Shown one piece after another: positions 1 through 64,000 of a DNA stretch of 64,000 nt. Within the stretch, counting starts at the first letter, position 1, and each line of letters opens with the position of its first letter. The stretch lies in contig OZ242180.1 in NCBI GenBank assembly GCA_965205485.1, forward strand, positions 2,720,001 through 2,784,000. Direction: 5' to 3'. This stretch comes from Candidatus Latescibacterota bacterium (GTDB lineage: Bacteria > Latescibacterota > UBA2968 > GCA-2709665). The notes under the pieces are model-generated. The model was not told where the DNA came from and made no database searches. It was given only the letters and a program-made list of their open reading frames with translations. A program made the position numbers and the translations under genes.

Positions 1-696
1 AAGCAACATGCCGTTGCGAACGACCGTCGCGCCGCCGCCTACCGCGATCGGTCCGTCCACAAAACGATCGAGATCTCTTTCGGACACGAATGCGGAAGGT
101 ATGTCGTTGATGGCCTGCCCGCCGGCCTCAGCGCCAAGACCGGCGTGAAAGACCACGTACGCCTGGAACGCGGAGAAGTCCAGGTTCGCTCCTTCAGCGG
201 AGTCAGCGGCCGCGATGCCGTCGTGAAAGAGCTGGGTGATTCGCTGGGCGATTTCGGCCCGGGTCCGTCCGTTGCCGTATTCCTTGAGGGGACGGTCGAT
301 GACGTAGCTTCCATCCGCTTCCTCCGGGAACACGGTGTAGTCGATTTCAAGTTGACCGTCGGATACTTCCAGATAGTAGTTGCGCAGGGCCCGGAGGTGG
401 GCTTCAAAGTAGAATCTGTCGTGCGGGGGTGCGTCGAAGGGGAAGGTATAGTCGTCGCGGACCGCGTCGAACGTCCTGAGGTCGAAAGCGCCGTCTCCGC
501 TGGTGGTCCCGTCGTCGGGATCTTCCACTGAGAATGAGACCCGGACAGCCAGGATGCGCCAGGTTTCCGTGGCGGCATGAACGGCAGGCGGAGAAAAAAC
601 AAGACCAAAAAAGCAAATGGCGAGAAGCAACGACAATGTCGTCCGCTTCTGCGCGATTTGCAAAACATGCTCTGGTTCAACCCGCCGCAACCACAC
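1..696 (-). CDS. Secreted protein, M6 (immune inhibitor A)-like metalloprotease N-terminal region; partial, runs off window
   Basis: Stop-free minus-strand frame not in the ORF track, translated by hand: signal peptide ...SLLLAICFFGLVFSPPAVHA then WRILAVRVSF...LRNYYLEVSDGQLEIDY...LDFSAFQAYVVFHAGLGAE. Start uncertain (GTG 696 or TTG 663). Confidence 0.6.
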   Translation of the reverse strand, partial: MWLRRVEPEHVLQIAQKRTTLSLLLAICFFGLVFSPPAVHAATETWRILAVRVSFSVEDPDDGTTSGDGAFDLRTFDAVRDDYTFPFDAPPHDRFYFEAHLRALRNYYLEVSDGQLEIDYTVFPEEADGSYVIDRPLKEYGNGRTRAEIAQRITQLFHDGIAAADSAEGANLDFSAFQAYVVFHAGLGAEAGGQAINDIPSAFVSERDLDRFVDGPIAVGGGATVVRNGMLL

Positions 697-766
697 GATG
701 GTTATCGACCCTGTGAGATGTCACGCGAGAAATCGCAGAAGGAAACGCCGCCTCATTGATACAGCA

Positions 767-797
767 GCCCGGATGGGCTTTTTCAACGGGCTGTTAG
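767..797. repeat. IS/MITE-like terminal sequence, also at 2906-2935
   Basis: GCCCGGATGGGCTTTTTCAACGG shared with 2906-2928; this copy overlaps the porV stop codon. Confidence 0.5.
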
Positions 798-1840
798 AAG
801 GAGAATCCGCCAGTGAAGCGAAAGACGTTTCGGAGGGCGGAGTTGCTCCTGGCGAAGTACGAGAGATCGAACGACGCCCAGTTGTATTTGAGGCCCAGGC
901 CGAAGGTCGGGCTCTTCCGGTCGCCGTCCTGATCGTGGAAATACCCCGTTCGGAGGGCGAAGGCGGATTCTTCGGAGAGGTTGTATTTCCACTCGACGCC
1001 GGTATGGTAGTCCATATCCTCGAGTTCCTCCCTGCCGTTGCGATCCTTCCAGCCCGTGACAAATGAAAAGAAGCCCCTGTCGGCAAGGGGTTTATAGATG
1101 TCGGCGGCGAAAAGCAGAGTTGAATTCCCGCGTTGCAGCGCTGTATAGGCAATTCCGATTGTGAAATTCTGTGGCAGCGGATCGGCCTGGTCCGCATCGA
1201 TAAACGTAATGTTCGGTCCGACGTTTCGCAACGCCCAGGCGATTGTGAACCGATCGGAGGTTTTCCACATGAATCCCAGGTCGCCTGCGAACGATGTACC
1301 TGCGCCTTTGCCCTTCTCGATGCCGGCGCCCTGACTGGCCAGTTTTTCATGAATGAACTTCATGGTTGCGCCCACAGAGACGTTGTTTACCACAAAGGTT
1401 CCGTACGAGACCGCCACGGCCAGGCCGAAACTCGTGAACTTGCCAAGGTCCTGCCCTTGCGAGTCGGTACGGTGCTGCGACCCGAGCGAGGTGTAGATCA
1501 GGCTGAAGCCCAGGTTGCCCACGCCTTCGACCGGTTGCGTGTAGGCGCCGAACGACGTGAAGATATCGCTGGCCAATGAGGGAACGGGCTTGTACATCGT
1601 CGTGCTCATGTGCCTGTTTGTGTCGTCCGCCAGGCCCGCCGGATTGTAATAGGTGGCATTGGCGCCGTCGGCAATTGCGATATAGGCTTCACCCATTCCG
1701 GCTGAACGCGCGCTGGGCTGGAACAGAAGGAATGGCGCCGCGGCCTGGCTCTCGGGCGTCGCCCACAACGCGCCCGGAAACGTGAATGCGACGGCCAGCA
1801 TGATGGCGATCAGGCACACGCACATCAGGTTGTTTTTCAT
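794..1840 (-). CDS. porV: PorV/PorQ family outer-membrane beta-barrel (type IX secretion-associated)
   Basis: PFLLFQPSARSAGMGEAY..ADGANATYYNPAGL, VGPNITFIDADQADPLPQN, C-terminal F; start set at MKNNL signal peptide. Confidence 0.8.
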   Translation of the reverse strand: MKNNLMCVCLIAIMLAVAFTFPGALWATPESQAAAPFLLFQPSARSAGMGEAYIAIADGANATYYNPAGLADDTNRHMSTTMYKPVPSLASDIFTSFGAYTQPVEGVGNLGFSLIYTSLGSQHRTDSQGQDLGKFTSFGLAVAVSYGTFVVNNVSVGATMKFIHEKLASQGAGIEKGKGAGTSFAGDLGFMWKTSDRFTIAWALRNVGPNITFIDADQADPLPQNFTIGIAYTALQRGNSTLLFAADIYKPLADRGFFSFVTGWKDRNGREELEDMDYHTGVEWKYNLSEESAFALRTGYFHDQDGDRKSPTFGLGLKYNWASFDLSYFARSNSALRNVFRFTGGFSF

Positions 1841-2126
1841 GGGGTTCGGCTCCTTGAGGTGTGACGGTTTTCTTTCTTCGCGACTGAGCCAGGAGGGAAT
1901 AACCGAGGCGACGGGAAACAAAAAACCGGGTGCGGAGAGGGGCAGGACGGTCTGCGCCACTCTTTTGCCCGACGACCCGGGTAATTTCTGAAACGGCATG
2001 CGCATTCACTCCATTCGCCACAGGTTTTGACAACAAGCCCACAACGCGACGTACGCCCCGGGAGGCGAAGGCGGTAGTGACCACCATGTCGACGGTTTCA
2101 TTTGTGGAACGGAATTGTGGAACCAG

Positions 2127-2196
2127 GAAGCTGTTTTAAAATTACCGGCGCTTTTGCAGCCGTGCGAAGACCGCTGGGAATTTTAAGGCAGCTTCT
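2127..2196. mobile_element. MITE family B, internally deleted copy
   Basis: GAAGCTGTTTTAAAATT...AATTTTAAGGCAGCTTCT; both halves match 33619-33782. Confidence 0.75.
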
Positions 2197-2348
2197 CAGG
2201 GCAAAACACGTCAGCGAATGTTAGGAATAGGCGCTCCAGCCGGAAAAAACTTGTTCGACAACCGCTTGTTGACTATTTTCTCTGAAACCGAGTGCCGCAC
2301 AGAACGAACTCAGCGAATCCGGCGCTTGTATTTGAAAGGGGCTCAGGG

Positions 2349-2606
2349 GTGATCGACAGGGAACTTCTCGACATTCTGGCCTGTCCCGAAGACAAATCGC
2401 CAGTGCGTCCGGCAGGTCGGGAACTGATCGACAAAGTCAACGATCGTATCGAAAACGGCGAGTTGTGCAACCGGGGGGGAACCCCCGTTGAGAAACCCGT
2501 TGACGGAGGCCTTGTTCGCGAGGACGGCGCTTACATGTACCCGATTGATGACAACATTCCCATAATGCTGATCGAGGAGGCGATACCGCTTGCGACGATC
2601 CGGTGA
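2349..2606 (+). CDS. Trm112 family protein
   Basis: MIDRELLDILACPEDK...YPIDDNIPIMLIEEAI; GTG start. Confidence 0.85.
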   Translation: MIDRELLDILACPEDKSPVRPAGRELIDKVNDRIENGELCNRGGTPVEKPVDGGLVREDGAYMYPIDDNIPIMLIEEAIPLATIR

Positions 2607-2984
2607 AGTCCCGAATACTGCCCCTGTCTCCAACTTGCCCCGCAAGCCTTTGTGCAACTTTGGATTCCGGTTGTACGGCCCGTTACCAACGGCGTGCGTA
2701 AAAAGGGCAGATCCGGTACTTGTCAAGCGCGAAAATTACGTTAATCGCCGTTGAAAAGTCAAGTCTTTTCGTCGATTTCAAGATATAAACGCATCTGGCG
2801 CACAGTGGTTCCCGACTTTTCCGTTCGGCCGTCACATTTTCCGGACCGGTGTCCCGGTTTGGCAGTCCGTTGACAGAGTCGCTCTGCGGGCGAGGCCGGC
2901 CGCGGCCCGGATGGGCTTTTTCAACGGTCCGTCAGGGAAGAAAGGCGGCCATTCCCATTGGACAAGAATTCTCGACTCTCATTG

Positions 2985-3139
2985 AGTGTCCTGTCCTGAA
3001 AGTCCCTCACCATTCGACCGACGATTCATCCCGTCTCGCTGAAACGTGGTCATTGAGCTTGTCGGAGGGCATGTCGACGGATGCGAGCCGGGCGGCTCGG
3101 CGGTCGAAATCAGGCCACCTGTTTCCGGGACGGAACACT
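2985..3139 (+). mobile_element. MITE family A, copy 1
   Basis: TIRs AGTGTCCTGTCCTGAAA / TTTCCGGGACGGAACACT; arms match the reverse complement of 29888-30052. Confidence 0.75.
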
Positions 3140-3182
3140 CGCTCTCGCTCGATGCGTCCGGCCATCGTCCAGGGGGTCCCTC

Positions 3183-4772
3183 GTGCCTCATGTGTCTCGC
3201 GCCTCGCGGGTCCATTTGCTTCCGGCCTGGGTGTTCCTGATGGCGATTGCCGGTTTTGCCGGTTGTGAACGGGTACCGGAAGCATCGGTGTTTTCCGAGC
3301 TGTCCGAGCCGCCACCCGGAAGGGTGAACTGGAGGGAATGGTCCAATCGGGATTCCGCGCGCGTTCTCAATCGTCCGCTGTTCGTCTTTCTTTTTTCCAG
3401 GAGGTCCTACTGGTGCCGGGACATGGTAAGTCGCAGTTTCGAAGCCCCGGTGTTGGTGCGGGCAATTGAAAGGGGCACCTGGCCGGTACGGGTTGACGTG
3501 GACCGGCGCCCCGATCTGGCGGAACGATTCGGACTGGGCGGCTGGCCATCAACCGCGATCCTGACGCCCGATGGCGACTGGATGACCGGATCCACGTACC
3601 TGGATCCGGGGGATCTGCGGGAGTTGCTGCGCAGGGTGTGGGTCTATTTCAATAACCCGAAACGATGGACTGATTTCGAACGCGAGCGCCGGAATCTGGC
3701 TCTGTGGACGGCAAGAGAAGCCCGGCCCCTACCCCGCGCTGCGGCGTCGTCCGGACTGCTGAAGGCATTTACGGACAGCACGGCGGCTGCGCTGAAACGA
3801 GGAGAATTACCGGGTCCGGAGTCGTTTATCGTACTCCTCGACGGCGACGACCCCGCGGCGCGGACCCTGGCGCTGGACCGGCTGAAGAAGGTCGGATCAA
3901 GTCCACTGCGCGATTCCGACGGTACTTTCTTCCAACGGCAGCTCACGCCGGATGGAGTGGTGCTCGACACTGAGAAGACGCTGGCGTCGAATGCGGGCTG
4001 GCTTGCGGTCCTGGCTCGGACGGACACGGCGGCAGCCATTGATCTGGGCGACGCGCTGGTTCGCGGGCTCTTCGCACCACGGAACGGCCTGTTTGCCGCG
4101 GGATTCGCGGGGTTTACCGAAGAATCCAGCGGCGCAGTTCTGCTGGAGGCGGGTCGCGCGGCCCCGAGAGATTCTGCAGTCTACACCTCGTGGAACGCCC
4201 TGGCTGTTACCGGGCTTGCGGCGCTTTATCAGGCGTCTTCAAGAACGGCCTACCTGGATCTGGCGCGCGACGTCCTGGCGTCCATCCGCGCGAGGCTCAC
4301 GCATCCTGAAGGTGGAATGCGACATGCGCTCGACCAACCGGTTCCGCCGGTTTTTCTGCTTGCAGACCAGGCCCTGGTCGCGAGGGCCGCGCTGGACCTG
4401 TACAGCGCGGGTGGCGACAGCGCCGCATCCCGGTTCGCATTGGAACTCACGGATGTGATCCTCGAGCGGTTTCTCGATAAAGAGGGCGCACTGCGAGACC
4501 GCTGGCCGGAGCCTGACACCCCCGTCATCCACGCCGTCGACCGTCTGGTCCCGTCAGGTAACGGGGTGGCTGTCCAGGTACTTGCGAGGCTATACGTCCT
4601 GACCGGGAATCGGCGTTATATGGAAACGGCCGGTGAGATACTCGCCGCGCTGGCGAATTCGCATCTGGCGCGCGCAGCCAGCGCGGGCGCGCTGTGCAGG
4701 GGTATGGCAATGTATCTGCGCCTGGAGACCGGGCCGGCAGCGTCCGTTCCGCCGGACCGCGGGGCCTTTTAG
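3183..4772 (+). CDS. DUF255/YyaL-like thioredoxin plus alpha/alpha-barrel protein, probable lipoprotein
   Basis: VNWREWS, VRVDVDRRPDLAERFGLGGWPSTAILTPDG, WNALAV, PSGNGVA; lipobox FAGC; start uncertain. Confidence 0.75.
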   Translation: MPHVSRASRVHLLPAWVFLMAIAGFAGCERVPEASVFSELSEPPPGRVNWREWSNRDSARVLNRPLFVFLFSRRSYWCRDMVSRSFEAPVLVRAIERGTWPVRVDVDRRPDLAERFGLGGWPSTAILTPDGDWMTGSTYLDPGDLRELLRRVWVYFNNPKRWTDFERERRNLALWTAREARPLPRAAASSGLLKAFTDSTAAALKRGELPGPESFIVLLDGDDPAARTLALDRLKKVGSSPLRDSDGTFFQRQLTPDGVVLDTEKTLASNAGWLAVLARTDTAAAIDLGDALVRGLFAPRNGLFAAGFAGFTEESSGAVLLEAGRAAPRDSAVYTSWNALAVTGLAALYQASSRTAYLDLARDVLASIRARLTHPEGGMRHALDQPVPPVFLLADQALVARAALDLYSAGGDSAASRFALELTDVILERFLDKEGALRDRWPEPDTPVIHAVDRLVPSGNGVAVQVLARLYVLTGNRRYMETAGEILAALANSHLARAASAGALCRGMAMYLRLETGPAASVPPDRGAF

Positions 4773-4808
4773 CTGGTCCAGGTGGCACAAATGCGTGATG
4801 GGCCTATA

Positions 4809-5702
4809 ATGAAGGTATTGATCGTAGGGGCTTCCGGATTTCTGGGGAGGGCGTTGTGCGACGTGCCGTTTCAGGGCCTGGATCGGGTTCCCGCGGCGCG
4901 CAACCCCCGGCCGCCGTATCTGGGATCGGACGGTTTCCGGGTGGACGTCACGGACGCGGAGTCAGTCGTCCGTGTGGTATCGCAGGTTCGGCCGGACTGG
5001 GTTGTCAATGCGGCCGCGGAAGCGGGCGTGGACCGATGTGAGCGAAATCCGGACCTGGCGCGCCGCGTCAATGTGTGCGGAACCCGGAACCTGATTCGGG
5101 CGTGTGAAAACGCGGACGCCGGACTCGTTACCGTTTCCACGAACTATGTCTTCGACGGTCGGGCAGGGCCCTACGCCGAGACGGATTCCACCAATCCCGT
5201 AAACGTCTACGGACGGACCAAGTTGGATGCTGAGGAAATCGTACTGGCCTCGCCTTGTCATGGACTTGTGGTCCGGACGGCCGTGCTCTACGGTTATCGC
5301 GCGGGTTGCCGGCCCAATTTCGTCACGTGGGCGCTGGAATCCCTCGTTCGCGGCGAGACCATCCGCGTGGTTACCGACGAATGGGCGAATCCCACCTGCG
5401 TGGATGAACTCGCCGTGTTTCTCCTTGGATTGTGCCTCCGGGATTTCCGTGGCGTGATCCACTTTGCGGGGCCGGAATTCATGAGCCGGTATGAAATGGT
5501 CCGACGGATCTGCCTATGTTTCAATCTCGACGCCGATCTGGTGGTGCCGGTGACGTCCGAGGAGTTGGGACAGATCGCGCGCAGACCTCCCGGTGCTGGC
5601 CTGAAGCTCGACCTCGCGCGCGAAATGTTCAATCCGGTATTGGGATCTTACTCCGAGAACCTGAAGCGAACAGGCACGGAAATGCGTGTCGCAGCCGGGT
5701 AA
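4809..5702 (+). CDS. dTDP-4-dehydrorhamnose reductase (RmlD)-like SDR
   Basis: GASGFLG, NAAA, STNYVFDG, YGRTK. Confidence 0.85.
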   Translation: MKVLIVGASGFLGRALCDVPFQGLDRVPAARNPRPPYLGSDGFRVDVTDAESVVRVVSQVRPDWVVNAAAEAGVDRCERNPDLARRVNVCGTRNLIRACENADAGLVTVSTNYVFDGRAGPYAETDSTNPVNVYGRTKLDAEEIVLASPCHGLVVRTAVLYGYRAGCRPNFVTWALESLVRGETIRVVTDEWANPTCVDELAVFLLGLCLRDFRGVIHFAGPEFMSRYEMVRRICLCFNLDADLVVPVTSEELGQIARRPPGAGLKLDLAREMFNPVLGSYSENLKRTGTEMRVAAG

Positions 5703-5800
5703 TTGACACATCTCGGACCGGTTACGGTTGATTTCCGTCTTTACCATGAGTGCCGTCGTCGCGTTCTACGCGCGCGCGCCCTTCTCAAGAGGTTATAGGC

Positions 5801-6514
5801 ATGGGCGAAACCCCTTTGCGGGTCTCTCTGATTACCCCCACCTACAACGAGCGACCGAACATATCACTTCTGGCGGACGAGATTTTCGCGGTGGTCGGAC
5901 AGTACACGGAGATCGACGTTGAATTAATCGTAGTGGACGATAACTCTCCCGACGGTACCGGCGAAGAAGCGGAGCGGCTTAAGGACCGGTATCCCGTTCA
6001 GGTCGTGCATCGGCCCGGCAAACTCGGGCTTGGCAGCGCTGTGATGGAGGGATTCCGGAAGTCGGACCGCGACTGCCTGGGTGTGATTGACGCGGACCTG
6101 AGCCACGATCCTTCGGTCTTGCCCCGATTGATTCTCGGGCTTCGGGAACACGATGTCGCGCTTGGAAGCCGCTATAATCCCGACAGCCGCGTGGAGAGGT
6201 GGCCCTGGTATCGAAAGTTGATCTCCCAGGCTGGCGTGCTGGCCGCGAGGCAGCTCACCGGCGTTCAGGATCCGCTCAGCGGATATTTTTTCCTGCATCG
6301 CCGTGTGCTTGATGGTGTGACACTGACCTCCCCCGGATATAAGATCCTGCTGGAGATTCTGGTCAAGGGAACCTGGTCGACGTTTGTCGAGGTGCCCTAC
6401 GTGTTCCGTAACCGGCAGTACAGCACCAGCAAACTGAATCTCAAGGAGTATTATCTCTTTTCCAAGCAGCTGCTCGTATTCTCTCTGACCCGGTCGAAAG
6501 GATCCGGCGACTGA
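5801..6514 (+). CDS. Polyprenol monophosphomannose synthase-like GT2
   Basis: PTYNE, VVDDNSPDGT, KLGLGSA, DADLSHDP. Confidence 0.88.
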   Translation: MGETPLRVSLITPTYNERPNISLLADEIFAVVGQYTEIDVELIVVDDNSPDGTGEEAERLKDRYPVQVVHRPGKLGLGSAVMEGFRKSDRDCLGVIDADLSHDPSVLPRLILGLREHDVALGSRYNPDSRVERWPWYRKLISQAGVLAARQLTGVQDPLSGYFFLHRRVLDGVTLTSPGYKILLEILVKGTWSTFVEVPYVFRNRQYSTSKLNLKEYYLFSKQLLVFSLTRSKGSGD

Positions 6515-6541
6515 TGGTGCCCCGGCGGATGCGGTTTCTCC

Positions 6542-6570
6542 TTGACATCTCAGGCCGACGTCGTTATGTT
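6542..6570 (+). promoter_or_regulatory. Sigma70-type promoter for the S41 peptidase gene
   Basis: TTGACA-17 nt-TATGTT. Confidence 0.5.
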
Positions 6571-6624
6571 GAGACGTTTTTTTGGTGGTCATAATCGACG
6601 TCGCCAGGTTCGCGAAAGGTCTGT

Positions 6625-8274
6625 ATGCCCGTCATTTATCGGATTGTTTCCTTACTGATCCTGGTCTGGACGGCGGGTCCTCCAATTGCAGTGGGGGCGG
6701 ACCCCCCGGCTCGCGTGAACACGGCGATGCAGGCGTACACTCTGGATCAGCTGGCCGACCTGGTGCGCCGCGAGTACTATGAATCGACCAATCCGGTTGA
6801 GTTGTATCATGGTGCGATTGAAGGCTATCTTTCCCGGCTGGACCCCCATTCAACCTACATCTCGCCGGACGAACTCCAGGACACCCAGGATAAGATGCAG
6901 GGCTCGTTTGAGGGTATCGGGATCTATTTCGAAATCATCGCGGGCCAGTTGACGGTACTTTCTCCAATTGTCGGATCTCCTGCGTACAAGGCCGGCCTTC
7001 AGGCCGGCGACCGCATCGTAAAGATCGACGGGGTGTCGGTTGTCGGGGTTTGGAAGACGGATGAGGTGAAGCGGCGGCTCAAGGGTCCCAAGGGCAGCAG
7101 GGTGATCGTTCTGGTTCAGCGGTCGGGATTGGCCGATCCCCTCACGATCGAGATAGTTCGGGACAAGATAGAAGTACCGAGCGTGCCGTACGCGTTTAAG
7201 CTGAATTCGGACGTGGGTTACGTGAAGATCGACCGGTTCTCGAGCCGCACGTCCCGCGAGTTGAGGGTTGCTCTCGAAGGATTGGTCGATGCGGGCGCAA
7301 GAAAACTGGTCCTGGATCTGCGCGGCAACAGTGGGGGTTATCTCGAGCAGGCGGTTGCAGTGGCGGATCAGTTTCTCGAAAGGGACCGCCTCCTGGTGTA
7401 CACCGAGGGCCGAAAGAGCGGCTCAAGAGAAGATCATTTCGCGGATCGCGATCCGGTCGTGCCGCTGGATCTGCCCTTGACGGTGCTTGTTGACAAATAC
7501 AGCGCCAGCGCGTCGGAAATCGTGGCCGGTGCGGTTCAGGACTACGATCGCGGGCTTATCGTTGGCCGGACCACATTCGGCAAGGGACTGGTTCAAAAGC
7601 AATATCCGCTGAAGAACGGCGGCGCGGTCCTGCTCACGGTGGCTCGCTATTTCACACCCAGCGAGCGGCCGATCCAGCGTCCTTATTCAAATGACAGGCG
7701 CGCTTATCTTCAGAAGGCGCACGACGGATACGATCCCAATGCCGATCCGGACAGTGTTCTCTCCCAACCGGTCTATTTCACGCAGATTCTGAACCGTAAG
7801 GTCTACGGCAGCGGCGGGATCACACCGGACGTTGAGCTGGAATCGCCTCGCCCGGGCGATTTCGAACGGCGGCTCTCCCCGAGGCACTTCTTTGAATTCG
7901 CCAATCAACACGGTTCGGAGTTTACCGCCTCGTACCCGGACTTCGATGCCTATCTTCGACTGTATACCCCTGATTCGCACGCGATAGCGGAATTCAAGAA
8001 ATTCCTCGAGGCGCGGGAAACCGACCTGACGTTTACGGATGCGGAATTCGAATCGGGAGTCGATTTAATCAAGCGGCAGATGAAACGGTATTTTGCGAAA
8101 TTCCGTTGGGGAGACCGGGAGGCGGGCAGGGTCGCAGTGAGCCAGGATCCGGAAGTCGTTCAGACGCTGGCATTGTTCGACCGGGCGAAAAAGCTGTTGG
8201 CGGATCGGGCGTATTATTCAACACGCCGGGGGCGCACCCACGTCCCGGCGATGCGTGGCGCGGAAGTCAGATAA
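6625..8274 (+). CDS. S41 family carboxyl-terminal protease (PDZ)
   Basis: LDPHS, FEGIGI, DLRGNSGG, SASASEIVAGAVQD, TFGKGLVQ. Confidence 0.92.
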   Translation: MPVIYRIVSLLILVWTAGPPIAVGADPPARVNTAMQAYTLDQLADLVRREYYESTNPVELYHGAIEGYLSRLDPHSTYISPDELQDTQDKMQGSFEGIGIYFEIIAGQLTVLSPIVGSPAYKAGLQAGDRIVKIDGVSVVGVWKTDEVKRRLKGPKGSRVIVLVQRSGLADPLTIEIVRDKIEVPSVPYAFKLNSDVGYVKIDRFSSRTSRELRVALEGLVDAGARKLVLDLRGNSGGYLEQAVAVADQFLERDRLLVYTEGRKSGSREDHFADRDPVVPLDLPLTVLVDKYSASASEIVAGAVQDYDRGLIVGRTTFGKGLVQKQYPLKNGGAVLLTVARYFTPSERPIQRPYSNDRRAYLQKAHDGYDPNADPDSVLSQPVYFTQILNRKVYGSGGITPDVELESPRPGDFERRLSPRHFFEFANQHGSEFTASYPDFDAYLRLYTPDSHAIAEFKKFLEARETDLTFTDAEFESGVDLIKRQMKRYFAKFRWGDREAGRVAVSQDPEVVQTLALFDRAKKLLADRAYYSTRRGRTHVPAMRGAEVR

Positions 8275-8335
8275 GAAGCTGTTTTAAAAATCCTGGTGAG
8301 TCCCGAGCGCGCGTGAAAATGTGTCGGTTAAGAGG
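8274..8335. mobile_element. MITE family B, left-end fragment
   Basis: AGAAGCTGTTTTAAAAATCCTGGTGAGTCCCGAGCGCG resembles 33619 onward; begins at the S41 stop codon. Confidence 0.6.
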
Positions 8336-8461
8336 CACGAGGGGCGCGCAGTGCCGAGGCGCGAGGGGCGCGTCAGCACAGGTACAGGTGAAACAGCCGG
8401 AAGATTCAGGCAACGAGAGGATCCTTTCGAACGTCGCGTCGTTCTGTTGTTGGAGGAGTTC

Positions 8462-9151
8462 ATGGCGGAGAGCTATTCGTCACCTGCCCGTCGGGAAATC
8501 GGCACACAGGTGAAACTGCCGGTCAGAAAGGCCGTCGAAATCAGTTTCAACAGCGTTAAGATCCGGTTCGGGCGGTCGTTGATTACGGTAAGCAGCATTA
8601 TTCTGGCCATCGCGTTTCTGATGTCCATCTGGACCACCAGTTCCATCGTCAACAGTCTTCGAGACGCCAACGATCCGAAGATGAACCTGATTCTCCAGCA
8701 GAAGGGAATCGACATCAGTCAGGAGAGTGAAGCCAATCGGCAGGAGGAGGCCAAGAACACCTGGCTGGTTGTGCTTTCGCTGCTGGTTTGCCTGGTGGGG
8801 ATTACAAACGCGATGCTGATGTCCGTCACCGAGCGCTTCCGCGAGATCGGCACCATGAAGTGCATGGGTGCGCTGGATGGGTTTATCGTCAAGCTGTTCA
8901 TACTTGAGTCCGCCTTTATGGGAATGGCCGGCACCGTGCTGGGCGCGGCGGTTGGATTTCTGCTGTCCATTCTAACGTCCTGGATCGGCTATGGCACCGG
9001 CGTCATGGGGCACGTGCCATGGCCCACCATTCTGGAGCGCGGGCTGATGGCGATCGTGCTGGGTTCCTCCCTCTCCCTGATGGGCGGAATTCTTCCCGCC
9101 TATCGCGCCGCCAAGATGGAGCCTGTCGACGCAATGCGCCTGGAAGTCTAA
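8462..9151 (+). CDS. FtsX-like ABC transporter permease
   Basis: NAMLMSVTERFREIGTMKCMGA, PAYRAAKMEPVDAMR. Confidence 0.88.
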   Translation: MAESYSSPARREIGTQVKLPVRKAVEISFNSVKIRFGRSLITVSSIILAIAFLMSIWTTSSIVNSLRDANDPKMNLILQQKGIDISQESEANRQEEAKNTWLVVLSLLVCLVGITNAMLMSVTERFREIGTMKCMGALDGFIVKLFILESAFMGMAGTVLGAAVGFLLSILTSWIGYGTGVMGHVPWPTILERGLMAIVLGSSLSLMGGILPAYRAAKMEPVDAMRLEV

Positions 9152-9205
9152 CGCGCCTGATTCGGGCCGAACACCCGGTTTCCGTAATTCAAAAAGAGGT
9201 CGACC

Positions 9206-9934
9206 ATGGCCGTCGTACGAACGCAGGATGTGAAGAAAGTCTACGAGATGGGCGACGTGCAGGTGTCGGCGCTCAAAGGGGTGGATATCGAAATCGAGCA
9301 GGGCGAGTACATCTCCATTATGGGTCCGTCGGGATCCGGAAAAACAACCCTGTTCAATATGGTGGGCGGCCTGGACAAACCCAGCGACGGCAAGGTGTAT
9401 ATCGACGACGTCGACGTTGCGCAGCTCGACGCCTATGAACTGGCATGGTTGCGATGCCGGAAAATCGGTTATATTTTCCAGACGTTCAATCTGATTCCTG
9501 TGATGACGGCGCTGGAAAACGTGACGTTGCCCATGGTATTCGCGGGGCTGACCAGCGACGAGGCCAGGGACAAGGGAGTGGAGCTGTTGAACAAGGTGGG
9601 GTTGGGGGACCGGGTATCGCACAAGCCCTTCGAGCTGTCGGGCGGACAACAACAGCGTGTGGCGGTCGCGCGCGCGTTCGCCAACGATCCGGCCCTGATT
9701 CTGGCCGATGAACCCACTGGAAACCTGGATCTGCGCACCGGTACCGAGATCATCGAATTGCTGCGTCAGATGAACAAGGATTCGGGCGTCACCGTCGTTT
9801 CGGCCACGCACGACCACAAGATGCTGAGCGTTTCCGACAGGGTGGTGTGGGTGCGTGACGGGCGCGTCGACCGCGTCGTGAACCGGGATGAGCTGAAGAT
9901 CGAAGTGGGCACCATCGACGGAAGGACGGCTTAG
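9206..9934 (+). CDS. ABC transporter ATP-binding protein (LolD/MacB-like)
   Basis: [26 protein letters not shown]. Confidence 0.92.
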
Positions 9935-9981
9935 TCGCGGACGGGAAAGTACACGTTCGGGCGATTCGGATCCCGCGTGCA

Positions 9982-10005
9982 GTAGGGGCGACCGGCCGGT
10001 CGCCC
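9982..10005 (+). repeat. GTAG-type REP palindrome (representative copy)
   Basis: GTAGGGGCGACCGGCCGGTCGCCC; relatives at 11680, 11801, 12331, 12381, 13458, 35150, 35321, 38160, 58259. Confidence 0.85.
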
Positions 10006-10374
10006 GTATTTGAAAGGATGGTTTCAAGAGGCCCGGGAATTTGGCTCCGGGCCTTTTTTGATGAGGAAGGAAGAAGGCAGAAGGAAAAAGGAAGAGGATC
10101 CCGCGTTCCCGCACGGCTTCTGCAGGTTTCCGGTTATTTGCATTCGATTTTCTTCTCCGCAAGGTCGACGGTGCTTCGAATTGCGGCTCGTGCAAGGTGA
10201 GCTTGTAATTGAGAGTGTCTCGAGACGTGGTCATTGAGCTTGTCGAAATGCCCGTGTTACGCTACACTATCGCGATGTCTCTCGACACCCTTCGCCGACT
10301 CCACCACGGTTTCTCTTTTCTTCCTTCTTCCTTCTTCCTTTTTCCTTTCTCACCATTTGTGGAGGATCGTCGCT

Positions 10375-11238
10375 ATGTCCAGATGGTTACCCATACTCGT
10401 GACGCTGGCCGTCACCGGCACGTCATTCGCTCAGAGGGATTTTTCGGCGGTCGAGATCAGGTCCACCAGACTGACCGACAGCGTCTATATGCTTGAAGGC
10501 AGCGGAGGCAACATCGGCGTGTCCGTGGGCCCGGACGGCGTCCTGATTGTCGACGATCAGTTCGCGCCGCTGGCTGAAAAGATCCGCGCCGCCATCGGCG
10601 AGTTGGGTGGGGGAGCCCCGACCTTCGTCCTGAATACGCACTACCATGGCGATCATACCGGCGGGAACGCGTATTTTGGAGAGGAAGGCGTCATCGTCGC
10701 GCACCGGAACGTCCGCAAACGCCTGGCGGCCAGACGTGTCAACGACAGGCCGTTACCCGAAGCCGCCCTGCCGGAAATCACATTCGATGGCGGACTGTCG
10801 ATTCATTTCAACGGCGAAGAACTGCGCGTGGTCCACTTTCCGAACGCTCACACGGACGGCGACGGCGTGGTGTTCTTTACCGGATCCAACGTCGTCCACA
10901 CCGGAGACCTCTTCTTCAACGGCAGATTTCCGTACATCGACCTTCGCGGTGGCGGAGACGTTCAGGGTTACATCGAAGCCGTGCGGTCTCTCCTGAAACA
11001 AATCCCGCGGGATGCGCGTATAATCCCCGGTCACGGCCCGCTCGCCGTCCCGGACGATCTGAGGATTGCGCTTGAGATGCTGGAAACGTGCACGAACCTT
11101 GTCAAGACGTCCATCGCGGCCGGAAAGACGCTGGAGGAAATCCAGGCCGCCGGCGTGCCCGAGAGATGGCAGTCGTGGGGCCAGGGTTGGATGAGTACCG
11201 ACCGCTGGCTCTCGATCGTCTACAACAGCTACAAATAA
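10375..11238 (+). CDS. MBL-fold metallo-hydrolase, secreted
   Basis: THYHGDHTGGN, HTDGD, HTGD, PGHG; signal peptide. Confidence 0.9.
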   Translation: MSRWLPILVTLAVTGTSFAQRDFSAVEIRSTRLTDSVYMLEGSGGNIGVSVGPDGVLIVDDQFAPLAEKIRAAIGELGGGAPTFVLNTHYHGDHTGGNAYFGEEGVIVAHRNVRKRLAARRVNDRPLPEAALPEITFDGGLSIHFNGEELRVVHFPNAHTDGDGVVFFTGSNVVHTGDLFFNGRFPYIDLRGGGDVQGYIEAVRSLLKQIPRDARIIPGHGPLAVPDDLRIALEMLETCTNLVKTSIAAGKTLEEIQAAGVPERWQSWGQGWMSTDRWLSIVYNSYK

Positions 11239-11308
11239 CCAGGATTCATCAAAACGGCCGACGCGAGATACGGCCGCAAGGCGTCCATTTTTCTGAGGAG
11301 GCACACCG

Positions 11309-11647
11309 ATGATTATGACCACCACACCGGGTATCGAAGGCAACGATGTGACCACCACACCGGGTATCATCCGTGATTACAGGGGCATCGTCACCGGCGA
11401 GGCGATCCTCGGTGCGAACATCTTCAAGGACTTCTTCGCCGGCATTCGCGACATTGTTGGCGGGCGATCCGCGGCGTACGAAAAGGAACTGAAGCAAGCC
11501 CGCGAGATCGCATTTTCGGAGATGGAGGAAGCTGCCAGGCAGGAGGGCGCCAACGCCGTCGTGGGCATCGACCTGGACTATGAAGTCGTTGGGGATGGCA
11601 GCATGCTCATGGTCTCGGTCAGCGGCACGGCCGTGACAACCGACTGA
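11309..11647 (+). CDS. YbjQ/UPF0145 family protein
   Basis: [38 protein letters not shown]. Confidence 0.9.
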
Positions 11648-11913
11648 CCGGCGCCGCCGATGAGGAAGCCGGTGTGAGGGTGGGGCGGACATTCCTGTCT
11701 GCCCACGTATGCCAGGCCGAAACATCGGGGTCCTGTGTCCGGACATACGCCGGGTCCTGTGGAAACCGCGCAATTGATCGGACTGGCGCCTCAGGCCTGC
11801 TGGGGCGACCCTCCGGTCGCCCTTGAATTGTCATCGCTTCTTGCATCGGTTACGGAAATCCGCTATGATTTAATGAATTCATCGTTGAAACCTATTCACC
11901 TCGAGAACGGCCA

Positions 11914-12276
11914 ATGGGCGCGACTTACGTTGATGTAACCATCCGCAACCCCGCGGATCCGGAACGTTATTGGACCGGGAAATTTCTCGTCGATACAGGC
12001 GCATTCGACTCGCTTGTACCCAGGGCTCGGCTCGATGCGATCGGACTCACGCCAAGGGGCCGCCGCGAATATGTACTTGCGGATGGAAAGCCCATTGCCA
12101 TGGACATAACAATTGCGGAACTGGAGTTTGAAGGAGAAGTCGTCGGCGGGACAATCGTGTACGGGGACGAAGGCGCCGAACCGTTGCTCGGTGTGACCGC
12201 ACTGGAGTCCGGCGGATTCGAGGTCGACCCTCGCAATGAACAGCTCAAGCGGCTGCCGGCCGTTTTGTTGAAGTGA
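11914..12276 (+). CDS. Clan AA (retropepsin-like) aspartic protease
   Basis: FLVDTGA, PLLGVTALES. Confidence 0.85.
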   Translation: MGATYVDVTIRNPADPERYWTGKFLVDTGAFDSLVPRARLDAIGLTPRGRREYVLADGKPIAMDITIAELEFEGEVVGGTIVYGDEGAEPLLGVTALESGGFEVDPRNEQLKRLPAVLLK

Positions 12277-12423
12277 TGCAGTGTCTCCATGCGCTGCAAC
12301 ATGGCTGATGAATGGTAGTCGACGCAAAGTGGGCAACCACAAGGGTTGCCCCTACCAAATCATCCCGATGCGCAGTTTCCGAAGGGGCGACCAGCCGGTC
12401 GCCCCTTCGACTTTATTCTACGC

Positions 12424-12457
12424 TGTCGCAATACCTGCGACAATCCCTTCTTACGTT
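12424..12457 (+). promoter_or_regulatory. Palindromic operator plus -10 upstream of the WYL gene
   Basis: TGTCGCA-ATACC-TGCGACA then 9 nt then TACGTT. Confidence 0.7.
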
Positions 12458-12474
12458 TATGTGGAGGGTTTCAG

Positions 12475-13446
12475 ATGGAACGCACAATGACCCGCGCCGA
12501 ACGTCTAAAGGCGATCGAGACTTATCTCTATCAATCGGCGGGCGGCAAGAAGGCCACGGACATCGCCTCGCGGTTCGCCGTACACCGAAGTACGGTGTAC
12601 CGGGACATTCAGTCGCTGGGCGAATCCGGGTCGCCGATATGGGAGGACAACGGGCAGTTCGGCGTGTTGAAGGAACGATATCTGACCACCGTCCGTGTCA
12701 ATCTGCACGAGGCCCTGGCGCTCTACCTGGCCGCTCGCCTGCTCTCTGCGCACAGCGACGAACACAATCCGCACGTCGTCTCTGCGCTCGAAAAGCTCGC
12801 AAGCGCAATGCCGGAGTCCATCGGCGAACACATCAACCGAACGGCCGCGGTTGCCGACAGGCGCAGGCCCGATCGCGATCACATCCGCATTCTGGAAACG
12901 CTCACGCGCGCCTGGTCCGAACGCAGGCAGGCGCGTATCGTCTACCACAACCCACAGACCGGCGAAACCACCGATCGTACCGTAGATCCCTACTTCATCG
13001 AGCCTTCGCCCGTGGGATACGCCTGCTACGTCATCGGTTACGACCATTTGCGGCAGGACATCCGAGAGTTCAAAGTGGAGCGAATTGAACGGGCGACGCT
13101 GCTGGAGACAAGATTCAAGACGCGGGTTGGCTTCGATCCGTACGAATTCCTCGAGCACTCGTGGGGCATCATGGGCGGTAACGAGGTCGTGGACGTCGTA
13201 CTCCGGTTTTCGGAGAAGGTCGCGTACCGCGTTCGGGAATCGGACTGGCCGGGGGTGGTGGACGTGACGGACGAGCCCGACGGCGGCTGCCGGCTGCGGC
13301 TCAGGGTGAAGCACACGCTCGAGATGAAGCCGTGGATCCGAGGCTGGGGGCCGGAGTGCGAGGTGCTGGCGCCGGAGGAGCTGAGAAACGAGATCGCCGA
13401 GGATATGATCAAGGCGGGGAGTGTGTATGAATCAGGATCCGTCTGA
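12475..13446 (+). CDS. HTH-WYL-WCX transcriptional regulator
   Basis: HTH (DIASRFAVHRSTVYRDIQSL), WYL core (RTVDPY..YVIGYDHLRQDIREFKVERI), WCX (EMKPWIRGWGPECEVLAPEELR); RBS GGAGG. Confidence 0.92.
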   Translation: MERTMTRAERLKAIETYLYQSAGGKKATDIASRFAVHRSTVYRDIQSLGESGSPIWEDNGQFGVLKERYLTTVRVNLHEALALYLAARLLSAHSDEHNPHVVSALEKLASAMPESIGEHINRTAAVADRRRPDRDHIRILETLTRAWSERRQARIVYHNPQTGETTDRTVDPYFIEPSPVGYACYVIGYDHLRQDIREFKVERIERATLLETRFKTRVGFDPYEFLEHSWGIMGGNEVVDVVLRFSEKVAYRVRESDWPGVVDVTDEPDGGCRLRLRVKHTLEMKPWIRGWGPECEVLAPEELRNEIAEDMIKAGSVYESGSV

Positions 13447-13687
13447 GATCAGAGACAGTAGGGGCGACCGGCCGGTCGCCCGCACAAAAACAACGCCAGC
13501 GCGAGGTTTCGGTTGTGGGCGGCCCTCCTATCTCTTCCGTCTTCGCCTCTTGCTGGCGGCCGGGGATTTGTTGGGTGCTACGATCCGTACTTCCCCATGC
13601 GCCGCCGGTTGACTTCCCTCTGATTGTCTGACCCGCATTTCGATAAACGGCTGTGAATTCCAACTTCTGTTGCACAGCCGCAACCTC

Positions 13688-13722
13688 TGTGACGCAAAAT
13701 GCGACATTTTTCACCATAAAAT
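13688..13722 (+). promoter_or_regulatory. Degenerate WYL-type site plus -10
   Basis: TGTGACGCAAAA-TGCGACA then 10 nt then TAAAAT; one perfect half-site. Confidence 0.5.
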
Positions 13723-13747
13723 CAACAAATAGGACGAAGAATTCATC

Positions 13748-14443
13748 ATGAGTTCAACAATATATCCGTATATTGTACTCTCACGAACAACGGCACTGAA
13801 TGGCAGAACACCAAACTGGTTTGGGAACAATCAAGTTAAGGATGCCCGCATTGGCGACATCAATAGTGTGGGAATGGAGGACAGTTTGACGAGAGCCGAA
13901 ATCATCGCGCGTCGCCGCGAGTTCGAGATCCCAGGATACAAACACAAGTACAAGACGCTTGCAGACGTCGGGTTTGACGGCGAGTGGGTTACGCCATACC
14001 AGATCGTGTCGAGTTCCGAGACGGGTCCGGTACTGGTCGCACACTACTGGCTGGATGCCCCACAAGTCAATAGACATCGCCAGGTGCTGAAGGAGCACGG
14101 CTGGCTGCCGGGTATTCCCTTCAACAAAGTACTGACGCTGGCCCTTGAGCGGGCGAACCTGACCCGCGAGGACATCTATGTCACGCAAGCGTTTCATCTG
14201 TTGCCGTACAAGCAGTGGCCGCCGTTCCGTATACGACACATCGATGAATCGTTTGACAGAATCACACGGCACGAGTGCGCGGGTCGGACGGTCATCGCAC
14301 TCGGTACGGTCGCGCAACGCGCCTGTCGCCGCGCCGGCGTCGAGGCCATCGAATGTATCAGCCCAAGCGCTCGCCTGAGTTGGGAGTACAAGGTGGAAGA
14401 ACTCGCTAAGGCGCTGAAGACCGCGTTGGTGCGGATCGGATGA
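13748..14443 (+). CDS. Hypothetical protein with UDG-superfamily-like C-terminal motifs
   Basis: REDIYVTQAFH, VIALGTVA, ISPSAR (HPSxR-like); start may be 13874. Confidence 0.5.
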   Translation: MSSTIYPYIVLSRTTALNGRTPNWFGNNQVKDARIGDINSVGMEDSLTRAEIIARRREFEIPGYKHKYKTLADVGFDGEWVTPYQIVSSSETGPVLVAHYWLDAPQVNRHRQVLKEHGWLPGIPFNKVLTLALERANLTREDIYVTQAFHLLPYKQWPPFRIRHIDESFDRITRHECAGRTVIALGTVAQRACRRAGVEAIECISPSARLSWEYKVEELAKALKTALVRIG

Positions 14444-14688
14444 GACGCCGGATGACACAGACAATCGTGACGACAGTTACGAACCGGTCGAGCAGCCTAA
14501 GGGTTGTGATGGCGCCGGCGACTGTTCTGATGCCCTGACGAGATCCTTGTAGATGGCCGAGAAGTTGCACATCGGACGGCATTCAAAAGCTCAAGCCGTA
14601 AACCGATGCCTGTCACATCTCCTGCTTTTCTGTTTTTCGGACGTCTTCGATGCCTGTCAACATCGTTTTTGCTTTTGGCTGTTCGCGG

Positions 14689-14802
14689 ATCGCTTCCGTT
14701 CACTTCGGTGGGGGAGCGGATTGAAACGTAGGATCGGTCGGCTCGAAGGTCGTCACCGGCCCCAAAATCTCCCCGCACTTCGGTGGGGGGCGTGGATTGA
14801 AC
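14689..14802 (+). CRISPR. Degenerate orphan CRISPR-like mini-array (2 repeats, 1 spacer)
   Basis: ATCGCTTCCGTTCACTTCGGTGGGGGAGCGGATTGAAAC, a ~39-nt spacer, ATCTCCCCGCACTTCGGTGGGGGGCGTGGATTGAAC; TTCG-loop hairpins and ATTGAA(A)C ends; no cas genes in window. Confidence 0.55.
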
Positions 14803-14914
14803 TTCGCGGCGGGACCCAGGTAGTACTGCGCGCCAATTCAACCTATACATTCGGGTCCAGCCTGTGATGTTCGGACCGGGTATTGATCCAATTTCATGAT
14901 GAAATGAGGCGACT

Positions 14915-15541
14915 ATGGATATGACCGAAATCTCCAGTCTGCTGGCACTGACGCTCGGGGTCGGCTGGGCTAGCGGGATCAATCTGTATGCAACCGTGTT
15001 TACTTTGGGGCTCGCCGGTTTAACAGGATACGTGGAATTACCTGATCAGCTCGATGCGATCCAGAATCCCTGGGTACTTGTCGCCGCAGGTTTGATGTAC
15101 CTTGTGGAGTTCGTCGCCGACAAGATCCCTGGATTCGACACGGTTTGGGATGTCATCCACACCTTCATTCGCGTTCCGGCGGGTGCTCTGATGGCTTTGG
15201 GGGCAACGGGTGATCACGGCTTGGCCCTGGATATGACTGGTGGACTGGCCGGCGGTATCATGGCCCTGAATAGCCACGCGACCAAGATGGGTTCGCGCGC
15301 GGCCATCAATACGAGCCCTGAGCCGTTTTCCAACTGGGCTGCATCAATCACAGAGGACATATCCGTCGTGGGCGGCTTGTGGCTGGCACTGAACCACCCC
15401 TGGACGTTTCTCGGTTTGCTGGTGTTGTTCGTCGTGCTCTCCGTTTTTTTGTTGCGGATAATCTGGTCAACTCTTAAAGCGGCGATTCGGAAAGTACGAT
15501 CCCGATGGCGTTCCGATCTCGCCCATAGTAGGGGAGAATGA
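14915..15541 (+). CDS. DUF4126 family membrane protein
   Basis: GWASGINLYAT, EFVADKIPGFDTVWD, NTSPEPFSNWAASITED. Confidence 0.85.
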   Translation: MDMTEISSLLALTLGVGWASGINLYATVFTLGLAGLTGYVELPDQLDAIQNPWVLVAAGLMYLVEFVADKIPGFDTVWDVIHTFIRVPAGALMALGATGDHGLALDMTGGLAGGIMALNSHATKMGSRAAINTSPEPFSNWAASITEDISVVGGLWLALNHPWTFLGLLVLFVVLSVFLLRIIWSTLKAAIRKVRSRWRSDLAHSRGE

Positions 15542-15643
15542 GCTTGCCGTTCCAATACGTGATTTGTCCCCCCGAGAATTCTCGACCTACCGCTGAGCAT
15601 CAACTGGCCCGCCCGCCGGCCCGGCCATAGGGACGCTTACTGG

Positions 15644-15663
15644 GAATCTTCCATCAGAACAAG
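15644..15663 (+). repeat. 20-bp island motif, copy A
   Basis: GAATCTTCCATCAGAACAAG. Confidence 0.85.
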
Positions 15664-15676
15664 GATTGAGACGATT

Positions 15677-15853
15677 ATGCGAAATAGACAAGACACCGCT
15701 GGTATGCTGGTCTGGCATCCCGACGGCAAGCCCTACTCGCCGGCCGACTACGAAAAGGCGGGCATGCCGGTGCCCACGCCCGAGCAGCTCGCCCACTGGG
15801 CCGAGACCGACCGGTGGATCGCCGAACTCAAAGCCAAGTACGACACCGATTAG
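15677..15853 (+). CDS. 58-aa hypothetical protein, paralog A
   Basis: MRNRQDTAGMLVWHPDGKPYSPADYEKAGMPVPTPEQLAHWAETDRWIAELKAKYDTD; 39/58 identical to 19003-19179. Confidence 0.75.
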   Translation: MRNRQDTAGMLVWHPDGKPYSPADYEKAGMPVPTPEQLAHWAETDRWIAELKAKYDTD

Positions 15854-15901
15854 CCCCCCTCCGTCGTCAACTCAACCACGTAGTAGTATTCCACTCGCTC
15901 A

Positions 15902-15921
15902 GAATCTTCCATCAGAAAAGG
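15902..15921 (+). repeat. 20-bp island motif, copy B
   Basis: GAATCTTCCATCAGAAAAGG. Confidence 0.8.
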
Positions 15922-15959
15922 GATAGAAATGCATGCCGGCAATGGCCGGTGCCTCGTGA

Positions 15960-15979
15960 GAGTCTTCCACCAGAACAAG
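15960..15979 (+). repeat. 20-bp island motif, copy C
   Basis: GAGTCTTCCACCAGAACAAG. Confidence 0.8.
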
Positions 15980-16101
15980 TGGAGACGTTGTTACACCGGC
16001 GGCAATAATTACCGACATGCGTGTCGGGGGACCTGGTCTATGAGGATCCCAACGACAGTCCATTCTATTGCAGTGAGCCTCGATCGAAGTGAAGGAATTG
16101 A

Positions 16102-17433
16102 ATGACCGCAGCCGGCAGGGAGAACGACCTAGCGCCCGTTGAGCGATGTCTTTCCATCGGCACCTGGAACATGGATCACTGGAAACGGACCACGCAGCAG
16201 CGCCGGGACGCATGGGATTACCTCAAAACAAACCGCAATGCTGACGTGATGCTGCTTCAGGAAAGCGTCGCGCCGGCTGGTATCCCCCGTACCAGTTTCG
16301 TGCACCGAGAGATCGCTGGCCGGCGGCCATGGGGATCATCGGTTGTGGCGTTCGCGGATGACGTGGAAATCGAGGAGGTCGATGCCGTACGCACCCGCTA
16401 CGGCGCCACGAGATACAGCTTGCTGGGAAGCCTTCCGGGTTCCTTAATCGTCGCTCGAATCCACGTGCCTGAAATCGGCCCTATTACGTGTGTGAGCGTC
16501 TATGGTACGATAGATGGCGTCTATGCGCAGACAACGATGTTTCGTGTTATTGCCGACCTGGTTCCGCTGTTTGACTCGGGCGACGGCAGGCGGGTCATTC
16601 TGGGCGGCGACTTCAATATTACAACAGCGGCGTCTCCCGAAACGCCCGAACGGCCTCGATACCGCGCCATCTTGTCTGGCATCGAATCACTCGGACTCGT
16701 CAATCTCGCCGAGACGGCAAAGTGTCGCCCGGACTCCATGCCTGGTTGTCCGTGCAGTGCCGATGATTGCCGCCACATCCGAACGTTCGGCGACAATCCT
16801 GGCACGCAGCTCGATTGGCTGTACGCCACGGAGGAACTCGCACGCAGGTGCACACGCCTGTCCGTCGATCACACCGTTATGGGTACAATGAGCGACCACG
16901 CGCCGCTCGTTGCCGAGTTTCGAGTCCCCCCGCTCGAGGGCAGCGGGGTTGTCGATCCGGATTCATTCGTCCGGGAACTTGCGGTCCGCACTGGTTCCGA
17001 GTGTGCTCGAATCGCGGAAGAACTGATCGCGTGGGCGCACTGGAAGCACGCGGAGCTGGATCGATGGGACCGGAAGGCCGTGTCCTTTGACCGATTGCCG
17101 ACGCGTGATAGCGATCCGCCGGAAATCTGGTTCCAGCTCGATAAAGGACGTCCGGGTCGAGAGAGGAATCTGTTGCAATGGACCTTCAGCATCAAGGCAC
17201 ACGGGCGCGTCGTCGTGCAATTTCGATGGTTGACCGGCCCGTTCAAACAGATGAGTGCGCGGGAAGAACTCTGGTCAGATTTGTGCCGGATTGAAGGCGT
17301 GTCTCTGGACAAGAATCTGAATAGCAAACCGAGCTTTTCCTTAAAGGCCCTGGCGCAGCCTGATCGCCTCGAGCAGTTTCAGCAGGTGTTTTCCAATATG
17401 ATTGACAAAACGCTGCAGGGAAACGCGGATTGA
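16102..17433 (+). CDS. Endonuclease/exonuclease/phosphatase (EEP) family protein with extra C-terminal domain
   Basis: IGTWNM, DVMLLQE, GGDFN, QLDWLY, SDHAPL, plus about 165 aa C-terminal domain. Confidence 0.85.
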   Translation: MTAAGRENDLAPVERCLSIGTWNMDHWKRTTQQRRDAWDYLKTNRNADVMLLQESVAPAGIPRTSFVHREIAGRRPWGSSVVAFADDVEIEEVDAVRTRYGATRYSLLGSLPGSLIVARIHVPEIGPITCVSVYGTIDGVYAQTTMFRVIADLVPLFDSGDGRRVILGGDFNITTAASPETPERPRYRAILSGIESLGLVNLAETAKCRPDSMPGCPCSADDCRHIRTFGDNPGTQLDWLYATEELARRCTRLSVDHTVMGTMSDHAPLVAEFRVPPLEGSGVVDPDSFVRELAVRTGSECARIAEELIAWAHWKHAELDRWDRKAVSFDRLPTRDSDPPEIWFQLDKGRPGRERNLLQWTFSIKAHGRVVVQFRWLTGPFKQMSAREELWSDLCRIEGVSLDKNLNSKPSFSLKALAQPDRLEQFQQVFSNMIDKTLQGNAD

Positions 17434-17502
17434 GACTGAACAGGACCCTTGAATCGTCGTCGTGAATGATCCGAGGAATACAAACTATGTGAAGGAGGTT
17501 CC

Positions 17503-18093
17503 GTGGACACGAGTGGTTTATCCGAATTCAGCCGTGATCTGGAGTCCTTGATCGGCAAGCCGACCGATCTGCGCCCGTTCGTTTGTGAAGGTTCTCCACT
17601 TGAATGCGAAGTGTTCCTCGTAGGTTTCAATCCTGCGAGCCCCATGTCCGTAGACTTTTGGGATTTCTGGAAGGACAGCTATGGATTCAACAAATGCGCC
17701 TGGTTCGAGAAGTACAAGTACGAGCGACGGAACCGCCCGCTGAAGCGTGGAAGGACGAGAAGGAATGAAGTAAGCAACACGCGTAGAACCATAGATGTCG
17801 TCGTCGAAAGTGCCAGACCCGTCAAATGCCTCGAAACGAACATCTACGCGAATGCGACTGAGCAGAAATCGGACCTGAAAGCAAAAGACAGAGTCACGGC
17901 GCCCTTCGACTATCTCCTGCACGAGGTCGCACCTAAGCTGGTGATTGCCCACGGCAGGGATGCCGCGAGTTACTTGCAAGGGCAGGACCTACCGTGCGAG
18001 CTTAAGTGTGTTCCACATTTCGCACTCGGTTGGTACGAGCAAAGCGCGCGAGATCTGGGTGTGTGTATTCGCAGGTATTGCGAAGGAAAGTAA
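17503..18093 (+). CDS. Uracil-DNA-glycosylase-superfamily-like protein
   Basis: VFLVGFNPA, LETNIY, PKLVIAHGRDA, VPHF; RBS AAGGAGG before GTG. Confidence 0.65.
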   Translation: MDTSGLSEFSRDLESLIGKPTDLRPFVCEGSPLECEVFLVGFNPASPMSVDFWDFWKDSYGFNKCAWFEKYKYERRNRPLKRGRTRRNEVSNTRRTIDVVVESARPVKCLETNIYANATEQKSDLKAKDRVTAPFDYLLHEVAPKLVIAHGRDAASYLQGQDLPCELKCVPHFALGWYEQSARDLGVCIRRYCEGK

Positions 18094-18167
18094 CCGCACC
18101 TCGCCGCGCAGACGTCAACTGATTGGATTTTTGGTTCAGGCTGATAGCCAATAGCTTGCTTCTCTGT

Positions 18168-18201
18168 TGTCGCAATTCCTGCGACAGATCCGGTTTATCT
18201 T
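18168..18201 (+). promoter_or_regulatory. Second palindromic WYL-type operator plus -10
   Basis: TGTCGCA-ATTCC-TGCGACA then 9 nt then TATCTT; 18/19 identical to 12424-12442. Confidence 0.7.
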
Positions 18202-18357
18202 GATATGGGTTGAGCAATATTGGTGAAACATCCGATGAGATGTACGGCTCTGTTCTTGGCGGGCAGGAACAGGACGGGAACGATTTGATGCCGCACGCTT
18301 CCGCATGACCGTTTTCGGGTACAGTCTCGAAGGTACAACCGGGTGGAGGGCTGAGCG

Positions 18358-18906
18358 ATGCCAAATGGAGGATCCGACTGTTGCGGGACCTGCTGGTTCA
18401 ATCGAAGGAATCAGGGCGAGCGCGACTGGTTGGCGCACGCAGACGAGAGTATACCGCCCTTTTGCGAGATCAGGGACATCGAGGTGGAGGATCCGTTCTA
18501 CACCTATTGCGCGAACCATCCTCATCGCCGGCCCGATCGCGACACCATTCCCATCGGGCCGGTGATGCGCCACGGCGGATGGAAAGAGGAACGGCGCGTC
18601 GAGGACGGTCAAACCATTTTATCCAGTTGCGAGAATCCTCGTTACGTCTGGAAACCCTCGCCGGATTCGGAAGAGATTCGCCAACACCTGCTGAATCTGC
18701 TGAATAGCATTTTCGAGCACATGTCAAGGGACCGGTATCCGATAGGCGCCGGTCTGGGAGAGACGATTATCCGGCAACTTGGCGAGTTTCGGGAGGAACG
18801 GTCGGTGAAGTATCTCGAATGGATACGCGAGAATCTCGAAGATTCGCTGGATTTCATGGCAGTCGCTGCCAACGAGGCGCTGGGCAAGATCCAGGAAAAT
18901 GAATAA
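18358..18906 (+). CDS. Hypothetical protein, Cys-rich N-terminus and helical (HEAT-like) C-terminus
   Basis: MPNGGSDCCGTCWFN...FCEIR...YTYCANHPH; RBS GGAGG. Confidence 0.65.
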   Translation: MPNGGSDCCGTCWFNRRNQGERDWLAHADESIPPFCEIRDIEVEDPFYTYCANHPHRRPDRDTIPIGPVMRHGGWKEERRVEDGQTILSSCENPRYVWKPSPDSEEIRQHLLNLLNSIFEHMSRDRYPIGAGLGETIIRQLGEFREERSVKYLEWIRENLEDSLDFMAVAANEALGKIQENE

Positions 18907-18969
18907 GCAGTGTACCCGGACGACAACACAGACCTTTTCGGAGAGATCGTCGACGGCTCGTTCCGCTGA

Positions 18970-18989
18970 GAATCTTCCTTCAGAACAAG
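18970..18989 (+). repeat. 20-bp island motif, copy D
   Basis: GAATCTTCCTTCAGAACAAG. Confidence 0.85.
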
Positions 18990-19002
18990 GATCGAAACAG
19001 CT

Positions 19003-19179
19003 ATGCGAAACAGACAAGATAGCGCAGGCATGCAGTGCTGGCACCCTGACGGCACGCCCTTCTCTGACGCCGACTACCGCCGGGCAAACCTCCCTGTGCC
19101 CACACCTGCGCAGTTGGCACACTGGGCCGAAATGAAACGGCTCATCGATGAGATGAAAGCACGCCACGACACCGAGTAA
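19003..19179 (+). CDS. 58-aa hypothetical protein, paralog B
   Basis: MRNRQDSAGMQCWHPDGTPFSDADYRRANLPVPTPAQLAHWAEMKRLIDEMKARHDTE. Confidence 0.75.
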   Translation: MRNRQDSAGMQCWHPDGTPFSDADYRRANLPVPTPAQLAHWAEMKRLIDEMKARHDTE

Positions 19180-19188
19180 GCCCGGCGA

Positions 19189-19208
19189 GAATCTTCCGTT
19201 AGAACAAG
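19189..19208 (+). repeat. 20-bp island motif, copy E
   Basis: GAATCTTCCGTTAGAACAAG, 10 nt before the DUF6361 ATG. Confidence 0.85.
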
Positions 19209-19218
19209 AGAGGACACA

Positions 19219-20430
19219 ATGCAGGCGACGTTGACCTGGCTCGATCTGACGGCAAGCGACCGGGACAAGATGCGGCGGGTGCTGGACCTGTTCAATGAGC
19301 AGGGCACCCTCGATGAGATGGGACTCGGAAACCTTCGAGACGCGATTTCTGACGCGCTGTTTCCCGGGACCTCTTATATCCAGACGCGGCTGCGCTATGT
19401 ACTCTTCATTCCCTGGATCTACCAGAGGCTGGAGGCGCGGCGCGTCAGGAGCGTGGATGTAGCACAGGCCGCGCGCAAGGCGGAAGTCGATCTAATCGGG
19501 CGGCTTGAGCAGGGCCAAGACAAGAAAGGCATCATCGGCGTACTCGCTGGCCATTCGCTAGTACGGTTGCCGAGTTCCATATACTGGAGTGCACTCACTC
19601 GATGGGACGTCTTCAGGCCTCAACAGAGCCAGAGTTGGTATCACACGAACTTCGATACCCTGTTGGAAGGTCGCAGCGACGTGGGGCGGGCAGACGATCC
19701 GGGCGTGATCTGGAGCCGAGATGCACACTGGAATCCGCGTATGCCAGAGCCACCGGACGGCTTTCCTGAGGGAGCATCCTTTGCGTTGACCCGCGACGAG
19801 GCGGACTTTCTTTGTAGCCGCCTGGAGGAAACGTGTGCCGGCACGCTTCTGGCGTGGCTGGCCCGCACTGGAACCGATTCGCCCGCGAAAGATTCCTGGA
19901 AGGATCCGGACGCTCTCCGTGCACCTCAGGATATCCTTGATACCGTCGAACTGGCACGGCGTTTTTCACTACATGTCGAGGGCATGCCGCTGCTCTACAA
20001 TCTGGTTGTGGCGGAACACCGCCGCGAGATGCTTGACTCTGACGATGAGGGCGAATTGATCAGCTCGTACCGTACAGAGCTCACTGAGTGGGCGGACTCT
20101 GAGGCGGAAGAAGCTCAACCATTCGATCCGGATCCGCTGTGGGAATTGGTAGCCCGACGCGGTGGGCGCACTCCACATCATCAACGACTCTTCATTCAAG
20201 ATTGGTCTCGACAGATTGCCAAGTTGGATGCCGACATGATCGCCGACGACCCACGGCTGCGGGCGATGGTAACCGAACGCGAGTTAAACCTGAAGGGAGC
20301 GCGCGCACGACTTGGAAACCGTAGTCGCCTGATGGAATGGACGCCAGGGGTAGGTGTTGGTCGGATGGACTTTCGCTGGGTTCGCGTCCGGCAGTTTCTT
20401 ACGGACCTTCACAGGGGGTTGGCCGCCTGA
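19219..20430 (+). CDS. DUF6361-like protein (first gene of Azaca-like operon)
   Basis: LTWLD...GTLDEMGLGNLRDAISDALFPGTSYIQTRLRYVLFIPW, RLPSSIYWSAL, MDFRW. Confidence 0.75.
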   Translation: MQATLTWLDLTASDRDKMRRVLDLFNEQGTLDEMGLGNLRDAISDALFPGTSYIQTRLRYVLFIPWIYQRLEARRVRSVDVAQAARKAEVDLIGRLEQGQDKKGIIGVLAGHSLVRLPSSIYWSALTRWDVFRPQQSQSWYHTNFDTLLEGRSDVGRADDPGVIWSRDAHWNPRMPEPPDGFPEGASFALTRDEADFLCSRLEETCAGTLLAWLARTGTDSPAKDSWKDPDALRAPQDILDTVELARRFSLHVEGMPLLYNLVVAEHRREMLDSDDEGELISSYRTELTEWADSEAEEAQPFDPDPLWELVARRGGRTPHHQRLFIQDWSRQIAKLDADMIADDPRLRAMVTERELNLKGARARLGNRSRLMEWTPGVGVGRMDFRWVRVRQFLTDLHRGLAA

Positions 20431-22265
20431 TGTTATCGCCCGATACGCGATCCACCGCCTTCGAATTGCTACGCCCGCCCTGCGGGTACCAACTCGACCT
20501 CGCGGTGCTTTCCACTTACACGCTCGATCTTGAAACACTGCTCGTACTCCCCTTGTCGGTACTTGCACATTCCGATGGTGGACTGGATGAGTTATTGGCC
20601 GATCCGCTCTGTCTGCAACAGGCAATCCGGGATGCGGGTGACCGCATTCATGCTTTCGTGGACGAATCCGGAATCGCGATTCCACGCAACGCGCGATCGC
20701 TGTACTCGATGCTTGAGTCGAGCGTCCACGCCGTACGTGCCCCGAATGGCGGCGCATTCCACCCAAAGGTGTGGGTGGCTCGATTCGTTGCCTCTGATGA
20801 GGATGCTGAAGACCTATTGCGCGTTGCGATCCTGTCGCGAAACCTGACCTTTGACCGTTCCTGGGACATCGCACTGACGAGCGAGGCGTCCATCCGGGGC
20901 CGTCGACGTGTCGCCGTGAGCAGGCCGCTACGCGACTTTCTGCTGACATTGCCGCAACTCTCAACCAGCCCCGTACACGAGAACGTCGTAGCACGTCTCA
21001 AGGCATTAGCCGAACAGGTTTCGCGAACCGCTTTCCCTGCCCCTGACGGCTTCGCCGATCCGGTCGCGTTCCATTTACTCGGATTGCAGAAACGCCGCCG
21101 TCTGTGGCGCCCGCCGTCTACCGGGTATCGAACACTCGCAGTATCGCCGTTCATCAGCCGGACCGGACTGGAGGTGGTCGGGGAGTTGAGCGGTAACGAC
21201 CGGATGCTGGTGAGCCGACAGGAGGAACTCGACAGACTCGGTCAGGATGCGCTGGCTGAATGGAACGATGTATTCGTCCTTTCAGATGCCGCGCATGGGG
21301 AATCCGACGAAAGTCTGGCTGATGAAAACCAACCCGCAGCTGGTGGAATTGATCGCCCGTCGGGGTTGCATGCCAAGATGATCGCCGTGGAGCATGGTTG
21401 GGACGTTACCTGGTACGTGGGTTCCGCGAACCTGACCTCGTCTGCATTAAGCGGCAGCAACGTCGAAATGGTGGCGTCCGTCACCGGCAGGAAGGGACGC
21501 AAGGGGGGCCACAGCGGTCATGGTATCGATCGGTTCCTTGACGCCGGATTTCGGAAGCTGTGTGTGAAGTATGAGAGAGTCGAACCGGAGAAAGAAGACC
21601 CAGCCATCACCGATTCGCGAAATCGTCTTGAGGCGGCACGGGACGCCCTGTTGAGGACTGACCTGTGCGTGAATTGCGTTTCCGCAGGTGACGCCTGGAC
21701 CTTGACGATTGACGGAGACGGTATTCCGTGCGCCGACGATGTCGAGGTCGTAACTTGGCCCGTCTCCGTCGCCGAAGATCAAGCCTTGCTGCTGGAGAAG
21801 GCGGTCAGTTGGAGGTTGCCCGTTGCGCGTCTTACGGCATTCATCGCCTTTCGGCTGAGCGTCGACGTCGGTGGCGTGGACGACGTCAGAATGACCCTTA
21901 GTCTACCCGCTCAAGGAATCCCGGAGGATCGCATGCATCACGTGCTCCGGGGCCTGTTGGACAGTCCGGAGAAGTTCCTTCGATTCCTTCGGGCATTGCT
22001 CGGCGGGCTCGATTCCGTTTTTGGCTGGGCGCAGGAACCCAGGCAGGGAGACGCGGCCTTCGCCTGGGGAATCGGGGAGGGTGGCGAGACATTGCTCGAC
22101 GACCTTGTCCGCACTGCCTCAAGAGACCCCGATCGCCTGAAGCCGGTACGTCGCCTGATCGACGACCTTCGGAAGACGGAAGAAGGGCGCCGTATCGTAC
22201 CTGACGAACTATTCGGTATCTGGACGGCAGTCGAGGAGGCACTCGCACCGGAGCCACGACTATGA
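20430..22265 (+). CDS. Phospholipase D-family nuclease-like protein
   Basis: Two HxK motifs (FHPKVW..SRNLT; LHAKM..GSANLT); TGATG coupling to the upstream gene. Confidence 0.8.
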   Translation: MLSPDTRSTAFELLRPPCGYQLDLAVLSTYTLDLETLLVLPLSVLAHSDGGLDELLADPLCLQQAIRDAGDRIHAFVDESGIAIPRNARSLYSMLESSVHAVRAPNGGAFHPKVWVARFVASDEDAEDLLRVAILSRNLTFDRSWDIALTSEASIRGRRRVAVSRPLRDFLLTLPQLSTSPVHENVVARLKALAEQVSRTAFPAPDGFADPVAFHLLGLQKRRRLWRPPSTGYRTLAVSPFISRTGLEVVGELSGNDRMLVSRQEELDRLGQDALAEWNDVFVLSDAAHGESDESLADENQPAAGGIDRPSGLHAKMIAVEHGWDVTWYVGSANLTSSALSGSNVEMVASVTGRKGRKGGHSGHGIDRFLDAGFRKLCVKYERVEPEKEDPAITDSRNRLEAARDALLRTDLCVNCVSAGDAWTLTIDGDGIPCADDVEVVTWPVSVAEDQALLLEKAVSWRLPVARLTAFIAFRLSVDVGGVDDVRMTLSLPAQGIPEDRMHHVLRGLLDSPEKFLRFLRALLGGLDSVFGWAQEPRQGDAAFAWGIGEGGETLLDDLVRTASRDPDRLKPVRRLIDDLRKTEEGRRIVPDELFGIWTAVEEALAPEPRL

Positions 22266-25200
22266 AGCGTCCTTGCGTCAGCGCGAGTCTGAAACCGCTA
22301 AAGTCCTTTCAGCGTCGTACCGTGGAGCACGCCTTCCACCGCCTGTTCACTGCGGAAGACGGAACCGGGCGTTTTCTGGTGGCTGACGAGGTAGGCCTCG
22401 GGAAGACGCTGGTCGCCCGGGGTATCATTGCCCGTACCATCGATCACCTCTGGACCGACGTCGAACGGATCGACATTGTCTACATTTGCAGTAACGCCAG
22501 CATCGCGCGTGCCAATCTGCCAAAGCTCAGGATCGGAGGCGCCGAAGAACGGTCGTTCGCATTAGCGACCCGTCTCACGATGTTGGCCACGCAACTGGCG
22601 CGTAAGGAAGGTGAACCTGGTCTGATCGACAGCAAGCTGAACTTCGTCAGCTTCACGCCGGGCACGTCCTTTAACATGGGGCAATCCGCAGGGCAGCGCC
22701 AGGAGCGGGAGGTGCTGTTTCAACTGCTCGATCCGCTGACAGAGCGGCGCACGGCGCTTATGAACTTCCTGCAGGGATGGATTACGGACAGAGATGACTG
22801 GCGCTGGTACCTTAAGAACCGCCCCCGCCCTATCGAAGACATGATACGTCGAAGGTTTGAGAATGCATTTTGCAAGCGCCACGGTCTGGAGGACAGATTT
22901 CAAGGCATCCTTGGTGCGTTCCGCCGCTACCGGGTAAATTGGCCTGACGATGTGCGGTACCAGCGGGACCGGCTCATATCCGAGTTGCGCCGCCTGCTGG
23001 CCGGAGTGTGTGTCCGCGCCCTCGAGCCGGATCTCGTGATCATGGACGAGTTCCAGCGCTTCAAGTCACTGCTCGACACAAGTGGCGTAGAGCGAGACCC
23101 TGCAGCGCACCTGGCTCACGAGTTGTTCCAGGCCAAGGCGCATGACGGTAAGCGCGTGCGGACGCTCTTGCTCTCCGCGACTCCGTACAAGCTCTACACC
23201 GCAGATGCGGAGATTGAGCAGGAAGACCATTACGAAGACTTTCTGGCAACTACCGAATTCCTCCTCGGCGATGAAGACGGTCGCGTTGAAGAGCTTAAAC
23301 GCCAATTGTCGCGTTTCGGGTCCGCGTTGAAGGGCACGGCGGCCGGAGAACCGGATAAGGCCAAGAGAATCGAACGCGCGAAGCACGAGGTCGAGGTATC
23401 ACTTAAGAACGTGATGGCACGAACCGAGCGTGTCGCAGCCAGTGAAGAGCACGACGCGATGGTGGCGGAGGTGCCGAGCAACGTGACCGTGACCTCAACC
23501 GATGTGCGCCAGTACCTGGCCGCAGATGCCCTGTTTAGGGCTATCGGTGACCGCGATCCGATGCCGTTCTGGAAGTCGGCGCCGTACCTTGCTCATTTCA
23601 TGCACGGTTACAGGTTCAACGAACTACTCGCAGAGGCGATTAAGTCACCGAGAAAGATCGTCGAGGTCTTCCAGCAGCACGAGTCTGCGTTCTTGAAGGC
23701 TGCGACGATTCGCTCCTGGGAGAGCATTGACCCCGGAAACGCGAAGCTGCGTGAGATGGTTGGGGAACTGATCGACGAGGGAATGTGGCGACTTCTCTGG
23801 ATGCCGCCGACGCTTCCGTACTGGCCGCTTGAAGGACCGTTCAAGGGAACGGCACAGGCAACGAAACGCCTGTTGTTCTCTGCATGGAACGTCGTGCCCG
23901 ACGTTGTCAGCGCCGTTCTGAGCTACGAAGCGGAACGTCTGATGACACGTAGTCCACGCGGCCGGATTGAATCCTACGAAAGACTCGTCGAGCAGCAGAG
24001 GCCGCTCTTGAGACTTACGCAGTCGGTAGTCGGTCGACGGTCACGACATCGTCTACTGCTTTTGCTCTTGCCCTGCCTTCCGCTGGCAGATGGGGCCCAT
24101 CCTCTTGATGCGCCGCCCGGCCAGGATCGCCGGGCGTGGGTCCGGTCGCGAGTCGACGAAATTCTTTCTGACACAGAGCTTCCGAACCCAAAGCAAGGTA
24201 ATATCGACGACAGGTGGGAATGGATCGCGCCGCTCCTGATAGATCCTGAACTGCGCGGTTTCCTTCGGGCTTGGGTGAACGGCGGGCTTCCCGGGTTGTC
24301 AGCAAATGAGCGACTACCGCAGCCAAACCCGGAAGTCTTTGGCGCTTACGTAGATGATTTGCTTGACGTCGAATTGCGTACCCTAGGCCGGCGACCACCG
24401 CATCTTGCAGAATTGCTCACCGACGTCGCACTTGGCTCGCCCGCAATACTCGCAGCACGCAGTCTAAGAAATAGGACGAATATCGGCGACGGTACGCGAC
24501 GTCGGCTCGCCGTGATGATTTCACTTGCGTTCTGGAGCCTCTTCAATCAGCCGGCTGTAATCACACTGATGCGTCAACTGGCTTCAGATTCGGCCGAAGC
24601 CAGGAATGAATCAGCCTACTGGCGTCTTGTGCTCGGCTATTGCCGGCAAGGCAACCTGCAAGCAGTACTGGACGAACAATGGCACCTGCTTTGGGACCAG
24701 GAGTCGTGGTCCGGCGACGCCAGCGGCGACGAAACCGCCGAAGGGTGCGCCCGCAAACTCATCCAGGTTGTGCGTCCAATGCGTGCTCGTGTCCATGCAA
24801 GGTTTTTCGAGATTAAGGGTGCAGGAGGAAATGGATCGACGCTTGCAAGTGATGAAGTCCGCCTTCGTACGGCTTTCGCGCTGCGCTTCGGCCACATCAG
24901 CACGGATGAAGGCGTTCACATCAGCCAGGACGCCGTTAGAGACGCCTTCAATAGTCCGTTTCGTCCCTTTGTACTTACCAGTACATCGATTGGGCAGGAA
25001 GGGCTCGATTTTCATCCTTGGTGCCACCGCTTGGTCCACTGGAACCTGCCCGGCAATCCGGTCGATCTCGAACAACGCGAAGGCCGCATCCATCGATACA
25101 AGGGACACGCGATCCGTCGAAATGTCGCTGCCCGCCATGCGCATGACGCGCTGACGTCATGGAGGGCCGGAGACGACATTTGGATACGGATGTTCGAGTT

Positions 25201-25471
25201 AGCCGACCAGGCGGCGCGAGCTTCCGGGGAAAGTGATCTGGTACCTCACTGGATCGCCCCCGGAGATTGCTTGGTACAGCGCCATGTGCCACTCCTGCCA
25301 TACACGACGGAGATCGAGGCGTTCAAACGCCTCAAACGTCAACTCGCGGCCTACCGGGTTGTCTTTGGGCAACCCCGCCAGGAGGAACTCGTTGCGCTGC
25401 TCGACCGATCTGACGTCGACGTCACGAAATTCAAAGAATGGGCGATCGATCTCTCGCCACCAGAGATCTGA
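22262..25471 (+). CDS. SF2 helicase
   Basis: ADEVGLGKT, MDEFQRF, LSATPY, TSIGQEGLDFH, EQREGRIHRY; ATGA overlap. Confidence 0.9.
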   Translation: MKRPCVSASLKPLKSFQRRTVEHAFHRLFTAEDGTGRFLVADEVGLGKTLVARGIIARTIDHLWTDVERIDIVYICSNASIARANLPKLRIGGAEERSFALATRLTMLATQLARKEGEPGLIDSKLNFVSFTPGTSFNMGQSAGQRQEREVLFQLLDPLTERRTALMNFLQGWITDRDDWRWYLKNRPRPIEDMIRRRFENAFCKRHGLEDRFQGILGAFRRYRVNWPDDVRYQRDRLISELRRLLAGVCVRALEPDLVIMDEFQRFKSLLDTSGVERDPAAHLAHELFQAKAHDGKRVRTLLLSATPYKLYTADAEIEQEDHYEDFLATTEFLLGDEDGRVEELKRQLSRFGSALKGTAAGEPDKAKRIERAKHEVEVSLKNVMARTERVAASEEHDAMVAEVPSNVTVTSTDVRQYLAADALFRAIGDRDPMPFWKSAPYLAHFMHGYRFNELLAEAIKSPRKIVEVFQQHESAFLKAATIRSWESIDPGNAKLREMVGELIDEGMWRLLWMPPTLPYWPLEGPFKGTAQATKRLLFSAWNVVPDVVSAVLSYEAERLMTRSPRGRIESYERLVEQQRPLLRLTQSVVGRRSRHRLLLLLLPCLPLADGAHPLDAPPGQDRRAWVRSRVDEILSDTELPNPKQGNIDDRWEWIAPLLIDPELRGFLRAWVNGGLPGLSANERLPQPNPEVFGAYVDDLLDVELRTLGRRPPHLAELLTDVALGSPAILAARSLRNRTNIGDGTRRRLAVMISLAFWSLFNQPAVITLMRQLASDSAEARNESAYWRLVLGYCRQGNLQAVLDEQWHLLWDQESWSGDASGDETAEGCARKLIQVVRPMRARVHARFFEIKGAGGNGSTLASDEVRLRTAFALRFGHISTDEGVHISQDAVRDAFNSPFRPFVLTSTSIGQEGLDFHPWCHRLVHWNLPGNPVDLEQREGRIHRYKGHAIRRNVAARHAHDALTSWRAGDDIWIRMFELADQAARASGESDLVPHWIAPGDCLVQRHVPLLPYTTEIEAFKRLKRQLAAYRVVFGQPRQEELVALLDRSDVDVTKFKEWAIDLSPPEI

Positions 25472-25615
25472 AACGATCAAAAGTAGCTGAGAAGTTTCGG
25501 AATTTGGGCGTTGTGCGGGATTCCATACACGCCATTTGAGACACTAAACGCCCGTCGCGAAGACAAACTCGCTGTTCGATTTCTCCTCACTTCGGAGAGA
25601 GGAGCGAATTGAAAC

Positions 25616-26140
25616 GTGAAGCGCACACGGACACGTGCGATCGTGGGGTCATTCGTCTTCTTCTGGGTCGCGCCGGCTGTCGTTGCCGGCGTCATCCCGT
25701 TCGCGCTGGTCGGCTGGACGATGCAGCCGCCGCTGCTCGGGCTGCCCGGCGAGCGGGTATTGGGAGCCGCGGCCGTCGCGGCGGGTCTGGCCTGCCTGCT
25801 GGACTGCTTCGCCCGTTTCGCCCTCGAGGGTCGTGGCACACCGGCGCCGGTGGCGCAGACCGAAATACTGGTCGCTTCCGGCCTCTATCGGTTCGTGCGA
25901 AACCCGATGTATATCTCCATGTTGATCATCATTTCAGGGCAGACGCTGCTCTTTGGCCAGGCACGGCTGTTGGTTTACGCCGGGGTGGTGTTTGCCGCGT
26001 TCCACCTGAACGTGCTGCTCTATGAGGAGCCGCAACTCCGTCGAAGATTCGGAGGGTCGTACGAGACCTACCGCCTGCACGTGGGTCGCTGGTGGCCACG
26101 CCTGACGCCGTGGCGCGGGTCAGGTACGCCAGGCTGCTGA
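25616..26140 (+). CDS. Isoprenylcysteine carboxyl methyltransferase/PEMT family membrane protein
   Basis: GRGTPAP, GLYRFVRNPMY, YEEPQLRRRFG. Confidence 0.85.
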   Translation: MKRTRTRAIVGSFVFFWVAPAVVAGVIPFALVGWTMQPPLLGLPGERVLGAAAVAAGLACLLDCFARFALEGRGTPAPVAQTEILVASGLYRFVRNPMYISMLIIISGQTLLFGQARLLVYAGVVFAAFHLNVLLYEEPQLRRRFGGSYETYRLHVGRWWPRLTPWRGSGTPGC

Positions 26141-26376
26141 CGACGCCGGCAAATCAGGTGTGACGCTGAACAATGGAAAGAGGCAGCATGTCGGATCGTC
26201 CGCTCGGAAATCAGGTGGCGGTCGTTGACGGTCCGGATCCTGTCCAGGGGGACGTTCTCGAATATGCCTCCAGGATCGTTGCGGCCCCCGTTGTCAGGCT
26301 CACGCCTCATTGGAAATTCGCGCTCCTTTCAGGTTAATACTTCGCAGGACAACGCAACTCATTTTCAAGGAGGAAT

Positions 26377-26808
26377 ATGATGCTCAGGAACATCCTCGCC
26401 GCCGTCGTCGGCTACATTGCCATGGCCGCCGTTCTCTTCGTTCTCTTCTCGCTTCTGTGGCTGACGCTAGGGCCCTCGCGCGCCTTCCAGCCGGGTTCGT
26501 GGGAGGTATCCGGCAGCTGGGCACTCGGCTCACTCGTGCTCGGGCTCGTGGGCGCGTACATCGGCGGACGAGTCTGTGCCAGTGTGGCGCACAATGCCAG
26601 GGCCGCCACGATTCTAATCGCCGTCGTTCTCGTGCTCGGGGTGGTGACGGCCCTGATGCCGGTGGATATGTCGGCCGGACCGCGCCCGGACGACGTGTCG
26701 ATGATGGAGGCGACCGCAGGCGCTCGCCAGCCGGCGTGGTTCAACTGGCTCAACCCACTGATCGGGGTCATGGGCGTCTGGTTCGGATCGCGGAAGTTGC
26801 GCGCGTAG
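26377..26808 (+). CDS. Hypothetical 4-TM membrane protein
   Basis: Hydrophobic segments; RBS AAGGAGG. Confidence 0.7.
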   Translation: MMLRNILAAVVGYIAMAAVLFVLFSLLWLTLGPSRAFQPGSWEVSGSWALGSLVLGLVGAYIGGRVCASVAHNARAATILIAVVLVLGVVTALMPVDMSAGPRPDDVSMMEATAGARQPAWFNWLNPLIGVMGVWFGSRKLRA

Positions 26809-26920
26809 CCGTCCATTTCCGGGGCGGATGAAAGGAATGTGCCGCGTATCGATACGCTGTACGATACGGCGTCGCGAATACGTCTCACGCCGGCTTTGGC
26901 CTGGCTGGTGAGTGTGTCGT

Positions 26921-27402
26921 TCATGGGGATGCGTCCTGAAAGCTGCGGCCCTGGGTGGATGACCGCATGCAATCGGAATTCTCACAAGGGTCGGAAACAG
27001 CGAACCGTTCGAACCGGTGGCGATTCAGTTCGGCAGGCAATTCGATTAAGGCGCCCGCATCACGCGAGGCAATGGCCCAATCCAGGAGCAGGTCGTATTG
27101 CCACGTTTCCTGGAGGCCTCCAAACCACTGCATTTCCTCGGGCAAGATAACACAGACGACGTTGGATCCAGATCGCACGGGCCAAGGCATCCGGAGAACG
27201 TCAGTTGCACCGACCTGTTGAGTTTTTCAATTTTCCACCGATGCTTAATCCAGTCGCGGGGCACTGGCGGGAAGCCATTTTCTGTCCTGCCGCAGCAACA
27301 GCCTTCGCAGAACACGATCTGCCCAAGAACGCGGTCCCGGGCCGGAGCCAATGTTCCGTCTCTGGCGAGCGTTTCGCGGATGCGCTGAGTCTGAGCATTC
27401 AT
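26921..27402 (-). pseudogene. Thioredoxin-like (2Fe-2S) ferredoxin-domain protein, frameshifted near 27165
   Basis: MNAQ...CEGCCCG...SGCLGPCDL in one frame continues as NVVCVILPEEMQWFGGL in another. Confidence 0.6.
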
Positions 27403-28448
27403 TACGTGTTGCTCACTCGCCAGGCCGTCACGCCGCCCTGTGCGTCGAGCGCGGCCAGCGCGCGGCCGTCCGGCCGCCAGTACAATTCGGCCACGGCGCC
27501 CGCCACAGCCGCGGTCCCCATCGGATCGCCTCTTCCATCTTTCCGAATCGACCACACGACCACGGCGCCATCACGGCCTCCCGATGCGAGGCGCATTGCG
27601 CGCGGAGCGAAGGCAAGCGTCGTGATGGGTTGAACATGAAACTCCAGGACGCCGGGCTCCGTGTCTTCGGGACCCCTTCCCGCGAAGTTCCAGACGGTCA
27701 CCGCCTCCCCTCCGCCGGTGGCCAGGAGGGTGCCGGTGTCATCGAAAGCCAGGGCCGACGGCTTGGCGGGATATCCTGACATCATGGAGTCCTCCTCCGT
27801 GGCACGACGCCAGAAGTGAACCGAATTGTCCTGGCTGCCGCAGACCACGATGCCCCCGTCCGGACTCAGTACCATCGAAACCAGGGATCCCTGCCATTCC
27901 AGTTTCTGGCGAATCTCGCCGCTGGACGCGTCGAAGAATGCCACGCGACCGTAACAGGCCGTCGCCAGTTCTCCCGCGCTCGACCAGGCGATTGCGCTGA
28001 CGGTGCTGGGATGATCGTCAGATCGCCAAATCTCCGCGCCGTCCGCATCATACGCGCGAACCTGTCGGGAGCAGGAGGCCGCCAACCATCGGCCGTCCGG
28101 CGACCACGCCACGTTTTCAACCCAACCGCTTCCAACGTCGATAGCCCTGCCTACCTGGCCTTCGGCGGCGCTCCAGATCAAGACCCGGCTGTCCTGGCCT
28201 GCCGTAGCGAACACGGTTCCGCCAGGGTGGATCGCCACCGCGAGTACACCGCCTTCGTGAACCCCGCGCCGTTCCCAGGCGGTCGCGCCGGACTTGCCGT
28301 CGAATGCGTAGACGCCGCCCGCGGCATCACCGACAATCAGCGCCTCACCGCGAAGGCACCAGCCCCCTGCGATGGCATAGTCGCCAACCGCCGCGGACCA
28401 GCCCCGGCGAAGCGCGCCACCCGAGCTTCCCACATTCAAACCAGACAT
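27402..28448 (-). CDS. WD40-repeat protein
   Basis: ATAGQDSRVLIW, AWSPDGRWLA, GSQDNSVHFW, ASGGRDGAVVVW. Confidence 0.88.
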   Translation of the reverse strand: MSGLNVGSSGGALRRGWSAAVGDYAIAGGWCLRGEALIVGDAAGGVYAFDGKSGATAWERRGVHEGGVLAVAIHPGGTVFATAGQDSRVLIWSAAEGQVGRAIDVGSGWVENVAWSPDGRWLAASCSRQVRAYDADGAEIWRSDDHPSTVSAIAWSSAGELATACYGRVAFFDASSGEIRQKLEWQGSLVSMVLSPDGGIVVCGSQDNSVHFWRRATEEDSMMSGYPAKPSALAFDDTGTLLATGGGEAVTVWNFAGRGPEDTEPGVLEFHVQPITTLAFAPRAMRLASGGRDGAVVVWSIRKDGRGDPMGTAAVAGAVAELYWRPDGRALAALDAQGGVTAWRVSNT

Positions 28449-29875
28449 GCGTCGAATCCCTGCCGCATGCTTTGCTCGTCCAGGTTTCGGCCGATGAAGA
28501 CGAGCTGATTTCGCCGGAGCGCGTCGCCCCACGGCTGGTCCGGCTGGCCGTCAAAGAGCATGTGAACCCCCTGGAAGACGAAGCGACGCGACTCGCCGGC
28601 AAGGCTGATGAAGCCCTTCATTCGGAAGATGTCAACCCCACGTTCGGCGAGCAGCCTGCCAAGCCAGTCGTTGAGCCTTTCGAGATCGACGTCGCCGTTC
28701 CTCTCGATCGCGATCGAGCCCACCTCGTCGTCGTGTTCGTGCTGCGCGACCCAGGTCCGCTCGACCTCGATGGGAACCACCGCTCCGTTGACGCGGGGGA
28801 CGCCGTTCCCTGTGGCGGCAAGATTAGAGCGCGGACTGTCCTCCAGCCTGAGTGTCGCTCCATCCGCGTTCTTCAACTGGAGATCGAACTCCTCCGCGAT
28901 ATGCTGGGCGTAGAGGCCAACCCGCGCCCGCGTATCGACCTCGAGAAAGAACGACTTGCGCCCCGGAGCGTCGAGCCAAAGGGTCACATGCTTTCCAACC
29001 GGTATTTCTCCCCCCGGGTGAATGAGTTCCGCGGGTTGAGCGTACCGCCGCACGCACCACTCAGCACCCTCTCGGAGGGCGGCGTCATTGGTGCCCTGAT
29101 CGGGCGCGACGACGAGAGACATCGCCGGATCGGGTCCATCGGCGAGGCTGAGTTCGTAGCGGCCGATATCGAGCGAGTAGACGCCAGTCCATTCGAACGG
29201 GTACTCCGGCTCGAGGAAGGAGGGTCGACGCTCGAGCGCCTGGTCAAGGTCGAAGGCGTTGAGGTTGAGTACGGTATCGAGGGAGACGTTCGCCCGCTCG
29301 CAACGCACGACTCGCGCCATCTGATTCATGTCTCGCAGCCGGGCTTCGAGCGTGTCGAGCGCCTCGCCGTTCACGAGGTCCGTTTTGTTGAGAACGAGGA
29401 CGTCGGCGAACGCGACCTGCTCCGTACTCTCGTCGCTCCGGCCGAGCTGCTGCTCGATGTGGGCTGCATCGACGAGGGTGACGATCCCGTCGAGCGAGAA
29501 CTCCTCGCGAATCTCGTCGTCCATGAAGAAGGTCTGAGCGACCGGACCGGGGTCGGCAAGCCCGGTGGTTTCCACCAGAACATAGTCGAACTTGTCACGG
29601 CGCTTCATGAGATTGCCGAGTACGCGAATCAGGTCTCCGCGCACCGTGCAGCAGATGCAGCCGTTCGACATCTCGAAGATCTCCTCGTCAGCATTGATGA
29701 CAAGCGCCTGATCGATGCCGACCTCCCCGTACTCATTCTCGATCACGGCAATGCGCTTGCCGTGCTCCTCGCTCAAGATGCGGTTGAGCAGGGTCGTCTT
29801 GCCGGAGCCGAGGAAGCCGGTAAGGATTGTGACGGGTACTCTTCGAGGGGGAATCTCCAAATTCGGCGTGTTCAT
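28436..29875 (-). CDS. COG0523/CobW family GTPase (zinc metallochaperone)
   Basis: TGFLGSGKTT, NGCICCTVRGDL, ETTGLADP, NKTD, CobW_C domain (FRMKG..FQGVH). Confidence 0.92.
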   Translation of the reverse strand: MNTPNLEIPPRRVPVTILTGFLGSGKTTLLNRILSEEHGKRIAVIENEYGEVGIDQALVINADEEIFEMSNGCICCTVRGDLIRVLGNLMKRRDKFDYVLVETTGLADPGPVAQTFFMDDEIREEFSLDGIVTLVDAAHIEQQLGRSDESTEQVAFADVLVLNKTDLVNGEALDTLEARLRDMNQMARVVRCERANVSLDTVLNLNAFDLDQALERRPSFLEPEYPFEWTGVYSLDIGRYELSLADGPDPAMSLVVAPDQGTNDAALREGAEWCVRRYAQPAELIHPGGEIPVGKHVTLWLDAPGRKSFFLEVDTRARVGLYAQHIAEEFDLQLKNADGATLRLEDSPRSNLAATGNGVPRVNGAVVPIEVERTWVAQHEHDDEVGSIAIERNGDVDLERLNDWLGRLLAERGVDIFRMKGFISLAGESRRFVFQGVHMLFDGQPDQPWGDALRRNQLVFIGRNLDEQSMRQGFDACLV

Positions 29876-29887
29876 CTAGTCCTCCTT

Positions 29888-30052
29888 GTGTTCTGTCCCG
29901 GAAATAAGTTGCCTGAATTCGACCGCCGAGTCGCCCGGCTCGCAAGGCGCCAGAGCGCAGGCGACCTGCGTATGGTCGGCGAGCGAGGGGAACACAGCGA
30001 GACGGGATGAATCGCCGGTCGAATGGCGAGGAATTTTCGGGACAGGACACTA
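29888..30052 (-). mobile_element. MITE family A, copy 2
   Basis: Reverse complement TAGTGTCCTGTCCCGAAAA...TTTCCGGGACAGAACAC. Confidence 0.75.
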
Positions 30053-30349
30053 AAGCAGCGGTTCGAGTTTTGGAAGTTGGACGTCGAATCCCCACGCCGT
30101 GCAGACCTGGACCAGGTCTTCGGCGTCAACGGCGTCCGTGGGTTTGTGAAGCTTGTGTTGTAACGGTTGGGCATCGCGCCGAAGCAGAGCGACCACGGTT
30201 TCAACAGGCGCGCAGCCTTCTTCAAGGCATGCCAATTCGGTGACCGAAATCGTCGTGTCATCGGAGAGGCTTAGCGCTTCGCGCAATGCGTTTTTAATCT
30301 GGCGAACCCGTTCGCGGTTGGGGCGGCGTGGAGATGTGTTGATCAACAT
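30050..30349 (-). CDS. Small hypothetical protein in the CobW operon
   Basis: ISVTELACLEEGCAPVETVVALL..KLHKP; coupled to zur. Confidence 0.65.
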   Translation of the reverse strand: MLINTSPRRPNRERVRQIKNALREALSLSDDTTISVTELACLEEGCAPVETVVALLRRDAQPLQHKLHKPTDAVDAEDLVQVCTAWGFDVQLPKLEPLL

Positions 30350-30807
30350 ATTCCCTCTTCTCCCTCTGAAATGCACTGCGCACAGGTTCCCAGCAGTTCG
30401 ACGACCGGACGCTTCGTACGGAATCCAATCTCCTTGCCTGCCGCTTTCAGGCTCCTGGCAACATTGGGGTCTTCAACCTCGTCCACTTCGCCGCAGTCAT
30501 CGCAGATCAGGAACTGGCTGGTGTGCGGATGATCCGGATGTGCACAGCCCACGTATGCGCTCAGGCTCTCGAGCTTGTGCGCCAGTCCCTGTTCGAGCAG
30601 GAAACTCAATGCCCGGTAGACCGTCGGCGGTGCGGGGTTCTTGACATAGCCGCGCATGCGCTCCAATAGCACGTAAGCGCTGAGCGGTTTTTCCGATACG
30701 CACAACAGCTCAAGAACGGTCTTGCGCTGTTTGCTCAGCCGCAGGCCGCGCTCACGGCACAGCGCCTCGGCTCGATCCAGTACATGGGAAAGCGCTTTGT
30801 TATTCAC
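30343..30807 (-). CDS. zur: Fur-family zinc uptake regulator
   Basis: PPTVYRALSFLLEQGLAHKLES, FLICDDCG, CAQC; lies in a zinc ABC operon with a Zur box. Confidence 0.85.
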   Translation of the reverse strand: MNNKALSHVLDRAEALCRERGLRLSKQRKTVLELLCVSEKPLSAYVLLERMRGYVKNPAPPTVYRALSFLLEQGLAHKLESLSAYVGCAHPDHPHTSQFLICDDCGEVDEVEDPNVARSLKAAGKEIGFRTKRPVVELLGTCAQCISEGEEGIC

Positions 30808-31820
30808 GGGCTTCTCCTCGCCACGCACCTCTCGTGGCAGCTGGTTGCGCACGGCGGCGATCGAGGACTTGCGTCAGCTCCTCGGACAAGACATACACCC
30901 CTGGTCACTGAACCCGATGAGTCGCACAGGGCGGCGACCAGCGTCAGGACGTTGTGCAGCATCATGTCAAGGTGGGTACCGGCCGGCCCGTCCGCCTTCG
31001 ACAGAGCGTCGGAATAGAGCGTGCCGCCGATCTGCGCTCCGGTTTCCCGGACGATCTGGTCGAGCAGGCGGCGGTCGGAGATGTTCTCGACGAAGACGGC
31101 CGGAATCTTTTCCCTGTTGATCTGACGAATCAGCCTGGCGACGTCACCCGCGGACGCCTCCGCTTCGGTGCTGAACCCGACCGGCGCGTGAAACTCGATA
31201 CCGTAGGCTGCCGACAGGTAGCCAAAGGCGTCATGGGACGTGACCACCTTGCGCCGTTCGACCGGCAGCGAATCAATTGCCTTGCGAACATGTGCCTCGA
31301 CCGCGTCGATCTCCTCCAGGTAGCGCGCCGCGCTGCCTCGATAGATTTCGGCCCCCGCAGGGTCGATCGCAGCCAATCCGTCGGCGATGTTGCGGACGTA
31401 GATCCGGGCATTGGCAAGACTCTGCCAGGCATGGGGATCGATCTCGCCGCCGTCGCGATCCGATAACATCCGGGGTTCGATGCCGCTTGTCGTTGTCACG
31501 ACCGGCCCCCTGTAGCCGGATGCCTCCGTGAGACGGTCTATCCAGCCCTCAAAGCCCAATCCATTGACGACCAACAGCCTGGCCCCGGCGACGGCCCGCG
31601 CGTCGGCCGGAGTCGGCCGATAGACGTGCGCGTCACTGTCGGGGCCTACGAGGGTGGTGACGCGCACCCGATCACCGCCTACCTGCCGGACCATATCACC
31701 CAGGATGCTGAACGATGCGACAACGTCGATGGGTGCATCGGCGCCGACGGTCCCCGAACCTGACACGGCGATCAAACAAGCGGCGAAGACGGAAAACAGG
31801 ATAGATCGCTTCGATGTCAT
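30804..31820 (-). CDS. Metal ABC transporter substrate-binding protein (ZnuA/AztC-like)
   Basis: DAHVYRPTP, DPHAW, TSHDAFGY, LYSDALS. Confidence 0.9.
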   Translation of the reverse strand: MTSKRSILFSVFAACLIAVSGSGTVGADAPIDVVASFSILGDMVRQVGGDRVRVTTLVGPDSDAHVYRPTPADARAVAGARLLVVNGLGFEGWIDRLTEASGYRGPVVTTTSGIEPRMLSDRDGGEIDPHAWQSLANARIYVRNIADGLAAIDPAGAEIYRGSAARYLEEIDAVEAHVRKAIDSLPVERRKVVTSHDAFGYLSAAYGIEFHAPVGFSTEAEASAGDVARLIRQINREKIPAVFVENISDRRLLDQIVRETGAQIGGTLYSDALSKADGPAGTHLDMMLHNVLTLVAALCDSSGSVTRGVCLVRGADASPRSPPCATSCHERCVARRSP

Positions 31821-31847
31821 AGGCTTACTCGTAGTTCTGTATTAAAA

Positions 31848-32717
31848 TCATGCTTCCAGATGACGGCGTGGCTTGAGACGCGTCATGATGACGCCGTCAG
31901 GCCCGAAGGACAGCGAGAACAGATAGAACGCTCCCGCCGTCAGGATGATGGCGGGGCCGGAAGGCAGACTGGCGTAATAGGACAACAACAGGCCCACGAA
32001 CCCGCCCAGGAAGGCCGCAATTACACTGATGACCACCAGGGGCGTGACGTCGCGCGTCCAGAACCGGGCGGCAGCGGCGGGAAGTATCATGATGCCCACC
32101 GCCATCAGGGTCCCCAGCGCATGAAACCCGCCCACCAGATTGAGGACCGTCAGGACGAGAAAGCTGTAGTGGGCCACCGGACTCAAGGGACTGACCGAGC
32201 GGAGAAAGCCCGGGTCGAAACACTCCATCACCAACGGCCTGTAGATGACGGCAAGCCCGAAAAGGGTGACCGTGGCGATTCCCGAGACCAGGAATATGGC
32301 CGTATCGTCCAAGGCGAGGACCGTGCCGAACAGGATGTGCAACAGGTCGACATTGCTTCCGCGCGTCGAGACGATCACCACCCCGACGGCGAGGGAAATC
32401 AGATAGAAGGCGGCCAGGCTGGAATCCTCACGGGCCACGGTGGTTCGGGCTGCCAGTCCGGATAGCATCGCCACAGTCACTCCCGCGATGACCCCGCCGA
32501 GGGTCATCGCGCCGAGCGACAGCCCTGCCACGAGGTACCCGAGCGCGGCGCCGGGAAGAATCGCATGGGCCATGGCGTCCCCGGCCAGACTCATCCGCCG
32601 CAGGGTCAGGAACACCCCGATGGGCGTCGCCCCCAGCGAAAGAGCAAGGCACCCGACCAGGGCCCGACGCATGAAGCCGAATTCAACGAAGGGGGCGATG
32701 ACGGCATCGTACATCAC
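31848..32717 (-). CDS. Metal ABC transporter permease (ZnuB/AztB-like)
   Basis: RRMSLAGDAMAHAILPG, DLLHILFG. Confidence 0.9.
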   Translation of the reverse strand: MMYDAVIAPFVEFGFMRRALVGCLALSLGATPIGVFLTLRRMSLAGDAMAHAILPGAALGYLVAGLSLGAMTLGGVIAGVTVAMLSGLAARTTVAREDSSLAAFYLISLAVGVVIVSTRGSNVDLLHILFGTVLALDDTAIFLVSGIATVTLFGLAVIYRPLVMECFDPGFLRSVSPLSPVAHYSFLVLTVLNLVGGFHALGTLMAVGIMILPAAAARFWTRDVTPLVVISVIAAFLGGFVGLLLSYYASLPSGPAIILTAGAFYLFSLSFGPDGVIMTRLKPRRHLEA

Positions 32718-32751
32718 GTGCCTCTTGCCGGAGGAGAGGAGGCGCCGGCGT

Positions 32752-33501
32752 TCATCTCCCGCATACGGCCGCCCCTTCGATAAAAGCCTCGGTAAGCCGG
32801 CGCGCGCGATCGAGATTCGCTGGAGAAAGGACGTACTCCGTTGGCCCCGCGGCGATCTGCTCGCGGGCCAGCAGAAGGGTCTCGGGGAAATCCGTCCGAA
32901 CCTGATCCAGGTCGTGCAGGACGGCGACGACCGTCCTCGCCTCCCCGTGCCAGCGATGAATGAGTCCCTTCAGATCACGTACTGTAGCGGAATCGATCGC
33001 CGTGAACGGCTCGTCGAGAAGAATCAGCCGCGCGTCCTGGAGGAGCAGGCGGGCGAACAGGGAACGTTGCATCTGCCCGCCGGAAAGGGTGCCGATGGAG
33101 CGCTTCTCGAAACCACCCAGACCCACGATATCCAGGACTTCGCCGACCTTCCGGTTACCCTCGCGTCCGAATCGACGGAAAGCCCCCGTCTTTCGCCACA
33201 ATCCCATGGCCACCATGTCGAAGACCGAGATCGGAAAGCTCCGATCGATATCGGACTGTTGAGGGAGGTACGCGATGTCCGAGGCTTTGATCCCCGTCAA
33301 CCTGATTTCGCCTTCAAGGGGCGCGAGGTTGCCGGAGGTTCCTTTAAGTAGAGTCGACTTTCCGGCGCCGTTCGGTCCAACCACGGCGACCAGGGCGCCC
33401 GCGCGGATGGCGTAATCGAGATGATGGACTGCGGGGTGGCGGTCGTATCCGAGGGTCAGGTTATCAAAATGCAGGATCGTTCCGTCCGTTGGCGCACTCA
33501 T
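32752..33501 (-). CDS. Metal ABC transporter ATP-binding protein (ZnuC/AztA-like)
   Basis: GPNGAGKST, LSGGQMQR, LLDEPF. Confidence 0.9.
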   Translation of the reverse strand: MSAPTDGTILHFDNLTLGYDRHPAVHHLDYAIRAGALVAVVGPNGAGKSTLLKGTSGNLAPLEGEIRLTGIKASDIAYLPQQSDIDRSFPISVFDMVAMGLWRKTGAFRRFGREGNRKVGEVLDIVGLGGFEKRSIGTLSGGQMQRSLFARLLLQDARLILLDEPFTAIDSATVRDLKGLIHRWHGEARTVVAVLHDLDQVRTDFPETLLLAREQIAAGPTEYVLSPANLDRARRLTEAFIEGAAVCGR

Positions 33502-33605
33502 AGCAGGGCCCATGCGACCGCGAACCACAACAGACCGGCGGCGCCGCCGGCAAGCGCGAGGCGCGCTCCGATACCGGCCCGAAGTGGAGAGAATTGTGGC
33601 TTCAT
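33498..33605 (-). CDS. 35-aa hydrophobic peptide overlapping the ABC ATPase start
   Basis: MKPQFSPLRAGIGARLALAGGAAGLLWFAVAWALL; ATGA overlap. Confidence 0.5.
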   Translation of the reverse strand: MKPQFSPLRAGIGARLALAGGAAGLLWFAVAWALL

Positions 33606-33618
33606 CCGGATAATCCTG

Positions 33619-33782
33619 AGAAGCTGTTTTAAAATTACCGGTGAGTTCCCGAGCGCGAGCGAAAAAGTGGCGGTCAAGGCGGGAAAACCCGCCCATATTT
33701 GTCTATACGGGTGGGTTTGACCAACGCAGACCGGCGCTTTTGCAGCCGTGCGAAGACCGCTGGGAATTTTATGACAGCTTCT
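33619..33782. mobile_element. MITE family B, full-length copy (164 bp)
   Basis: TIRs AGAAGCTGTTTTAAAATT / AATTTTATGACAGCTTCT. Confidence 0.8.
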
Positions 33783-33822
33783 AATGACAATTCGCGCGGA
33801 CAACGAGGCCAAGGCCCACCGC

Positions 33823-34848
33823 TTACATACCCATTGCTGGTTTAAGTGCAAACGACGCGTTCAGCAGCCACAGCGCGAAAAGGACCAGGAGGGCGCCGCC
33901 AAGCGCGCCTACGCCACCGGCCGCCAGCGTCCACAACGGCGACCTGTGAGCGACGACCTCACTCGCCCAGTCTCGCGCCCTCGTAGCAATAATGGCCAGG
34001 ACAACAACGGTGATCGCGGTACCTATGGACATGGCAAACACGGAAAGCGCCCCATGCCAGTGTAAATCCATCACGGCGGCGAGGACGAGCACCAACACTG
34101 CTCCGCTGCAAGGGCGCAGCCCAATGGCCAAAACCACGCCAGCCGCCGCATGCCGGCCGCCGGCAGTATCAATCTCTGCAGCGCTGGGCAGATGCCGGCA
34201 ACCGCCATCCGCCCCGTGTACATGATCGGCATGGTCGTGGCGGACTTCGCCGGTTTCTCGGCGCAATTGGCGAACGCTTTCTGACAGGGCACTTGCCGCG
34301 CGTACCAACAGGTAGAGTCCGACGATCGCAAGCAGCGTGAAACTGACTCGCGTAGCCCACAATGATGCCGTTTCCGTCTCCATAGGCAGCCAACCTGCCA
34401 AACCGATCGGGACGTAGACCAGCACCAGCGCCGTCACCCCCTGAAGGAGTCCGGCTGCGGCGCCCATGGCGACCCCGCGATTCAGCCGGCTTCGGTGGGT
34501 CAGCAGATAGGTCGTCAACACGACCTTCCCGTGCCCGGGCCCCGCGGCATGCAAGACACCGTAGAGAAAGCTCATCAGCACCAGAGCCCAGCCGACGTCA
34601 TCCTTGCCGCGCAGCGATCGCAATTCGGTTGTCAGTTGTACGAGAAAATCGCGTTGCTTATCCAGGACCCACGTCGCAGCCTGATCCCAGAGCGAAGATG
34701 CCTGCCCGGTGTCAGCGTGACTTTCACCGCTGGAGTACTCGGCCGCGATTGGCTCGCCGGGCAGCATCGTTGCCGCGTGGAGATCCGCGGAGAATGCGGC
34801 GGCACACAGCCATGCGAGAAAGACCGCGATGTCGTAACTCACTCGCAT
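33823..34848 (-). CDS. Nickel/cobalt transporter (RcnA/NiCoT-like)
   Basis: YGVLHAAGPGHGK, His-rich loop, GLRPCSGA. Confidence 0.85.
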   Translation of the reverse strand: MRVSYDIAVFLAWLCAAAFSADLHAATMLPGEPIAAEYSSGESHADTGQASSLWDQAATWVLDKQRDFLVQLTTELRSLRGKDDVGWALVLMSFLYGVLHAAGPGHGKVVLTTYLLTHRSRLNRGVAMGAAAGLLQGVTALVLVYVPIGLAGWLPMETETASLWATRVSFTLLAIVGLYLLVRAASALSESVRQLRRETGEVRHDHADHVHGADGGCRHLPSAAEIDTAGGRHAAAGVVLAIGLRPCSGAVLVLVLAAVMDLHWHGALSVFAMSIGTAITVVVLAIIATRARDWASEVVAHRSPLWTLAAGGVGALGGALLVLFALWLLNASFALKPAMGM

Positions 34849-35043
34849 CGAATCGTCACCGTTTCAGAAGACAGAATGCCGAGGCCATTGCCACCGCTTT
34901 CATTGATGACGGGCGAGGCGGCATTTGGGCCGGGTTATGCCACGGGCCGATCGCCCGCGGCCTGGCGTGATGTAGAGGCTGTCGATACAGGCCAGGTTGC
35001 GGTTGGTTTCAGGACAAGCGGGTCGTCCTCTTCGATTGAATGA

Positions 35044-35090
35044 TGTTATGTTATAACATAACAATATAAACGAACGGGATACGTTGTCAA
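35044..35090 (-). promoter_or_regulatory. Zur box and overlapping sigma70 promoter
   Basis: Perfect palindrome TGTTATGTTATAACATAACA (35044-35063); minus-strand TTGACA-16 nt-TATATT. Confidence 0.8.
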
Positions 35091-35392
35091 GCGCACGATT
35101 GAGAATTCAGCGAAAGAGATCGCTTTTGTATGCTCGTCAGTGTCGGCAAGTAGGGGCGGCCGGCCGGTCGCCCCTACACCAATTCTGACCGAATGCGCCA
35201 GATGGTTCCAAGGTTGCGCTTCCATGCCTACCGAATCTAAGGGGGAACGGGTTGAGTCCCGCGTCCCTCTTTCGTATATTCGTACCGGATCGGGTCGCCG
35301 AGATCCTCCTTGTTTGTGAAGGCGAACGGCCGGTCGCCCCTACATTGGACAGCAGCGCGAATTGACGGAGACATCGCCGGAAAAACCGCACG

Positions 35393-36850
35393 ATGAATGG
35401 CGCGAATCCACAGCCGAGGATCCTGCTGACCGGCGCCACGGGCTGCATTGGCGGCCGACTGCTTGAAGCGCTCGAGGCAGCGGGACGTCCGGTCCGCTGC
35501 ATGACCCGCCGTCCCGAAGCGCTCATCGCGAAGGTCGGGCCGCAGAGCAGCGTTGTCCGCGGCGACTGCTTCGATCCGGCGTCGCTTGCGGCCGCGTTTT
35601 TGGGCGTCGAAACCGCGTATTACCTGGTCCACTCGTTGGGCGGAAGCGCGGATTTCGAAGACCGGGACCGTGAGGCGGCTCGCAATTTCGGTGACGCGGC
35701 TCTCGACGCCGGCGTGCGGCGCATCGTCTACGTGGGCGGTCTCGGCGCCGCCGAGGGTCTATCAAAGCATCTGCGCAGCCGCCATGAGACGGGAGAGGTA
35801 TTGCGCGGGTCCGGCGTGCCCGTGATCGAGTTCCGTAGCGGCATTGTGCTGGGCGCCGGAAGCCTTTCGTTCGAACTCATCCGGACCCTGGTCGAACGCC
35901 TACCGGTGATGGTCTGTCCGTCGTGGGTGCGTACGCCCACGCAACCGATCGCGCTTGCAGACCTGATCGCGTATCTTGTTGCGGCGCTCGACCTTCCCCC
36001 TGGAGAGAGCCGACGGTTCGAGATTGGCGGCGCGGACGTGGTCTCCTACCGCGAGATCATGTGCGAGTACGCACGGCAGCGCGGTCTCCGACGCCTGCTG
36101 ATTCCCGTGCCTCTGCTGACGCCGCGTCTGTCCAGCCTCTGGCTGGGGCTGACAACGCCGGTCTATGCGCGGGTCGGTCGTGAACTGATCGACGGTCTTC
36201 GCACGGCGACCGTGGTTAACGATACAACCGCAAGGACTGTGTTTCCCGTCCGTCCTCTCGGGTTGCGCGAGGCCACCGCACGGGCCGTCGAGGACGAGGA
36301 CGCGGCTTTCGCCGACACGCCGTGGTCGGAGGCCGCGCTGGCGGCCGCAACAGTCCTGCGCTGGGGCGGCGTCCGTCTCCGCGGCCGGCTGATCTACTCG
36401 TCTGCGGTCGATCTGCCGGTCGATCCTTCGGCTGCGTTCGCCCCCATTGGGCGCATCGGCGGGGTCAAGGGTTGGTACTTCGGTGACTGGATGTGGCGCC
36501 TGCGCGGTCTGGTCGATATGGTACTGGGCGGCGTGGGAATGAACCGGGGCCGCAGGGACCCAGAAAATCTGGCCGCAGGCGACGTCCTGGACTGCTGGCG
36601 GGTGGATGTCTGCGAGCGGAACGTTCGTCTCAGGCTAGCGGCCGAGATGAAGCTGCCCGGTCGGGGCTGGCTCGAGTTTGACGTCACGCCTCGGGACGGA
36701 GGCGTGTCAAGGGTACGCCAGACCGCCGTCTTCGACCCATCGGGCCTTTGGGGGCGTTTCTACTGGCACGCACTGTATCCGATTCATGTCCTGTTGTTCG
36801 GCGGGCTTCTTCGGAGCATCGCACGACGAGCCGTCGCGACGGCGCACTGA
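35393..36850 (+). CDS. NAD(P)-binding SDR with DUF2867 C-terminus (YbjT-like)
   Basis: TGATGCIG, AYYLVHS, LSKHLRSRHE, AEMKLPGRGWLEF. Confidence 0.85.
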   Translation: MNGANPQPRILLTGATGCIGGRLLEALEAAGRPVRCMTRRPEALIAKVGPQSSVVRGDCFDPASLAAAFLGVETAYYLVHSLGGSADFEDRDREAARNFGDAALDAGVRRIVYVGGLGAAEGLSKHLRSRHETGEVLRGSGVPVIEFRSGIVLGAGSLSFELIRTLVERLPVMVCPSWVRTPTQPIALADLIAYLVAALDLPPGESRRFEIGGADVVSYREIMCEYARQRGLRRLLIPVPLLTPRLSSLWLGLTTPVYARVGRELIDGLRTATVVNDTTARTVFPVRPLGLREATARAVEDEDAAFADTPWSEAALAAATVLRWGGVRLRGRLIYSSAVDLPVDPSAAFAPIGRIGGVKGWYFGDWMWRLRGLVDMVLGGVGMNRGRRDPENLAAGDVLDCWRVDVCERNVRLRLAAEMKLPGRGWLEFDVTPRDGGVSRVRQTAVFDPSGLWGRFYWHALYPIHVLLFGGLLRSIARRAVATAH

Positions 36851-36866
36851 TGGACAGGAGGACGCC

Positions 36867-37508
36867 ATGCGCTTCAATGTCGAAGCCCAACTAAATGCGG
36901 CAACACGGTACGTGTCGTCTCCGGAGCGCGATGGAGAATCCGTTCACGCGGTCACCATTGATCGCAGCTACCCCACGACGGTGGAGGACTTATGGGATGC
37001 CGTCACGAACGGCCAGCGCATTACGCGCTGGTTTCTCCCGATCAGTGGCGAACTGGAACTGGACGGCCGTTATCAGCTGGAAGGTAACGCGGGCGGGGTG
37101 ATTACAGCATGTCGAAGACCATCTCATTTCGAGGTCACCTGGGAGTTCGGCAGGGACGTCAGCTGGGTGGAAGTGGATATCTCGGAAGACGGCAACGGGG
37201 ACCCGCGATTGAGTCTCACGCACACCGCTCGTCATTCGCCACACTGGGACGAGTATGGGCCGGGCGCGGCAGGTGTCGGCTGGGAAATGGGTCTCACGGG
37301 GCTGTCGATCCATATCGCGCAACCGGACGAACCGCTTCAGGACGAGACCGCCTTCGCCGCGTCCTCGGAAGGCAGGGCGTTTATATCGGGCAGCAGCGAG
37401 GGATGGGAGCAGGCAGCCGTGGCTGCCGGAACAGACCCCGTCTCGGCGCACGCTGCGGCATGTCGCACAGCCGCTTTCTATACCGGCGAATCGCCAGAGA
37501 CTGCCTGA
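36867..37508 (+). CDS. SRPBCC/AHSA1 domain protein
   Basis: LWDAVT..RWFLPISGEL..YQLEGNAGG, GPGAAGVGW. Confidence 0.8.
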   Translation: MRFNVEAQLNAATRYVSSPERDGESVHAVTIDRSYPTTVEDLWDAVTNGQRITRWFLPISGELELDGRYQLEGNAGGVITACRRPSHFEVTWEFGRDVSWVEVDISEDGNGDPRLSLTHTARHSPHWDEYGPGAAGVGWEMGLTGLSIHIAQPDEPLQDETAFAASSEGRAFISGSSEGWEQAAVAAGTDPVSAHAAACRTAAFYTGESPETA

Positions 37509-37526
37509 CACCGCGACTTGAGAACA

Positions 37527-37639
37527 GAGACGTAAGGCGGTTGACGGGAGAGATTACCTGCCTTGTGACGTCTCTCCTCGTGCCGGAGGCAAGCAGGAAC
37601 AAGACATCGTGCAAGGACTTCCTCTACCGTCTACCCTCT
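37527..37639 (+). repeat. Diverged ~113-bp intergenic element, copy 1
   Basis: Collinear blocks shared with 44794-44906. Confidence 0.6.
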
Positions 37640-37724
37640 TCCGTCTCACCGCCTCTTGGCGACCCTTCAGTAAAGCTATCAGTGTTCAGTCGTCAGCCAA
37701 AACGAGAATCGAAAGGAGATCGTG

Positions 37725-37906
37725 TATGGATATCGAGCTTGTCTACTGCGCCATGTGAGGTTACGAAGACGAGGCCGTCAGTTTGACGCGCCATGTGCTG
37801 GAAGAATACAAGACGTATGGATATCGAGCTTGTCTACTGCGCCATGTGAGGTTACGAAGACGAGGCCGTCAGTTTGACGCGCCATGTGCTGGAAGAATAC
37901 AAGACG
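37725..37906 (+). repeat. Exact 91-bp tandem duplication of the selenoprotein 5' end
   Basis: 37725-37815 identical to 37816-37906. Confidence 0.9.
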
Positions 37907-38158
37907 GGTATCTCACGTTTCACGCTGGTTCCATCCGGACGCGGAAAATTCGAGATCACCGCCGACGGGAAGACGGTCTTCTCAAAACTGAAGGAAGGCC
38001 GGTTTCCTGAAAACGCGGAGATTGTGTCCCGCCTCGCCGCGGGAAAAGGAACCGGCGGACCCGGTTCGGATTCCTGCTGTTCAGATGACGAGCCTGGCAG
38101 CCGCAAAGGCGGGGGGTTCCGCTCCCTCTTCGCGAAGCTCTTTCATAAGGGCAGCTGA
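37817..38158 (+). CDS. Rdx (SelW/SelT/SelH) family selenoprotein, CxxU
   Basis: MDIELVYCAM-TGA(37847)-GYEDEAVSL...PSGRGKFEITADGKTVFSK..GRFPE; downstream hairpin CGTCA-GTT-TGACG. Confidence 0.8.
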
Positions 38159-38331
38159 AGTAGGGGCGACCGGCCGGTCGCCCCTACGAATGCAATGGCC
38201 GCGTGAGGAGGTGTGCGCATCAATGCACGGGGTATTGTGTCCGCATTGAAAATTGGCTATAATTCCGTAATGAGGGTGGAGTAGGGGTGGCCCGGGTGGA
38301 CTGTTCGAATTTCAGATCCGGGGAGGCTGCA

Positions 38332-39003
38332 ATGGTGTATCGTATCTGCCTCACGCTGACGTGTGTTTTCGCACTTGCCGGGTGTTATACGCAGATTCGT
38401 CCGCCCGAATATGTAGCGGAAGACCGTGTCAGTTCCGCTCTGTCTGCGGAAACCGACACTGTTGTCGTGTACAGACAGTACGTTTACAATAGTTTCGATC
38501 CGTACGGGTGGGTGGTGGCGCCGTATTACGAACCGTATTTTCCACGCTATCCGTCGTGGGCGAGACGCGGATTCCGATGGAGACATTCCTACTGGACAGC
38601 GGCATACGGACCGTGGTGGAGGGGGTGGATGCGGCGGGTCCTCGCGCGAGGTCGATTGCCCGCCCCCACGTACAGGTATCGTCCGGTCGACGCGGATCCG
38701 ATCGACCTTCACGAACCGCGCCTGCGCATCAGATACACCGGATTGCGGGGCGGGGAGCACGCGCCCGCCGGTACGGTCCGGAAGGGTAAGGTAAAAAAGA
38801 CGACGCGGAGGCGGCGGGCGCCTGTGGCAAGCGCCATCCGGACCGACTCGAAAACGGAAAGATCGGGCGGCACGTCGAGAACCGCCTCGAAACCGCGCGA
38901 TTCTGGCGGCGGCCAGTCGTCCAAACCGAAAGAAGAAGAGAAGCAGCAGGAAAAGCGTGAGGAGAAGCGCGAGGGCCAGCGGCGCAGAGGGGGGATGCGA
39001 TGA
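38332..39003 (+). CDS. Hypothetical lipoprotein
   Basis: Lipobox LAGC-YT; Tyr/Trp-rich middle; basic low-complexity tail. Confidence 0.7.
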   Translation: MVYRICLTLTCVFALAGCYTQIRPPEYVAEDRVSSALSAETDTVVVYRQYVYNSFDPYGWVVAPYYEPYFPRYPSWARRGFRWRHSYWTAAYGPWWRGWMRRVLARGRLPAPTYRYRPVDADPIDLHEPRLRIRYTGLRGGEHAPAGTVRKGKVKKTTRRRRAPVASAIRTDSKTERSGGTSRTASKPRDSGGGQSSKPKEEEKQQEKREEKREGQRRRGGMR

Positions 39004-40283
39004 AGCCCCTCCGTCCGATCATCTCGATTCTGGCGATAGGCGCCTGGACGGTATCGCTCAACGCGCAGGAGGTTGCGCTCGACGGGTTTTCCGGAATCGG
39101 CGCGCGAGCGATGGGGATGGGGGGCGCGTACGTCACGGTATCGGATGATTTCTCCGGCCTTTTCTGGAACCCGGCAGGATTGGCGCGTGCCCGGCAGGGG
39201 TCCATCTCGTGGGGGATGTCCCACGACCGCTATCGGAACGAGTCGCATTTCTTCAGCCAGACGTCGGCGTTTGAATTAAACAGCACGCGCTTCGCAACGG
39301 GGGGTATCGTCTACCCCATTCCGGTCTATCGGGGAAGCCTGGTTGTTGCGGGAGGATTCGGGCGCGTCCGGCACTTCGACGGCGGATTGCGGATTGACGC
39401 GTACGATGAAGTCGCCGAATACGATAAGTCGGGCTTCTCAGAAGACAGGGGTACCTTCGGCGCCTGGACCATGGGCGCTGCTATCGACGTGGCGCCGCGC
39501 CTGTCCGCGGGAGTTTCGTTTTACAAGTGGCGTGGAACCAACCGGTTCATGCAGGAACTGACGCTTGACGACGTGCGGCAGGTCCACGCGGATACGGTTC
39601 GCATCTTCCAGCGGTTCGAGTCCGACGACAGCTTCTCAGCGCTGGGCGTTCAGGGCGGCATCCGCTACTGGCATCCGTCCGGTTTCCGGCTTGGCTTCAC
39701 GGTTTCCGCGGCAACACCTATTGAGGTTTCGGCTGATCTGGTGGATGAATTCGAAGATACGTTCGACGATCGGAAGGACATCTATCCTCGCGACAATTAC
39801 GCGGACAGATATGAGATACGGCAGCCGCTCTCGCTGGGATTCGGTCTTGGATGGTCTTCGAAGGGATTGACGTTGAGCGGCGACCTGCACTACGGGGATT
39901 TACAGGAAGCGACCTACAGCGTCCTGGCGCGGAACATTACGCCGTACGTCGACGATTTCCGCCGGCAATACCGAAGTGCGGTGCGGGTCCATCTGGGCGG
40001 TGAATACGCCGTTCCCGGCAGGGGTGTGGCCGTGAGGGCCGGATACTATCGCGACCCGGTTCGATACGTGGGAGGCGGATCCGTACCGGAGGTGCGGATC
40101 GAGACGGACCGTGACGCGTGGACGCTTGGGATCGGCGCTGAGCTGGACCGGTACTTTGCGCTGGACCTGGCCGCCGTGATTGGCGGGTACAAACAGACGG
40201 AAGGCAATCGCCAGGACAGGGTGCGTACCATTCGCGCGCTGGTTTCCATGCGCGTGAACTTCGACGCGGAGGCATATTGGTAG
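39000..40283 (+). CDS. OmpP1/FadL-like outer-membrane beta-barrel
   Basis: GARAMGMGGAY..DDFSGLFWNPAGL, VRAGYYRDP. Confidence 0.8.
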   Translation: MKPLRPIISILAIGAWTVSLNAQEVALDGFSGIGARAMGMGGAYVTVSDDFSGLFWNPAGLARARQGSISWGMSHDRYRNESHFFSQTSAFELNSTRFATGGIVYPIPVYRGSLVVAGGFGRVRHFDGGLRIDAYDEVAEYDKSGFSEDRGTFGAWTMGAAIDVAPRLSAGVSFYKWRGTNRFMQELTLDDVRQVHADTVRIFQRFESDDSFSALGVQGGIRYWHPSGFRLGFTVSAATPIEVSADLVDEFEDTFDDRKDIYPRDNYADRYEIRQPLSLGFGLGWSSKGLTLSGDLHYGDLQEATYSVLARNITPYVDDFRRQYRSAVRVHLGGEYAVPGRGVAVRAGYYRDPVRYVGGGSVPEVRIETDRDAWTLGIGAELDRYFALDLAAVIGGYKQTEGNRQDRVRTIRALVSMRVNFDAEAYW

Positions 40284-40369
40284 CGCGGAATACTGAATCA
40301 GATTGGCGAGGTACAGCAATAGCCGCCGTTTGCGAGCAACCGGCGGCAGTTTTTTTTCGCCCGCCTTGT

Positions 40370-40705
40370 TTAAGGTCGCCCATAAAGCACCCGTCCTTCC
40401 CTCAGGGCTCGCGCCACTACGTGGTTGAGAGAATCGCGCCAATATTCCACTCGTTCGCGACTATAAACCAGGATGTCTTTTGGAACGTTAAAATGGGACA
40501 ATGCGTTATAGAGCCTGATCCCTTCGTTGTACCTCAGTTCGCCGTTCTCGAAAGACTCTGACTTAATGACAAGCAGATCCACGTCGGAATCGCTCGTGGC
40601 GTTACCTCGAGCGTGGGAGCCGAACAGGATGACCTGTTCCGGATCGGCTTCGTCGACGATGGTCCTTACCATCTCTTCGAGCAGGGCGTCTGTAACCTGT
40701 GTCAA
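40370..40705 (-). CDS. Minimal nucleotidyltransferase (MNT) domain protein
   Basis: VILFGSHARG..DSDVDLLVI; TTG start overlapping the upstream stop. Confidence 0.82.
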   Translation of the reverse strand: MTQVTDALLEEMVRTIVDEADPEQVILFGSHARGNATSDSDVDLLVIKSESFENGELRYNEGIRLYNALSHFNVPKDILVYSRERVEYWRDSLNHVVARALREGRVLYGRP

Positions 40706-42012
40706 CTCTGCACCTCGTCCGTGTTGGCCTCGCGTATATTCGCGCGGGTTCCGGGGATATCGAAACAGGCGTACTGGTTCTCCCGCATGATCCGGGTCGC
40801 TACTTCGATCGCCTGTTTTTCCGTCATATACCCGTCTGCAATCTCCGCTTCCAGCGCCCGGCGGATCTCGTTCCGTGCCTGAATGGAATACGCCAGTGTG
40901 CCTGTGGGCCACCCGGTATCGCCCCCGAATGCAAACAGCTTATTGGCGGGGACGGCGTGCAGGAAACGGCGCAGAAAGTCCCTCGAACTGTACGGGTCGA
41001 TGCTCCACGCCCAGCAGAGATCGACCCAGATGTTGCGGTAGTGCTTCGCCAGCGCAACGAGTTCATCGCTATACGGATAGGCGATGTGCATCAGGACGAA
41101 ACGCGCGTCCGGATATCGTGCGAACAGCGCGCACATATTCCCCGCGGCGATCCGGCTCACCGGCATGCGGTCGTTCCCGGCGTAGTATCCGGTGTGGATT
41201 TTGAACGGCAGGTTATGTTCGATAGAGAGTTCCACGCCCCTCGCCCAGCACCAGTCCCCGAGGCAGAGACGCGTCTGGACCGGGGCTTCTTCGTCCGGTC
41301 CCTTCAGTAACTTATCGAGCGCAGTTGCCGCCTCCGAGTCGTCCCGTTCCGTCCAGTTCAATGTGCGGTTGTACGCGTGCTGAGCCTTCACCGCGATCGC
41401 GCAGCCGGCGTATTTTGAAAAGATGCCTTCCATCGCCTGCCGGAGGGAGTCGAGCCCCGTCACCTCGATGTTCGTCTCAGCGCAAGTCTGCTCCGGATCG
41501 ATCTCTCCGTTGCAGAACCCTGCCCAGGAGAGGTCGTAGAGGAAAAAATCGAGGCCGGAACGGTCGGGGCGGCAGGCCCACTGGAAATCGTCCGTCTGAA
41601 CGTGATCCAGTCCTGCCTGATCCCGCAGCATGCGAAGGCGTTCGCCGGGCTGCCGCAGTGCGTGGATCTTTTCCTGGGCGTCCGTGAGGGCATCCGCGGT
41701 CAAGACGTCGATGCCGTACACATGCCTGGCGATCAGCCGAACCGCTTCCCCGTATCCGGTAAACTGCGTCGCCTCCCAGGCGTCGCGGATGCCCTCGAAT
41801 CGCCCGGCGACGTCCGCGTCCGACCCGTCCATCAGCCGCTTCACGGCGGCCGGAGGTGCGCCGGCGGTGTGAAGGTCGGCCGGAACGTAGTTGCCGAACA
41901 GGTCCTGCAGAATGTCCGGGCCGTCGTTCACCCATTCCGGCTCTTTCCGCAGATGCTCGTGCGTATCGACCAGTGCGATTTGCTCTACATGATGGCTCAG
42001 GTCGGTGTTCAT
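40702..42012 (-). CDS. Amidohydrolase family protein
   Basis: DTHEH, IHTG, LMHIAYPY, FGGD. Confidence 0.85.
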   Translation of the reverse strand: MNTDLSHHVEQIALVDTHEHLRKEPEWVNDGPDILQDLFGNYVPADLHTAGAPPAAVKRLMDGSDADVAGRFEGIRDAWEATQFTGYGEAVRLIARHVYGIDVLTADALTDAQEKIHALRQPGERLRMLRDQAGLDHVQTDDFQWACRPDRSGLDFFLYDLSWAGFCNGEIDPEQTCAETNIEVTGLDSLRQAMEGIFSKYAGCAIAVKAQHAYNRTLNWTERDDSEAATALDKLLKGPDEEAPVQTRLCLGDWCWARGVELSIEHNLPFKIHTGYYAGNDRMPVSRIAAGNMCALFARYPDARFVLMHIAYPYSDELVALAKHYRNIWVDLCWAWSIDPYSSRDFLRRFLHAVPANKLFAFGGDTGWPTGTLAYSIQARNEIRRALEAEIADGYMTEKQAIEVATRIMRENQYACFDIPGTRANIREANTDEVQS

Positions 42013-42044
42013 TCGATCGTCCCCACGCCGCTGCCGACGAGCGT

Positions 42045-42647
42045 TCAGGTCCCGGTCCAGGGCGGAAAGAGTTCGTGTTCGATGCCCAGCAGATTCAGAA
42101 TCCGACCGGCGATGAAATCCGCCAGGTCGTCAAAGGTCTCCGGCTTCTGATAGAACGCCGGCATGGCCGGCAGGATGGCGGCACCCGCCTCCGCGGCAGC
42201 GGTCATGTTGCGGAGGTGGATCAGGTTCATCGGTGTTTCCCGGGGGACCAGTATCAGCGGACGCCGTTCCTTGAGCGTGACGTCCGCCGCCCGCTCGATC
42301 AGGTTTCCGGAAGCGCCGTGGGCGATATTCGCCAGGTATTTCATCGAACAGGGCACCACAACCATGCCGCGCAGGCCCACGGACCCGCTCGCGACAGGCG
42401 CCGCCATATTGCCGATCTGGTGAACGATCACGCGTCCGTTCGCAATATTGGCGCCGTACCTGTCCGCAAGGAAATCCTCAAACTCAGCCTGCTTTCCTTC
42501 GAAGCCCGCTTCCTCTCTAAGCAGCATCCAGCCGAACCCGGAGACGATGAGATGAACCTCGTCTCCGTTCATCAGCAGCGCGCGCAGGGTGCGCAGCGCA
42601 TAGATCGCCCCGCTGGCGCCGGTTATCGCAACCGTCGTCCGGTTCAC
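42045..42647 (-). CDS. ubiX: Flavin prenyltransferase
   Basis: [32 protein letters not shown]. Confidence 0.92.
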
Positions 42648-43504
42648 CGCCACAGCACGTCTCCAAGCGTAAAGACGAAAAAGACGGCGCTGATCGCGGC
42701 ATTCACGTTCATGAACGCCACGCCGAGTTTTGAAAAGTCGTCAGGCTTTACAAGCCGGTGCTCGTACACCATCAACCCCGCCACGACGACGAGTCCAGCC
42801 GCATAGATAACTCCCAGCCCGAAACGCACCCCCACCGCGACCATCAGAAGAAAGGAAATCGCGTGCAGGGCCCGGGCGATGGCGAGCCCCCGGAGCACGC
42901 CGAAACGTTGCGGAATCGAATTAACCCCGTGTCCGCGGTCAAACTCGACGTCCTGGCAGGCGTAGATGATATCGAATCCGGACACCCAAGCCAGTACAGC
43001 GCCTCCCAGAAGCAGGATCTCCGCGTCCAGACTTCCGGCGATCGCGATCCAGGCGCCGATCGGCGCAACCGACAATGCGAGTCCGAGAAAGAACTGCGTG
43101 CCCCACGTGAACCGTTTCGTATAGGAATAGAAGAAGACAATGCCCAGGGCCACGGGCGACAGCGCGAAACACAGGGTATTCAGCCTCCAGGCCGCCAGTA
43201 CAAGCGCCGCGGAGGAAAACGCGACCAGCACGCGCACGGCGGCTGGAGAGATCCGGCCCAGCGGCAGTTCGCGGGCCGCGGTTCTGGGATTCGCCGCGTC
43301 CATCTCCCGGTCCACCAGCCGGTTGAAGCCCATCGCGGCGCTCCTGGCCCCCACCATCGCCACAACGATCCAGAACACCTGGGCCAGGCTGACGTCAAAC
43401 TCCAGAGCCGCCAGCGCCGCGCCGCTGAACGCAAACGGCAGGGCGAACACGCTGTGCGAAAACTTGATCATGCGCCCGTAGGTTACAATCCGTTCAACGA
43501 GCAT
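42644..43504 (-). CDS. UbiA-family polyprenyltransferase (MqnP-like)
   Basis: [36 protein letters not shown]. Confidence 0.9.
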
Positions 43505-43548
43505 GGGTGGGTCCCAACCTGTACCCGTCCACTCGCACAGAGGATCCG

Positions 43549-44631
43549 CTATCGCGGTCCGAGCGCGGCGTTGACAGTTTCATCGATTCGAGACATCTCG
43601 TCGTCCGTCAATTCCACGCCGGCCGCGTTCACATTGTCCTCCAGATGCCGCATTTCCGTTACGCCGGCGATGACGGACGGCACCTGCTCGTTGGCCAGCA
43701 GCCAGGCGATCGCGAGTTGAGCAAGGGAAATCCCCTTCGCTTCCGCAACCGCGAGCAGCCCTTCAACGGCCTCCAGGTAGGGTTCGGTCAAGAACTCGGC
43801 CTGGTCGCCGTCGTCTATGATCCGACCGCTGGCGTCTTCCAGACTTCCCTTGCGGTACCGGCCGGTGAGCAGGCCGCTCGCGAGCGGATAATAGGGAATC
43901 ACGCCCACTTCGGCCCTGGCAGCCGCCTTCAGCAAATCAGCCGCGCGGCCGCCGTCCTCGGCCGCGACCGCATCCTGCTGTACGAGATTGTACCGGTTCT
44001 GCACGGCCACAATCCGCCGCGAGACGTCCTTGCCCACCTTTTCCAGCGTCGCGACCACGTTCGCCATCTGTTTCGCCGAATGATTGGATACCGCCAGGTA
44101 ACGCACCTTCCCCTGCGTGACCAGATCGTCGAACGCGCCCCAGGTCTCCTCGATCGGCACCCGGTAGTTTCCCTGGTCGTCGGTGCCGTTCTGGTGCAGG
44201 TAGAGCAGGTCGATGTAATCCGTCTGCATCCGCTCCAGACACTTGTCTACCCCGAAGTGGATGTACGTCCGGGAAGCGCCGAGCTGATTCGGCGTAAAAT
44301 CGGCCTCCATGGCGTGCTCTGCGCGCACCGGGTTGTGAATCTTGGTTGCCATGACCACCTGCTCCCTGACCGAACGCGGGCGAGAGGCGAAATAGCGCCC
44401 CAGCAGGCGTTCGGAATTTCCCGATGCCAGGTTGTATGAACATGCCGTATCCCAGTGAAAGACCCCCAGTTCCAGGGCGCGGTCCAGGACCTCGAACCCC
44501 TCGTGGTCCCCGATGCGGGATCCATCGTACACGGGATCGCCCCATTTCCACATGCCCAGTCCTACCACGGACACGAATAGACCGGAATTCCCAACCCGCC
44601 GGCACGGCATGCCTCTGAATTCTTCTGCCAT
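43549..44631 (-). CDS. Aldo/keto reductase
   Basis: DTACSY, SERLLG, DYIDLLYLH, PYYPLASGLLTG. Confidence 0.9.
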   Translation of the reverse strand: MAEEFRGMPCRRVGNSGLFVSVVGLGMWKWGDPVYDGSRIGDHEGFEVLDRALELGVFHWDTACSYNLASGNSERLLGRYFASRPRSVREQVVMATKIHNPVRAEHAMEADFTPNQLGASRTYIHFGVDKCLERMQTDYIDLLYLHQNGTDDQGNYRVPIEETWGAFDDLVTQGKVRYLAVSNHSAKQMANVVATLEKVGKDVSRRIVAVQNRYNLVQQDAVAAEDGGRAADLLKAAARAEVGVIPYYPLASGLLTGRYRKGSLEDASGRIIDDGDQAEFLTEPYLEAVEGLLAVAEAKGISLAQLAIAWLLANEQVPSVIAGVTEMRHLEDNVNAAGVELTDDEMSRIDETVNAALGPR

Positions 44632-44793
44632 TTTTCAGACCTCCATTGATTGAATTTGTAACTATCCTCAATTCACAAAAGATAACAGTCAATTTGGCTG
44701 AAAAAAGCCTGAATGCGGGTAGAGGGTAGACCAAAAGCGGTGAGAGGGGAGCCGGTAGAGGGTAGAGAACCACGCCCCAGCCCACCACTTGGT

Positions 44794-44906
44794 GAGACGT
44801 AAGCCGGGAGAGGTTAGAGATGTCCTGCCTCGTGAGGATTCTTTTCGTGCCGAAGGCAGCGAGGAATTAAATGTCGGGCGAGGATATCATCTACCGTCTA
44901 CCCTCT
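44794..44906 (+). repeat. Diverged ~113-bp intergenic element, copy 2, within GGTAGAG/CTCTACC heptamer tracts
   Basis: Blocks shared with 37527-37639. Confidence 0.6.
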
Positions 44907-45036
44907 CACCTCTACCCGCCTTTCTTCTACTGTCTTACGTCTCCCGTCTACCCGGTTATCTCCCCCTCTTCCGTCTCCCGTCTCCCTGCTTTTCGGGCGC
45001 CGGGGGGAGATGTCCCCAAAGACTAACGAATCAAGG

Positions 45037-47856
45037 TTAAGCGGACCGGATACGCGGATGTCGATTGTGCCAATCCGTCGCCTGCTCGTACGCCAGGCCG
45101 GCGGCCAGAACGGTCGCTTCGTCGTAGAGGTTCCCGATCAGCGTCAACCCCAGGGGCATCCCGTCCACGAAGCCGCACTTCAGCGTGAGGGCCGGATGTC
45201 CGGTGAGATTGGTTGTCGCGAGACTCGCCCCGGCTCTACCGGGCGCCAGAAGCACGTCCCAATTCGCCATCAGTTCCTCCATGTCGCGAATCATCAGGGA
45301 ACGAACCTGTTGCGCCCGCAGATACTCGACTGCCGGCACCATACGAAAGCTGCGAAATACCGTGGGCCAGGAACTCTTGTCCGCATCGCTCATGGCGTCC
45401 AGTTCGCCCGCCCGGGTCGCACTGTCGAACGCGGCCGCCGCCTCCACGCACAGCATCATCGACACCGCGCCCTGCGGAAACGCCGGTAGCGTCACCGGCT
45501 CTACCCGGAGTCCCAGTTCCTCAAACCTGCAAAACGCCTCCTGGTAGACGGCGCGGTCATCGGACGACGCCATCGCATCGAATTCAGGCTTGATATAACC
45601 GATTCGCAATGCCTTCGTGTCGGTTGCCGCGGGCCAGTAGAACGGCGCGTCCACCACGGAACGGTCTCTCCCGTCCGGCCCGCGGATCGCGCTGAACACG
45701 GCCGCGCAATCTTCAACGCCGCGGCACATGGGGCCGAGTTTATCCATGGTCCAGGCAAGCGCCATCGCGCCGTACCGGCTTACGCGGCCGTAGGTTGGCC
45801 GCAGCCCCGTTACCCCGCAGGTGTGGCTCGGCCCCACGATGGAGCCCAGAGTTTCCGAACCGATGCTGAAGCCGACGAGGCCCGCGGCGGTCGCCGCGCC
45901 GGGGCCGGCCGAAGACCCGCTCGAGCCGGTTTCCGTATTCCAGGGGTTCCGGGTCATTCCGCCAAACCAGTGCGGCCCGTTGGCGAGGGCTCCCGTTGAG
46001 AGTTTGGCCACGAGAACCGCGCCTGCATCCTGAAGCCGTTCCACAACAGCCGCGTCGGTTTCAACTGTCTGTTCCCTGAAGGGCGTGGCGCCCCACGTGG
46101 TCGGGATTCCCTTTGTGGCAAGCAGGTCCTTGGCGCCCCAGGGAATCCCGTGCAGCGGCCCCCTGTACCTGCCGGCCATGATCTCCGCTTCCGCGGCCTT
46201 CGCCTGCGCCATCGCCAGGTCGTCGGTGAGCGAAACCACGCAATGCAACGCGTCCCCGAACGCGTCCAGACGTTCCAGGTAGAGCCTGGCGAGTTCCACG
46301 GGAGACACCTGCCGCGTTTCTACCAGGCGGGCGAGCGCGCTCACGGGTAGAAAGGCCAGGTCCTCCCGGGATTCCGGTCGCTCGATCGCGGAAGCCGTCA
46401 ACCGGAACGGGCGCTGTTCTCCGGATGGCGGCGGCTTCACGCCGGGCAGGAATATCGAGGCCGGGCTCACGTCGTAGCCCACGTCCACGTCGCGAAGTTC
46501 CCGGTAACGGAGACGGTATTGCTCCACGTCCCGCCTCATTTTCCCACGCTGTTCTTCGGTAAAGCGGATTCCGCTCAACTGCTCCGCGCCCGCGACCCGG
46601 GCGTCGACCACGGCTGCTTCCGCCTCCGCGATGCCGTTCAGCGATACAAACCGGATCTCCGTATCGATATCCGGGCTGCAACCCTCGCCGATGTGCCCGT
46701 GCGTATAGACCAGACGCGGTACGTTCACGCGGTTGTGTCCGGTCTGACGTTCGAGGGCCGGCAGCCAGTTGGATGCGTCAGGTTCGTCCGCCGATATCCT
46801 GTAGGCCGAAAACGTCTCCCCGCCGTCCCGCGACGTAAACAGCGCGATCTCGTTGGTGGAATCCGACCAGCCGCCGCCCCGCCGGCACACCGGGACCGCG
46901 GCGTAGATCACGCCGTCGTCCGCGATGCTGAGCGCGCACACGTCCGACATTTCGCACCGTCCGAACAGCCGCTCCGCCCCGGGCATCAACGAAACGACCC
47001 GCCAGTCGTTCTTTCCCCTGGTGTAGACAAACGTCTCCGCCACGTCGTTCTCGCGGCGATTCAGCGTAAAGCAGAGCGTTCCCCTGGCGCCCGTTACGAC
47101 GTTGCCCATACGGACGTCGAGACCTTCGTCGAATTCGATGATGCAGGGTGAAGCCGGGGTTGTGGGGAGGTCGAGCGCGCGTCCGTCGACGGTCTCCCAG
47201 TTCTCGCCCCGGTCGCGGGACCGCATCACGCCGAATCCCCTGCCGCGCGTGTCGCCATAGTCCGCTTCAGTTGCCCGCACGATGTGATAGGCAAGGTAGA
47301 GCGTTCCGCTCCCGTCGATGTGAAGCGCGTTCTCGAACTGCGTATACGCGGGAGGTCCCTTGGGGTCCACGAGCTTGACCGGGTCCGTCCACTCGCCACC
47401 GCCGGTTTTCTTCTGATACACCAGCGACCAGGGTCGTTCCGCGGCGTACGAGCCGCGGTAACAGGCATGCAGCGTATCGTCCGCGTCGCAGACCAGGCTC
47501 GGATAGGTCGCCGTGGATCCTCCGAACGAAGGCTGTTCCACCCACGACGTTGAGGTATTGGGACGTCTGCTCACCACGTGACGCATCGGATTGTGATGGG
47601 GACCGAATGCCAGGTGCAGGTAACCCCGCGAATCCATTGCAAACGCCGCGCCCGCGTGGTTGTCATCCCCGGTTCCCACGTAGACCGGCCTGCCCCAGCG
47701 CCTGGTCTTGTGGTAGTAGGTCCGCACATAGATCTTGCAGATCTGATCCAGCCACGCCACGTGTGTCTTGCCCGCGTGGGTCAGGATCTTGTTGCTCATG
47801 GTGTACGCGGTTCCCCGCGTTGATCCCGTAACGGAAAGCACCTTGTGCCTCATCAT
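45037..47856 (-). CDS. Fusion: BNR/Asp-box beta-propeller plus amidase-signature domain
   Basis: N-terminal DDNH, ATYP, SRDRGENW, SRDGGETF; C-terminal GPLHGIPWGAKDL, GSSGSSAG, GSETLGSI. Confidence 0.8.
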   Translation of the reverse strand: MMRHKVLSVTGSTRGTAYTMSNKILTHAGKTHVAWLDQICKIYVRTYYHKTRRWGRPVYVGTGDDNHAGAAFAMDSRGYLHLAFGPHHNPMRHVVSRRPNTSTSWVEQPSFGGSTATYPSLVCDADDTLHACYRGSYAAERPWSLVYQKKTGGGEWTDPVKLVDPKGPPAYTQFENALHIDGSGTLYLAYHIVRATEADYGDTRGRGFGVMRSRDRGENWETVDGRALDLPTTPASPCIIEFDEGLDVRMGNVVTGARGTLCFTLNRRENDVAETFVYTRGKNDWRVVSLMPGAERLFGRCEMSDVCALSIADDGVIYAAVPVCRRGGGWSDSTNEIALFTSRDGGETFSAYRISADEPDASNWLPALERQTGHNRVNVPRLVYTHGHIGEGCSPDIDTEIRFVSLNGIAEAEAAVVDARVAGAEQLSGIRFTEEQRGKMRRDVEQYRLRYRELRDVDVGYDVSPASIFLPGVKPPPSGEQRPFRLTASAIERPESREDLAFLPVSALARLVETRQVSPVELARLYLERLDAFGDALHCVVSLTDDLAMAQAKAAEAEIMAGRYRGPLHGIPWGAKDLLATKGIPTTWGATPFREQTVETDAAVVERLQDAGAVLVAKLSTGALANGPHWFGGMTRNPWNTETGSSGSSAGPGAATAAGLVGFSIGSETLGSIVGPSHTCGVTGLRPTYGRVSRYGAMALAWTMDKLGPMCRGVEDCAAVFSAIRGPDGRDRSVVDAPFYWPAATDTKALRIGYIKPEFDAMASSDDRAVYQEAFCRFEELGLRVEPVTLPAFPQGAVSMMLCVEAAAAFDSATRAGELDAMSDADKSSWPTVFRSFRMVPAVEYLRAQQVRSLMIRDMEELMANWDVLLAPGRAGASLATTNLTGHPALTLKCGFVDGMPLGLTLIGNLYDEATVLAAGLAYEQATDWHNRHPRIRSA

Positions 47857-47893
47857 TCTCACCCGTCTTGCGCGTACGCCGCGACAACCCGTG

Positions 47894-48595
47894 TCACGCG
47901 TCCGTCCGGATTCTTGCCACCCAACCCGACGTGGCGTCGCAATAAAGGAACCCGCCATCGTAACCGGAGAGCCCGTGAGGCTCCGGATCGGACGGCGGGA
48001 CATGGATGCGATCCAATTCATCGCCCGTGCACGGATCGAGTTTTACGATCACACGATCCGAAGTGTGTACGATCCACACCCCGTTCTCAACGCGAACAAC
48101 GCCGTGCGCCCGTCCGTACGGAAGGGGTAACACCCGCTGAATCGTCCAGTCCGAGATACGTACTTGCGTCAACGTCTGGTCCTTCAACGTGGTCAACCAC
48201 AGCGTTCCGGTCTCGAACGAATCGTACTCCAGCCCGTGCGTGCCGCCGCCGCCCGGCAGCGGCCATCGCCCCAGGGTATCGCCGGTCTCGGGATCCACCC
48301 GCAGAATCTCGCCCGAATCCGCGTCCGCGTCCCGGGGCGTTCTCCACTTCTCCGCCGAACCGTTGGCAGCCACCCAGAGCGATCCGTCGCCCCAGGCCAG
48401 CCCGCTGGTGTTGGACGACTCGGTGGACAATTCGAACCGCATCCGCAGCATCCCGTACTCGTCCGCATCCGAGACATCCAGAATGGCGGCGCGGTCCGTT
48501 ACCTGGTCGACCAACCATATTCCGTCGCCGGTTGCCTGCACGCCGTTGGGCATCCCGTACGGCGCTCTGAACCAGCGTTCGATTTTCGCATCCAT
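47894..48595 (-). CDS. Hypothetical beta-propeller protein
   Basis: Repeats PNGV, TSGLAW, THGLEY, AHGV, PHGL. Confidence 0.65.
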   Translation of the reverse strand: MDAKIERWFRAPYGMPNGVQATGDGIWLVDQVTDRAAILDVSDADEYGMLRMRFELSTESSNTSGLAWGDGSLWVAANGSAEKWRTPRDADADSGEILRVDPETGDTLGRWPLPGGGGTHGLEYDSFETGTLWLTTLKDQTLTQVRISDWTIQRVLPLPYGRAHGVVRVENGVWIVHTSDRVIVKLDPCTGDELDRIHVPPSDPEPHGLSGYDGGFLYCDATSGWVARIRTDA

Positions 48596-48673
48596 GTCAG
48601 AAGCTTTCAGGTGGTGGGTCGTGAGTCGTCGTTCAATCGGAGGTTCAGGAACTGCGGCTGGTGGCGACTTCCG

Positions 48674-49771
48674 TCAGGCGACACGACGGCCCGCGATCTC
48701 GAACAGACGGTACTCCACCCAATCGTGTTCGCAGCAGGGCCCCCGGGCGAACCAGGCTCTACCATTTGACGGCTCCAGAACAATGCCGCAAATCGTCTGC
48801 CCGCATCCGTCCACGCTGTGCCTGCAGATCGAAACGGGGCTGTTCACGTGGTCGCCGAGCGCCGACTTGATCGTCTCGGCATCCGGATCGGCAGACCTGT
48901 TCAGAAGCCGCGTTGCCCGGCCCCAGCGTGCGAGGCTCTGGCCCCGCTGATCGTTCGCGCGGCGCTCCAGCGGTATGAGGCGTTCCGCCAGATAGTGATT
49001 CGAGTGCGCCATCGGTCCGTCGAACGGGCTGGTGGCCTCGTAGTCGGCGGCCGTGGTTTCCAGGTTGTAGATCTCCCCGTGCCGGTCGCACAGAACATAG
49101 TTCATGCCGGACGCCCGGCGAGAGGAGACCGCGGCGTCGATGGCGTCTCCGATTTGAGCCGTGGCGAGAATGCGCCTGATCACGAACGGGTAGGGGACGC
49201 CAGGTCCGGCGTCGCCGGGGACGAGGTTGTTGATGACAACACCGATACCTTCGCTGTTCAGACCCGCGCTCCCGAGCATTCCCGCCGTTGTGTACATGAG
49301 CGCGTCAGGTCCTGCACCGGTGATTCGCAGCAACACTGCCGCAGGCTGAAAGATCTCCACCAGGTCGTAATTCTGGCCGATGGCGGCACGTGCGCCGCCT
49401 TCCATATCAGGGACCATGAACGTCGTACATCCCGCCCCGATAAAGTTCGGGGAGAGATAGTCGAAAATGTCCAGGAAGCCGTTGAGCGCCATGATCTCCT
49501 CAATCGGCACACCCGCGCCATCGGCAATTCCTCCGGCCTCTTCCACCAGATCCGGAGCATAAGCTTCCGCGGGTTTCGCGTAGGTCGCGGCGATCTCAAG
49601 CACCCGTGTCTTGCTCAATACAGGTACGCGTTGGCGCCGGCTCGTGCGCTCCAGGTAGTCAAAATAGACCGGAATCAGCGCGCGAATTTCTTCACGGAAC
49701 GCCTCTCCGTGCGCCTGCCCGCGATTCGAGGGCGATCCTGACACCTCGAGGAGCGGAAAACCGTCGCTCAT
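48674..49771 (-). CDS. C45 family autoproteolytic acyltransferase/hydrolase
   Basis: RGQAHG, GCTT, GQNYD, GLNSEG, HSNH. Confidence 0.85.
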   Translation of the reverse strand: MSDGFPLLEVSGSPSNRGQAHGEAFREEIRALIPVYFDYLERTSRRQRVPVLSKTRVLEIAATYAKPAEAYAPDLVEEAGGIADGAGVPIEEIMALNGFLDIFDYLSPNFIGAGCTTFMVPDMEGGARAAIGQNYDLVEIFQPAAVLLRITGAGPDALMYTTAGMLGSAGLNSEGIGVVINNLVPGDAGPGVPYPFVIRRILATAQIGDAIDAAVSSRRASGMNYVLCDRHGEIYNLETTAADYEATSPFDGPMAHSNHYLAERLIPLERRANDQRGQSLARWGRATRLLNRSADPDAETIKSALGDHVNSPVSICRHSVDGCGQTICGIVLEPSNGRAWFARGPCCEHDWVEYRLFEIAGRRVA

Positions 49772-49821
49772 GTACACTCTCCTTCATCGTGATTACGGCG
49801 GCAATTCCTTCCGAAATGTGT

Positions 49822-51237
49822 TTACGACTCGCCACCGGCTGTTTCTTCGTTTTCCTCCGCGTCCCGCGCCTGCAATTTCCTGGCCGTCTTCGGGGACCCG
49901 ATGTAAAGTGAGTCGTAGGCCGCTTTCGAACTTGGAAAGGGGCCTTCGTGCCGGGTGCCGTGCCACTGCAGATTGGTGAACATCGGATTGGTCATCCCTG
50001 TTTCCGCCTCGCGCTTCGCAATCCACGCGTCCATGCGGTCTCTGAGCATCCGCGCCACGCCGGGTTCCTCTTCCGCAAGATTCACGTTCTCGCCCGGGTC
50101 TGCCACCAGGTTGTACAGCTCCACCTCGGGCTTCCCGTGGAAATCGGGCTCCAGCGCCACGATCAGCTTCCACTCGGGCGTGCGCCACCCGTGCTTGCGC
50201 ATCCAGGTGGCCTCCGTGATATAGAATTCAGACCGGTTGGACGCCCGCTGTCCGCAAATCAGCGGCAAGAGGCTGTTGCCGTCGAATTGGATGTCTGTCT
50301 GCACGTCCAGAAGCTCCAACAGGGTCGGCGCGAGATCGGGATGGCTCGTATAGCCGTTCACGCGCAGCCCTTCCGGCAGTACGCCGGGCAGACGCAGAAT
50401 CAGCGGGACATGCAGGGTGCAGTCGTACATCCCGTGATGATCGAAATAACAATCGTGATCGGCAAGCGTCTCCCCGTGGTCTCCGTTGTATACGACAAGC
50501 GTCTCGTCGGCAAGACCCAATTCCTCCAGGCGCGTGAGGATCCGCTGGATACAGGCATCCATATACGCGACTTCGCCGTCGTACTGGGCGATCACGTAGT
50601 CCGCGTCGGTGATGCCGGGTGGCATCCAGCTGAGATGAAAGTCCCGAAACGGCTTGAAATTCCGCACCGGTTCCATCGACGTTTTGGCGGGATCGCACGG
50701 GTCGCCGCTGTAAAACATCGTATCGTACGGCGGAGGCGGCAGGTAAGGCGCATGAGGGTCCATATGACGCAGAAACAGGAAGAAGGGTCGGTCGGCGGCG
50801 GCGAGCCGCTCCAGTTCCGGAATGGTAACGTCGTTCAGCCACTCGGCCTTGCGAAGGGGCCGTTGCTCCCATGATCCCCAGGCTTCGTAGTCGAGGTACC
50901 TGTCGAACCCCCGTGAGCTGGGATTGCCCGTGAAACCGACGCAAGTCGTATCGTATCCGGCGCCGCGCAGAATCTCGGAGAGACTCCTCACTTCGGGCCT
51001 TAGTCCGCCCTTGTGGCGCAGCGCCACGACCTGCGTGGAAAAACAATCCATGCCGGTCAGCATCGACGCATAGGCGGAGGTGGTTGGGATATGCGGGCTG
51101 AAGTTTTTCTCGAATAACACCCCCTGCGCGGCCAGCCGGTCCGCGTAGGGGGTCGTCAGCCGTCCGTATCCGTAACAGCTCATGTGGGCGGCCCACAGGC
51201 TGTCCACACCGAAAAACAACAGGTTCCGTTTTGGCAT
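49822..51237 (-). CDS. Sulfatase-like hydrolase
   Basis: DSL, PTTSAYASMLTG, DPHAPY, GDHGE. Confidence 0.85.
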   Translation of the reverse strand: MPKRNLLFFGVDSLWAAHMSCYGYGRLTTPYADRLAAQGVLFEKNFSPHIPTTSAYASMLTGMDCFSTQVVALRHKGGLRPEVRSLSEILRGAGYDTTCVGFTGNPSSRGFDRYLDYEAWGSWEQRPLRKAEWLNDVTIPELERLAAADRPFFLFLRHMDPHAPYLPPPPYDTMFYSGDPCDPAKTSMEPVRNFKPFRDFHLSWMPPGITDADYVIAQYDGEVAYMDACIQRILTRLEELGLADETLVVYNGDHGETLADHDCYFDHHGMYDCTLHVPLILRLPGVLPEGLRVNGYTSHPDLAPTLLELLDVQTDIQFDGNSLLPLICGQRASNRSEFYITEATWMRKHGWRTPEWKLIVALEPDFHGKPEVELYNLVADPGENVNLAEEEPGVARMLRDRMDAWIAKREAETGMTNPMFTNLQWHGTRHEGPFPSSKAAYDSLYIGSPKTARKLQARDAEENEETAGGES

Positions 51238-51511
51238 GGTTGATGGACCCTTCTCGTCCGGCGAACAGGCGGCGGTACCGACAGGGAAATCACCGGACCC
51301 CGTCGCTCCACCAGTATTAGCCTCAATCCGAAAAAAACAGCAACGCGGTGACGCGATAAAACCCTCCGAAACGGGGCATTATCGACGTATAGAAGGACGT
51401 TTTTTTCCTTCACGGCCGGTGACCTGGTGTATCCTGGTAATCAGCCGTCTAATCGCCTTTATTTACAAACATATATTCGAATTAACGTTCCCGAGGACTT
51501 ACGAATCAAGG

Positions 51512-52606
51512 TTAGTCCTGCATCAGCGGGAGTTGCACAGGCTGTCCGGTTTCGTAACACTGCAAGGCCGCAAACGCAATCTCGTGCGTAACAATCGCGT
51601 CGTCCAGGTTGCAGTGCGATTCCGTGCCGGTCTGAATGCATTCCACGAAGTGATCCATCTGACCCTGGAACGGGTGGTGGGTCACGTCCGCGCTGTCCGG
51701 CAGGATCGCCGGAATCTCCACCCAGCTGTTCTGTCCGGGATACTTGTGCGACCAGACCCTGTTGTCTTTTACGGTACCCTTGTTACCGAAAATTTCTACC
51801 GGGAACGTGTAGGGCATGATGCACCCATAGTTCACAGAGACCTTTCCGACGGCCCCATTTGAAAACTTCACCAGGGCGACTTCCAGGTCGTCGTACTCCA
51901 GGGGAAGGCCGTCCACCCACTTGTTGGCCAGGTAGTCGAACTCTTTCTTGAGACCCTTCCGGTAACCGCCCGAATAGGCGAACACCTCCACGGGTTTCGC
52001 CGCTTCGAACTCGCCTTGGGCCGCGAACCAGCGCAGGGAGTCGATGGCGTGGCATCCGCCGGTCAGAAACGCGCTCACGCCCGTACTCGTCTTTCTGGCC
52101 TCGTCCCAGCCCGTCCACCAGCTTGCGATATCGTGCTGATAGTCGGCTTCCACGTAGAAGACGTCTCCCAGGGCGTCGTCGGCGACCATGGACTTGATGG
52201 TCTCGAACAGCGGATTCCATCGCAGCACGAAGCTCACGACCGTACGAACGCCCGCCTCGTTCACCGCCGTGCGCATGGCCCTGATCTCGTCCAGGCTGTT
52301 GGCGATGGGCTTCTCGATGACGACGTGTTTCCCGCCCTCCGCCGCGGCGATGGTATTCTCGGCGTGAAAGCGCTGCGGCGTGCAGACGCACACGATGTCA
52401 ACACCGTCGTGCGACAGCGCCTGCTCATAGTTGTCGTACAGACCGATGCCCTCCAGACCGGCCTCTTCGGCACGCGTCCGGGCGCTGGACAGTTTCCGGC
52501 TGGATACAGCCACCACTTCGGTATGCGGGTTGTTGGTGAAGGCCATGATGTGCTGCGTGGAAACCCAGCCCGCGCCGTGTACAAGAACTCCCAGTTTTTC
52601 GGCCAT
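51512..52606 (-). CDS. Gfo/Idh/MocA oxidoreductase
   Basis: GAGWV, GKHVVIEKP, GCHAID. Confidence 0.9.
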   Translation of the reverse strand: MAEKLGVLVHGAGWVSTQHIMAFTNNPHTEVVAVSSRKLSSARTRAEEAGLEGIGLYDNYEQALSHDGVDIVCVCTPQRFHAENTIAAAEGGKHVVIEKPIANSLDEIRAMRTAVNEAGVRTVVSFVLRWNPLFETIKSMVADDALGDVFYVEADYQHDIASWWTGWDEARKTSTGVSAFLTGGCHAIDSLRWFAAQGEFEAAKPVEVFAYSGGYRKGLKKEFDYLANKWVDGLPLEYDDLEVALVKFSNGAVGKVSVNYGCIMPYTFPVEIFGNKGTVKDNRVWSHKYPGQNSWVEIPAILPDSADVTHHPFQGQMDHFVECIQTGTESHCNLDDAIVTHEIAFAALQCYETGQPVQLPLMQD

Positions 52607-52684
52607 CTCAAACCTCCTTGGCGTGTTTTCGGGCGGCGGGCGGCCGCGCGTCTGCCTGGATGCGCCCCCGACCCGGTAGTGCAA

Positions 52685-54115
52685 CTACAACCGTGACTGA
52701 TCGAAGAGCGGCACATGCGACAGGGCCGCTTCGCCAACTTCCAGTGAGCCTCCCGTCACCGGTGTATTGTTTCTGATGTAATCCATGAGCAGGTGGTGAT
52801 ACGCCTCTGCGACGTCGGGATGATCTGCCGCCACGTTATGCAGTTCATCGGGATCGGACACCAGATCGTAGAGCTCGGGCGGCGCCAGCGGTTGCGCGTT
52901 TCCGTCCGCCGACGCGGGGTTGTTCTTCACCCAGGGTGTCTGGTAGTTCCATTCCCTGCTGCGAACGCTGGCGTAGTTGCCGAACGCGGTAGTCACGTGG
53001 TCCGGCCCGCCCTCAGACTCTCCCGTCACGTATTTCCGGAGATCTTCGCCCAGACATCGATCCGGGGCATCGATCCCCATCAGTCCCAGAAGGGTGGGCA
53101 TCAGGTCCTGGTGTTGCACAAAGGCATTCGCGACGCTGCCGCCAAAGGTATCCACGTCCGGGTGCCGAATGATCAGAGGCACCTGCGTGCATTGCCAGCG
53201 CAGCCGGCTGGGACCTTTATGGAGTTGCCCCTGTTCTCCCATCATCGTGCCGTGGTCGGAGAGGAAGACGACGATCGAGTTTTCCAGCAGCCCGAGGTCT
53301 TCCGCAGTTTCCATCAGCCTCCCGAACCACCGGTCGATCAGCGCGCAAAGGCCCCGGTAGTGCGCCCGCACCCGGTGTACCTGGTTTTCGCTCATCCCCT
53401 CCGTGCTGGCCGGTGGAAATATCCACTCCACGCCGTCGTGGTCGTCCCCTTCATAATGTTGTTCCACCAGTTCGGGAGGGGCAAACCATGGTTCGTGCGG
53501 AAAGAAGCACTCCAGCCAGAGCATGAACGGCTGCTGCCGCGCATTTTCCCTGAGGAATTCGATGCCCTTCCGAAGCACCCGCACGCTGCACCAGTCGGTC
53601 TCGTCTTTCCAGTCCCGGCTGTTCATCAGAAACTGGGTCAGCACGGGCGAGCCCACGCCGGTTGGATCGAACCGGCCAACCGGAACGGCGTCCCGGGGCC
53701 CGGCCACAACGTAGTCCATTTCCTGACCGCGTTCCCAGTTGAACTGGACGAACCCCCGGTGGAAGTTCTTGCCCGGCTTGAACTGGTGCGGCAGATCGCT
53801 GATCAGCCCCGTTACGTATCCGTGTTCGACCAGCCACTCCGCCAGCGTCACGTCTTCGTGAAACAGGGGATGCCAGCCGGCAAGCTGCACCCGGTCCCAT
53901 TTCTGAGGCGCCCACAGGAACGGGAAGATCGGCCGCCCGGTATAGAGCACCCGGCGGGCGGGCAGCGTGGGTATGCCTTCGCCGAATGCGGAATCGAAAC
54001 GCACGCCTTCCTCGGCAAGGCGGTCGATATTGGGCGTCCGGACCGGCGAGTCGTCCCGGTAACAGCTCAGATGGTCCACGCGGAAGGTGTCGCTGCACAA
54101 CACGATCAGATTCAC
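52685..54115 (-). CDS. Sulfatase-like hydrolase
   Basis: DTFRVDH, PTLPARRVLYTG, PHEPW, SDHG. Confidence 0.85.
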   Translation of the reverse strand: MNLIVLCSDTFRVDHLSCYRDDSPVRTPNIDRLAEEGVRFDSAFGEGIPTLPARRVLYTGRPIFPFLWAPQKWDRVQLAGWHPLFHEDVTLAEWLVEHGYVTGLISDLPHQFKPGKNFHRGFVQFNWERGQEMDYVVAGPRDAVPVGRFDPTGVGSPVLTQFLMNSRDWKDETDWCSVRVLRKGIEFLRENARQQPFMLWLECFFPHEPWFAPPELVEQHYEGDDHDGVEWIFPPASTEGMSENQVHRVRAHYRGLCALIDRWFGRLMETAEDLGLLENSIVVFLSDHGTMMGEQGQLHKGPSRLRWQCTQVPLIIRHPDVDTFGGSVANAFVQHQDLMPTLLGLMGIDAPDRCLGEDLRKYVTGESEGGPDHVTTAFGNYASVRSREWNYQTPWVKNNPASADGNAQPLAPPELYDLVSDPDELHNVAADHPDVAEAYHHLLMDYIRNNTPVTGGSLEVGEAALSHVPLFDQSRL

Positions 54116-54199
54116 AGAAACCTCGGTACGACCCGCGAGGGAGAATAGAAAAGCGGCATTGGGGGCGACTCGCGGCGTGTCCCCGGCGATCTGAAACGC

Positions 54200-54802
54200 T
54201 TAGTCGACCACGTTCCGTCCGCCGTCGTCCAGGCTGTCGGGACGCCGCCAGTACGTGAATTGGGGCGTCCAGTCTTCTTCGCCGAGGCCGGCCAGCCCCA
54301 ACAGCGGCCACATCGAGCAATAAATGTCACCCGGGCCGAACACACACGCGTTCTTGCGGAGAATCGTGTCAGCGTCGCGCTCGTAAACCACCGCGCCGGG
54401 GAAGTTGTCGTCCCCTTCCATCACGGATTGCTCGCGGATGTAGTCTCCGCCGCCGTGGGAGGCCAGTTGAAACCGCCACCCGCGCGCGTTCGCGAAACGG
54501 CGCTGGGTTTCCGGCGGGTCCTTCGACAGGAGGACCACCGCCAGAGCGGACTCCAGATGCGGGAGCAGTCCGTTGAAGCCGTCCGCCCAGAGCGTGCAAT
54601 AGCGGCAGCCCTGGCCCATGTTGTGGATGGCCAGCAGCCTGTCCCTGTCGCCGAACAGGTCGAGCAGCGTGGCTTCGCCCGCCATCGTTTCAAACGTGTA
54701 ATTGGGGACAGGCGTTGCCGGGTTTTCTTTCTGCAGGGCGTGGAGTTCCGCCATCAGTTCACCAATTTGCCGCTCCAGTTCCAGGATTCTATCGTTCGAC
54801 AT
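54200..54802 (-). CDS. DUF899 family protein
   Basis: LLDLFG, GCRYCTLWADG. Confidence 0.8.
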   Translation of the reverse strand: MSNDRILELERQIGELMAELHALQKENPATPVPNYTFETMAGEATLLDLFGDRDRLLAIHNMGQGCRYCTLWADGFNGLLPHLESALAVVLLSKDPPETQRRFANARGWRFQLASHGGGDYIREQSVMEGDDNFPGAVVYERDADTILRKNACVFGPGDIYCSMWPLLGLAGLGEEDWTPQFTYWRRPDSLDDGGRNVVD

Positions 54803-55077
54803 ATCCCGCCTCTTGCAATGGTCAGATGGCGTATTCCGACAAGCGCCGACGCGCGCCTCAGACGCCTGCGACTGGCCGTTCCGTCAGATCCGAAAACGGA
54901 CTGTTAACCTAATGCCTGAGCCCAAACGCCGCAAGCGGAATAGATATCCGGCGGGACAGCGCCTCCGGCTCGAACTGTTCGTTGAGCGGAAGGCCATTGA
55001 CATCGCCAGACGTACCGGATATCTTGAAACGAACGTCCATCTTCGGGTAATGCGAGTCATCCGACACGGATCCAGCC

Positions 55078-56064
55078 ATGCTACCGAGCGTGCTTCCTCT
55101 AAAACCCTATTTCCGAGAGATGATCTGGGGCGGACGCGGGCTGCGAGAGCATTTCGACAAGGCCCTGCCGCCCGGACGGCTCTACGGCGAATCCTGGGAA
55201 GTCTCCGCGTACCCGGGCATGGAGAGTACCGTCGCGGCCGGCCCGCTTTACGGACGGTCCCTTCGCTCCCTTGTTGAATCGCACGGCCGCGAGTTGCTCG
55301 GCGACGTGGTCTTTGACCGTTACGGAGGCGAATTCCCCCTGCTCGTCAAGCTGCTGGACGCACAACAGGACCTTTCCATCCAGGTACACCCGGACGATGC
55401 CTACGCCCGGATGAAACGTCCGGGGGAATTCGGGAAAATGGAAGCCTGGTACGTGCTCCGATCGGAAGACGGCCGCATCGCGTGCGGCCTGAAACCCGGT
55501 GTTGACAGATCCGCGTTCGTCGATGCGATCCACAACAACCGCGTCTCGGATGCCGTCGAGTTTTACCACGCCCGCCAAGGGGACGTCGTCTTCATCCCGC
55601 CGGGAACGGTCCACGCCCTCTGCGCCGGGGTCATGGTTTACGAGGTCCAGCAATCCAGCGACATCACCTTCCGCATTTTCGACTACAACCGCACCGGCGC
55701 CGACGGGAAACCCAGGGAGTTGCATATTGACGACGCCCTGGCGGTCATCGATTTCGACGGTCCGCGCCGGAAACCCGTGGCGTCGTCCACGCTATCCTCG
55801 ACAGGTCCCAGCCGGACAGTTCTCGTCGAGTCCGAACACTTCCGGCTGGAACGTTTCAATCCCTCCGGAAACAGAGTCGATCATCCACCTCGCACTTCGG
55901 TATCGGCGGTCACGTTTATTCACGGCAGCGCCGGAATCCGCGGCGGCGACGACGCCTTTCACGCGAGGATAGGGGGCACGTTTCTCGTCCGCGCGGGCCG
56001 TGACTTTGCCGTCATCCGCCGCGATAATTTCCCCGCCGAATACCTGGTTGCGTCGGTTCCTTAA
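55078..56064 (+). CDS. manA: Class I mannose-6-phosphate isomerase
   Basis: WGG, GESWE, PLLVKLLDA..LSIQVHPDD, GTVHA, EVQQSSD; promoter TTGACA-17-TATCTT at 54997-55025. Confidence 0.88.
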   Translation: MLPSVLPLKPYFREMIWGGRGLREHFDKALPPGRLYGESWEVSAYPGMESTVAAGPLYGRSLRSLVESHGRELLGDVVFDRYGGEFPLLVKLLDAQQDLSIQVHPDDAYARMKRPGEFGKMEAWYVLRSEDGRIACGLKPGVDRSAFVDAIHNNRVSDAVEFYHARQGDVVFIPPGTVHALCAGVMVYEVQQSSDITFRIFDYNRTGADGKPRELHIDDALAVIDFDGPRRKPVASSTLSSTGPSRTVLVESEHFRLERFNPSGNRVDHPPRTSVSAVTFIHGSAGIRGGDDAFHARIGGTFLVRAGRDFAVIRRDNFPAEYLVASVP

Positions 56065-56088
56065 GTCGTCCGCGATTTCGACAAAATG

Positions 56089-56121
56089 AAGCCCCGGAGA
56101 AGCAATTCTCCGGGGCTTTTT
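56089..56121 (+). terminator. Intrinsic terminator between convergent genes
   Basis: AAGCCCCGGAGAA-GCAA-TTCTCCGGGGCTT-TTT. Confidence 0.8.
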
Positions 56122-56148
56122 GGGACCGACTTCGTCTCGAACGCGAAT

Positions 56149-56604
56149 TCACACAACATTCTCACGGTCGCGACTGTTCGCCATTTCGGCCGTGATTTGC
56201 ATTAAATGATCCAGTTCTTCAGGCGCGTATACCGGGATGGTTGCGCGTTTGAAATCGCCGATGTTTCTGGTTACGATTCCGTCCGCATTCACGTTCAGGG
56301 CCGCATGATACATTACTGCGTCCTCGAAGTCCGTGAATTTCGACTGGAGGGCTCCTTCCAGCACGGCCAGGTTTACCGGCGCGACGTCAAGCAGGTCTAT
56401 CAGGTTTCCGATTTCGCGGCGCGCCTGGCGATCTCCTACCGTTCTGCGAGCAAGATAGTGGACGGTCGTCACGGTCGTCGCGCTGATAAATCCGGACATC
56501 TCGCCCTCGTCGACCCTGGAAAAAAGCCGGGCGGCGATATCTGAAAACGGCTCGCGATCCAGCAGAAGATCCAGCACCACGTTGGTATCGAAGAGAATCT
56601 TCAA
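56149..56604 (-). CDS. PIN-domain toxin
   Basis: ILFDTNVVLD, DFEDA, IVTRN. Confidence 0.88.
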   Translation of the reverse strand: MKILFDTNVVLDLLLDREPFSDIAARLFSRVDEGEMSGFISATTVTTVHYLARRTVGDRQARREIGNLIDLLDVAPVNLAVLEGALQSKFTDFEDAVMYHAALNVNADGIVTRNIGDFKRATIPVYAPEELDHLMQITAEMANSRDRENVV

Positions 56605-56831
56605 AGATATTTGTCCTCGAGATACCTCCGGTAATCTTCCGGGCTGGCGCCTCGCAACGAGCCCTTCATCGATCGCACCGTGGGACTGATATCAGGTCCA
56701 TCCCGTCCACGTCCCAGAAGCACGAAATAGTCGGCGACGATCCGGGAGACGGATTTCCCTCTGGACCTCGCGAATTCTTTGGCGACGCCGATGAGTTCTT
56801 CTTCCAGCCGAAGCGTGAGCTTGGTCTGCAT
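56601..56831 (-). CDS. DUF6364-like RHH antitoxin
   Basis: MQTKLTLRL..AKEFA..GKSVSRIV..YLEDKY; overlaps the PIN gene. Confidence 0.8.
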   Translation of the reverse strand: MQTKLTLRLEEELIGVAKEFARSRGKSVSRIVADYFVLLGRGRDGPDISPTVRSMKGSLRGASPEDYRRYLEDKYL

Positions 56832-56850
56832 TTCATTCTCTCAATTTAGA

Positions 56851-56899
56851 TGACGTATTACTTTTCGAAAAATATACGTCAAGCAGGTCGCTATGTCAA
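56851..56899 (-). promoter_or_regulatory. TA promoter with palindromic operator
   Basis: TTGACA-17-TATATT; TGACGTAT-N15-ATACGTCA overlapping the -10. Confidence 0.7.
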
Positions 56900-56988
56900 G
56901 ATTGGGGTATATGAAAAAGGCGCCGGCAAAGCGACGCCCTAAACGACTATATCATGCGAAGCACGAACCGTTGTCCGAGTTGTCGCGT

Positions 56989-57447
56989 CTACTCCTCTCC
57001 GTCGTAATATTCCGCATCGGTCATGCGGCCCAGCTTGCCCGGAGGCCGGATGGCCCATTTGTCCGAATCCGGATAGTAGCAGGGATCGCAGACGGGGTTG
57101 TCGGCAATGACGTAGTAGACCATGTCTTCGTCCTCGCTGGGATTGCGAATGTGGTGCGCCGTGCCGGGCGGCTGGACGAACACGTCGCCGGCCTCGACCT
57201 CGAACGTTCGGTTGTTCCGACGGACGATACCGCGGCCGCTGACGACGATGTAGAACTCCCACTGGACCTGGTGCGCGTGATACGGGAAGTTGGTCATGCC
57301 GGCAGGAATCCGCACCCAGTCGACTTCGAACGGCTGCCCTTCGGTTCCCAGGGCGCCCGAAATGTCCTTTCGCGATACGCAGAAACTCCCGCGGGGCGAA
57401 CGATGCAGCTTTTCGTCTAAATCGGGTTCATGGATCTTTTCAATCAT
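56989..57447 (-). CDS. Cupin domain protein
   Basis: PYHAH..WEFYIVVSG, AHHIRN, YYPDSDK. Confidence 0.85.
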   Translation of the reverse strand: MIEKIHEPDLDEKLHRSPRGSFCVSRKDISGALGTEGQPFEVDWVRIPAGMTNFPYHAHQVQWEFYIVVSGRGIVRRNNRTFEVEAGDVFVQPPGTAHHIRNPSEDEDMVYYVIADNPVCDPCYYPDSDKWAIRPPGKLGRMTDAEYYDGEE

Positions 57448-57481
57448 ATTGTCTTCCTCCCAAAAAGCCGCGAACGATCCT

Positions 57482-58147
57482 TCAGGCGCCCCGCATCCAA
57501 CCACCGGCCACCCTGGCCAGTTCCTCCAGAACGGGTTCGTTGGTATTCCTTCGTTTCAGCACCTTGAACCCGTGGTCCGCGGTATCCACCACGTGGAGCG
57601 TCGCATGGTTCAGCCCGTGAACGACGGGCTCGAGCAGTTTCATGTCCGCCATCTTGTCGCGCTGCCCTGAGAGAAACAGCATCGGTACCGATACATCCTG
57701 CAGATGTCCGGCGCGCTCTACATTCGGTTTTCCCGCGTGCAGGGGAAATGCGAAAAACACGATTCCCCTCAATCCATCCATCGGTTCCTGCGAACAGGCC
57801 ATGGAGACCATGCGCCCGCTCATGGAATGCCCGCCCGCGAAAACTGGCAGGCAGTTCGCATGATCCAAAGCGGTCGCGACGGCGGCGCGCACCGTGGCCA
57901 GGCGCACCTTCTCTCCGTCCATGCCCCCGCCCCTTTCGGAGTAGGGATAGTTGAATCGAAATGTGGCGATGTCCGCGTCGTTTAACACATCGCTCAGATC
58001 CTGCATGAACGCGTGACGCATATTGGTGCCGGCGCCATGGCCCAGAACGAGCAGCGCATCCGCCCCGTCCGGCTTCGCGATCAACCCAGACACCTCGCCC
58101 TTTTCTTCCGTCGCAAGAAACTTCAAATCTACGGTTTCAACGGGCAT
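57482..58147 (-). CDS. Alpha/beta hydrolase (KANL3/Tex30-like)
   Basis: HGAG, GGHSMSGR, FPLH, ADHGF. Confidence 0.85.
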   Translation of the reverse strand: MPVETVDLKFLATEEKGEVSGLIAKPDGADALLVLGHGAGTNMRHAFMQDLSDVLNDADIATFRFNYPYSERGGGMDGEKVRLATVRAAVATALDHANCLPVFAGGHSMSGRMVSMACSQEPMDGLRGIVFFAFPLHAGKPNVERAGHLQDVSVPMLFLSGQRDKMADMKLLEPVVHGLNHATLHVVDTADHGFKVLKRRNTNEPVLEELARVAGGWMRGA

Positions 58148-58394
58148 GAGTTTTCCTTCCTGAATGACTTGGACTGTGGTTGCTGGCACTGTTTCGCAAA
58201 TCGTCAGTCTGTGATTTCTGGTCCACCGCCATCGCCTTCCCGTCAATTACCGGTAATTGTAGGGGCGTCCCTTGTGGGCGCCCGGCCTCTTGAGGGAATC
58301 TGCAATGTTCCGCGCCGCGGTGTCGCCGCATTCTTTCCCTGGAGCGAGGGCATCCTGCCGTCGAAGCCTGACGTCAGATGCAGTCGAATTCGGG

Positions 58395-58574
58395 TCAATT
58401 CACAGACGTCTTGTGTTTCATTCTCCCCGCCTGCTGGGACTGTTGCAGCAACTCCGTCCGTTTCTTCCAGAAAACCAGTTGTTCTTCCATCGTCATGCCC
58501 GCAGTCAGACTCCGGATTCGTTCAGCGCCGCGGCGTTTCATTTCAACGCAGTCAAACGTCTTCTTCGTCTTCAT
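58395..58574 (-). CDS. Small hypothetical protein (possibly antitoxin-like)
   Basis: MKTKKTFDCVEMKRRGAERI..MTMEEQLVFW; RBS AGGAG. Confidence 0.55.
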   Translation of the reverse strand: MKTKKTFDCVEMKRRGAERIRSLTAGMTMEEQLVFWKKRTELLQQSQQAGRMKHKTSVN

Positions 58575-58634
58575 AATAAATCGTCTCCTGAGGGGAATGG
58601 ATCGCAATATCTGTGTGTCGGGAGGATGTTTTCA

Positions 58635-59096
58635 TCATCCCCACGTGATCCGCGAGTCGTCCGGCGTACCGCACGCGGGGCCGCCGTGATCGTCAGTCAA
58701 CTTCAGCCTCACGACGATGGGTTCATCCGACTCGAGCGCCTGTTCGATCTCCGGCCATTCCAGGTGCGTGAGCCGGATCTTGAGTCGCCGGAACATGTTG
58801 AATCGATCGGACCGCTTCACGCCCCAGGATAGATAGAAGAACCGGTCCCGGGGCCTGCCCTGCGCGTACGGACCCAGGAAATTGGGAGACCCGTCCCATT
58901 GTTTCCCGATCCTGAACTCCGGATGAAACACCACCCGATGCCGGTCGGCCGGGACCTGTTCGATAACTTCGGTCCCGCGCTGGATTCCCAGATACACCGG
59001 CTCCTTGACCCTGGGTTCGTGTTTGTAAGGGTCTTCGAAACGGAGTCCCGGCAATCGCGAGCACAGCACTTTCAATTTCAGCTGCTTATCTGACAT
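58635..59096 (-). CDS. DUF5990 family protein
   Basis: LGIQRG, GPYAQG..DRFFYLSWG, MFRRLK, GGPAC. Confidence 0.75.
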   Translation of the reverse strand: MSDKQLKLKVLCSRLPGLRFEDPYKHEPRVKEPVYLGIQRGTEVIEQVPADRHRVVFHPEFRIGKQWDGSPNFLGPYAQGRPRDRFFYLSWGVKRSDRFNMFRRLKIRLTHLEWPEIEQALESDEPIVVRLKLTDDHGGPACGTPDDSRITWG

Positions 59097-59154
59097 CACA
59101 CCTGTCCGAAATCGTCTTTAACGACCGCAATCACGACATGATCCACCAGTAACC

Positions 59155-59302
59155 GGAGCGAGGGCATCCTGCCCTCGAACTTCGCGTCACCTACCGCTAT
59201 TCGCGTAGAGTGACTGATGGGGCCATTCAATCCGACACCAGGTCACGGAAAACACCGTGTGCGACGAGTTACCCGACGTCGAGGGCAGGATGCCCTCGCT
59301 CC
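59155..59302. repeat. Inverted pair of GGAG-type REP palindromes (third copy 58341-58363)
   Basis: GGAGCGAGGGCATCCTGCCCTCG ... CGAGGGCAGGATGCCCTCGCTCC. Confidence 0.8.
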
Positions 59303-59644
59303 CTGGAACGCCGACTGCACCGGCCCCGCCGCGTCTGCCGTATTACAATAAGCGACCCGCACACGATTTCCAATCCATTATTTGACCTGGGCGATTGTCG
59401 ACCGCTCGCAACAGGTGTGCATCGCACACACGTTTATCTCGGTAGATGGCAGGTGCATCATGTGACCCGGCCACGGCCTGCTGACGCTGATACGCTTTTT
59501 CAGATAACAAATAACTGATTGATATTATTAAATATAAGTTCAAATTACCGAAAAGTGGCTATAGAAAAATATGTCCCCGGTTCGTCTTGGCACGTTTCTT
59601 GATCTAATTACCTCCGCGTGAAATTTATCGTGCGGAGGGACCGT

Positions 59645-60361
59645 ATGCGACATGCTATCGTATTCGTGGTCGTTTTCCTGATGATGCCCGGGACGTCAAA
59701 TGCACAGGAGTTGGGTGTGAGTGTCTCTGGTGGCTATTCAATTCCTGGCGACAGTCGTCTCTACTGCGGCAGCGGTAGCCGCAGCGACTGGGACCTGCCG
59801 ACCGCTCGTCTCTACTGCGGCAGCGCCAACGAAGGGGAACTGCTGTCGGCTCAGATAGACTTCCATGAAATGCAGGCCGGGCTCGTTCTTTCCGGGGACT
59901 TCTTCTTACGCATCGAACCGTGTGACGTCGGCGTTGGCGCTTTCACCCATTCAAGCGGCCGTATCTCCGGCTCGTTGCTTTCAACGAACGCTCGAGGGAA
60001 AGAAGCCGGGTCGGTCGATTTCACGAGGTCTTTCAGGACGGCATTTGCATTCTTCCGGTGCCGTGCGACAACGAATTCCCGGCTAACGCCCTATCTTGGG
60101 GGCGGCATTGGCATTTACGGGCTACGTGAAAGTGAATCCTACGAGTATTCCAAATGGGAAAAGGGTCGGCTTCTTCAGGTGGTCGCGGGGGGCGAAGCCC
60201 GTTTGACCGAGAGCTCTTCCAGAGTCTTCACGGAAATCGGCGTAAATTTCGCCGTACTCGACGATGAACCGGAACCGGGCTGGGACATAGTCAAATGTTG
60301 TGGATGGAACATGGCCTTTGCAACATTGACCGTCGCCATCGGCCTGAGGTTCGCCCACTAG
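59645..60361 (+). CDS. Hypothetical outer-membrane beta-barrel protein
   Basis: Signal peptide, PYLGGGIG, C-terminal IGLRF. Confidence 0.6.
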   Translation: MRHAIVFVVVFLMMPGTSNAQELGVSVSGGYSIPGDSRLYCGSGSRSDWDLPTARLYCGSANEGELLSAQIDFHEMQAGLVLSGDFFLRIEPCDVGVGAFTHSSGRISGSLLSTNARGKEAGSVDFTRSFRTAFAFFRCRATTNSRLTPYLGGGIGIYGLRESESYEYSKWEKGRLLQVVAGGEARLTESSSRVFTEIGVNFAVLDDEPEPGWDIVKCCGWNMAFATLTVAIGLRFAH

Positions 60362-60458
60362 CCGCAAACCGTTAAGTCGACGCCGTACACAAGAATGCCC
60401 GGGCGGGGGATTGTCCGAACGGGCATGGCGGGTTGCCTTTTGTTGCTCTGGGCATTCG

Positions 60459-62198
60459 TTACTTTCTTCGTCCTGTTTCGTTCGCGTTCCCTCGTTTCTG
60501 CATCCGCGCCCAGGTGTCCCTCAGCGTAATCGTGCGATTGAAAACGAGCTTTTCGGGCGTCGAATCCGGGTCCACGCAGAAATATCCCAATCGTTCGAAT
60601 TGAAACTGGGCGCCGGGCTCCGCGCCATCGACCGTGGACTCCACAAAACAGCTCGGCCGCACCTCCAGGGATTTCGGGTTCACCGTTTCGCTGATGTCCC
60701 CGCCTTCGGCAACCTCCATTGGATTCTCCACGTTGAACAGCCGATCGTACAGGCGCACCTCCGCCTCAACCGCGTGTGCGGCGGACACCCAGTGGATCGT
60801 ACCTCGGACCCTGCGGCCGTCAGGTGTCGACCCGCCCCGGCTCTCGGGGTCGAACGTGCATCGAAGCTCAACGACGTTTCCATCCTCGTCCTTCACGACG
60901 TCCGTGCAGGTGACATAACAGGCCGCGCGGAGCCTGACCTCCCGCCCCGGCGCAAGGCGGCGGAATCTACGGGGCGGATCCTCCATGAAGTCCTCCCGCT
61001 CGATGTAGACTTCCCGTGAAAATGGCACCGCGCGCGTCCCTGCGGACGGGTCCTCCGGATTGATCTGCGCTTCAATCCTCTCTTCCATGTCTTCGGGGTA
61101 ATTCTCGATGACCACTTTGAGCGGATCGATCACCCCCATCACTCGGGGCGCAAACCGATTCAGATAGTCCCGGATATGAAACTCCAGGAGATCGATCTCC
61201 GCAGTTGTATCTCGTTTGGACATTCCCACGCGGCGGATGAAATTCCGAATCGCCTCGGGGGGCACGCCCCTGCGCCGAAGTCCCGATAGCGTGATCAGCC
61301 TGGGATCGTCCCATCCGGCCAGCAGCCCGTTTTCGATCAATGGCCGCAGATGTCGTTTTCCCACCACCGTATGCGTGACGAACAGCTTTGGAAATTCGAT
61401 CTGACGCGAAGGGAAAATCCCGAGCTCCCGGATATACCAGTCATAAAGGGGGCGGTGGTCTTCGAATTCCTGCGAACACAGGGAATGCGAAACCCCCTCG
61501 ATCGCGTCCGACTGCCCGTGGGTAAAATCGTACATCGGATAGATACACCACGCATTTCCCCGGCGGTAGTGAGACGCCTTGAGGATGCGAAACATCACCG
61601 GATCGCGCAGGTTCATGTTGGGCGACGCCATATCGATCTTCGCCTTCAGGGTTCGCGCACCATCCGAAAATTCACCCGCCCTCATCCGTGCAAACAGATC
61701 GAGGTTCTCGTCGATGGACCGGTTTCGATAGGGGCTTTCTCTTCCCGGTGAGGTCACCGACCCACGGTATGCCCGGGTCGCATCCGTGCTCAAATCGCAT
61801 ACGTAGGCTTTGCGCTTCTTGATCAGTTTGACCGCGAATTCGTAGAGTTGCTCGAAATAATCGGAGGCAAAATAGAGGCGGTCCTCCCAGTCAAACCCCA
61901 GCCATCGGATATCCCGCTGGATTCCGTCCACATAGCTTGCCTCTTCCTTGGTGGGGTCGGTATCATCAAAGCGGAGATTGCAGACGCCGCCGAATTCCTC
62001 GGCAACCCAGAAATTGAGACAGATCGCCTTGGCGTGGCCGATGTGCAGATGCCCATTCGGCTCGGGAGGAAAGCGCGTCATCACGTCCGTGTACCGGCCG
62101 GCGGCGAGGTCCTCCCGAATCGCGTCGCGGATAAAATCGGAGGGAGCGTTTTCGTCGGCGTCAGCCGGGCTGGCATCGGCTTCGTTCATGGGAAACAC
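60459..62198 (-). CDS. glnS: Glutamine--tRNA ligase
   Basis: [34 protein letters not shown]. Confidence 0.93.
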
Positions 62199-62290
62199 CT
62201 CGCAAAAAAGACCGAATGCAACGGGTAAATCAGGGTGAGCAACCTGTAGACGACATACTCCGCTAAAACGACTGAACTCACTGAAGCGTT

Positions 62291-62400
62291 GGTTGAGCCA
62301 GTCGAAACGTGTTCACTGAACTTGCCGAAGTGCCCGCGTTTCGATACCTGTTAACAGATTTAGCCAGCCCTTCGCCGACCCTTCGACAGGCTCAGGGAGC
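62291..62400. repeat. TGAGCTTGTCGAA-type palindromic repeat cluster
   Basis: TTGAGCCAGTCGAAAC, CTGAACTTGCCGAAG, CTTCGACAGGCTCAG; related to 10226-10250 and 3046-3066. Confidence 0.6.
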
Positions 62401-62460
62401 GGCTCGGGCATGGCTAACGACTACCAGATCGAATGCAAGAGATGTACCGCCACGTGCCCG

Positions 62461-63441
62461 TCAGGAAGGACGAGTGTCGTCTTCGGTGACCCATTCCGGC
62501 TCCGTGAACAGGCTGCTGACCGACTCGCCATTGTGAATTCTGCGAATGGCTTCGGCAAGCAGGGGCGCCACGGACAACACCGTCAGTCTCGCATTCGACT
62601 GAATTGAGGCCGGCAGGGGTACCGTATCCGTTGTCACGACCTCGCGTACTTCGTCGAACGCGCAAAAGCGCTCGAGCGCGTTACTCGTGAACAGGCCGTG
62701 CGTGCACGCCATCGTGATTTCGCTTACCCGCCGGTCCCGGAGGCGGCGGATCAACTCGACAAGGGTGCCGCCGGTTGCGATCTCGTCGTCCAGAACAATG
62801 ACCTTCCTGTCGTCGACGTCGCCCACGATCGCGTCGATCACCACCTTCGTGTCGGAGATGCGGCGCTTGCTCCCCGCGGCCACGGGCAGTTTCAGCATCC
62901 TGGCGAAATGGGCGGCGTCTTTCGCCCGTCCAAGGTCGGGAGAGACGACGACCGTATTGTCCAGATCGCGGCCCAGAAAGTGACCGGCCAATATATTGAG
63001 CGCGTTGAGGTGGTCCACGGGTACGCTGAAGAAGCCGTGCACCTGCGCCGCGTGGAGCGTCATGGTGAGGACGCGGCTGGCGCCGGCCGTGTAGAGCATG
63101 TCCGCGACAAGCCGGGCCGCAATGGAGATCCGGGGCGCGTCTTTCTTGTCCGAACGCGCATAGCCGAAATACGGGATCACGGCCGTTGTACGCGCCGCGG
63201 ATGCGCCCCTGGCAGCGTCAAGCATCTGCAGCAATTCCATTAGATGATCGTGAACCGGCATCACTATGGGCTGTATAAGGAATACATCCGCTTCCCTGCA
63301 GTTGGCCTCGAGTTGCACCTGGAAGCATCCGTTGCTGAACTGATTCAGCATGCTGCGGCTGCGGGCCACGCCGAGGTGTCCGCAGATATCCTCGGCCAGT
63401 TCCGGATGCGCCGTTCCGCCGAACATCACGATTTCACGCAT
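62461..63441 (-). CDS. prs: Ribose-phosphate diphosphokinase
   Basis: PYFGYARSDK, VVSPDLG, LDDEIATGGT. Confidence 0.93.
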   Translation of the reverse strand: MREIVMFGGTAHPELAEDICGHLGVARSRSMLNQFSNGCFQVQLEANCREADVFLIQPIVMPVHDHLMELLQMLDAARGASAARTTAVIPYFGYARSDKKDAPRISIAARLVADMLYTAGASRVLTMTLHAAQVHGFFSVPVDHLNALNILAGHFLGRDLDNTVVVSPDLGRAKDAAHFARMLKLPVAAGSKRRISDTKVVIDAIVGDVDDRKVIVLDDEIATGGTLVELIRRLRDRRVSEITMACTHGLFTSNALERFCAFDEVREVVTTDTVPLPASIQSNARLTVLSVAPLLAEAIRRIHNGESVSSLFTEPEWVTEDDTRPS

Positions 63442-63647
63442 GGGTTGTACTCCGTGTACGGAAATTGCACCCGTATCGTGTTACAGGGTTGATCGCCGAC
63501 CGACAGCGACTCAACTGGAGGACCACGGCGTTACGACACACGCCGTTTCGCACATGTGCCTTTTGTGCTTTTTGTGGCCAATTTGATGTTGATCTTCCGT
63601 AGAGCTGAGGTTAAGGACCATTTGAACCGACAAAACCGGTTGACGCG

Positions 63648-64000
63648 TCAGGTCCGATCCTCGATCGATGCAGCCCTTATCTCGTCCAGTTCTTTGGCGC
63701 TGAAGACTCCCGCTTCGAAGAGATTCAGATATTCCTGTGATACACTCTGCCCGAAGATCATCGGATCGTCCGTATTGACGGTGACCTCCACGCCGTGATC
63801 GAAGAGAACGCGGATCGGATGCGACGAGAGGGAGTCCACAGCGCCCAGCATGACGTTGCTGGACGGGCAGACGTGAAGCCGAATCCGGTTTTCCGACAGC
63901 CATTGCATCACCCTGGGCGATTCGGCAGCAGCGATGCCGTGTTGTATCTCGTCCAGCTCCAGGATTTCCGCCGTCTCCCGTACGCGTTCGGCCCCGCCGA
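63648..64000 (-). CDS. Adenosine deaminase family protein, partial
   Basis: IQHG, CPSSN, VNTDDP. Confidence 0.85.
   Translation of the reverse strand, partial: GGAERVRETAEILELDEIQHGIAAAESPRVMQWLSENRIRLHVCPSSNVMLGAVDSLSSHPIRVLFDHGVEVTVNTDDPMIFGQSVSQEYLNLFEAGVFSAKELDEIRAASIEDRT

Follow-up and report, generated by a model that had tools for sequence, protein, structure and literature searches.

In integron cassette arrays, a short recurring site stands between genes that are co-oriented, variable and rich in defence functions. CRISPR repeats have also been described outside regular arrays. Shmakov et al. (10.1101/2023.03.03.530964) presented cases in the form of standalone units or mini-arrays of two repeats, whose spacers often match promoters, and lone degenerate repeats within a cas locus are among them; the authors suggested that recombination at such remnants can allow a CRISPR system to be regained. 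In the CRISIS/crlRNA-supervised systems, as outlined by Shu et al. (10.1101/2024.12.27.630466), defence genes and solitary repeats lie in a type I locus. Their cargo is placed within the cas operon; its promoter is the target of one repeat unit, and the mechanism requires Cascade (10.1101/2024.12.27.630466).

The locus reported here shares the degenerate lone repeats of the former and the combination of defence genes with solitary repeats in a type I locus of the latter. It differs from the cases of Shmakov et al. in having 1-17 repeats per genome, located between whole shuffled genes and with no target found. Unlike in CRISIS, the cargo is situated behind the array and the cas genes are missing. 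It resembles an integron in its co-oriented variable genes with a recurring short site and in the outcome, but there is no adjacent tyrosine recombinase, no attC-like hairpin, and shuffling extends beyond the sites. A literature survey, whose scope was mostly outside subscription journals, returned no account of arrays of several genes with CRISPR repeats between them.

We analysed a 64,000-nt stretch (the window, whose positions are used below) of a Candidatus Latescibacterota genome of 5.1 Mb, which was assembled in one contig and is 97% complete. The locus is a WYL-headed type I CRISPR-Cas trailer without its CRISPR enzymes, with worn single repeats between whole genes, and is integron-like in outcome. 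Our main reading, with a probability of roughly 0.6, is that the repeats of a decayed CRISPR trailer have come to serve as recombination anchors and as translation signals within a mosaic hotspot of defence genes. CRISPR repeats would then have a role beyond guide-RNA making, as joints and translation signals in the variable gene array of a whole genus.

Gene content of the locus

The original prediction was an integrated, WYL-controlled defence island in a 13-kb run of + strand genes. The genes were real: from 12475 to 25471 every ORF listed was verified on the + strand, including the WYL regulator, two UDG-like ORFs, an EEP nuclease, a Cys-rich ORF, twin micro-ORFs and a DUF6361-PLD-helicase operon. 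A DUF4126 membrane gene (14915..15541, +; profile match) was missing from that list. Its leader begins immediately 3' of a repeat, which belongs to family r2 here (leader of 111 nt) and to family r1 in G010 (112 nt); both repeat families are described below. Integration found no support in an integrase, a tRNA or a marked GC shift. No tRNA was detected nearby by tRNA scan, no IntI tyrosine recombinase was adjacent, and the two PF00589 genes of the genome lie at distances of about 118 kb and 850 kb. As a chromosomal hotspot, the locus has a fixed place behind ybjQ, an aspartyl protease gene and the WYL gene, the place at which relatives carry cas operons. No structured RNA was matched by Rfam in 9000-28000. 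Promoter (5 vs 5.3, chance level) and terminator (19 vs 12.4) scans were uninformative.

The operon was identified by PADLOC as Azaca (ZacABC) with full-length matches. It comprises zacA (DUF6361; 19219..20430, +; ZacA E = 1.6e-122, 1-401), zacB (PLD nuclease with two HxK motifs; 20430..22265, +; ZacB E = 2.3e-159) and zacC (SF2 helicase; 22262..25471, +; ZacC 1058 bits), adjacent and in the same order as the three genes of the known system. The HxK motifs of ZacB (HPK 111 and HAK 314) and Walker A/B motifs of ZacC (GLGKT; DEFQ 262) were present. Unlike the known system, this copy is flanked on both sides by a CRISPR repeat, and only 1 nt separates its start from the upstream one. An Azaca homologue is reported to cut T4 DNA, to prefer it in vitro, to block T-even phages and to require all three subunits (10.1101/2025.07.10.664194). 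By likeness to that homologue, for which others have demonstrated it, the copy in the window would cut modified phage DNA. The predicted theme of defence against modified DNA was supported by the full-length Azaca and by genes that relatives carry in the same locus, namely Nmad3, GmrSD/HEC-05, NucS/PDC-S11 and SRAP. A PEMT/ICMT-like methyltransferase gene follows (25616..26140, +), with its start codon immediately after an r2 repeat.

Both UDG-like ORFs were confirmed, one by Pfam and the other by fold. UDG-superfamily protein 1 (UDG1; 13874..14443, +; longest frame from 13748) matched PF03167 (E = 2e-5) and occurred in 8 genomes with dN<dS; none was found in plasmids. UDG-fold protein 2 (UDG2; 17503..18093, +) belongs to a widespread family with no Pfam match. 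Its fold matched a family-4 UDG in Foldseek (E = 2e-5), a UDG fold was also indicated by VIA (Z 10.1, rmsd 4.2, 147 aligned), and four plasmid homologues that were read were all outside annotated defence clusters. Brig1 and Brig2 are described as diverged members of the UDG fold whose genes, as here, lie in a defence region of variable content (PMC11078745; 10.1101/2025.10.29.685425), and both window proteins have the UDG-superfamily fold of a Brig-type protein. PDB sequence searches with the two families returned nothing under E 0.05, with no Brig entry among the PDB matches listed. The Brig2 homologue tables may already list these families. The two proteins probably excise modified bases.

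The EEP (ExoIII/AP-endonuclease-like) nuclease (16102..17433, +), in which catalytic-type motifs were located, probably nicks abasic sites. It carries an extra C-terminal domain, with no Pfam match and no link to the NucS fusion, and its stop codon is in a repeat-like 3' end. The Cys-rich protein (18358..18906, +), also with no Pfam match, has a probable metal-binding N-terminus and a putatively helical C-terminus. In the Atlas it matched two unnamed clusters (0.96 and 0.94) and a HEAT-like cluster (0.93).

The twin 58-aa ORFs (family F1) are 67% identical. Copy 1 (15677..15853, +) starts 4 nt after a repeat and copy 2 (19003..19179, +) fills the gap between two repeats with 4 nt and 1 nt to spare. 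Genomes have up to four copies, 39-86% identical to the window copy. In other phyla, homologues that lack flanking repeats were located in the head module of a prophage and next to an integrase. F1 gave no Pfam match, no Atlas match and no viral fold match under E 0.001, with a best PDB Z of 3.3; its tree was poorly resolved and context was lacking for most outside homologues. Lone repeats could serve as a cheap marker for candidate defence genes such as the two UDG-fold families, the EEP fusion, the Cys-rich protein and the 58-aa family, which occur beside Azaca, GmrSD, Nmad3 and NucS relatives.

CRISPR repeats in this genome and its relatives

The two recurrent non-coding motifs of the original prediction are not two regulatory sites. 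Motif 2 proved to be a worn 37-nt type I-B CRISPR repeat (r1), and in relatives it makes up long arrays that follow the same WYL gene; for this reason its interpretation as an operator or SOS-type box was dropped. There were 5 copies in the 5.1-Mb genome, scoring 36-45 bits against at most 17.5 elsewhere, and three further window copies were type I-C repeats (r2). All are degenerate and on the + strand. Two r2 copies (14691..14727 and 14767..14803) are separated by a 39-nt spacer. The r1 copies are at 15636..15672 (Rfam CRISPR-DR7, 19.3 bits, below the 37-bit cut-off), at 15894..15930 and 15952..15988 with a shortened 21-nt spacer between them, at 18962..18998, and at 19181..19217, where the 3' end has turned purine-rich 1 nt before zacA. 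The last r2 copy (25579..25615) closes the Azaca segment. With gaps of 21 nt to 6.4 kb, these 8 degenerate copies do not form a functional array of near-identical repeats with 34-40 nt spacers. Four r1 copies folded no better than shuffles (z 0.45-1.21, RNA parameters), and no attC-like hairpin was found.

Neither a regular CRISPR array nor Cas1 nor a PF10040 Cas6 was found in this genome, and the Cas proteins of relatives had no tblastn match in it. At this place relatives carry cas operons of several subtypes with arrays. The r1 arrays of 20-87 units (G003, G006, G009, G011, G015, G023, G030) mostly follow a Cas1b-cas2-cas4 module and the r2 arrays are behind type I-C systems (G008, G011, G013). 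Median spacers were 34-38 in the r1 and r2 arrays of the genus.

Lone repeats and gene order across the genus

A total of 134 lone same-strand repeats (101 r1 and 33 r2; 1-17 per genome) punctuated genes of changing order in 15/15 genomes of the Latescibacterota genus, against 0 r1 and 1 r2 on the opposite strand at the same threshold. Segments between lone repeats were at least 150 nt in 91/112 cases. Gene order and content differed between the genomes compared. A repeat was present at 76/138 junctions before + genes and at 9/59 before - genes. Some genes begin 0-5 nt past a repeat, even behind different repeat families: PEMT starts 0 nt away in 7/7 (3 behind r1, 4 behind r2), zacA 1 nt away in 5/5, and F1 2-5 nt away in 17/21. 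Because these flush junctions come from few gene families, they represent few independent events. Mixed-family (r1/r2) pairs made up 8/19 of the short repeat pairs listed. Where repeat pairs had a homologous flank, 11 shared both flanks, 24 the upstream flank only and 62 the downstream flank only.

Adjacency was not significantly less conserved across repeat junctions (0.34 vs 0.50, p = 0.07), nor when only + strand pairs were compared (0.39 vs 0.42, p = 0.42). Repeats are therefore not needed for shuffling, and since gene order also breaks without them, a dedicated cassette machine is not demonstrated. Only 63/1109 unique non-coding alignment ends were at repeats; the enrichment of alignment ends was 6.9-fold at r1 (inflated by masking) vs about 3-fold at ordinary gene ends, and 1.6-fold at r2. 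An EEP-PEMT fusion is joined inside both genes, which indicates that ordinary microhomology also acts. In the contigs of two runs containing this strain, no joint was at a repeat among the joints listed.

Repeats before F1 genes were 83% alike vs 40% at the four-fold sites of those genes, a conservation that points towards more than passive reuse. When repeats were compared with synonymous sites elsewhere, the values were 0.78 vs 0.80 for PEMT, 0.69 vs 0.62 for zacA and 0.76 vs 0.87 for gene family F27. The purine-rich core was conserved to 92% before flush genes (24 repeats) vs 83% elsewhere (67 repeats).

WYL regulator and palindromes

The HTH-WYL-WCX regulator (12475..13446, +), identified by its domain architecture, heads cas operons in relatives. 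A palindrome with 7-nt arms and a 5-nt spacer (12424..12442), the likely WYL operator, lies 32 nt 5' of the gene and is kept 32-37 nt upstream of 12/14 WYL genes. Regulators of the BrxR/CapW type are described with the same architecture and, upstream, an inverted repeat whose halves are 5 bp apart, with arms of 11 bp there vs 7 bp here (PMC9122601). Unlike them, the WYL gene here has been left behind at the head of a cas operon that is lost.

A second 5-nt-spaced copy (18168..18186) is about 170 nt 5' of the Cys-rich gene. A palindrome precedes the Cys-rich gene in 9 cases and does not precede zacA. The 3-nt-spaced form at 13690..13706 belongs to a genome-wide family and is not island-specific. 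Both motifs of the original prediction thus exist, and no further window copy passed the scans, but motif 1 occurs across the genome, with 6 exact 5-nt-spaced copies (2 of them here) and 11 of the 3-nt form with the same half-site. Only the WYL gene itself and the genes from the Cys-rich one onward are plausible targets of WYL control; the regulator is a probable repressor of its own gene and of the block that extends from the Cys-rich gene to the end of zacABC.

Origin of the locus

Under the main reading, successive CRISPR-Cas systems would have replaced one another behind WYL while their arrays collapsed. The remaining repeats would provide short homology anchors for ordinary recombination with DNA of relatives, the whole repeat serving within a family and the shared last 10 nt between families. 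Genes could be swapped, duplicated or lost in this way, with junctions at repeats, and other microhomologies may fulfil this function in further parts of the region. Genes flush with a repeat would take its purine-rich 3' end as ribosome-binding site, and some appear to use a TGA within the repeat as stop.

A more active role is conceivable, in which CRISPR repeats are attachment sites of integron-like gene capture. Phage and mobile-element genes such as F1 would be oversized spacers, expressed from the ribosome-binding site of the repeat and traded between strains and CRISPR subtypes through the end that the repeats have in common, so that a library of defence genes against modified DNA builds up; we consider this tentative and rather unlikely. 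Its dedicated form, in which Cas1-Cas2 or a helper such as F1 captures gene-sized DNA and repeat-bounded units are exchanged at the repeat 3' edge, is unlikely. Base-exact gene starts behind two unrelated repeat families speak for it, as do the F1 copy filling an inter-repeat gap, its multiplicity of up to four, its repeat-free homologues near phage head genes and an integrase in other phyla, and the renewed or selected look of the repeats preceding it. However, the intact arrays of the genus contained no gene-sized spacer between perfect repeats, the longest being 53 nt, and the large array gaps in G003 contain transposase-like ORFs. Cassettes are at the old end of arrays, a crossover between G010 and G014 lies inside the repeat and not at its edge, shuffling is equally frequent without repeats, and cas1 is missing from this genome. 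If capture depended on Cas1-Cas2, adaptive spacer uptake would be linked to gene acquisition. That the repeats are inert scars of unrelated insertions into or beside decaying arrays, with no further role, agrees with the null adjacency test and with repeats before PEMT, zacA and F27 that diverge about as fast as synonymous sites. The strand and orientation bias disagrees with it, and mixed-family pairs with normal spacers can only have arisen by joining at repeats, as can an identical gene edge behind different repeats, which makes it quite improbable.

Cas6 or Cas5c cuts near the repeat 3' end. The repeats could act as RNA signals if this cut severed the ribosome-binding site from the gene, or if mini-arrays guided Cascade to cargo promoters in a CRISIS-like manner, so that cargo is on when Cas is lost or inhibited. 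The conserved purine-rich core before flush genes is in line with such signals, and in G015 a mini-array precedes the cas operon with a spacer resembling the DNA upstream. Nevertheless, no cas6 or cognate Cascade gene was found here, and the 3' handle has disappeared from the repeat preceding zacA, its conservation upstream of flush genes being no higher than elsewhere (0.83 vs 0.82). The two short window spacers showed no complementarity to cargo promoters, and neither the island (best local score 13) nor the genome (matches of 14 nt only) offered them a convincing target; we judge this account very improbable. A single integrated island under WYL control, as originally predicted, with both motifs serving as operators, is in line with the WYL architecture, the BrxR-box-like palindrome with its 5-nt spacer and the palindrome upstream of the Cys-rich gene. 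It is hardly credible now that motif 2 is a CRISPR repeat, neither integrase nor tRNA is nearby, neighbours vary from genome to genome, and the run of palindrome and Cys-rich gene before zacA is present in only two (G000 and G006) of the 5 Azaca-bearing genomes. With regard to the comparison with integrons, co-oriented genes and flush junctions were seen, and order also breaks away from the sites.

One locus was picked up in a scan of viral contigs and two in a scan of metagenome contigs. L076 looked spurious, 15 residues were matched in L074, and L075 was a convincing cassette.

Genes of the locus

All ORFs named in the original prediction were found on the + strand. The WYL protein contains HTH, WYL and WCX domains. 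The DUF6361-PLD-helicase operon (zacABC, 19219..25471) is Azaca, matching PADLOC ZacA, ZacB and ZacC across their length; Azaca is reported to protect more than a million-fold against T4 and to prefer T4 DNA in vitro (10.1101/2025.07.10.664194). The first of the two UDG-like ORFs, UDG1 (13874..14443), matched Pfam UDG. For UDG2 (17503..18093) a Pfam UDG match was absent, and the best match of its predicted model (pLDDT 90, from a 64-row alignment) was to family-4 UDGs, in keeping with the prediction; the UDG2 family had 817 homologues. A distant one, on a Geobacillus plasmid (L099), shares its operon with genes for two thymidylate synthases, a kinase, Nudix and QueA, which suggests base-modification chemistry.

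Compared with relatives, dN was below dS in nearly all pairs for the micro-ORFs (15677..15853 and 19003..19179), the Cys-rich gene (18358..18906), UDG1, UDG2, EEP (16102..17433), WYL and zacA. GC across the region was 54-60%, against 60% for the genome. A tRNA search of the region found none, and the nearest tyrosine recombinase was about 118 kb away. CobW-like, Fur-like and metal ABC transporter genes, identified from translations, occupy 27402-34848 and move as a unit inside the variable region of several relatives.

CRISPR origin of motif 2

The same locus was fetched from 14 relatives within the genus and also from several genomes at greater distance. Motif 2 (r1) has five copies in the 5.1-Mb genome, every one in this locus, and in relatives it is the 37-nt repeat of arrays with 20-87 units, mostly downstream of a type I-B Cas1-Cas2-Cas4 module. 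Its nearest Rfam family was CRISPR-DR7, with a score under the cut-off. The CRISPR origin predicted for a remnant at 14691-14803 was borne out; the remnant consists of repeats from another family, of type I-C (r2), which has a further copy at 25579-25615.

The locus order was constant: a ybjQ-like gene, an aspartyl protease, WYL, then a cas operon that varied in subtype (I-B, I-B Myxan, I-C) or was missing. The fetched stretch held cas genes in 9 of the 14 relatives, and genome G010 had them on a separate contig. In the window's genome (97% complete) Cas1, PF10040 Cas6 and a regular array were not found, and tblastn with the relatives' Cas proteins gave zero matches. Between WYL and the first cas gene, G015 (L047) carries a two-repeat mini-array, as do G023 and G039 in the same position; the G015 spacer is similar to the DNA immediately upstream, as a guide for cas autoregulation would be. 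In G008, G011 and G013 the start of type I-C cas2 overlaps the end of an r2-like repeat between cas1 and cas2.

Palindrome and possible WYL control

Motif 1, predicted as a non-coding motif recurring in this locus, was upheld in part: with its 5-nt spacer it has six exact sites in the genome, two here and four elsewhere, inside long open frames. The 5-nt-spaced palindrome lay 32-37 nt upstream of 12 of 14 WYL genes and ahead of the Cys-rich gene in nine cases. The regulator BrxR binds upstream of its own gene, at an inverted repeat whose arms lie 5 bp apart (PMC9122601). Given this precedent and the placement of the palindrome, WYL autoregulation is likely, and WYL control of the Cys-rich gene and those downstream is plausible. 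In G013 (L042), a tandem pair of WYL genes with one palindrome each precedes a type I-C operon. The 3-nt-spaced form of the palindrome (for example 13690-13706) has 11 exact and 25 near-exact sites genome-wide and is probably the site of a global regulator. GC-rich, REP-like palindromes belonging to a family spread over the genome lie at 9980-10006, 11797-11823, 12379-12405 and 13456-13482.

Lone repeats at gene joints

Lone repeats outside arrays (101 r1 and 33 r2, scored with matrices built from those same copies) were present in all 15 genus genomes, with 1-17 per genome; the opposite strand at equal threshold gave 0 r1 and 1 r2. The 112 segments between consecutive lone repeats comprised 20 below 60 nt, 1 of 60-150, 27 of 150-350, 30 of 350-2000 nt, 28 of 2-7 kb and 6 longer. 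Several gene starts directly abut a repeat or nearly so: 0 nt for PEMT (25616..26140 here) in 7/7 (3 r1, 4 r2), 1 nt for zacA in 5/5, and 2-5 nt for the 58-aa micro-ORF family F1 in 17/21 copies (12 genomes). The DUF4126 leader (gene at 14915..15541) begins behind r2 in the window and behind r1 in G010. Beyond their last 10 nt, r1 and r2 have little in common, and 8 of the 19 short repeat pairs listed mix them, five of these with normal 35-38 nt spacers. Some ORFs read through a repeat and end at its TGA.

Azaca occurred in 5/15 genomes, in every case flanked by repeats. The same family's G015 and G016 also have lone repeats between genes. In the other family, G023, G029 and G039 carry ordinary arrays with few lone repeats or none behind them, and the stretch read in G024 has none. 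In another sponge metagenome, contigs (likeness 85) probably from relatives run from the EEP end straight into the repeat ahead of micro-ORF 2, with UDG2 and the Cys-rich gene left out, and link r1 to the DUF4126 leader. At an array end in G030 (L052:2430-2790, - strand), two long segments bounded by degenerate repeats contain tRNA-like sequences (22.4 bits to Rfam tRNA, under the cut-off; no tRNA by ARAGORN).

The arrangement is more likely than not a decayed CRISPR trailer, with lone repeats between whole, shuffled defence genes; the alternative is the work of a dedicated capture system. The two members of a repeat pair mostly had a single flank in common (both flanks in 11, upstream alone in 24, downstream alone in 62), and such sharing was also frequent at repeat-free gene starts (47/116) and ends (62/95). 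An alignment end lay within 10 nt of 54/84 repeats, and just 63 of 1109 unique non-coding alignment ends fell at repeats. Enrichment of ends was 6.9-fold at r1, which masking favours, and 1.6-fold at unmasked r2; for ordinary gene boundaries and for REP-like palindromes it was about 3-fold. Adjacency conservation across repeat versus repeat-free junctions was 0.34 versus 0.50 (31 versus 51 adjacencies; p=0.07, not significant; + strand alone, p=0.42). The compared genomes are kin, so counts in these tests are not independent. In one database protein (P0229), EEP and PEMT are fused at a short match within both genes. Repeats are thus frequent, exact joints, and other joints are also in use. We consider a dedicated capture system unlikely.

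In outcome the locus resembles an integron array; the recombinase and attC hairpin tests placed it outside that class. Standalone repeats and regulatory mini-arrays (10.1101/2023.03.03.530964) and CRISIS loci (10.1101/2024.12.27.630466) have been described; the window lacks Cascade genes, and its two short spacers gave no promoter match. Our literature search turned up no paper that describes runs of several genes with CRISPR repeats between them. The locus holds a known defence system and a known regulator within a real architecture that is apparently undescribed so far.

Cargo and the F1 family

Among 71 + 32 chosen proteins, the relatives' cargo included Nmad3, GmrSD (PADLOC HEC-05), NucS-like PDC-S11, SRAP, ADP-ribosylglycohydrolase, a DUF4011 helicase and toxin-antitoxin pairs, as well as DUF4432, peptidase S51 and asparagine synthase. 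Since UDG2 adjoins an EEP gene (one of two EEP families) in 3/5 genomes, the pairing would fit removal of a base and then cutting of the strand. Modified C and T are targets of known UDG-like defence enzymes (10.1101/2025.10.29.685425); the UDG/EEP cargo may instead serve repair.

F1 is predicted to fold as a small hairpin-like start followed by two helices, one short and one long (pLDDT 80). A profile search gave 68 matches: roughly 45 were short proteins or single domains, and the others were long repeat proteins. In P0030 and P0036 an F1 domain is fused behind a domain that by eye, without confirmation from Pfam, resembles a helix-hairpin-helix glycosylase. Outside the genus, F1 genes that lack flanking repeats lay in a prophage head module (L065), close to an integrase (L064) and on their own (L071). 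As a guess, F1 could be an anti-defence protein or a mobile-element regulator that was captured more than once. Repeats upstream of F1 were 83% alike, against 40% at four-fold sites (18 copies); the two figures were close for PEMT, zacA and F27, another family behind repeats. This conservation gives the clearest hint that the repeats are renewed or under selection. F1 also sits between repeats at an array end in L067, a 2.7-kb contig labelled Tectimicrobiota, whose cassette run is near-identical in layout to that of G011; the likeness may reflect misbinning or transfer.

Follow-up and report, generated by a model that had tools for sequence, protein, structure and literature searches.

Within the 64,000-nucleotide (nt) stretch of Candidatus Latescibacterota DNA analyzed here (the window), a 20-base motif that recurs at five gene boundaries is, judged by its sequence, the core (positions 9 to 28) of a 37-nt type I-B CRISPR repeat. 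With somewhat more confidence than doubt, we favor the reading that the trailer end of a CRISPR array left the five units behind as relics or supplied them for reuse; they would now serve as leaders between genes, and gene content would vary around them without a recombinase.

The initial annotation had described five co-oriented motif copies, and a scan with GAATCTTCCNNNAGAACAAG allowing up to 3 mismatches recovered exactly these sites, all on the + strand, at 15644 (0 mismatches), 15902 (2), 15960 (1), 18970 (0), and 19189 (0). Shuffling gave an expectation of 0.20 copies in the window, and none of 100 shuffles reached five. Across the whole genome (5,125,460 bp), allowing up to 2 mismatches yielded 5 forward and 0 reverse matches, all in the window, and a backwards-read control motif had no match in the genome at that threshold; at 3 to 4 mismatches, 130 matches (60 on the + and 70 on the − strand) were scattered over the genome, with none in the window region. 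The first ATG or TTG after each motif copy lies 13, 7, 8, 13, and 10 nt past its end, in agreement with what was noted earlier, and the description of the sites as marking gene starts was borne out, the TTG downstream of copy C opening merely a 6-codon frame. The TTC-N5-GAA dyad noted at the outset is present, but no hairpin of consequence results: relative to shuffled versions, folding was slightly better for unit C (z −1.05) and worse for the other four (z +0.45 to +1.21). The lone units are unstructured, in agreement with type I-B repeats, which are described as unstructured in a review (PMC5965381).

In sister genomes of the same genus (designated here by G numbers), the same 20-mer builds arrays with a period of ~74 bp, whose full 37-nt repeats end in GATTGAAAC. 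At up to 2 mismatches, the array counts were 71 reverse-strand matches for G009 and 38 each for G006 and G003, and the G009 array adjoins genes assigned through Pfam as cas6b, a cas8b-like gene, cas7, cas5, cas3, cas2, and cas4. Unit A of the window shares 34 of 37 nt with the array repeat of G006. The conserved element, longer than the initial annotation had described, is likewise 37 nt, adding 8 nt upstream and 9 nt downstream to the 20-base motif: among 77 distinct lone units from the fetched loci of 15 genus genomes, information content rose at −8 and fell exactly at +29, with flat flanks. Compared with type I-B arrays and their processing as outlined in the same review, which has Cas6b cutting 8 nt upstream of where repeat and spacer meet (PMC5965381), the units are alike in sequence, length, absence of structure, and 3′ handle, and in sister genomes the same repeat makes arrays beside cas6b. 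In contrast to such arrays, the window repeats lie 58 bp to 3 kb apart, genes stand in as "spacers," and Cas6b is not encoded.

All five units are lone, full-length repeats in one orientation, of which B and C are decayed and E carries a replaced handle. Unit A (15636..15672, +; handle part GATTGAGAC) ends 4 nt before the ATG of a 58-amino-acid (aa) small-protein gene (15677..15853, +), and unit D (18962..18998, +; handle GATCGAAAC) stands equally 4 nt before the ATG of its second copy (19003..19179, +). These bracketed open reading frames (ORFs), singled out in the initial annotation, proved to be real paralogues (67% identical), belonging to a family of 57- to 68-aa proteins with the conserved core W-x2-DGTP-x5-Y-x3-G-x-PVPT. 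Unit B (15894..15930, +; 2 core mismatches, handle GATAGAAAT) and unit C (15952..15988, +; 1 core mismatch, handle part lost) together form a mini-array around a 21-nt spacer-like stretch (15931..15951, +) containing GCAATGGCCGGTG, which resembles the conserved "trailer" after terminal units of sister genomes with 2 mismatches, a likeness that alone is not significant. A 58-aa ORF from the ATG after copy B (15929-16105) runs through copy C; it had no match in Pfam, PADLOC, or NCBIfam and is probably not a gene. Unit E (19181..19217, +) has an intact core with AGAGGACAC, a Shine-Dalgarno (ribosome-binding) type sequence, in place of the handle. The 39 nt that separate the second 58-aa gene from zacA consist of this unit plus 1 nt on either side (1 + 37 + 1 nt), and in this sense the last site does abut the DUF6361 operon, as had been reported.

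The cargo genes, all on the + strand, encode a 443-aa nuclease of the endonuclease/exonuclease/phosphatase (EEP) family (16102..17433), a 196-aa weakly UDG-like protein (17503..18093), and a 182-aa protein without a family match (18358..18906), together with the Azaca defence operon (19219..25471), composed of zacA (19219-20430; DUF6361), zacB (20337-22265), and zacC (22262-25471). The 196-aa protein shares 69% identity with a protein, itself weakly UDG-like, that is encoded downstream of the G009 CRISPR array and whose Pfam UDG match (E=7.7e-4) is below the cut-off. To the left lie an HTH-WYL-WCX regulator gene (12346..13446, +), which sits at the island's conserved left flank, and a 231-aa ORF with a UDG-superfamily match (13748..14443, +). 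Positions 13886-14440 are 79% identical to the G009 gene directly upstream of cas6b and thus mark the cas operon site of that genome. A type I-C-like mini-array (14689..14802, +) comprises a hairpin repeat (14689-14727), a 39-nt spacer (14728-14766), and a decayed hairpin repeat (14767-14802); both of its repeats end in GGATTGAA(A)C, as do the I-B units, and I-B and I-C repeats agree across the genus in their last 10 nt.

Across the genus, 51 of the 77 solo units were followed by an ORF of at least 40 aa (ATG/GTG) starting within ~60 nt of the repeat end. The start codon lay 3 to 5 nt past the repeat end in 22 of these 51, and for many other cargo genes the unit-to-start distance was irregular (8 to 59 nt). 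The module layout is repeat, 4 to 5 nt, ATG, ORF, stop, 0 to 1 nt, and next repeat; the genes hold the positions occupied by spacers in an array, and they differ in their N-termini and in their 4- to 5-nt linkers. A small gene begins 5 nt after the last array repeat of G011, and a solo unit comes next; one metagenome contig carries an intact unit 4 nt before the ATG of zacA. The AAGGA of the repeat in units A and D lies 11 nt before the ATG, compared with a shorter Shine-Dalgarno spacing of 4 to 8 nt for neighboring window genes, and any ribosome-binding role for it is therefore putative; GAGGA-type sequences replace the handle in units preceding zacA and Nmad3 genes.

These modules lie in a variable island with defence-type cargo, namely, Azaca, the EEP nuclease, the weakly UDG-like protein, and the 57- to 68-aa proteins. 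Its flanks (window 11002-14458 and from 26897) are conserved, and between them the EEP, weakly UDG-like, 182-aa, Azaca, and small-gene blocks differ in order and set among the genomes compared for block order (G002, G005, G006, G008, and G010-G013), the 182-aa protein gene changing position between sister genomes. The starting point of the island in sister species is where a type I-B or I-C CRISPR array has its trailer (far) end; in G009, the terminal array repeat and the last solo unit alike are followed by the conserved "trailer." Unit ends are points where metagenome contigs join or part (joints or loose ends at 15665/15669, 18996/18998, 14727, and 15644), and in G006 a unit is fused mid-gene into the weakly UDG-like protein gene at a shared GAAAC. 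Because gene content between the units varies among related genomes and contigs break or rejoin at unit ends, the "cassette junction" picture of the initial annotation was descriptively right, without need of a recombinase; that annotation had noted none in the window, and the only two tyrosine recombinase matches of the genome, at 1.88 Mb and 2.86 Mb, fall outside it.

The genome that carries the window had no match to the Cas1, Cas6, or Cas6b_C families, and tblastn with the G009 cas3, cas5, cas6b, cas7, cas8b, cas2, and cas4 proteins found none there either. A genome k-mer scan likewise found no CRISPR array, the sole candidate region being a protein-coding repeat. Loss would most simply explain these missing genes and array, the choice of loss over their never having been present following from synteny only. 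Since cas genes and array are missing, the units in this genome are no longer crRNA processing sites. Among the 15 genus genomes, Cas1 was found in 10 and Cas6b in 3, and the Cas1 matches of G001, G003, G006, and G008-G014 adjoin the fetched unit loci.

If the units are remnants or reused parts of an array's trailer end, as we favor, units A and D would persist here as unstructured intergenic leaders, lower in G+C than the genome and bearing AAGGA, whereas units B, C, and E would be decaying, the crRNA handle of unit E having been swapped for a proper Shine-Dalgarno sequence. In cas-bearing relatives, the units may be crRNA-type processing sites: Cas6b would cut them 8 nt before their 3′ end and free single cargo mRNAs from a pre-crRNA-like transcript. 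Recombination between repeats and microhomology events occur in CRISPR arrays, and such events, not a dedicated recombinase, would account for the gene-content variation at the units. Comparison of G000 with G006 shows 7 of 37 positions changed in the unit preceding zacA, with flanking 150-nt stretches 94 to 98% identical and 90% identity over the whole 8.5-kb block; in G014 and G010, this unit carries a deletion. Over seven orthologous pairs, units were 86.9% identical versus 88 to 90% for their mostly coding flanks, a pattern expected neither under free decay nor under strong constraint. Against the favored explanation stands the rarity of Cas6b (3 of 15 genomes) together with handles that are no rarer without it: perfect handles were present in 26 of 60 units without Cas6b versus 3 of 13 with it, and so Cas6b cleavage cannot keep most units intact. 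Moreover, many solo units sit downstream of type I-C arrays, a system that lacks Cas6.

It is unlikely that the units are live control elements tying the cargo to CRISPR-Cas, with Cas6b of cas-bearing relatives, or Cas5 plus Cas7 loading on the shared GGAUUGAAAC handle, cutting or coating the 5′ ends of cargo mRNAs. Start codons held at 3 to 5 nt despite varied linkers and N-termini, with the same close spacing for zacA in the metagenome contig, would suit such control, as would an island adjoining cas genes or arrays in relatives, the frequency of Cas1 in the genus, and the 3′ end common to I-B and I-C repeats; a precedent is the report that crRNA-like RNAs from solitary units repress neighboring defence systems (bioRxiv 10.1101/2024.12.27.630466). 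However, promoter targets were absent for all spacer-like sequences after units: those of the window gave seed matches at chance level only, without a TTC or TTA PAM, and 74 spacer-like queries from relatives gave 4 matches (2 of them a reciprocal pair from duplicated units) versus 1 with shuffled queries. Handle conservation, moreover, followed the presence of neither Cas6b nor Cas1 (Fisher p = 0.30 for Cas1).

An improbable explanation, which concerns origin and is compatible with array-derived leaders, holds that the layout records gene arrival, whole genes having been inserted as oversized spacers with duplication of the flanking repeat, putatively by Cas1-Cas2 or else by recombination between arrays. 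Conservation ending exactly at repeat boundaries, contig breakpoints at repeat-spacer junctions, and modules at the array trailer end (in G011 in the last spacer position itself, and in G009 with the "trailer" after both kinds of terminal unit) are consistent with it, but the small genes are paralogous, such that one old event plus module duplication would suffice, and the irregular starts of many cargo genes do not fit. More doubtful still is an operator or promoter element through which a local transcription factor, e.g., the HTH-WYL-WCX regulator, would co-regulate the island operons. That regulator is encoded 2 kb upstream, its synteny with the island holds in G010 and G005, and motif copies are confined to the island; yet the regulator gene itself has no motif copy in front, the G009 locus has units but no WYL regulator, and an operator makes no sense as the repeat of long arrays. 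The initial annotation had offered a shared operator or promoter/leader as its alternative: the leader is close to our reading, whereas operator and promoter are unsupported because nothing beyond the 37 nt, −35-like or other, is conserved and a consensus promoter scan at the units was at chance level (3 found versus 2.3 expected). Solitary units mimicking array repeats are reported to inhibit CRISPR-Cas (PMC10651486), but it is very improbable that the present units are such mobile-element-borne RNA decoys, soaking up Cas6 or Cascade subunits, given 0 exact matches in viral_contigs, island flanks conserved in the chromosome across the genus, no integrase in the window, units inside coding operons and fused to start codons, and a host without CRISPR-Cas to inhibit. 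Hardly tenable, finally, is the initial proposal that an undescribed gene-capture system uses the motif as its att-like site: gene content does vary at the sites, but the sequence is of a known kind, forming canonical CRISPR arrays beside cas genes in sister genomes, both tyrosine recombinase matches lie outside the window, and one rearrangement junction is a 5-nt microhomology within a gene, not a second site.

The closest known elements are solitary repeat units (SRUs), mini-arrays, and CRISPR-supervised immune systems (CRISIS). SRUs are described as single repeats, nearly identical to those of arrays, that lie apart from arrays and next to cargo genes where CRISPR-cas loci vary (Shmakov et al. 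2023, PMC10120712), and the units share these features; the mini-arrays described there have repeats 20 to 60 bp apart, compared with 21 nt for units B and C and 39 nt for the I-C-like pair. Unlike SRUs as presented in that account, the present units are numerous at each locus (77 across the loci fetched from 15 genomes), are fused 3 to 5 nt upstream of protein-gene start codons, build tandem repeat-ORF modules, and persist in a genome without cas genes or array, and the spacer-to-promoter complementarity that we looked for was not found. CRISIS likewise pairs defence systems with repeat-like units beside type I cas genes, its SRU crRNA-like RNA pairing through the spacer part with a defence promoter beside a TTC/TTA PAM, and the paper mentions possible I-B cases (Shu et al., bioRxiv 10.1101/2024.12.27.630466); here, in contrast, the promoter target was not found, the unit adjoins the start codon itself, and Azaca is not known to be one of the systems that the paper names. 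CreTA/CreR, described as small RNA genes guiding Cascade to a promoter, similarly put degenerate ectopic type I repeats, I-B included, to non-defence use (PMC9458426, bioRxiv 10.1101/2023.03.10.532045), but neither a toxin RNA nor a promoter target was found here, and the genes that follow the units are ordinary protein genes. Racr RNA anti-CRISPRs are also solitary repeats mimicking array repeats, reported as virus or mobile-element borne (PMC10651486), whereas this island is chromosomal and syntenic, with 0 viral matches.

Were the units live control elements after all, the state of CRISPR-Cas in cas-bearing relatives would switch Azaca, the nucleases, and the small proteins, amounting to a post-transcriptional counterpart of CRISPR-supervised immune systems, and in the genome studied here the switch would be stuck in one state.

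We detected the pattern GAATCTTCCNNNAGAACAAG, at up to three mismatches, at exactly five sites in the window (15644, 15902, 15960, 18970, and 19189, with 0, 2, 1, 0, and 0 mismatches, respectively), all on the + strand, against a shuffle expectation of 0.20 sites (none of 100 shuffles reached five). The set of five co-oriented copies described in the initial annotation was therefore borne out, and the distances from each copy to the following ATG or TTG agreed with those reported there. The genome is a single contig of 5,125,460 bp, in which the window corresponds to C1:2720001-2784000, and the five sites were its sole matches at up to two mismatches; at three to four mismatches, we found 130 scattered matches (60 on the + strand, 70 on the - strand), none of them near the region.

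To place the motif, 101 related genomes were searched, and this 20-mer was found in long regular arrays in three genomes of the same genus, namely, G009 (71 reverse-strand matches at up to two mismatches), G006, and G003 (38 each). The array period is 72-77 bp (about 74), and for G009, 65 repeats were listed across two fetched loci. The repeat unit is 37 nt long and ends at its 3′ side (the handle) in GATTGAAAC / ATTGAAAC; the 20-bp motif represents its positions 9-28. As judged by Pfam, the G009 array follows cas6b, a cas8b-like gene, cas7, cas5, cas3, cas2, and cas4 (Cas6b_N/C; CXXC_CXXC, a weak match for the cas8b-like gene, E = 9.3e-4; DevR/Csa2; Cas5; Cas3 HD and helicase; Cas2; Cas4). 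On the sequence evidence of this array and gene order, the G009 locus is a type I-B CRISPR-Cas locus, and the window motif is the core of a type I-B CRISPR repeat. A search of genome_contigs for the exact 25-mer returned 21 stretches, every one from a metagenome-assembled genome with Latescibacterota or Gemmatimonadota in its title, as well as a short contig labeled Tectimicrobiota, the fetched parts of which closely match the region of G011 (another genome of the genus) in layout and sequence. According to the review PMC5965381, I-B repeats are unstructured, and Cas6b cuts them 8 nt ahead of the junction between repeat and spacer. Of the five window copies, four (units A, B, D, and E) show no more folding than their shuffles (z of +0.45 to +1.21), as does the terminal array repeat of G009 (z of +0.45 to +1.68 when taken with these four), and unit C, which has lost its handle, folds slightly better than shuffles (z of -1.05). 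Since four of five units lack a fold above shuffles, the TTC-N5-GAA dyad, to which the initial annotation had drawn attention, is not a structural feature or a hairpin.

The five window copies are solitary full-length repeats on the + strand and differ in their state of preservation. Unit A (15636-15672) shares 34 of 37 positions with the array repeat of G006, and unit D (18962-18998) has the handle GATCGAAAC. Decay has gone further in units B (15894-15930) and C (15952-15988), the latter without its handle, and unit E (19181-19217) has kept the core and ends in the nine nucleotides AGAGGACAC. The likeness is to array repeats of sister genomes, with units B and C spaced 21 nt apart and an I-C-like pair (14689-14727 and 14767-14802) 39 nt apart in a genome that has no associated array. 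G+C content is 46% in units A and D versus 60% in the genome. Several window copies show signs of decay: between unit E and the corresponding unit of G006, 7 of 37 positions differ, the flanking 150-nt stretches being 94-98% identical and the 8.5-kb block 90% identical. G006 shares the handle-less form of the unit that precedes zacA, and in G005, G010, and G014 this unit is decayed. The 21 nt between units B and C (15931-15951) contain GCAATGGCCGGTG, which is near a "trailer" sequence, GCAGTGG(T/C)CGGTG, located behind both the terminal repeat of the array and the last repeat outside the array (solo unit) in G009, G001, G012, G003, and G007. Based on this likeness, unit B may mark where an array once ended.

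Between 12346 and 26831, every gene lies on the + strand, as do all units. The island opens with an HTH-WYL-WCX regulator (12346-13446), the best PADLOC match of which is the N-terminal 318 positions of the "Cas3c" profile (2e-87); the gene shares synteny with the island in G010 and G005, and the G009 locus lacks it. It is followed by a UDG-superfamily ORF, the I-C-like mini-array, a DUF4126 gene, unit A, a 58-aa gene 4 nt downstream (15677-15853), units B and C, a nuclease of the endonuclease/exonuclease/phosphatase (EEP) family, a 196-aa weakly UDG-like protein, and a 182-aa protein without family match. Unit D comes next and is separated by 4 nt from a paralogous 58-aa gene (19003-19179), which is followed after 1 nt by unit E and, after a further 1 nt, by zacA-zacB-zacC. 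ZacA (DUF6361), ZacB, and ZacC matched nearly their full PADLOC profiles (1.6e-122, 2.7e-159, and E = 0, respectively) and are encoded in one operon, which defines it as an Azaca defense operon. The longest zacB ORF overlaps zacA by 94 nt (20337-20430), and the PADLOC match of ZacB begins at residue 32; the true start is probably downstream of 20337. The 182-aa protein (18358-18906) is Cys- and His-rich, and its gene, which shows about 82% DNA identity in at least eight sister genomes, lies upstream of Azaca in the window, downstream of it in G005, and on both sides (one copy being partial) in G006.

A functional CRISPR-Cas locus is absent from the genome of the window. Cas1, Cas6b_C, and Cas6 family searches gave no match in it, nor did tblastn with the Cas proteins of G009, and a k-mer scan found no array, the sole candidate region being a repeat inside coding sequence. 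The gene directly upstream of G009 cas6b is 79% identical to window 13886-14440, and window 17503-18090 shows 69% identity to a weakly UDG-like gene (Pfam UDG, E = 7.7e-4) that lies downstream of the array in G009. This likeness points to the window region as corresponding to the neighborhood of a CRISPR-cas locus from which the array and cas operon are missing. Among the 15 genomes of the genus, Cas1 was found in 10 and Cas6b (Cas6b_C) in three (G003, G006, and G009). A second repeat type, which forms a hairpin and has the 3′ end GGATTGAAAC as well, makes up arrays in G008, G010, G011, and G013. Type I-C systems have a hairpin repeat, with arrays beside cas8c (Csd1) and cas5 and without cas6. 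As the G013 arrays adjoin Csd1 (Cas8c), Cas5, Cas4, Cas1, and Cas2, this system is type I-C. The window carries a decayed pair of such repeats on the + strand upstream of the DUF4126 gene (14689-14727, a 39-nt spacer, and 14767-14802), which fold as hairpins (-12.1 and -13.9 kcal/mol). Just upstream of this mini-array, 44 nt (14604-14647) lying between two copies of a 12-nt direct repeat are absent in one contig of run X1, which represents a length polymorphism.

To determine how such units are placed in relatives, we searched the fetched loci with an nhmmer profile built from lone units, which yielded 294 copies; once arrays were set aside, 77 distinct solo units remained, in 14 of the 15 genus genomes and in one genome of another genus. 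The boundaries are exactly those of the repeat: information content rises at the first repeat base and falls right after the last, the flanks are flat, and no conserved promoter- or operator-type element was found outside the repeat across the 77 units. Of the 77, 51 are followed, no more than about 60 nt past the repeat end, by the start of an ATG/GTG ORF of 40 aa or longer, and in 22 of these 51 the distance to the start is only 3-5 nt (4 nt in 14 cases, 5 nt in 6, and 3 nt in 2). Most of these 22 ORFs encode members of a single 57-68-aa protein family whose core reads W-x2-DGTP-x5-Y-x3-G-x-PVPT. The family includes at least 25 distinct ORFs, among them both 58-aa genes of the window, with an invariant pattern of W, G, P, Y, and P (core WHPDGTPY...Y..AG.PVPT), and its members differ in their N termini and in their 4-5-nt linkers. 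The repeat-ORF modules stand in tandem at 219-258-bp spacing; in several, the stop codon lies 0-1 nt before the next repeat, and some ORFs enter the next repeat and stop at a TGA inside its handle, giving tails such as ...FHQNKD.

Other genes are also preceded by units. Genes with an Nmad3 domain follow units that carry GAGGACTTT in place of the handle, the ATG lying 4 nt further on; EEP nucleases of 286-291 aa are likewise preceded by units, and in one metagenome contig an intact unit lies 4 nt before the zacA ATG. Upstream of an EEP nuclease gene in G011 (locus L018, about 17809-17700), an I-B unit, a 37-nt spacer, and an I-C hairpin repeat form a hybrid mini-array, which is kept in a second record (L049) and whose spacer has no target in the fetched loci. 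G011 also carries an array of about 73 repeats of an I-B repeat variant (G011:C5, about 3031000-3037400, L018/L019; 5′ part CCGGTCGAAACAC...). This array adjoins a type I-C system, and Cas6b was not found in G011; the array is a putative orphan or is served by another nuclease.

The small protein itself had no match in Pfam, PADLOC, or NCBIfam. Its AlphaFold2 model (mean pLDDT 78.7) has one long C-terminal helix and found no match in the PDB at E up to 0.001. A profile search of a library of 1.8 billion proteins gave 75 matches, about half of them small by listed length. Most of the long matches are made up of multiple short segments, and P0014, the single one of them that was scanned, is a WD40-repeat protein and was taken as false; two longer matches have HTH-like domains (HTH_73 and AbiEi_4). 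A metagenome scan for distant family members returned eight loci with one or two true small-protein genes, and neither a repeat nor a handle-like sequence lies upstream of the clear one (L053).

Gene content varies at the units. The flanks of the island (window 11002-14458 and from 26897) are syntenic in several genomes, and the blocks between them differ. More specifically, G010 has five or more small-gene modules and Azaca and lacks the EEP, 196-aa, and 182-aa genes; in G005, an I-C-like repeat is followed after 38 nt by the zacA-preceding unit, and the 182-aa gene lies downstream of Azaca; and Azaca is missing from the island of G002. Further cargo carried by the islands includes SRAP, a methyltransferase, DUF4432, GmrSD, a NucS-like protein, peptidase S51, an MTES_1575-type restriction enzyme with helicase, and an ADP-ribosylglycohydrolase. 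In G006 (L026, C73, about 10368), a solo unit lies inside the weakly UDG-like gene at a shared GAAAC, the 5′ half of the gene being deleted, a fusion that looks like a microhomology junction where the repeat has its 3′ end. In contigs of four public runs over 14400-20400, we found joints from 14727 to 15644, 15669 to 19225, and 17433 to 18963, as well as a unit-40 nt-unit arrangement and a tandem 58-aa module; loose contig ends lie behind 15665/15669 and 18996/18998 and also at the start codons 18358 and 19219. Uncovered parts were excluded as evidence, and the sides of the joints are short (23-34 nt, essentially the unit itself) and come from mixed communities; the joints represent sequences that adjoin units in related organisms rather than events in this genome. 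The initial annotation had read the motif as a cassette site of an undescribed recombination system; variable gene content at the units stands, and the recombination system does not, as the motif is an orphan type I-B CRISPR repeat in a cargo island.

An alternative that we regard as rather improbable is that CRISPR arrays took up whole genes as spacers, that the crRNA nuclease cuts a transcript resembling pre-crRNA into mRNAs, and that the repeats serve as joints at which cassettes are shuffled between genomes. I-B repeats would then flank small ORFs and whole defense operons (Azaca, nucleases, and Nmad3-type genes), and the resulting mRNAs would be translatable, with the crRNA tag ending 4-5 nt ahead of the AUG. 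The 73-repeat array of G011 closes with a repeat behind which, after 5 nt, stand a gene of the small family and then a solo unit, an order that puts the gene in a spacer position. If this reading were true, the expression of other defense systems would be tied posttranscriptionally to the state of CRISPR-Cas.

A function driven by Cas6b meets several observations that count against it: most of the unit-rich genomes carry I-C rather than I-B; perfect handles are no commoner with Cas6b (3 of 13 units in Cas6b-positive versus 26 of 60 in Cas6b-negative genomes) or with Cas1 (27 of 63 in Cas1-positive versus 2 of 10 in Cas1-negative genomes, P = 0.30), the genomes in both splits being kin and not independent; and orthologous units are no better conserved than their flanks (86.9% versus 88-90% identity in seven pairs). 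Handle integrity thus showed no relation to cas content in the Cas1 and Cas6b splits of these related genomes.

A crRNA-like regulatory RNA of the kind of CreA, CreR, or the CRISIS crlRNA was rejected, as no spacer-promoter pairing with a PAM was found in the window or the fetched loci. The seven spacer-like sequences of the window gave only chance-level seed matches, with no TTC or TTA PAM, and 74 queries against the fetched loci of relatives gave four matches (two being a reciprocal pair of duplicated units) versus one with shuffled queries. For the spacer of the I-C-like mini-array, a partial target was lacking across the genome, its best match (24 of 36) being at chance level; the B-C spacer gave 11 matches of at least 17 of 21 versus about 4 expected, none near an island promoter; and the 36 nt after each unit, in the window and in relatives, had no promoter target. 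A promoter or leader had also been considered in the initial annotation: promoter-like sites numbered 3 versus 2.3 expected and terminator-like sites 7 versus 4.0 expected, and none accounts for the units. Rfam gave no match over 11000-27500 at E up to 1, and no tRNA was found in 10000-30000. An RNA anti-CRISPR (Racr) was rejected on the basis of zero viral_contigs matches, conserved chromosomal flanks, and no integrase in the window. As a candidate integron attC site, the motif lacks an adjacent integrase (the two tyrosine recombinase matches in the genome lie outside the window) and a hairpin, the units folding no better than shuffles.

Returning to orphan I-B repeats, we propose that the units in this genome would be remnants from the trailer end of a CRISPR array in which genes had come to reside. 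At present, units A and D would serve as unstructured spacers between genes, with the repeat's AAGGA ahead of the ATG; units B, C, and E would be decaying, the handle of unit E having given way to a stronger Shine-Dalgarno sequence. As the AAGGA lies 11 nt from the ATG, a distance longer than the 4-8 nt of neighboring genes, its role as a ribosome-binding sequence is putative. In relatives with Cas6b, units would be cut like array repeats, which would yield cargo mRNAs with an 8-nt crRNA tag and a 12-13-nt leader.

Several related arrangements have been described. Standalone repeats, mini-arrays, and solitary repeat units in or near CRISPR-cas loci are described in PMC10120712, CreTA and CreR in PMC9458426 and bioRxiv 10.1101/2023.03.10.532045, RNA anti-CRISPRs in PMC10651486, and defense systems repressed by crRNA-like RNAs from solitary units (CRISIS) in bioRxiv 10.1101/2024.12.27.630466. 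In PMC10120712, a solitary unit is one repeat and a mini-array two repeats spaced 20-60 bp apart, identical or nearly so to the repeat of an associated array. Such elements act, or are proposed to act, by spacer-promoter pairing or as decoys; no such pairing was found for the units of the window or of the fetched loci. Among the papers covered by our literature search, we found no account of lone repeats fused to protein start codons in tandem repeat-ORF modules, and the supplements of two preprints may hold similar loci.

The solitary CRISPR repeats known so far either are viral decoys or belong to small RNA genes whose products direct Cascade to promoters. In this case, single repeats adjoin protein start codons, in tandem repeat-ORF modules and before a complete Azaca operon and nucleases, and they persist in a genome from which CRISPR-Cas has probably been lost. 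Where gene-start repeats are unexplained, annotators and motif finders should compare them with the CRISPR repeats of related genomes, beyond those of the genome itself. If Cas proteins cut or bind the units in cas-bearing relatives, this would be a natural case of crRNA-type processing that controls the mRNAs of other defense systems, and a second route by which CRISPR-Cas supervises its neighbors. If the units are relics only, the trailer ends of arrays can become long-lived scaffolds of defense islands, and unstructured I-B repeats can be reused as leaders between genes.
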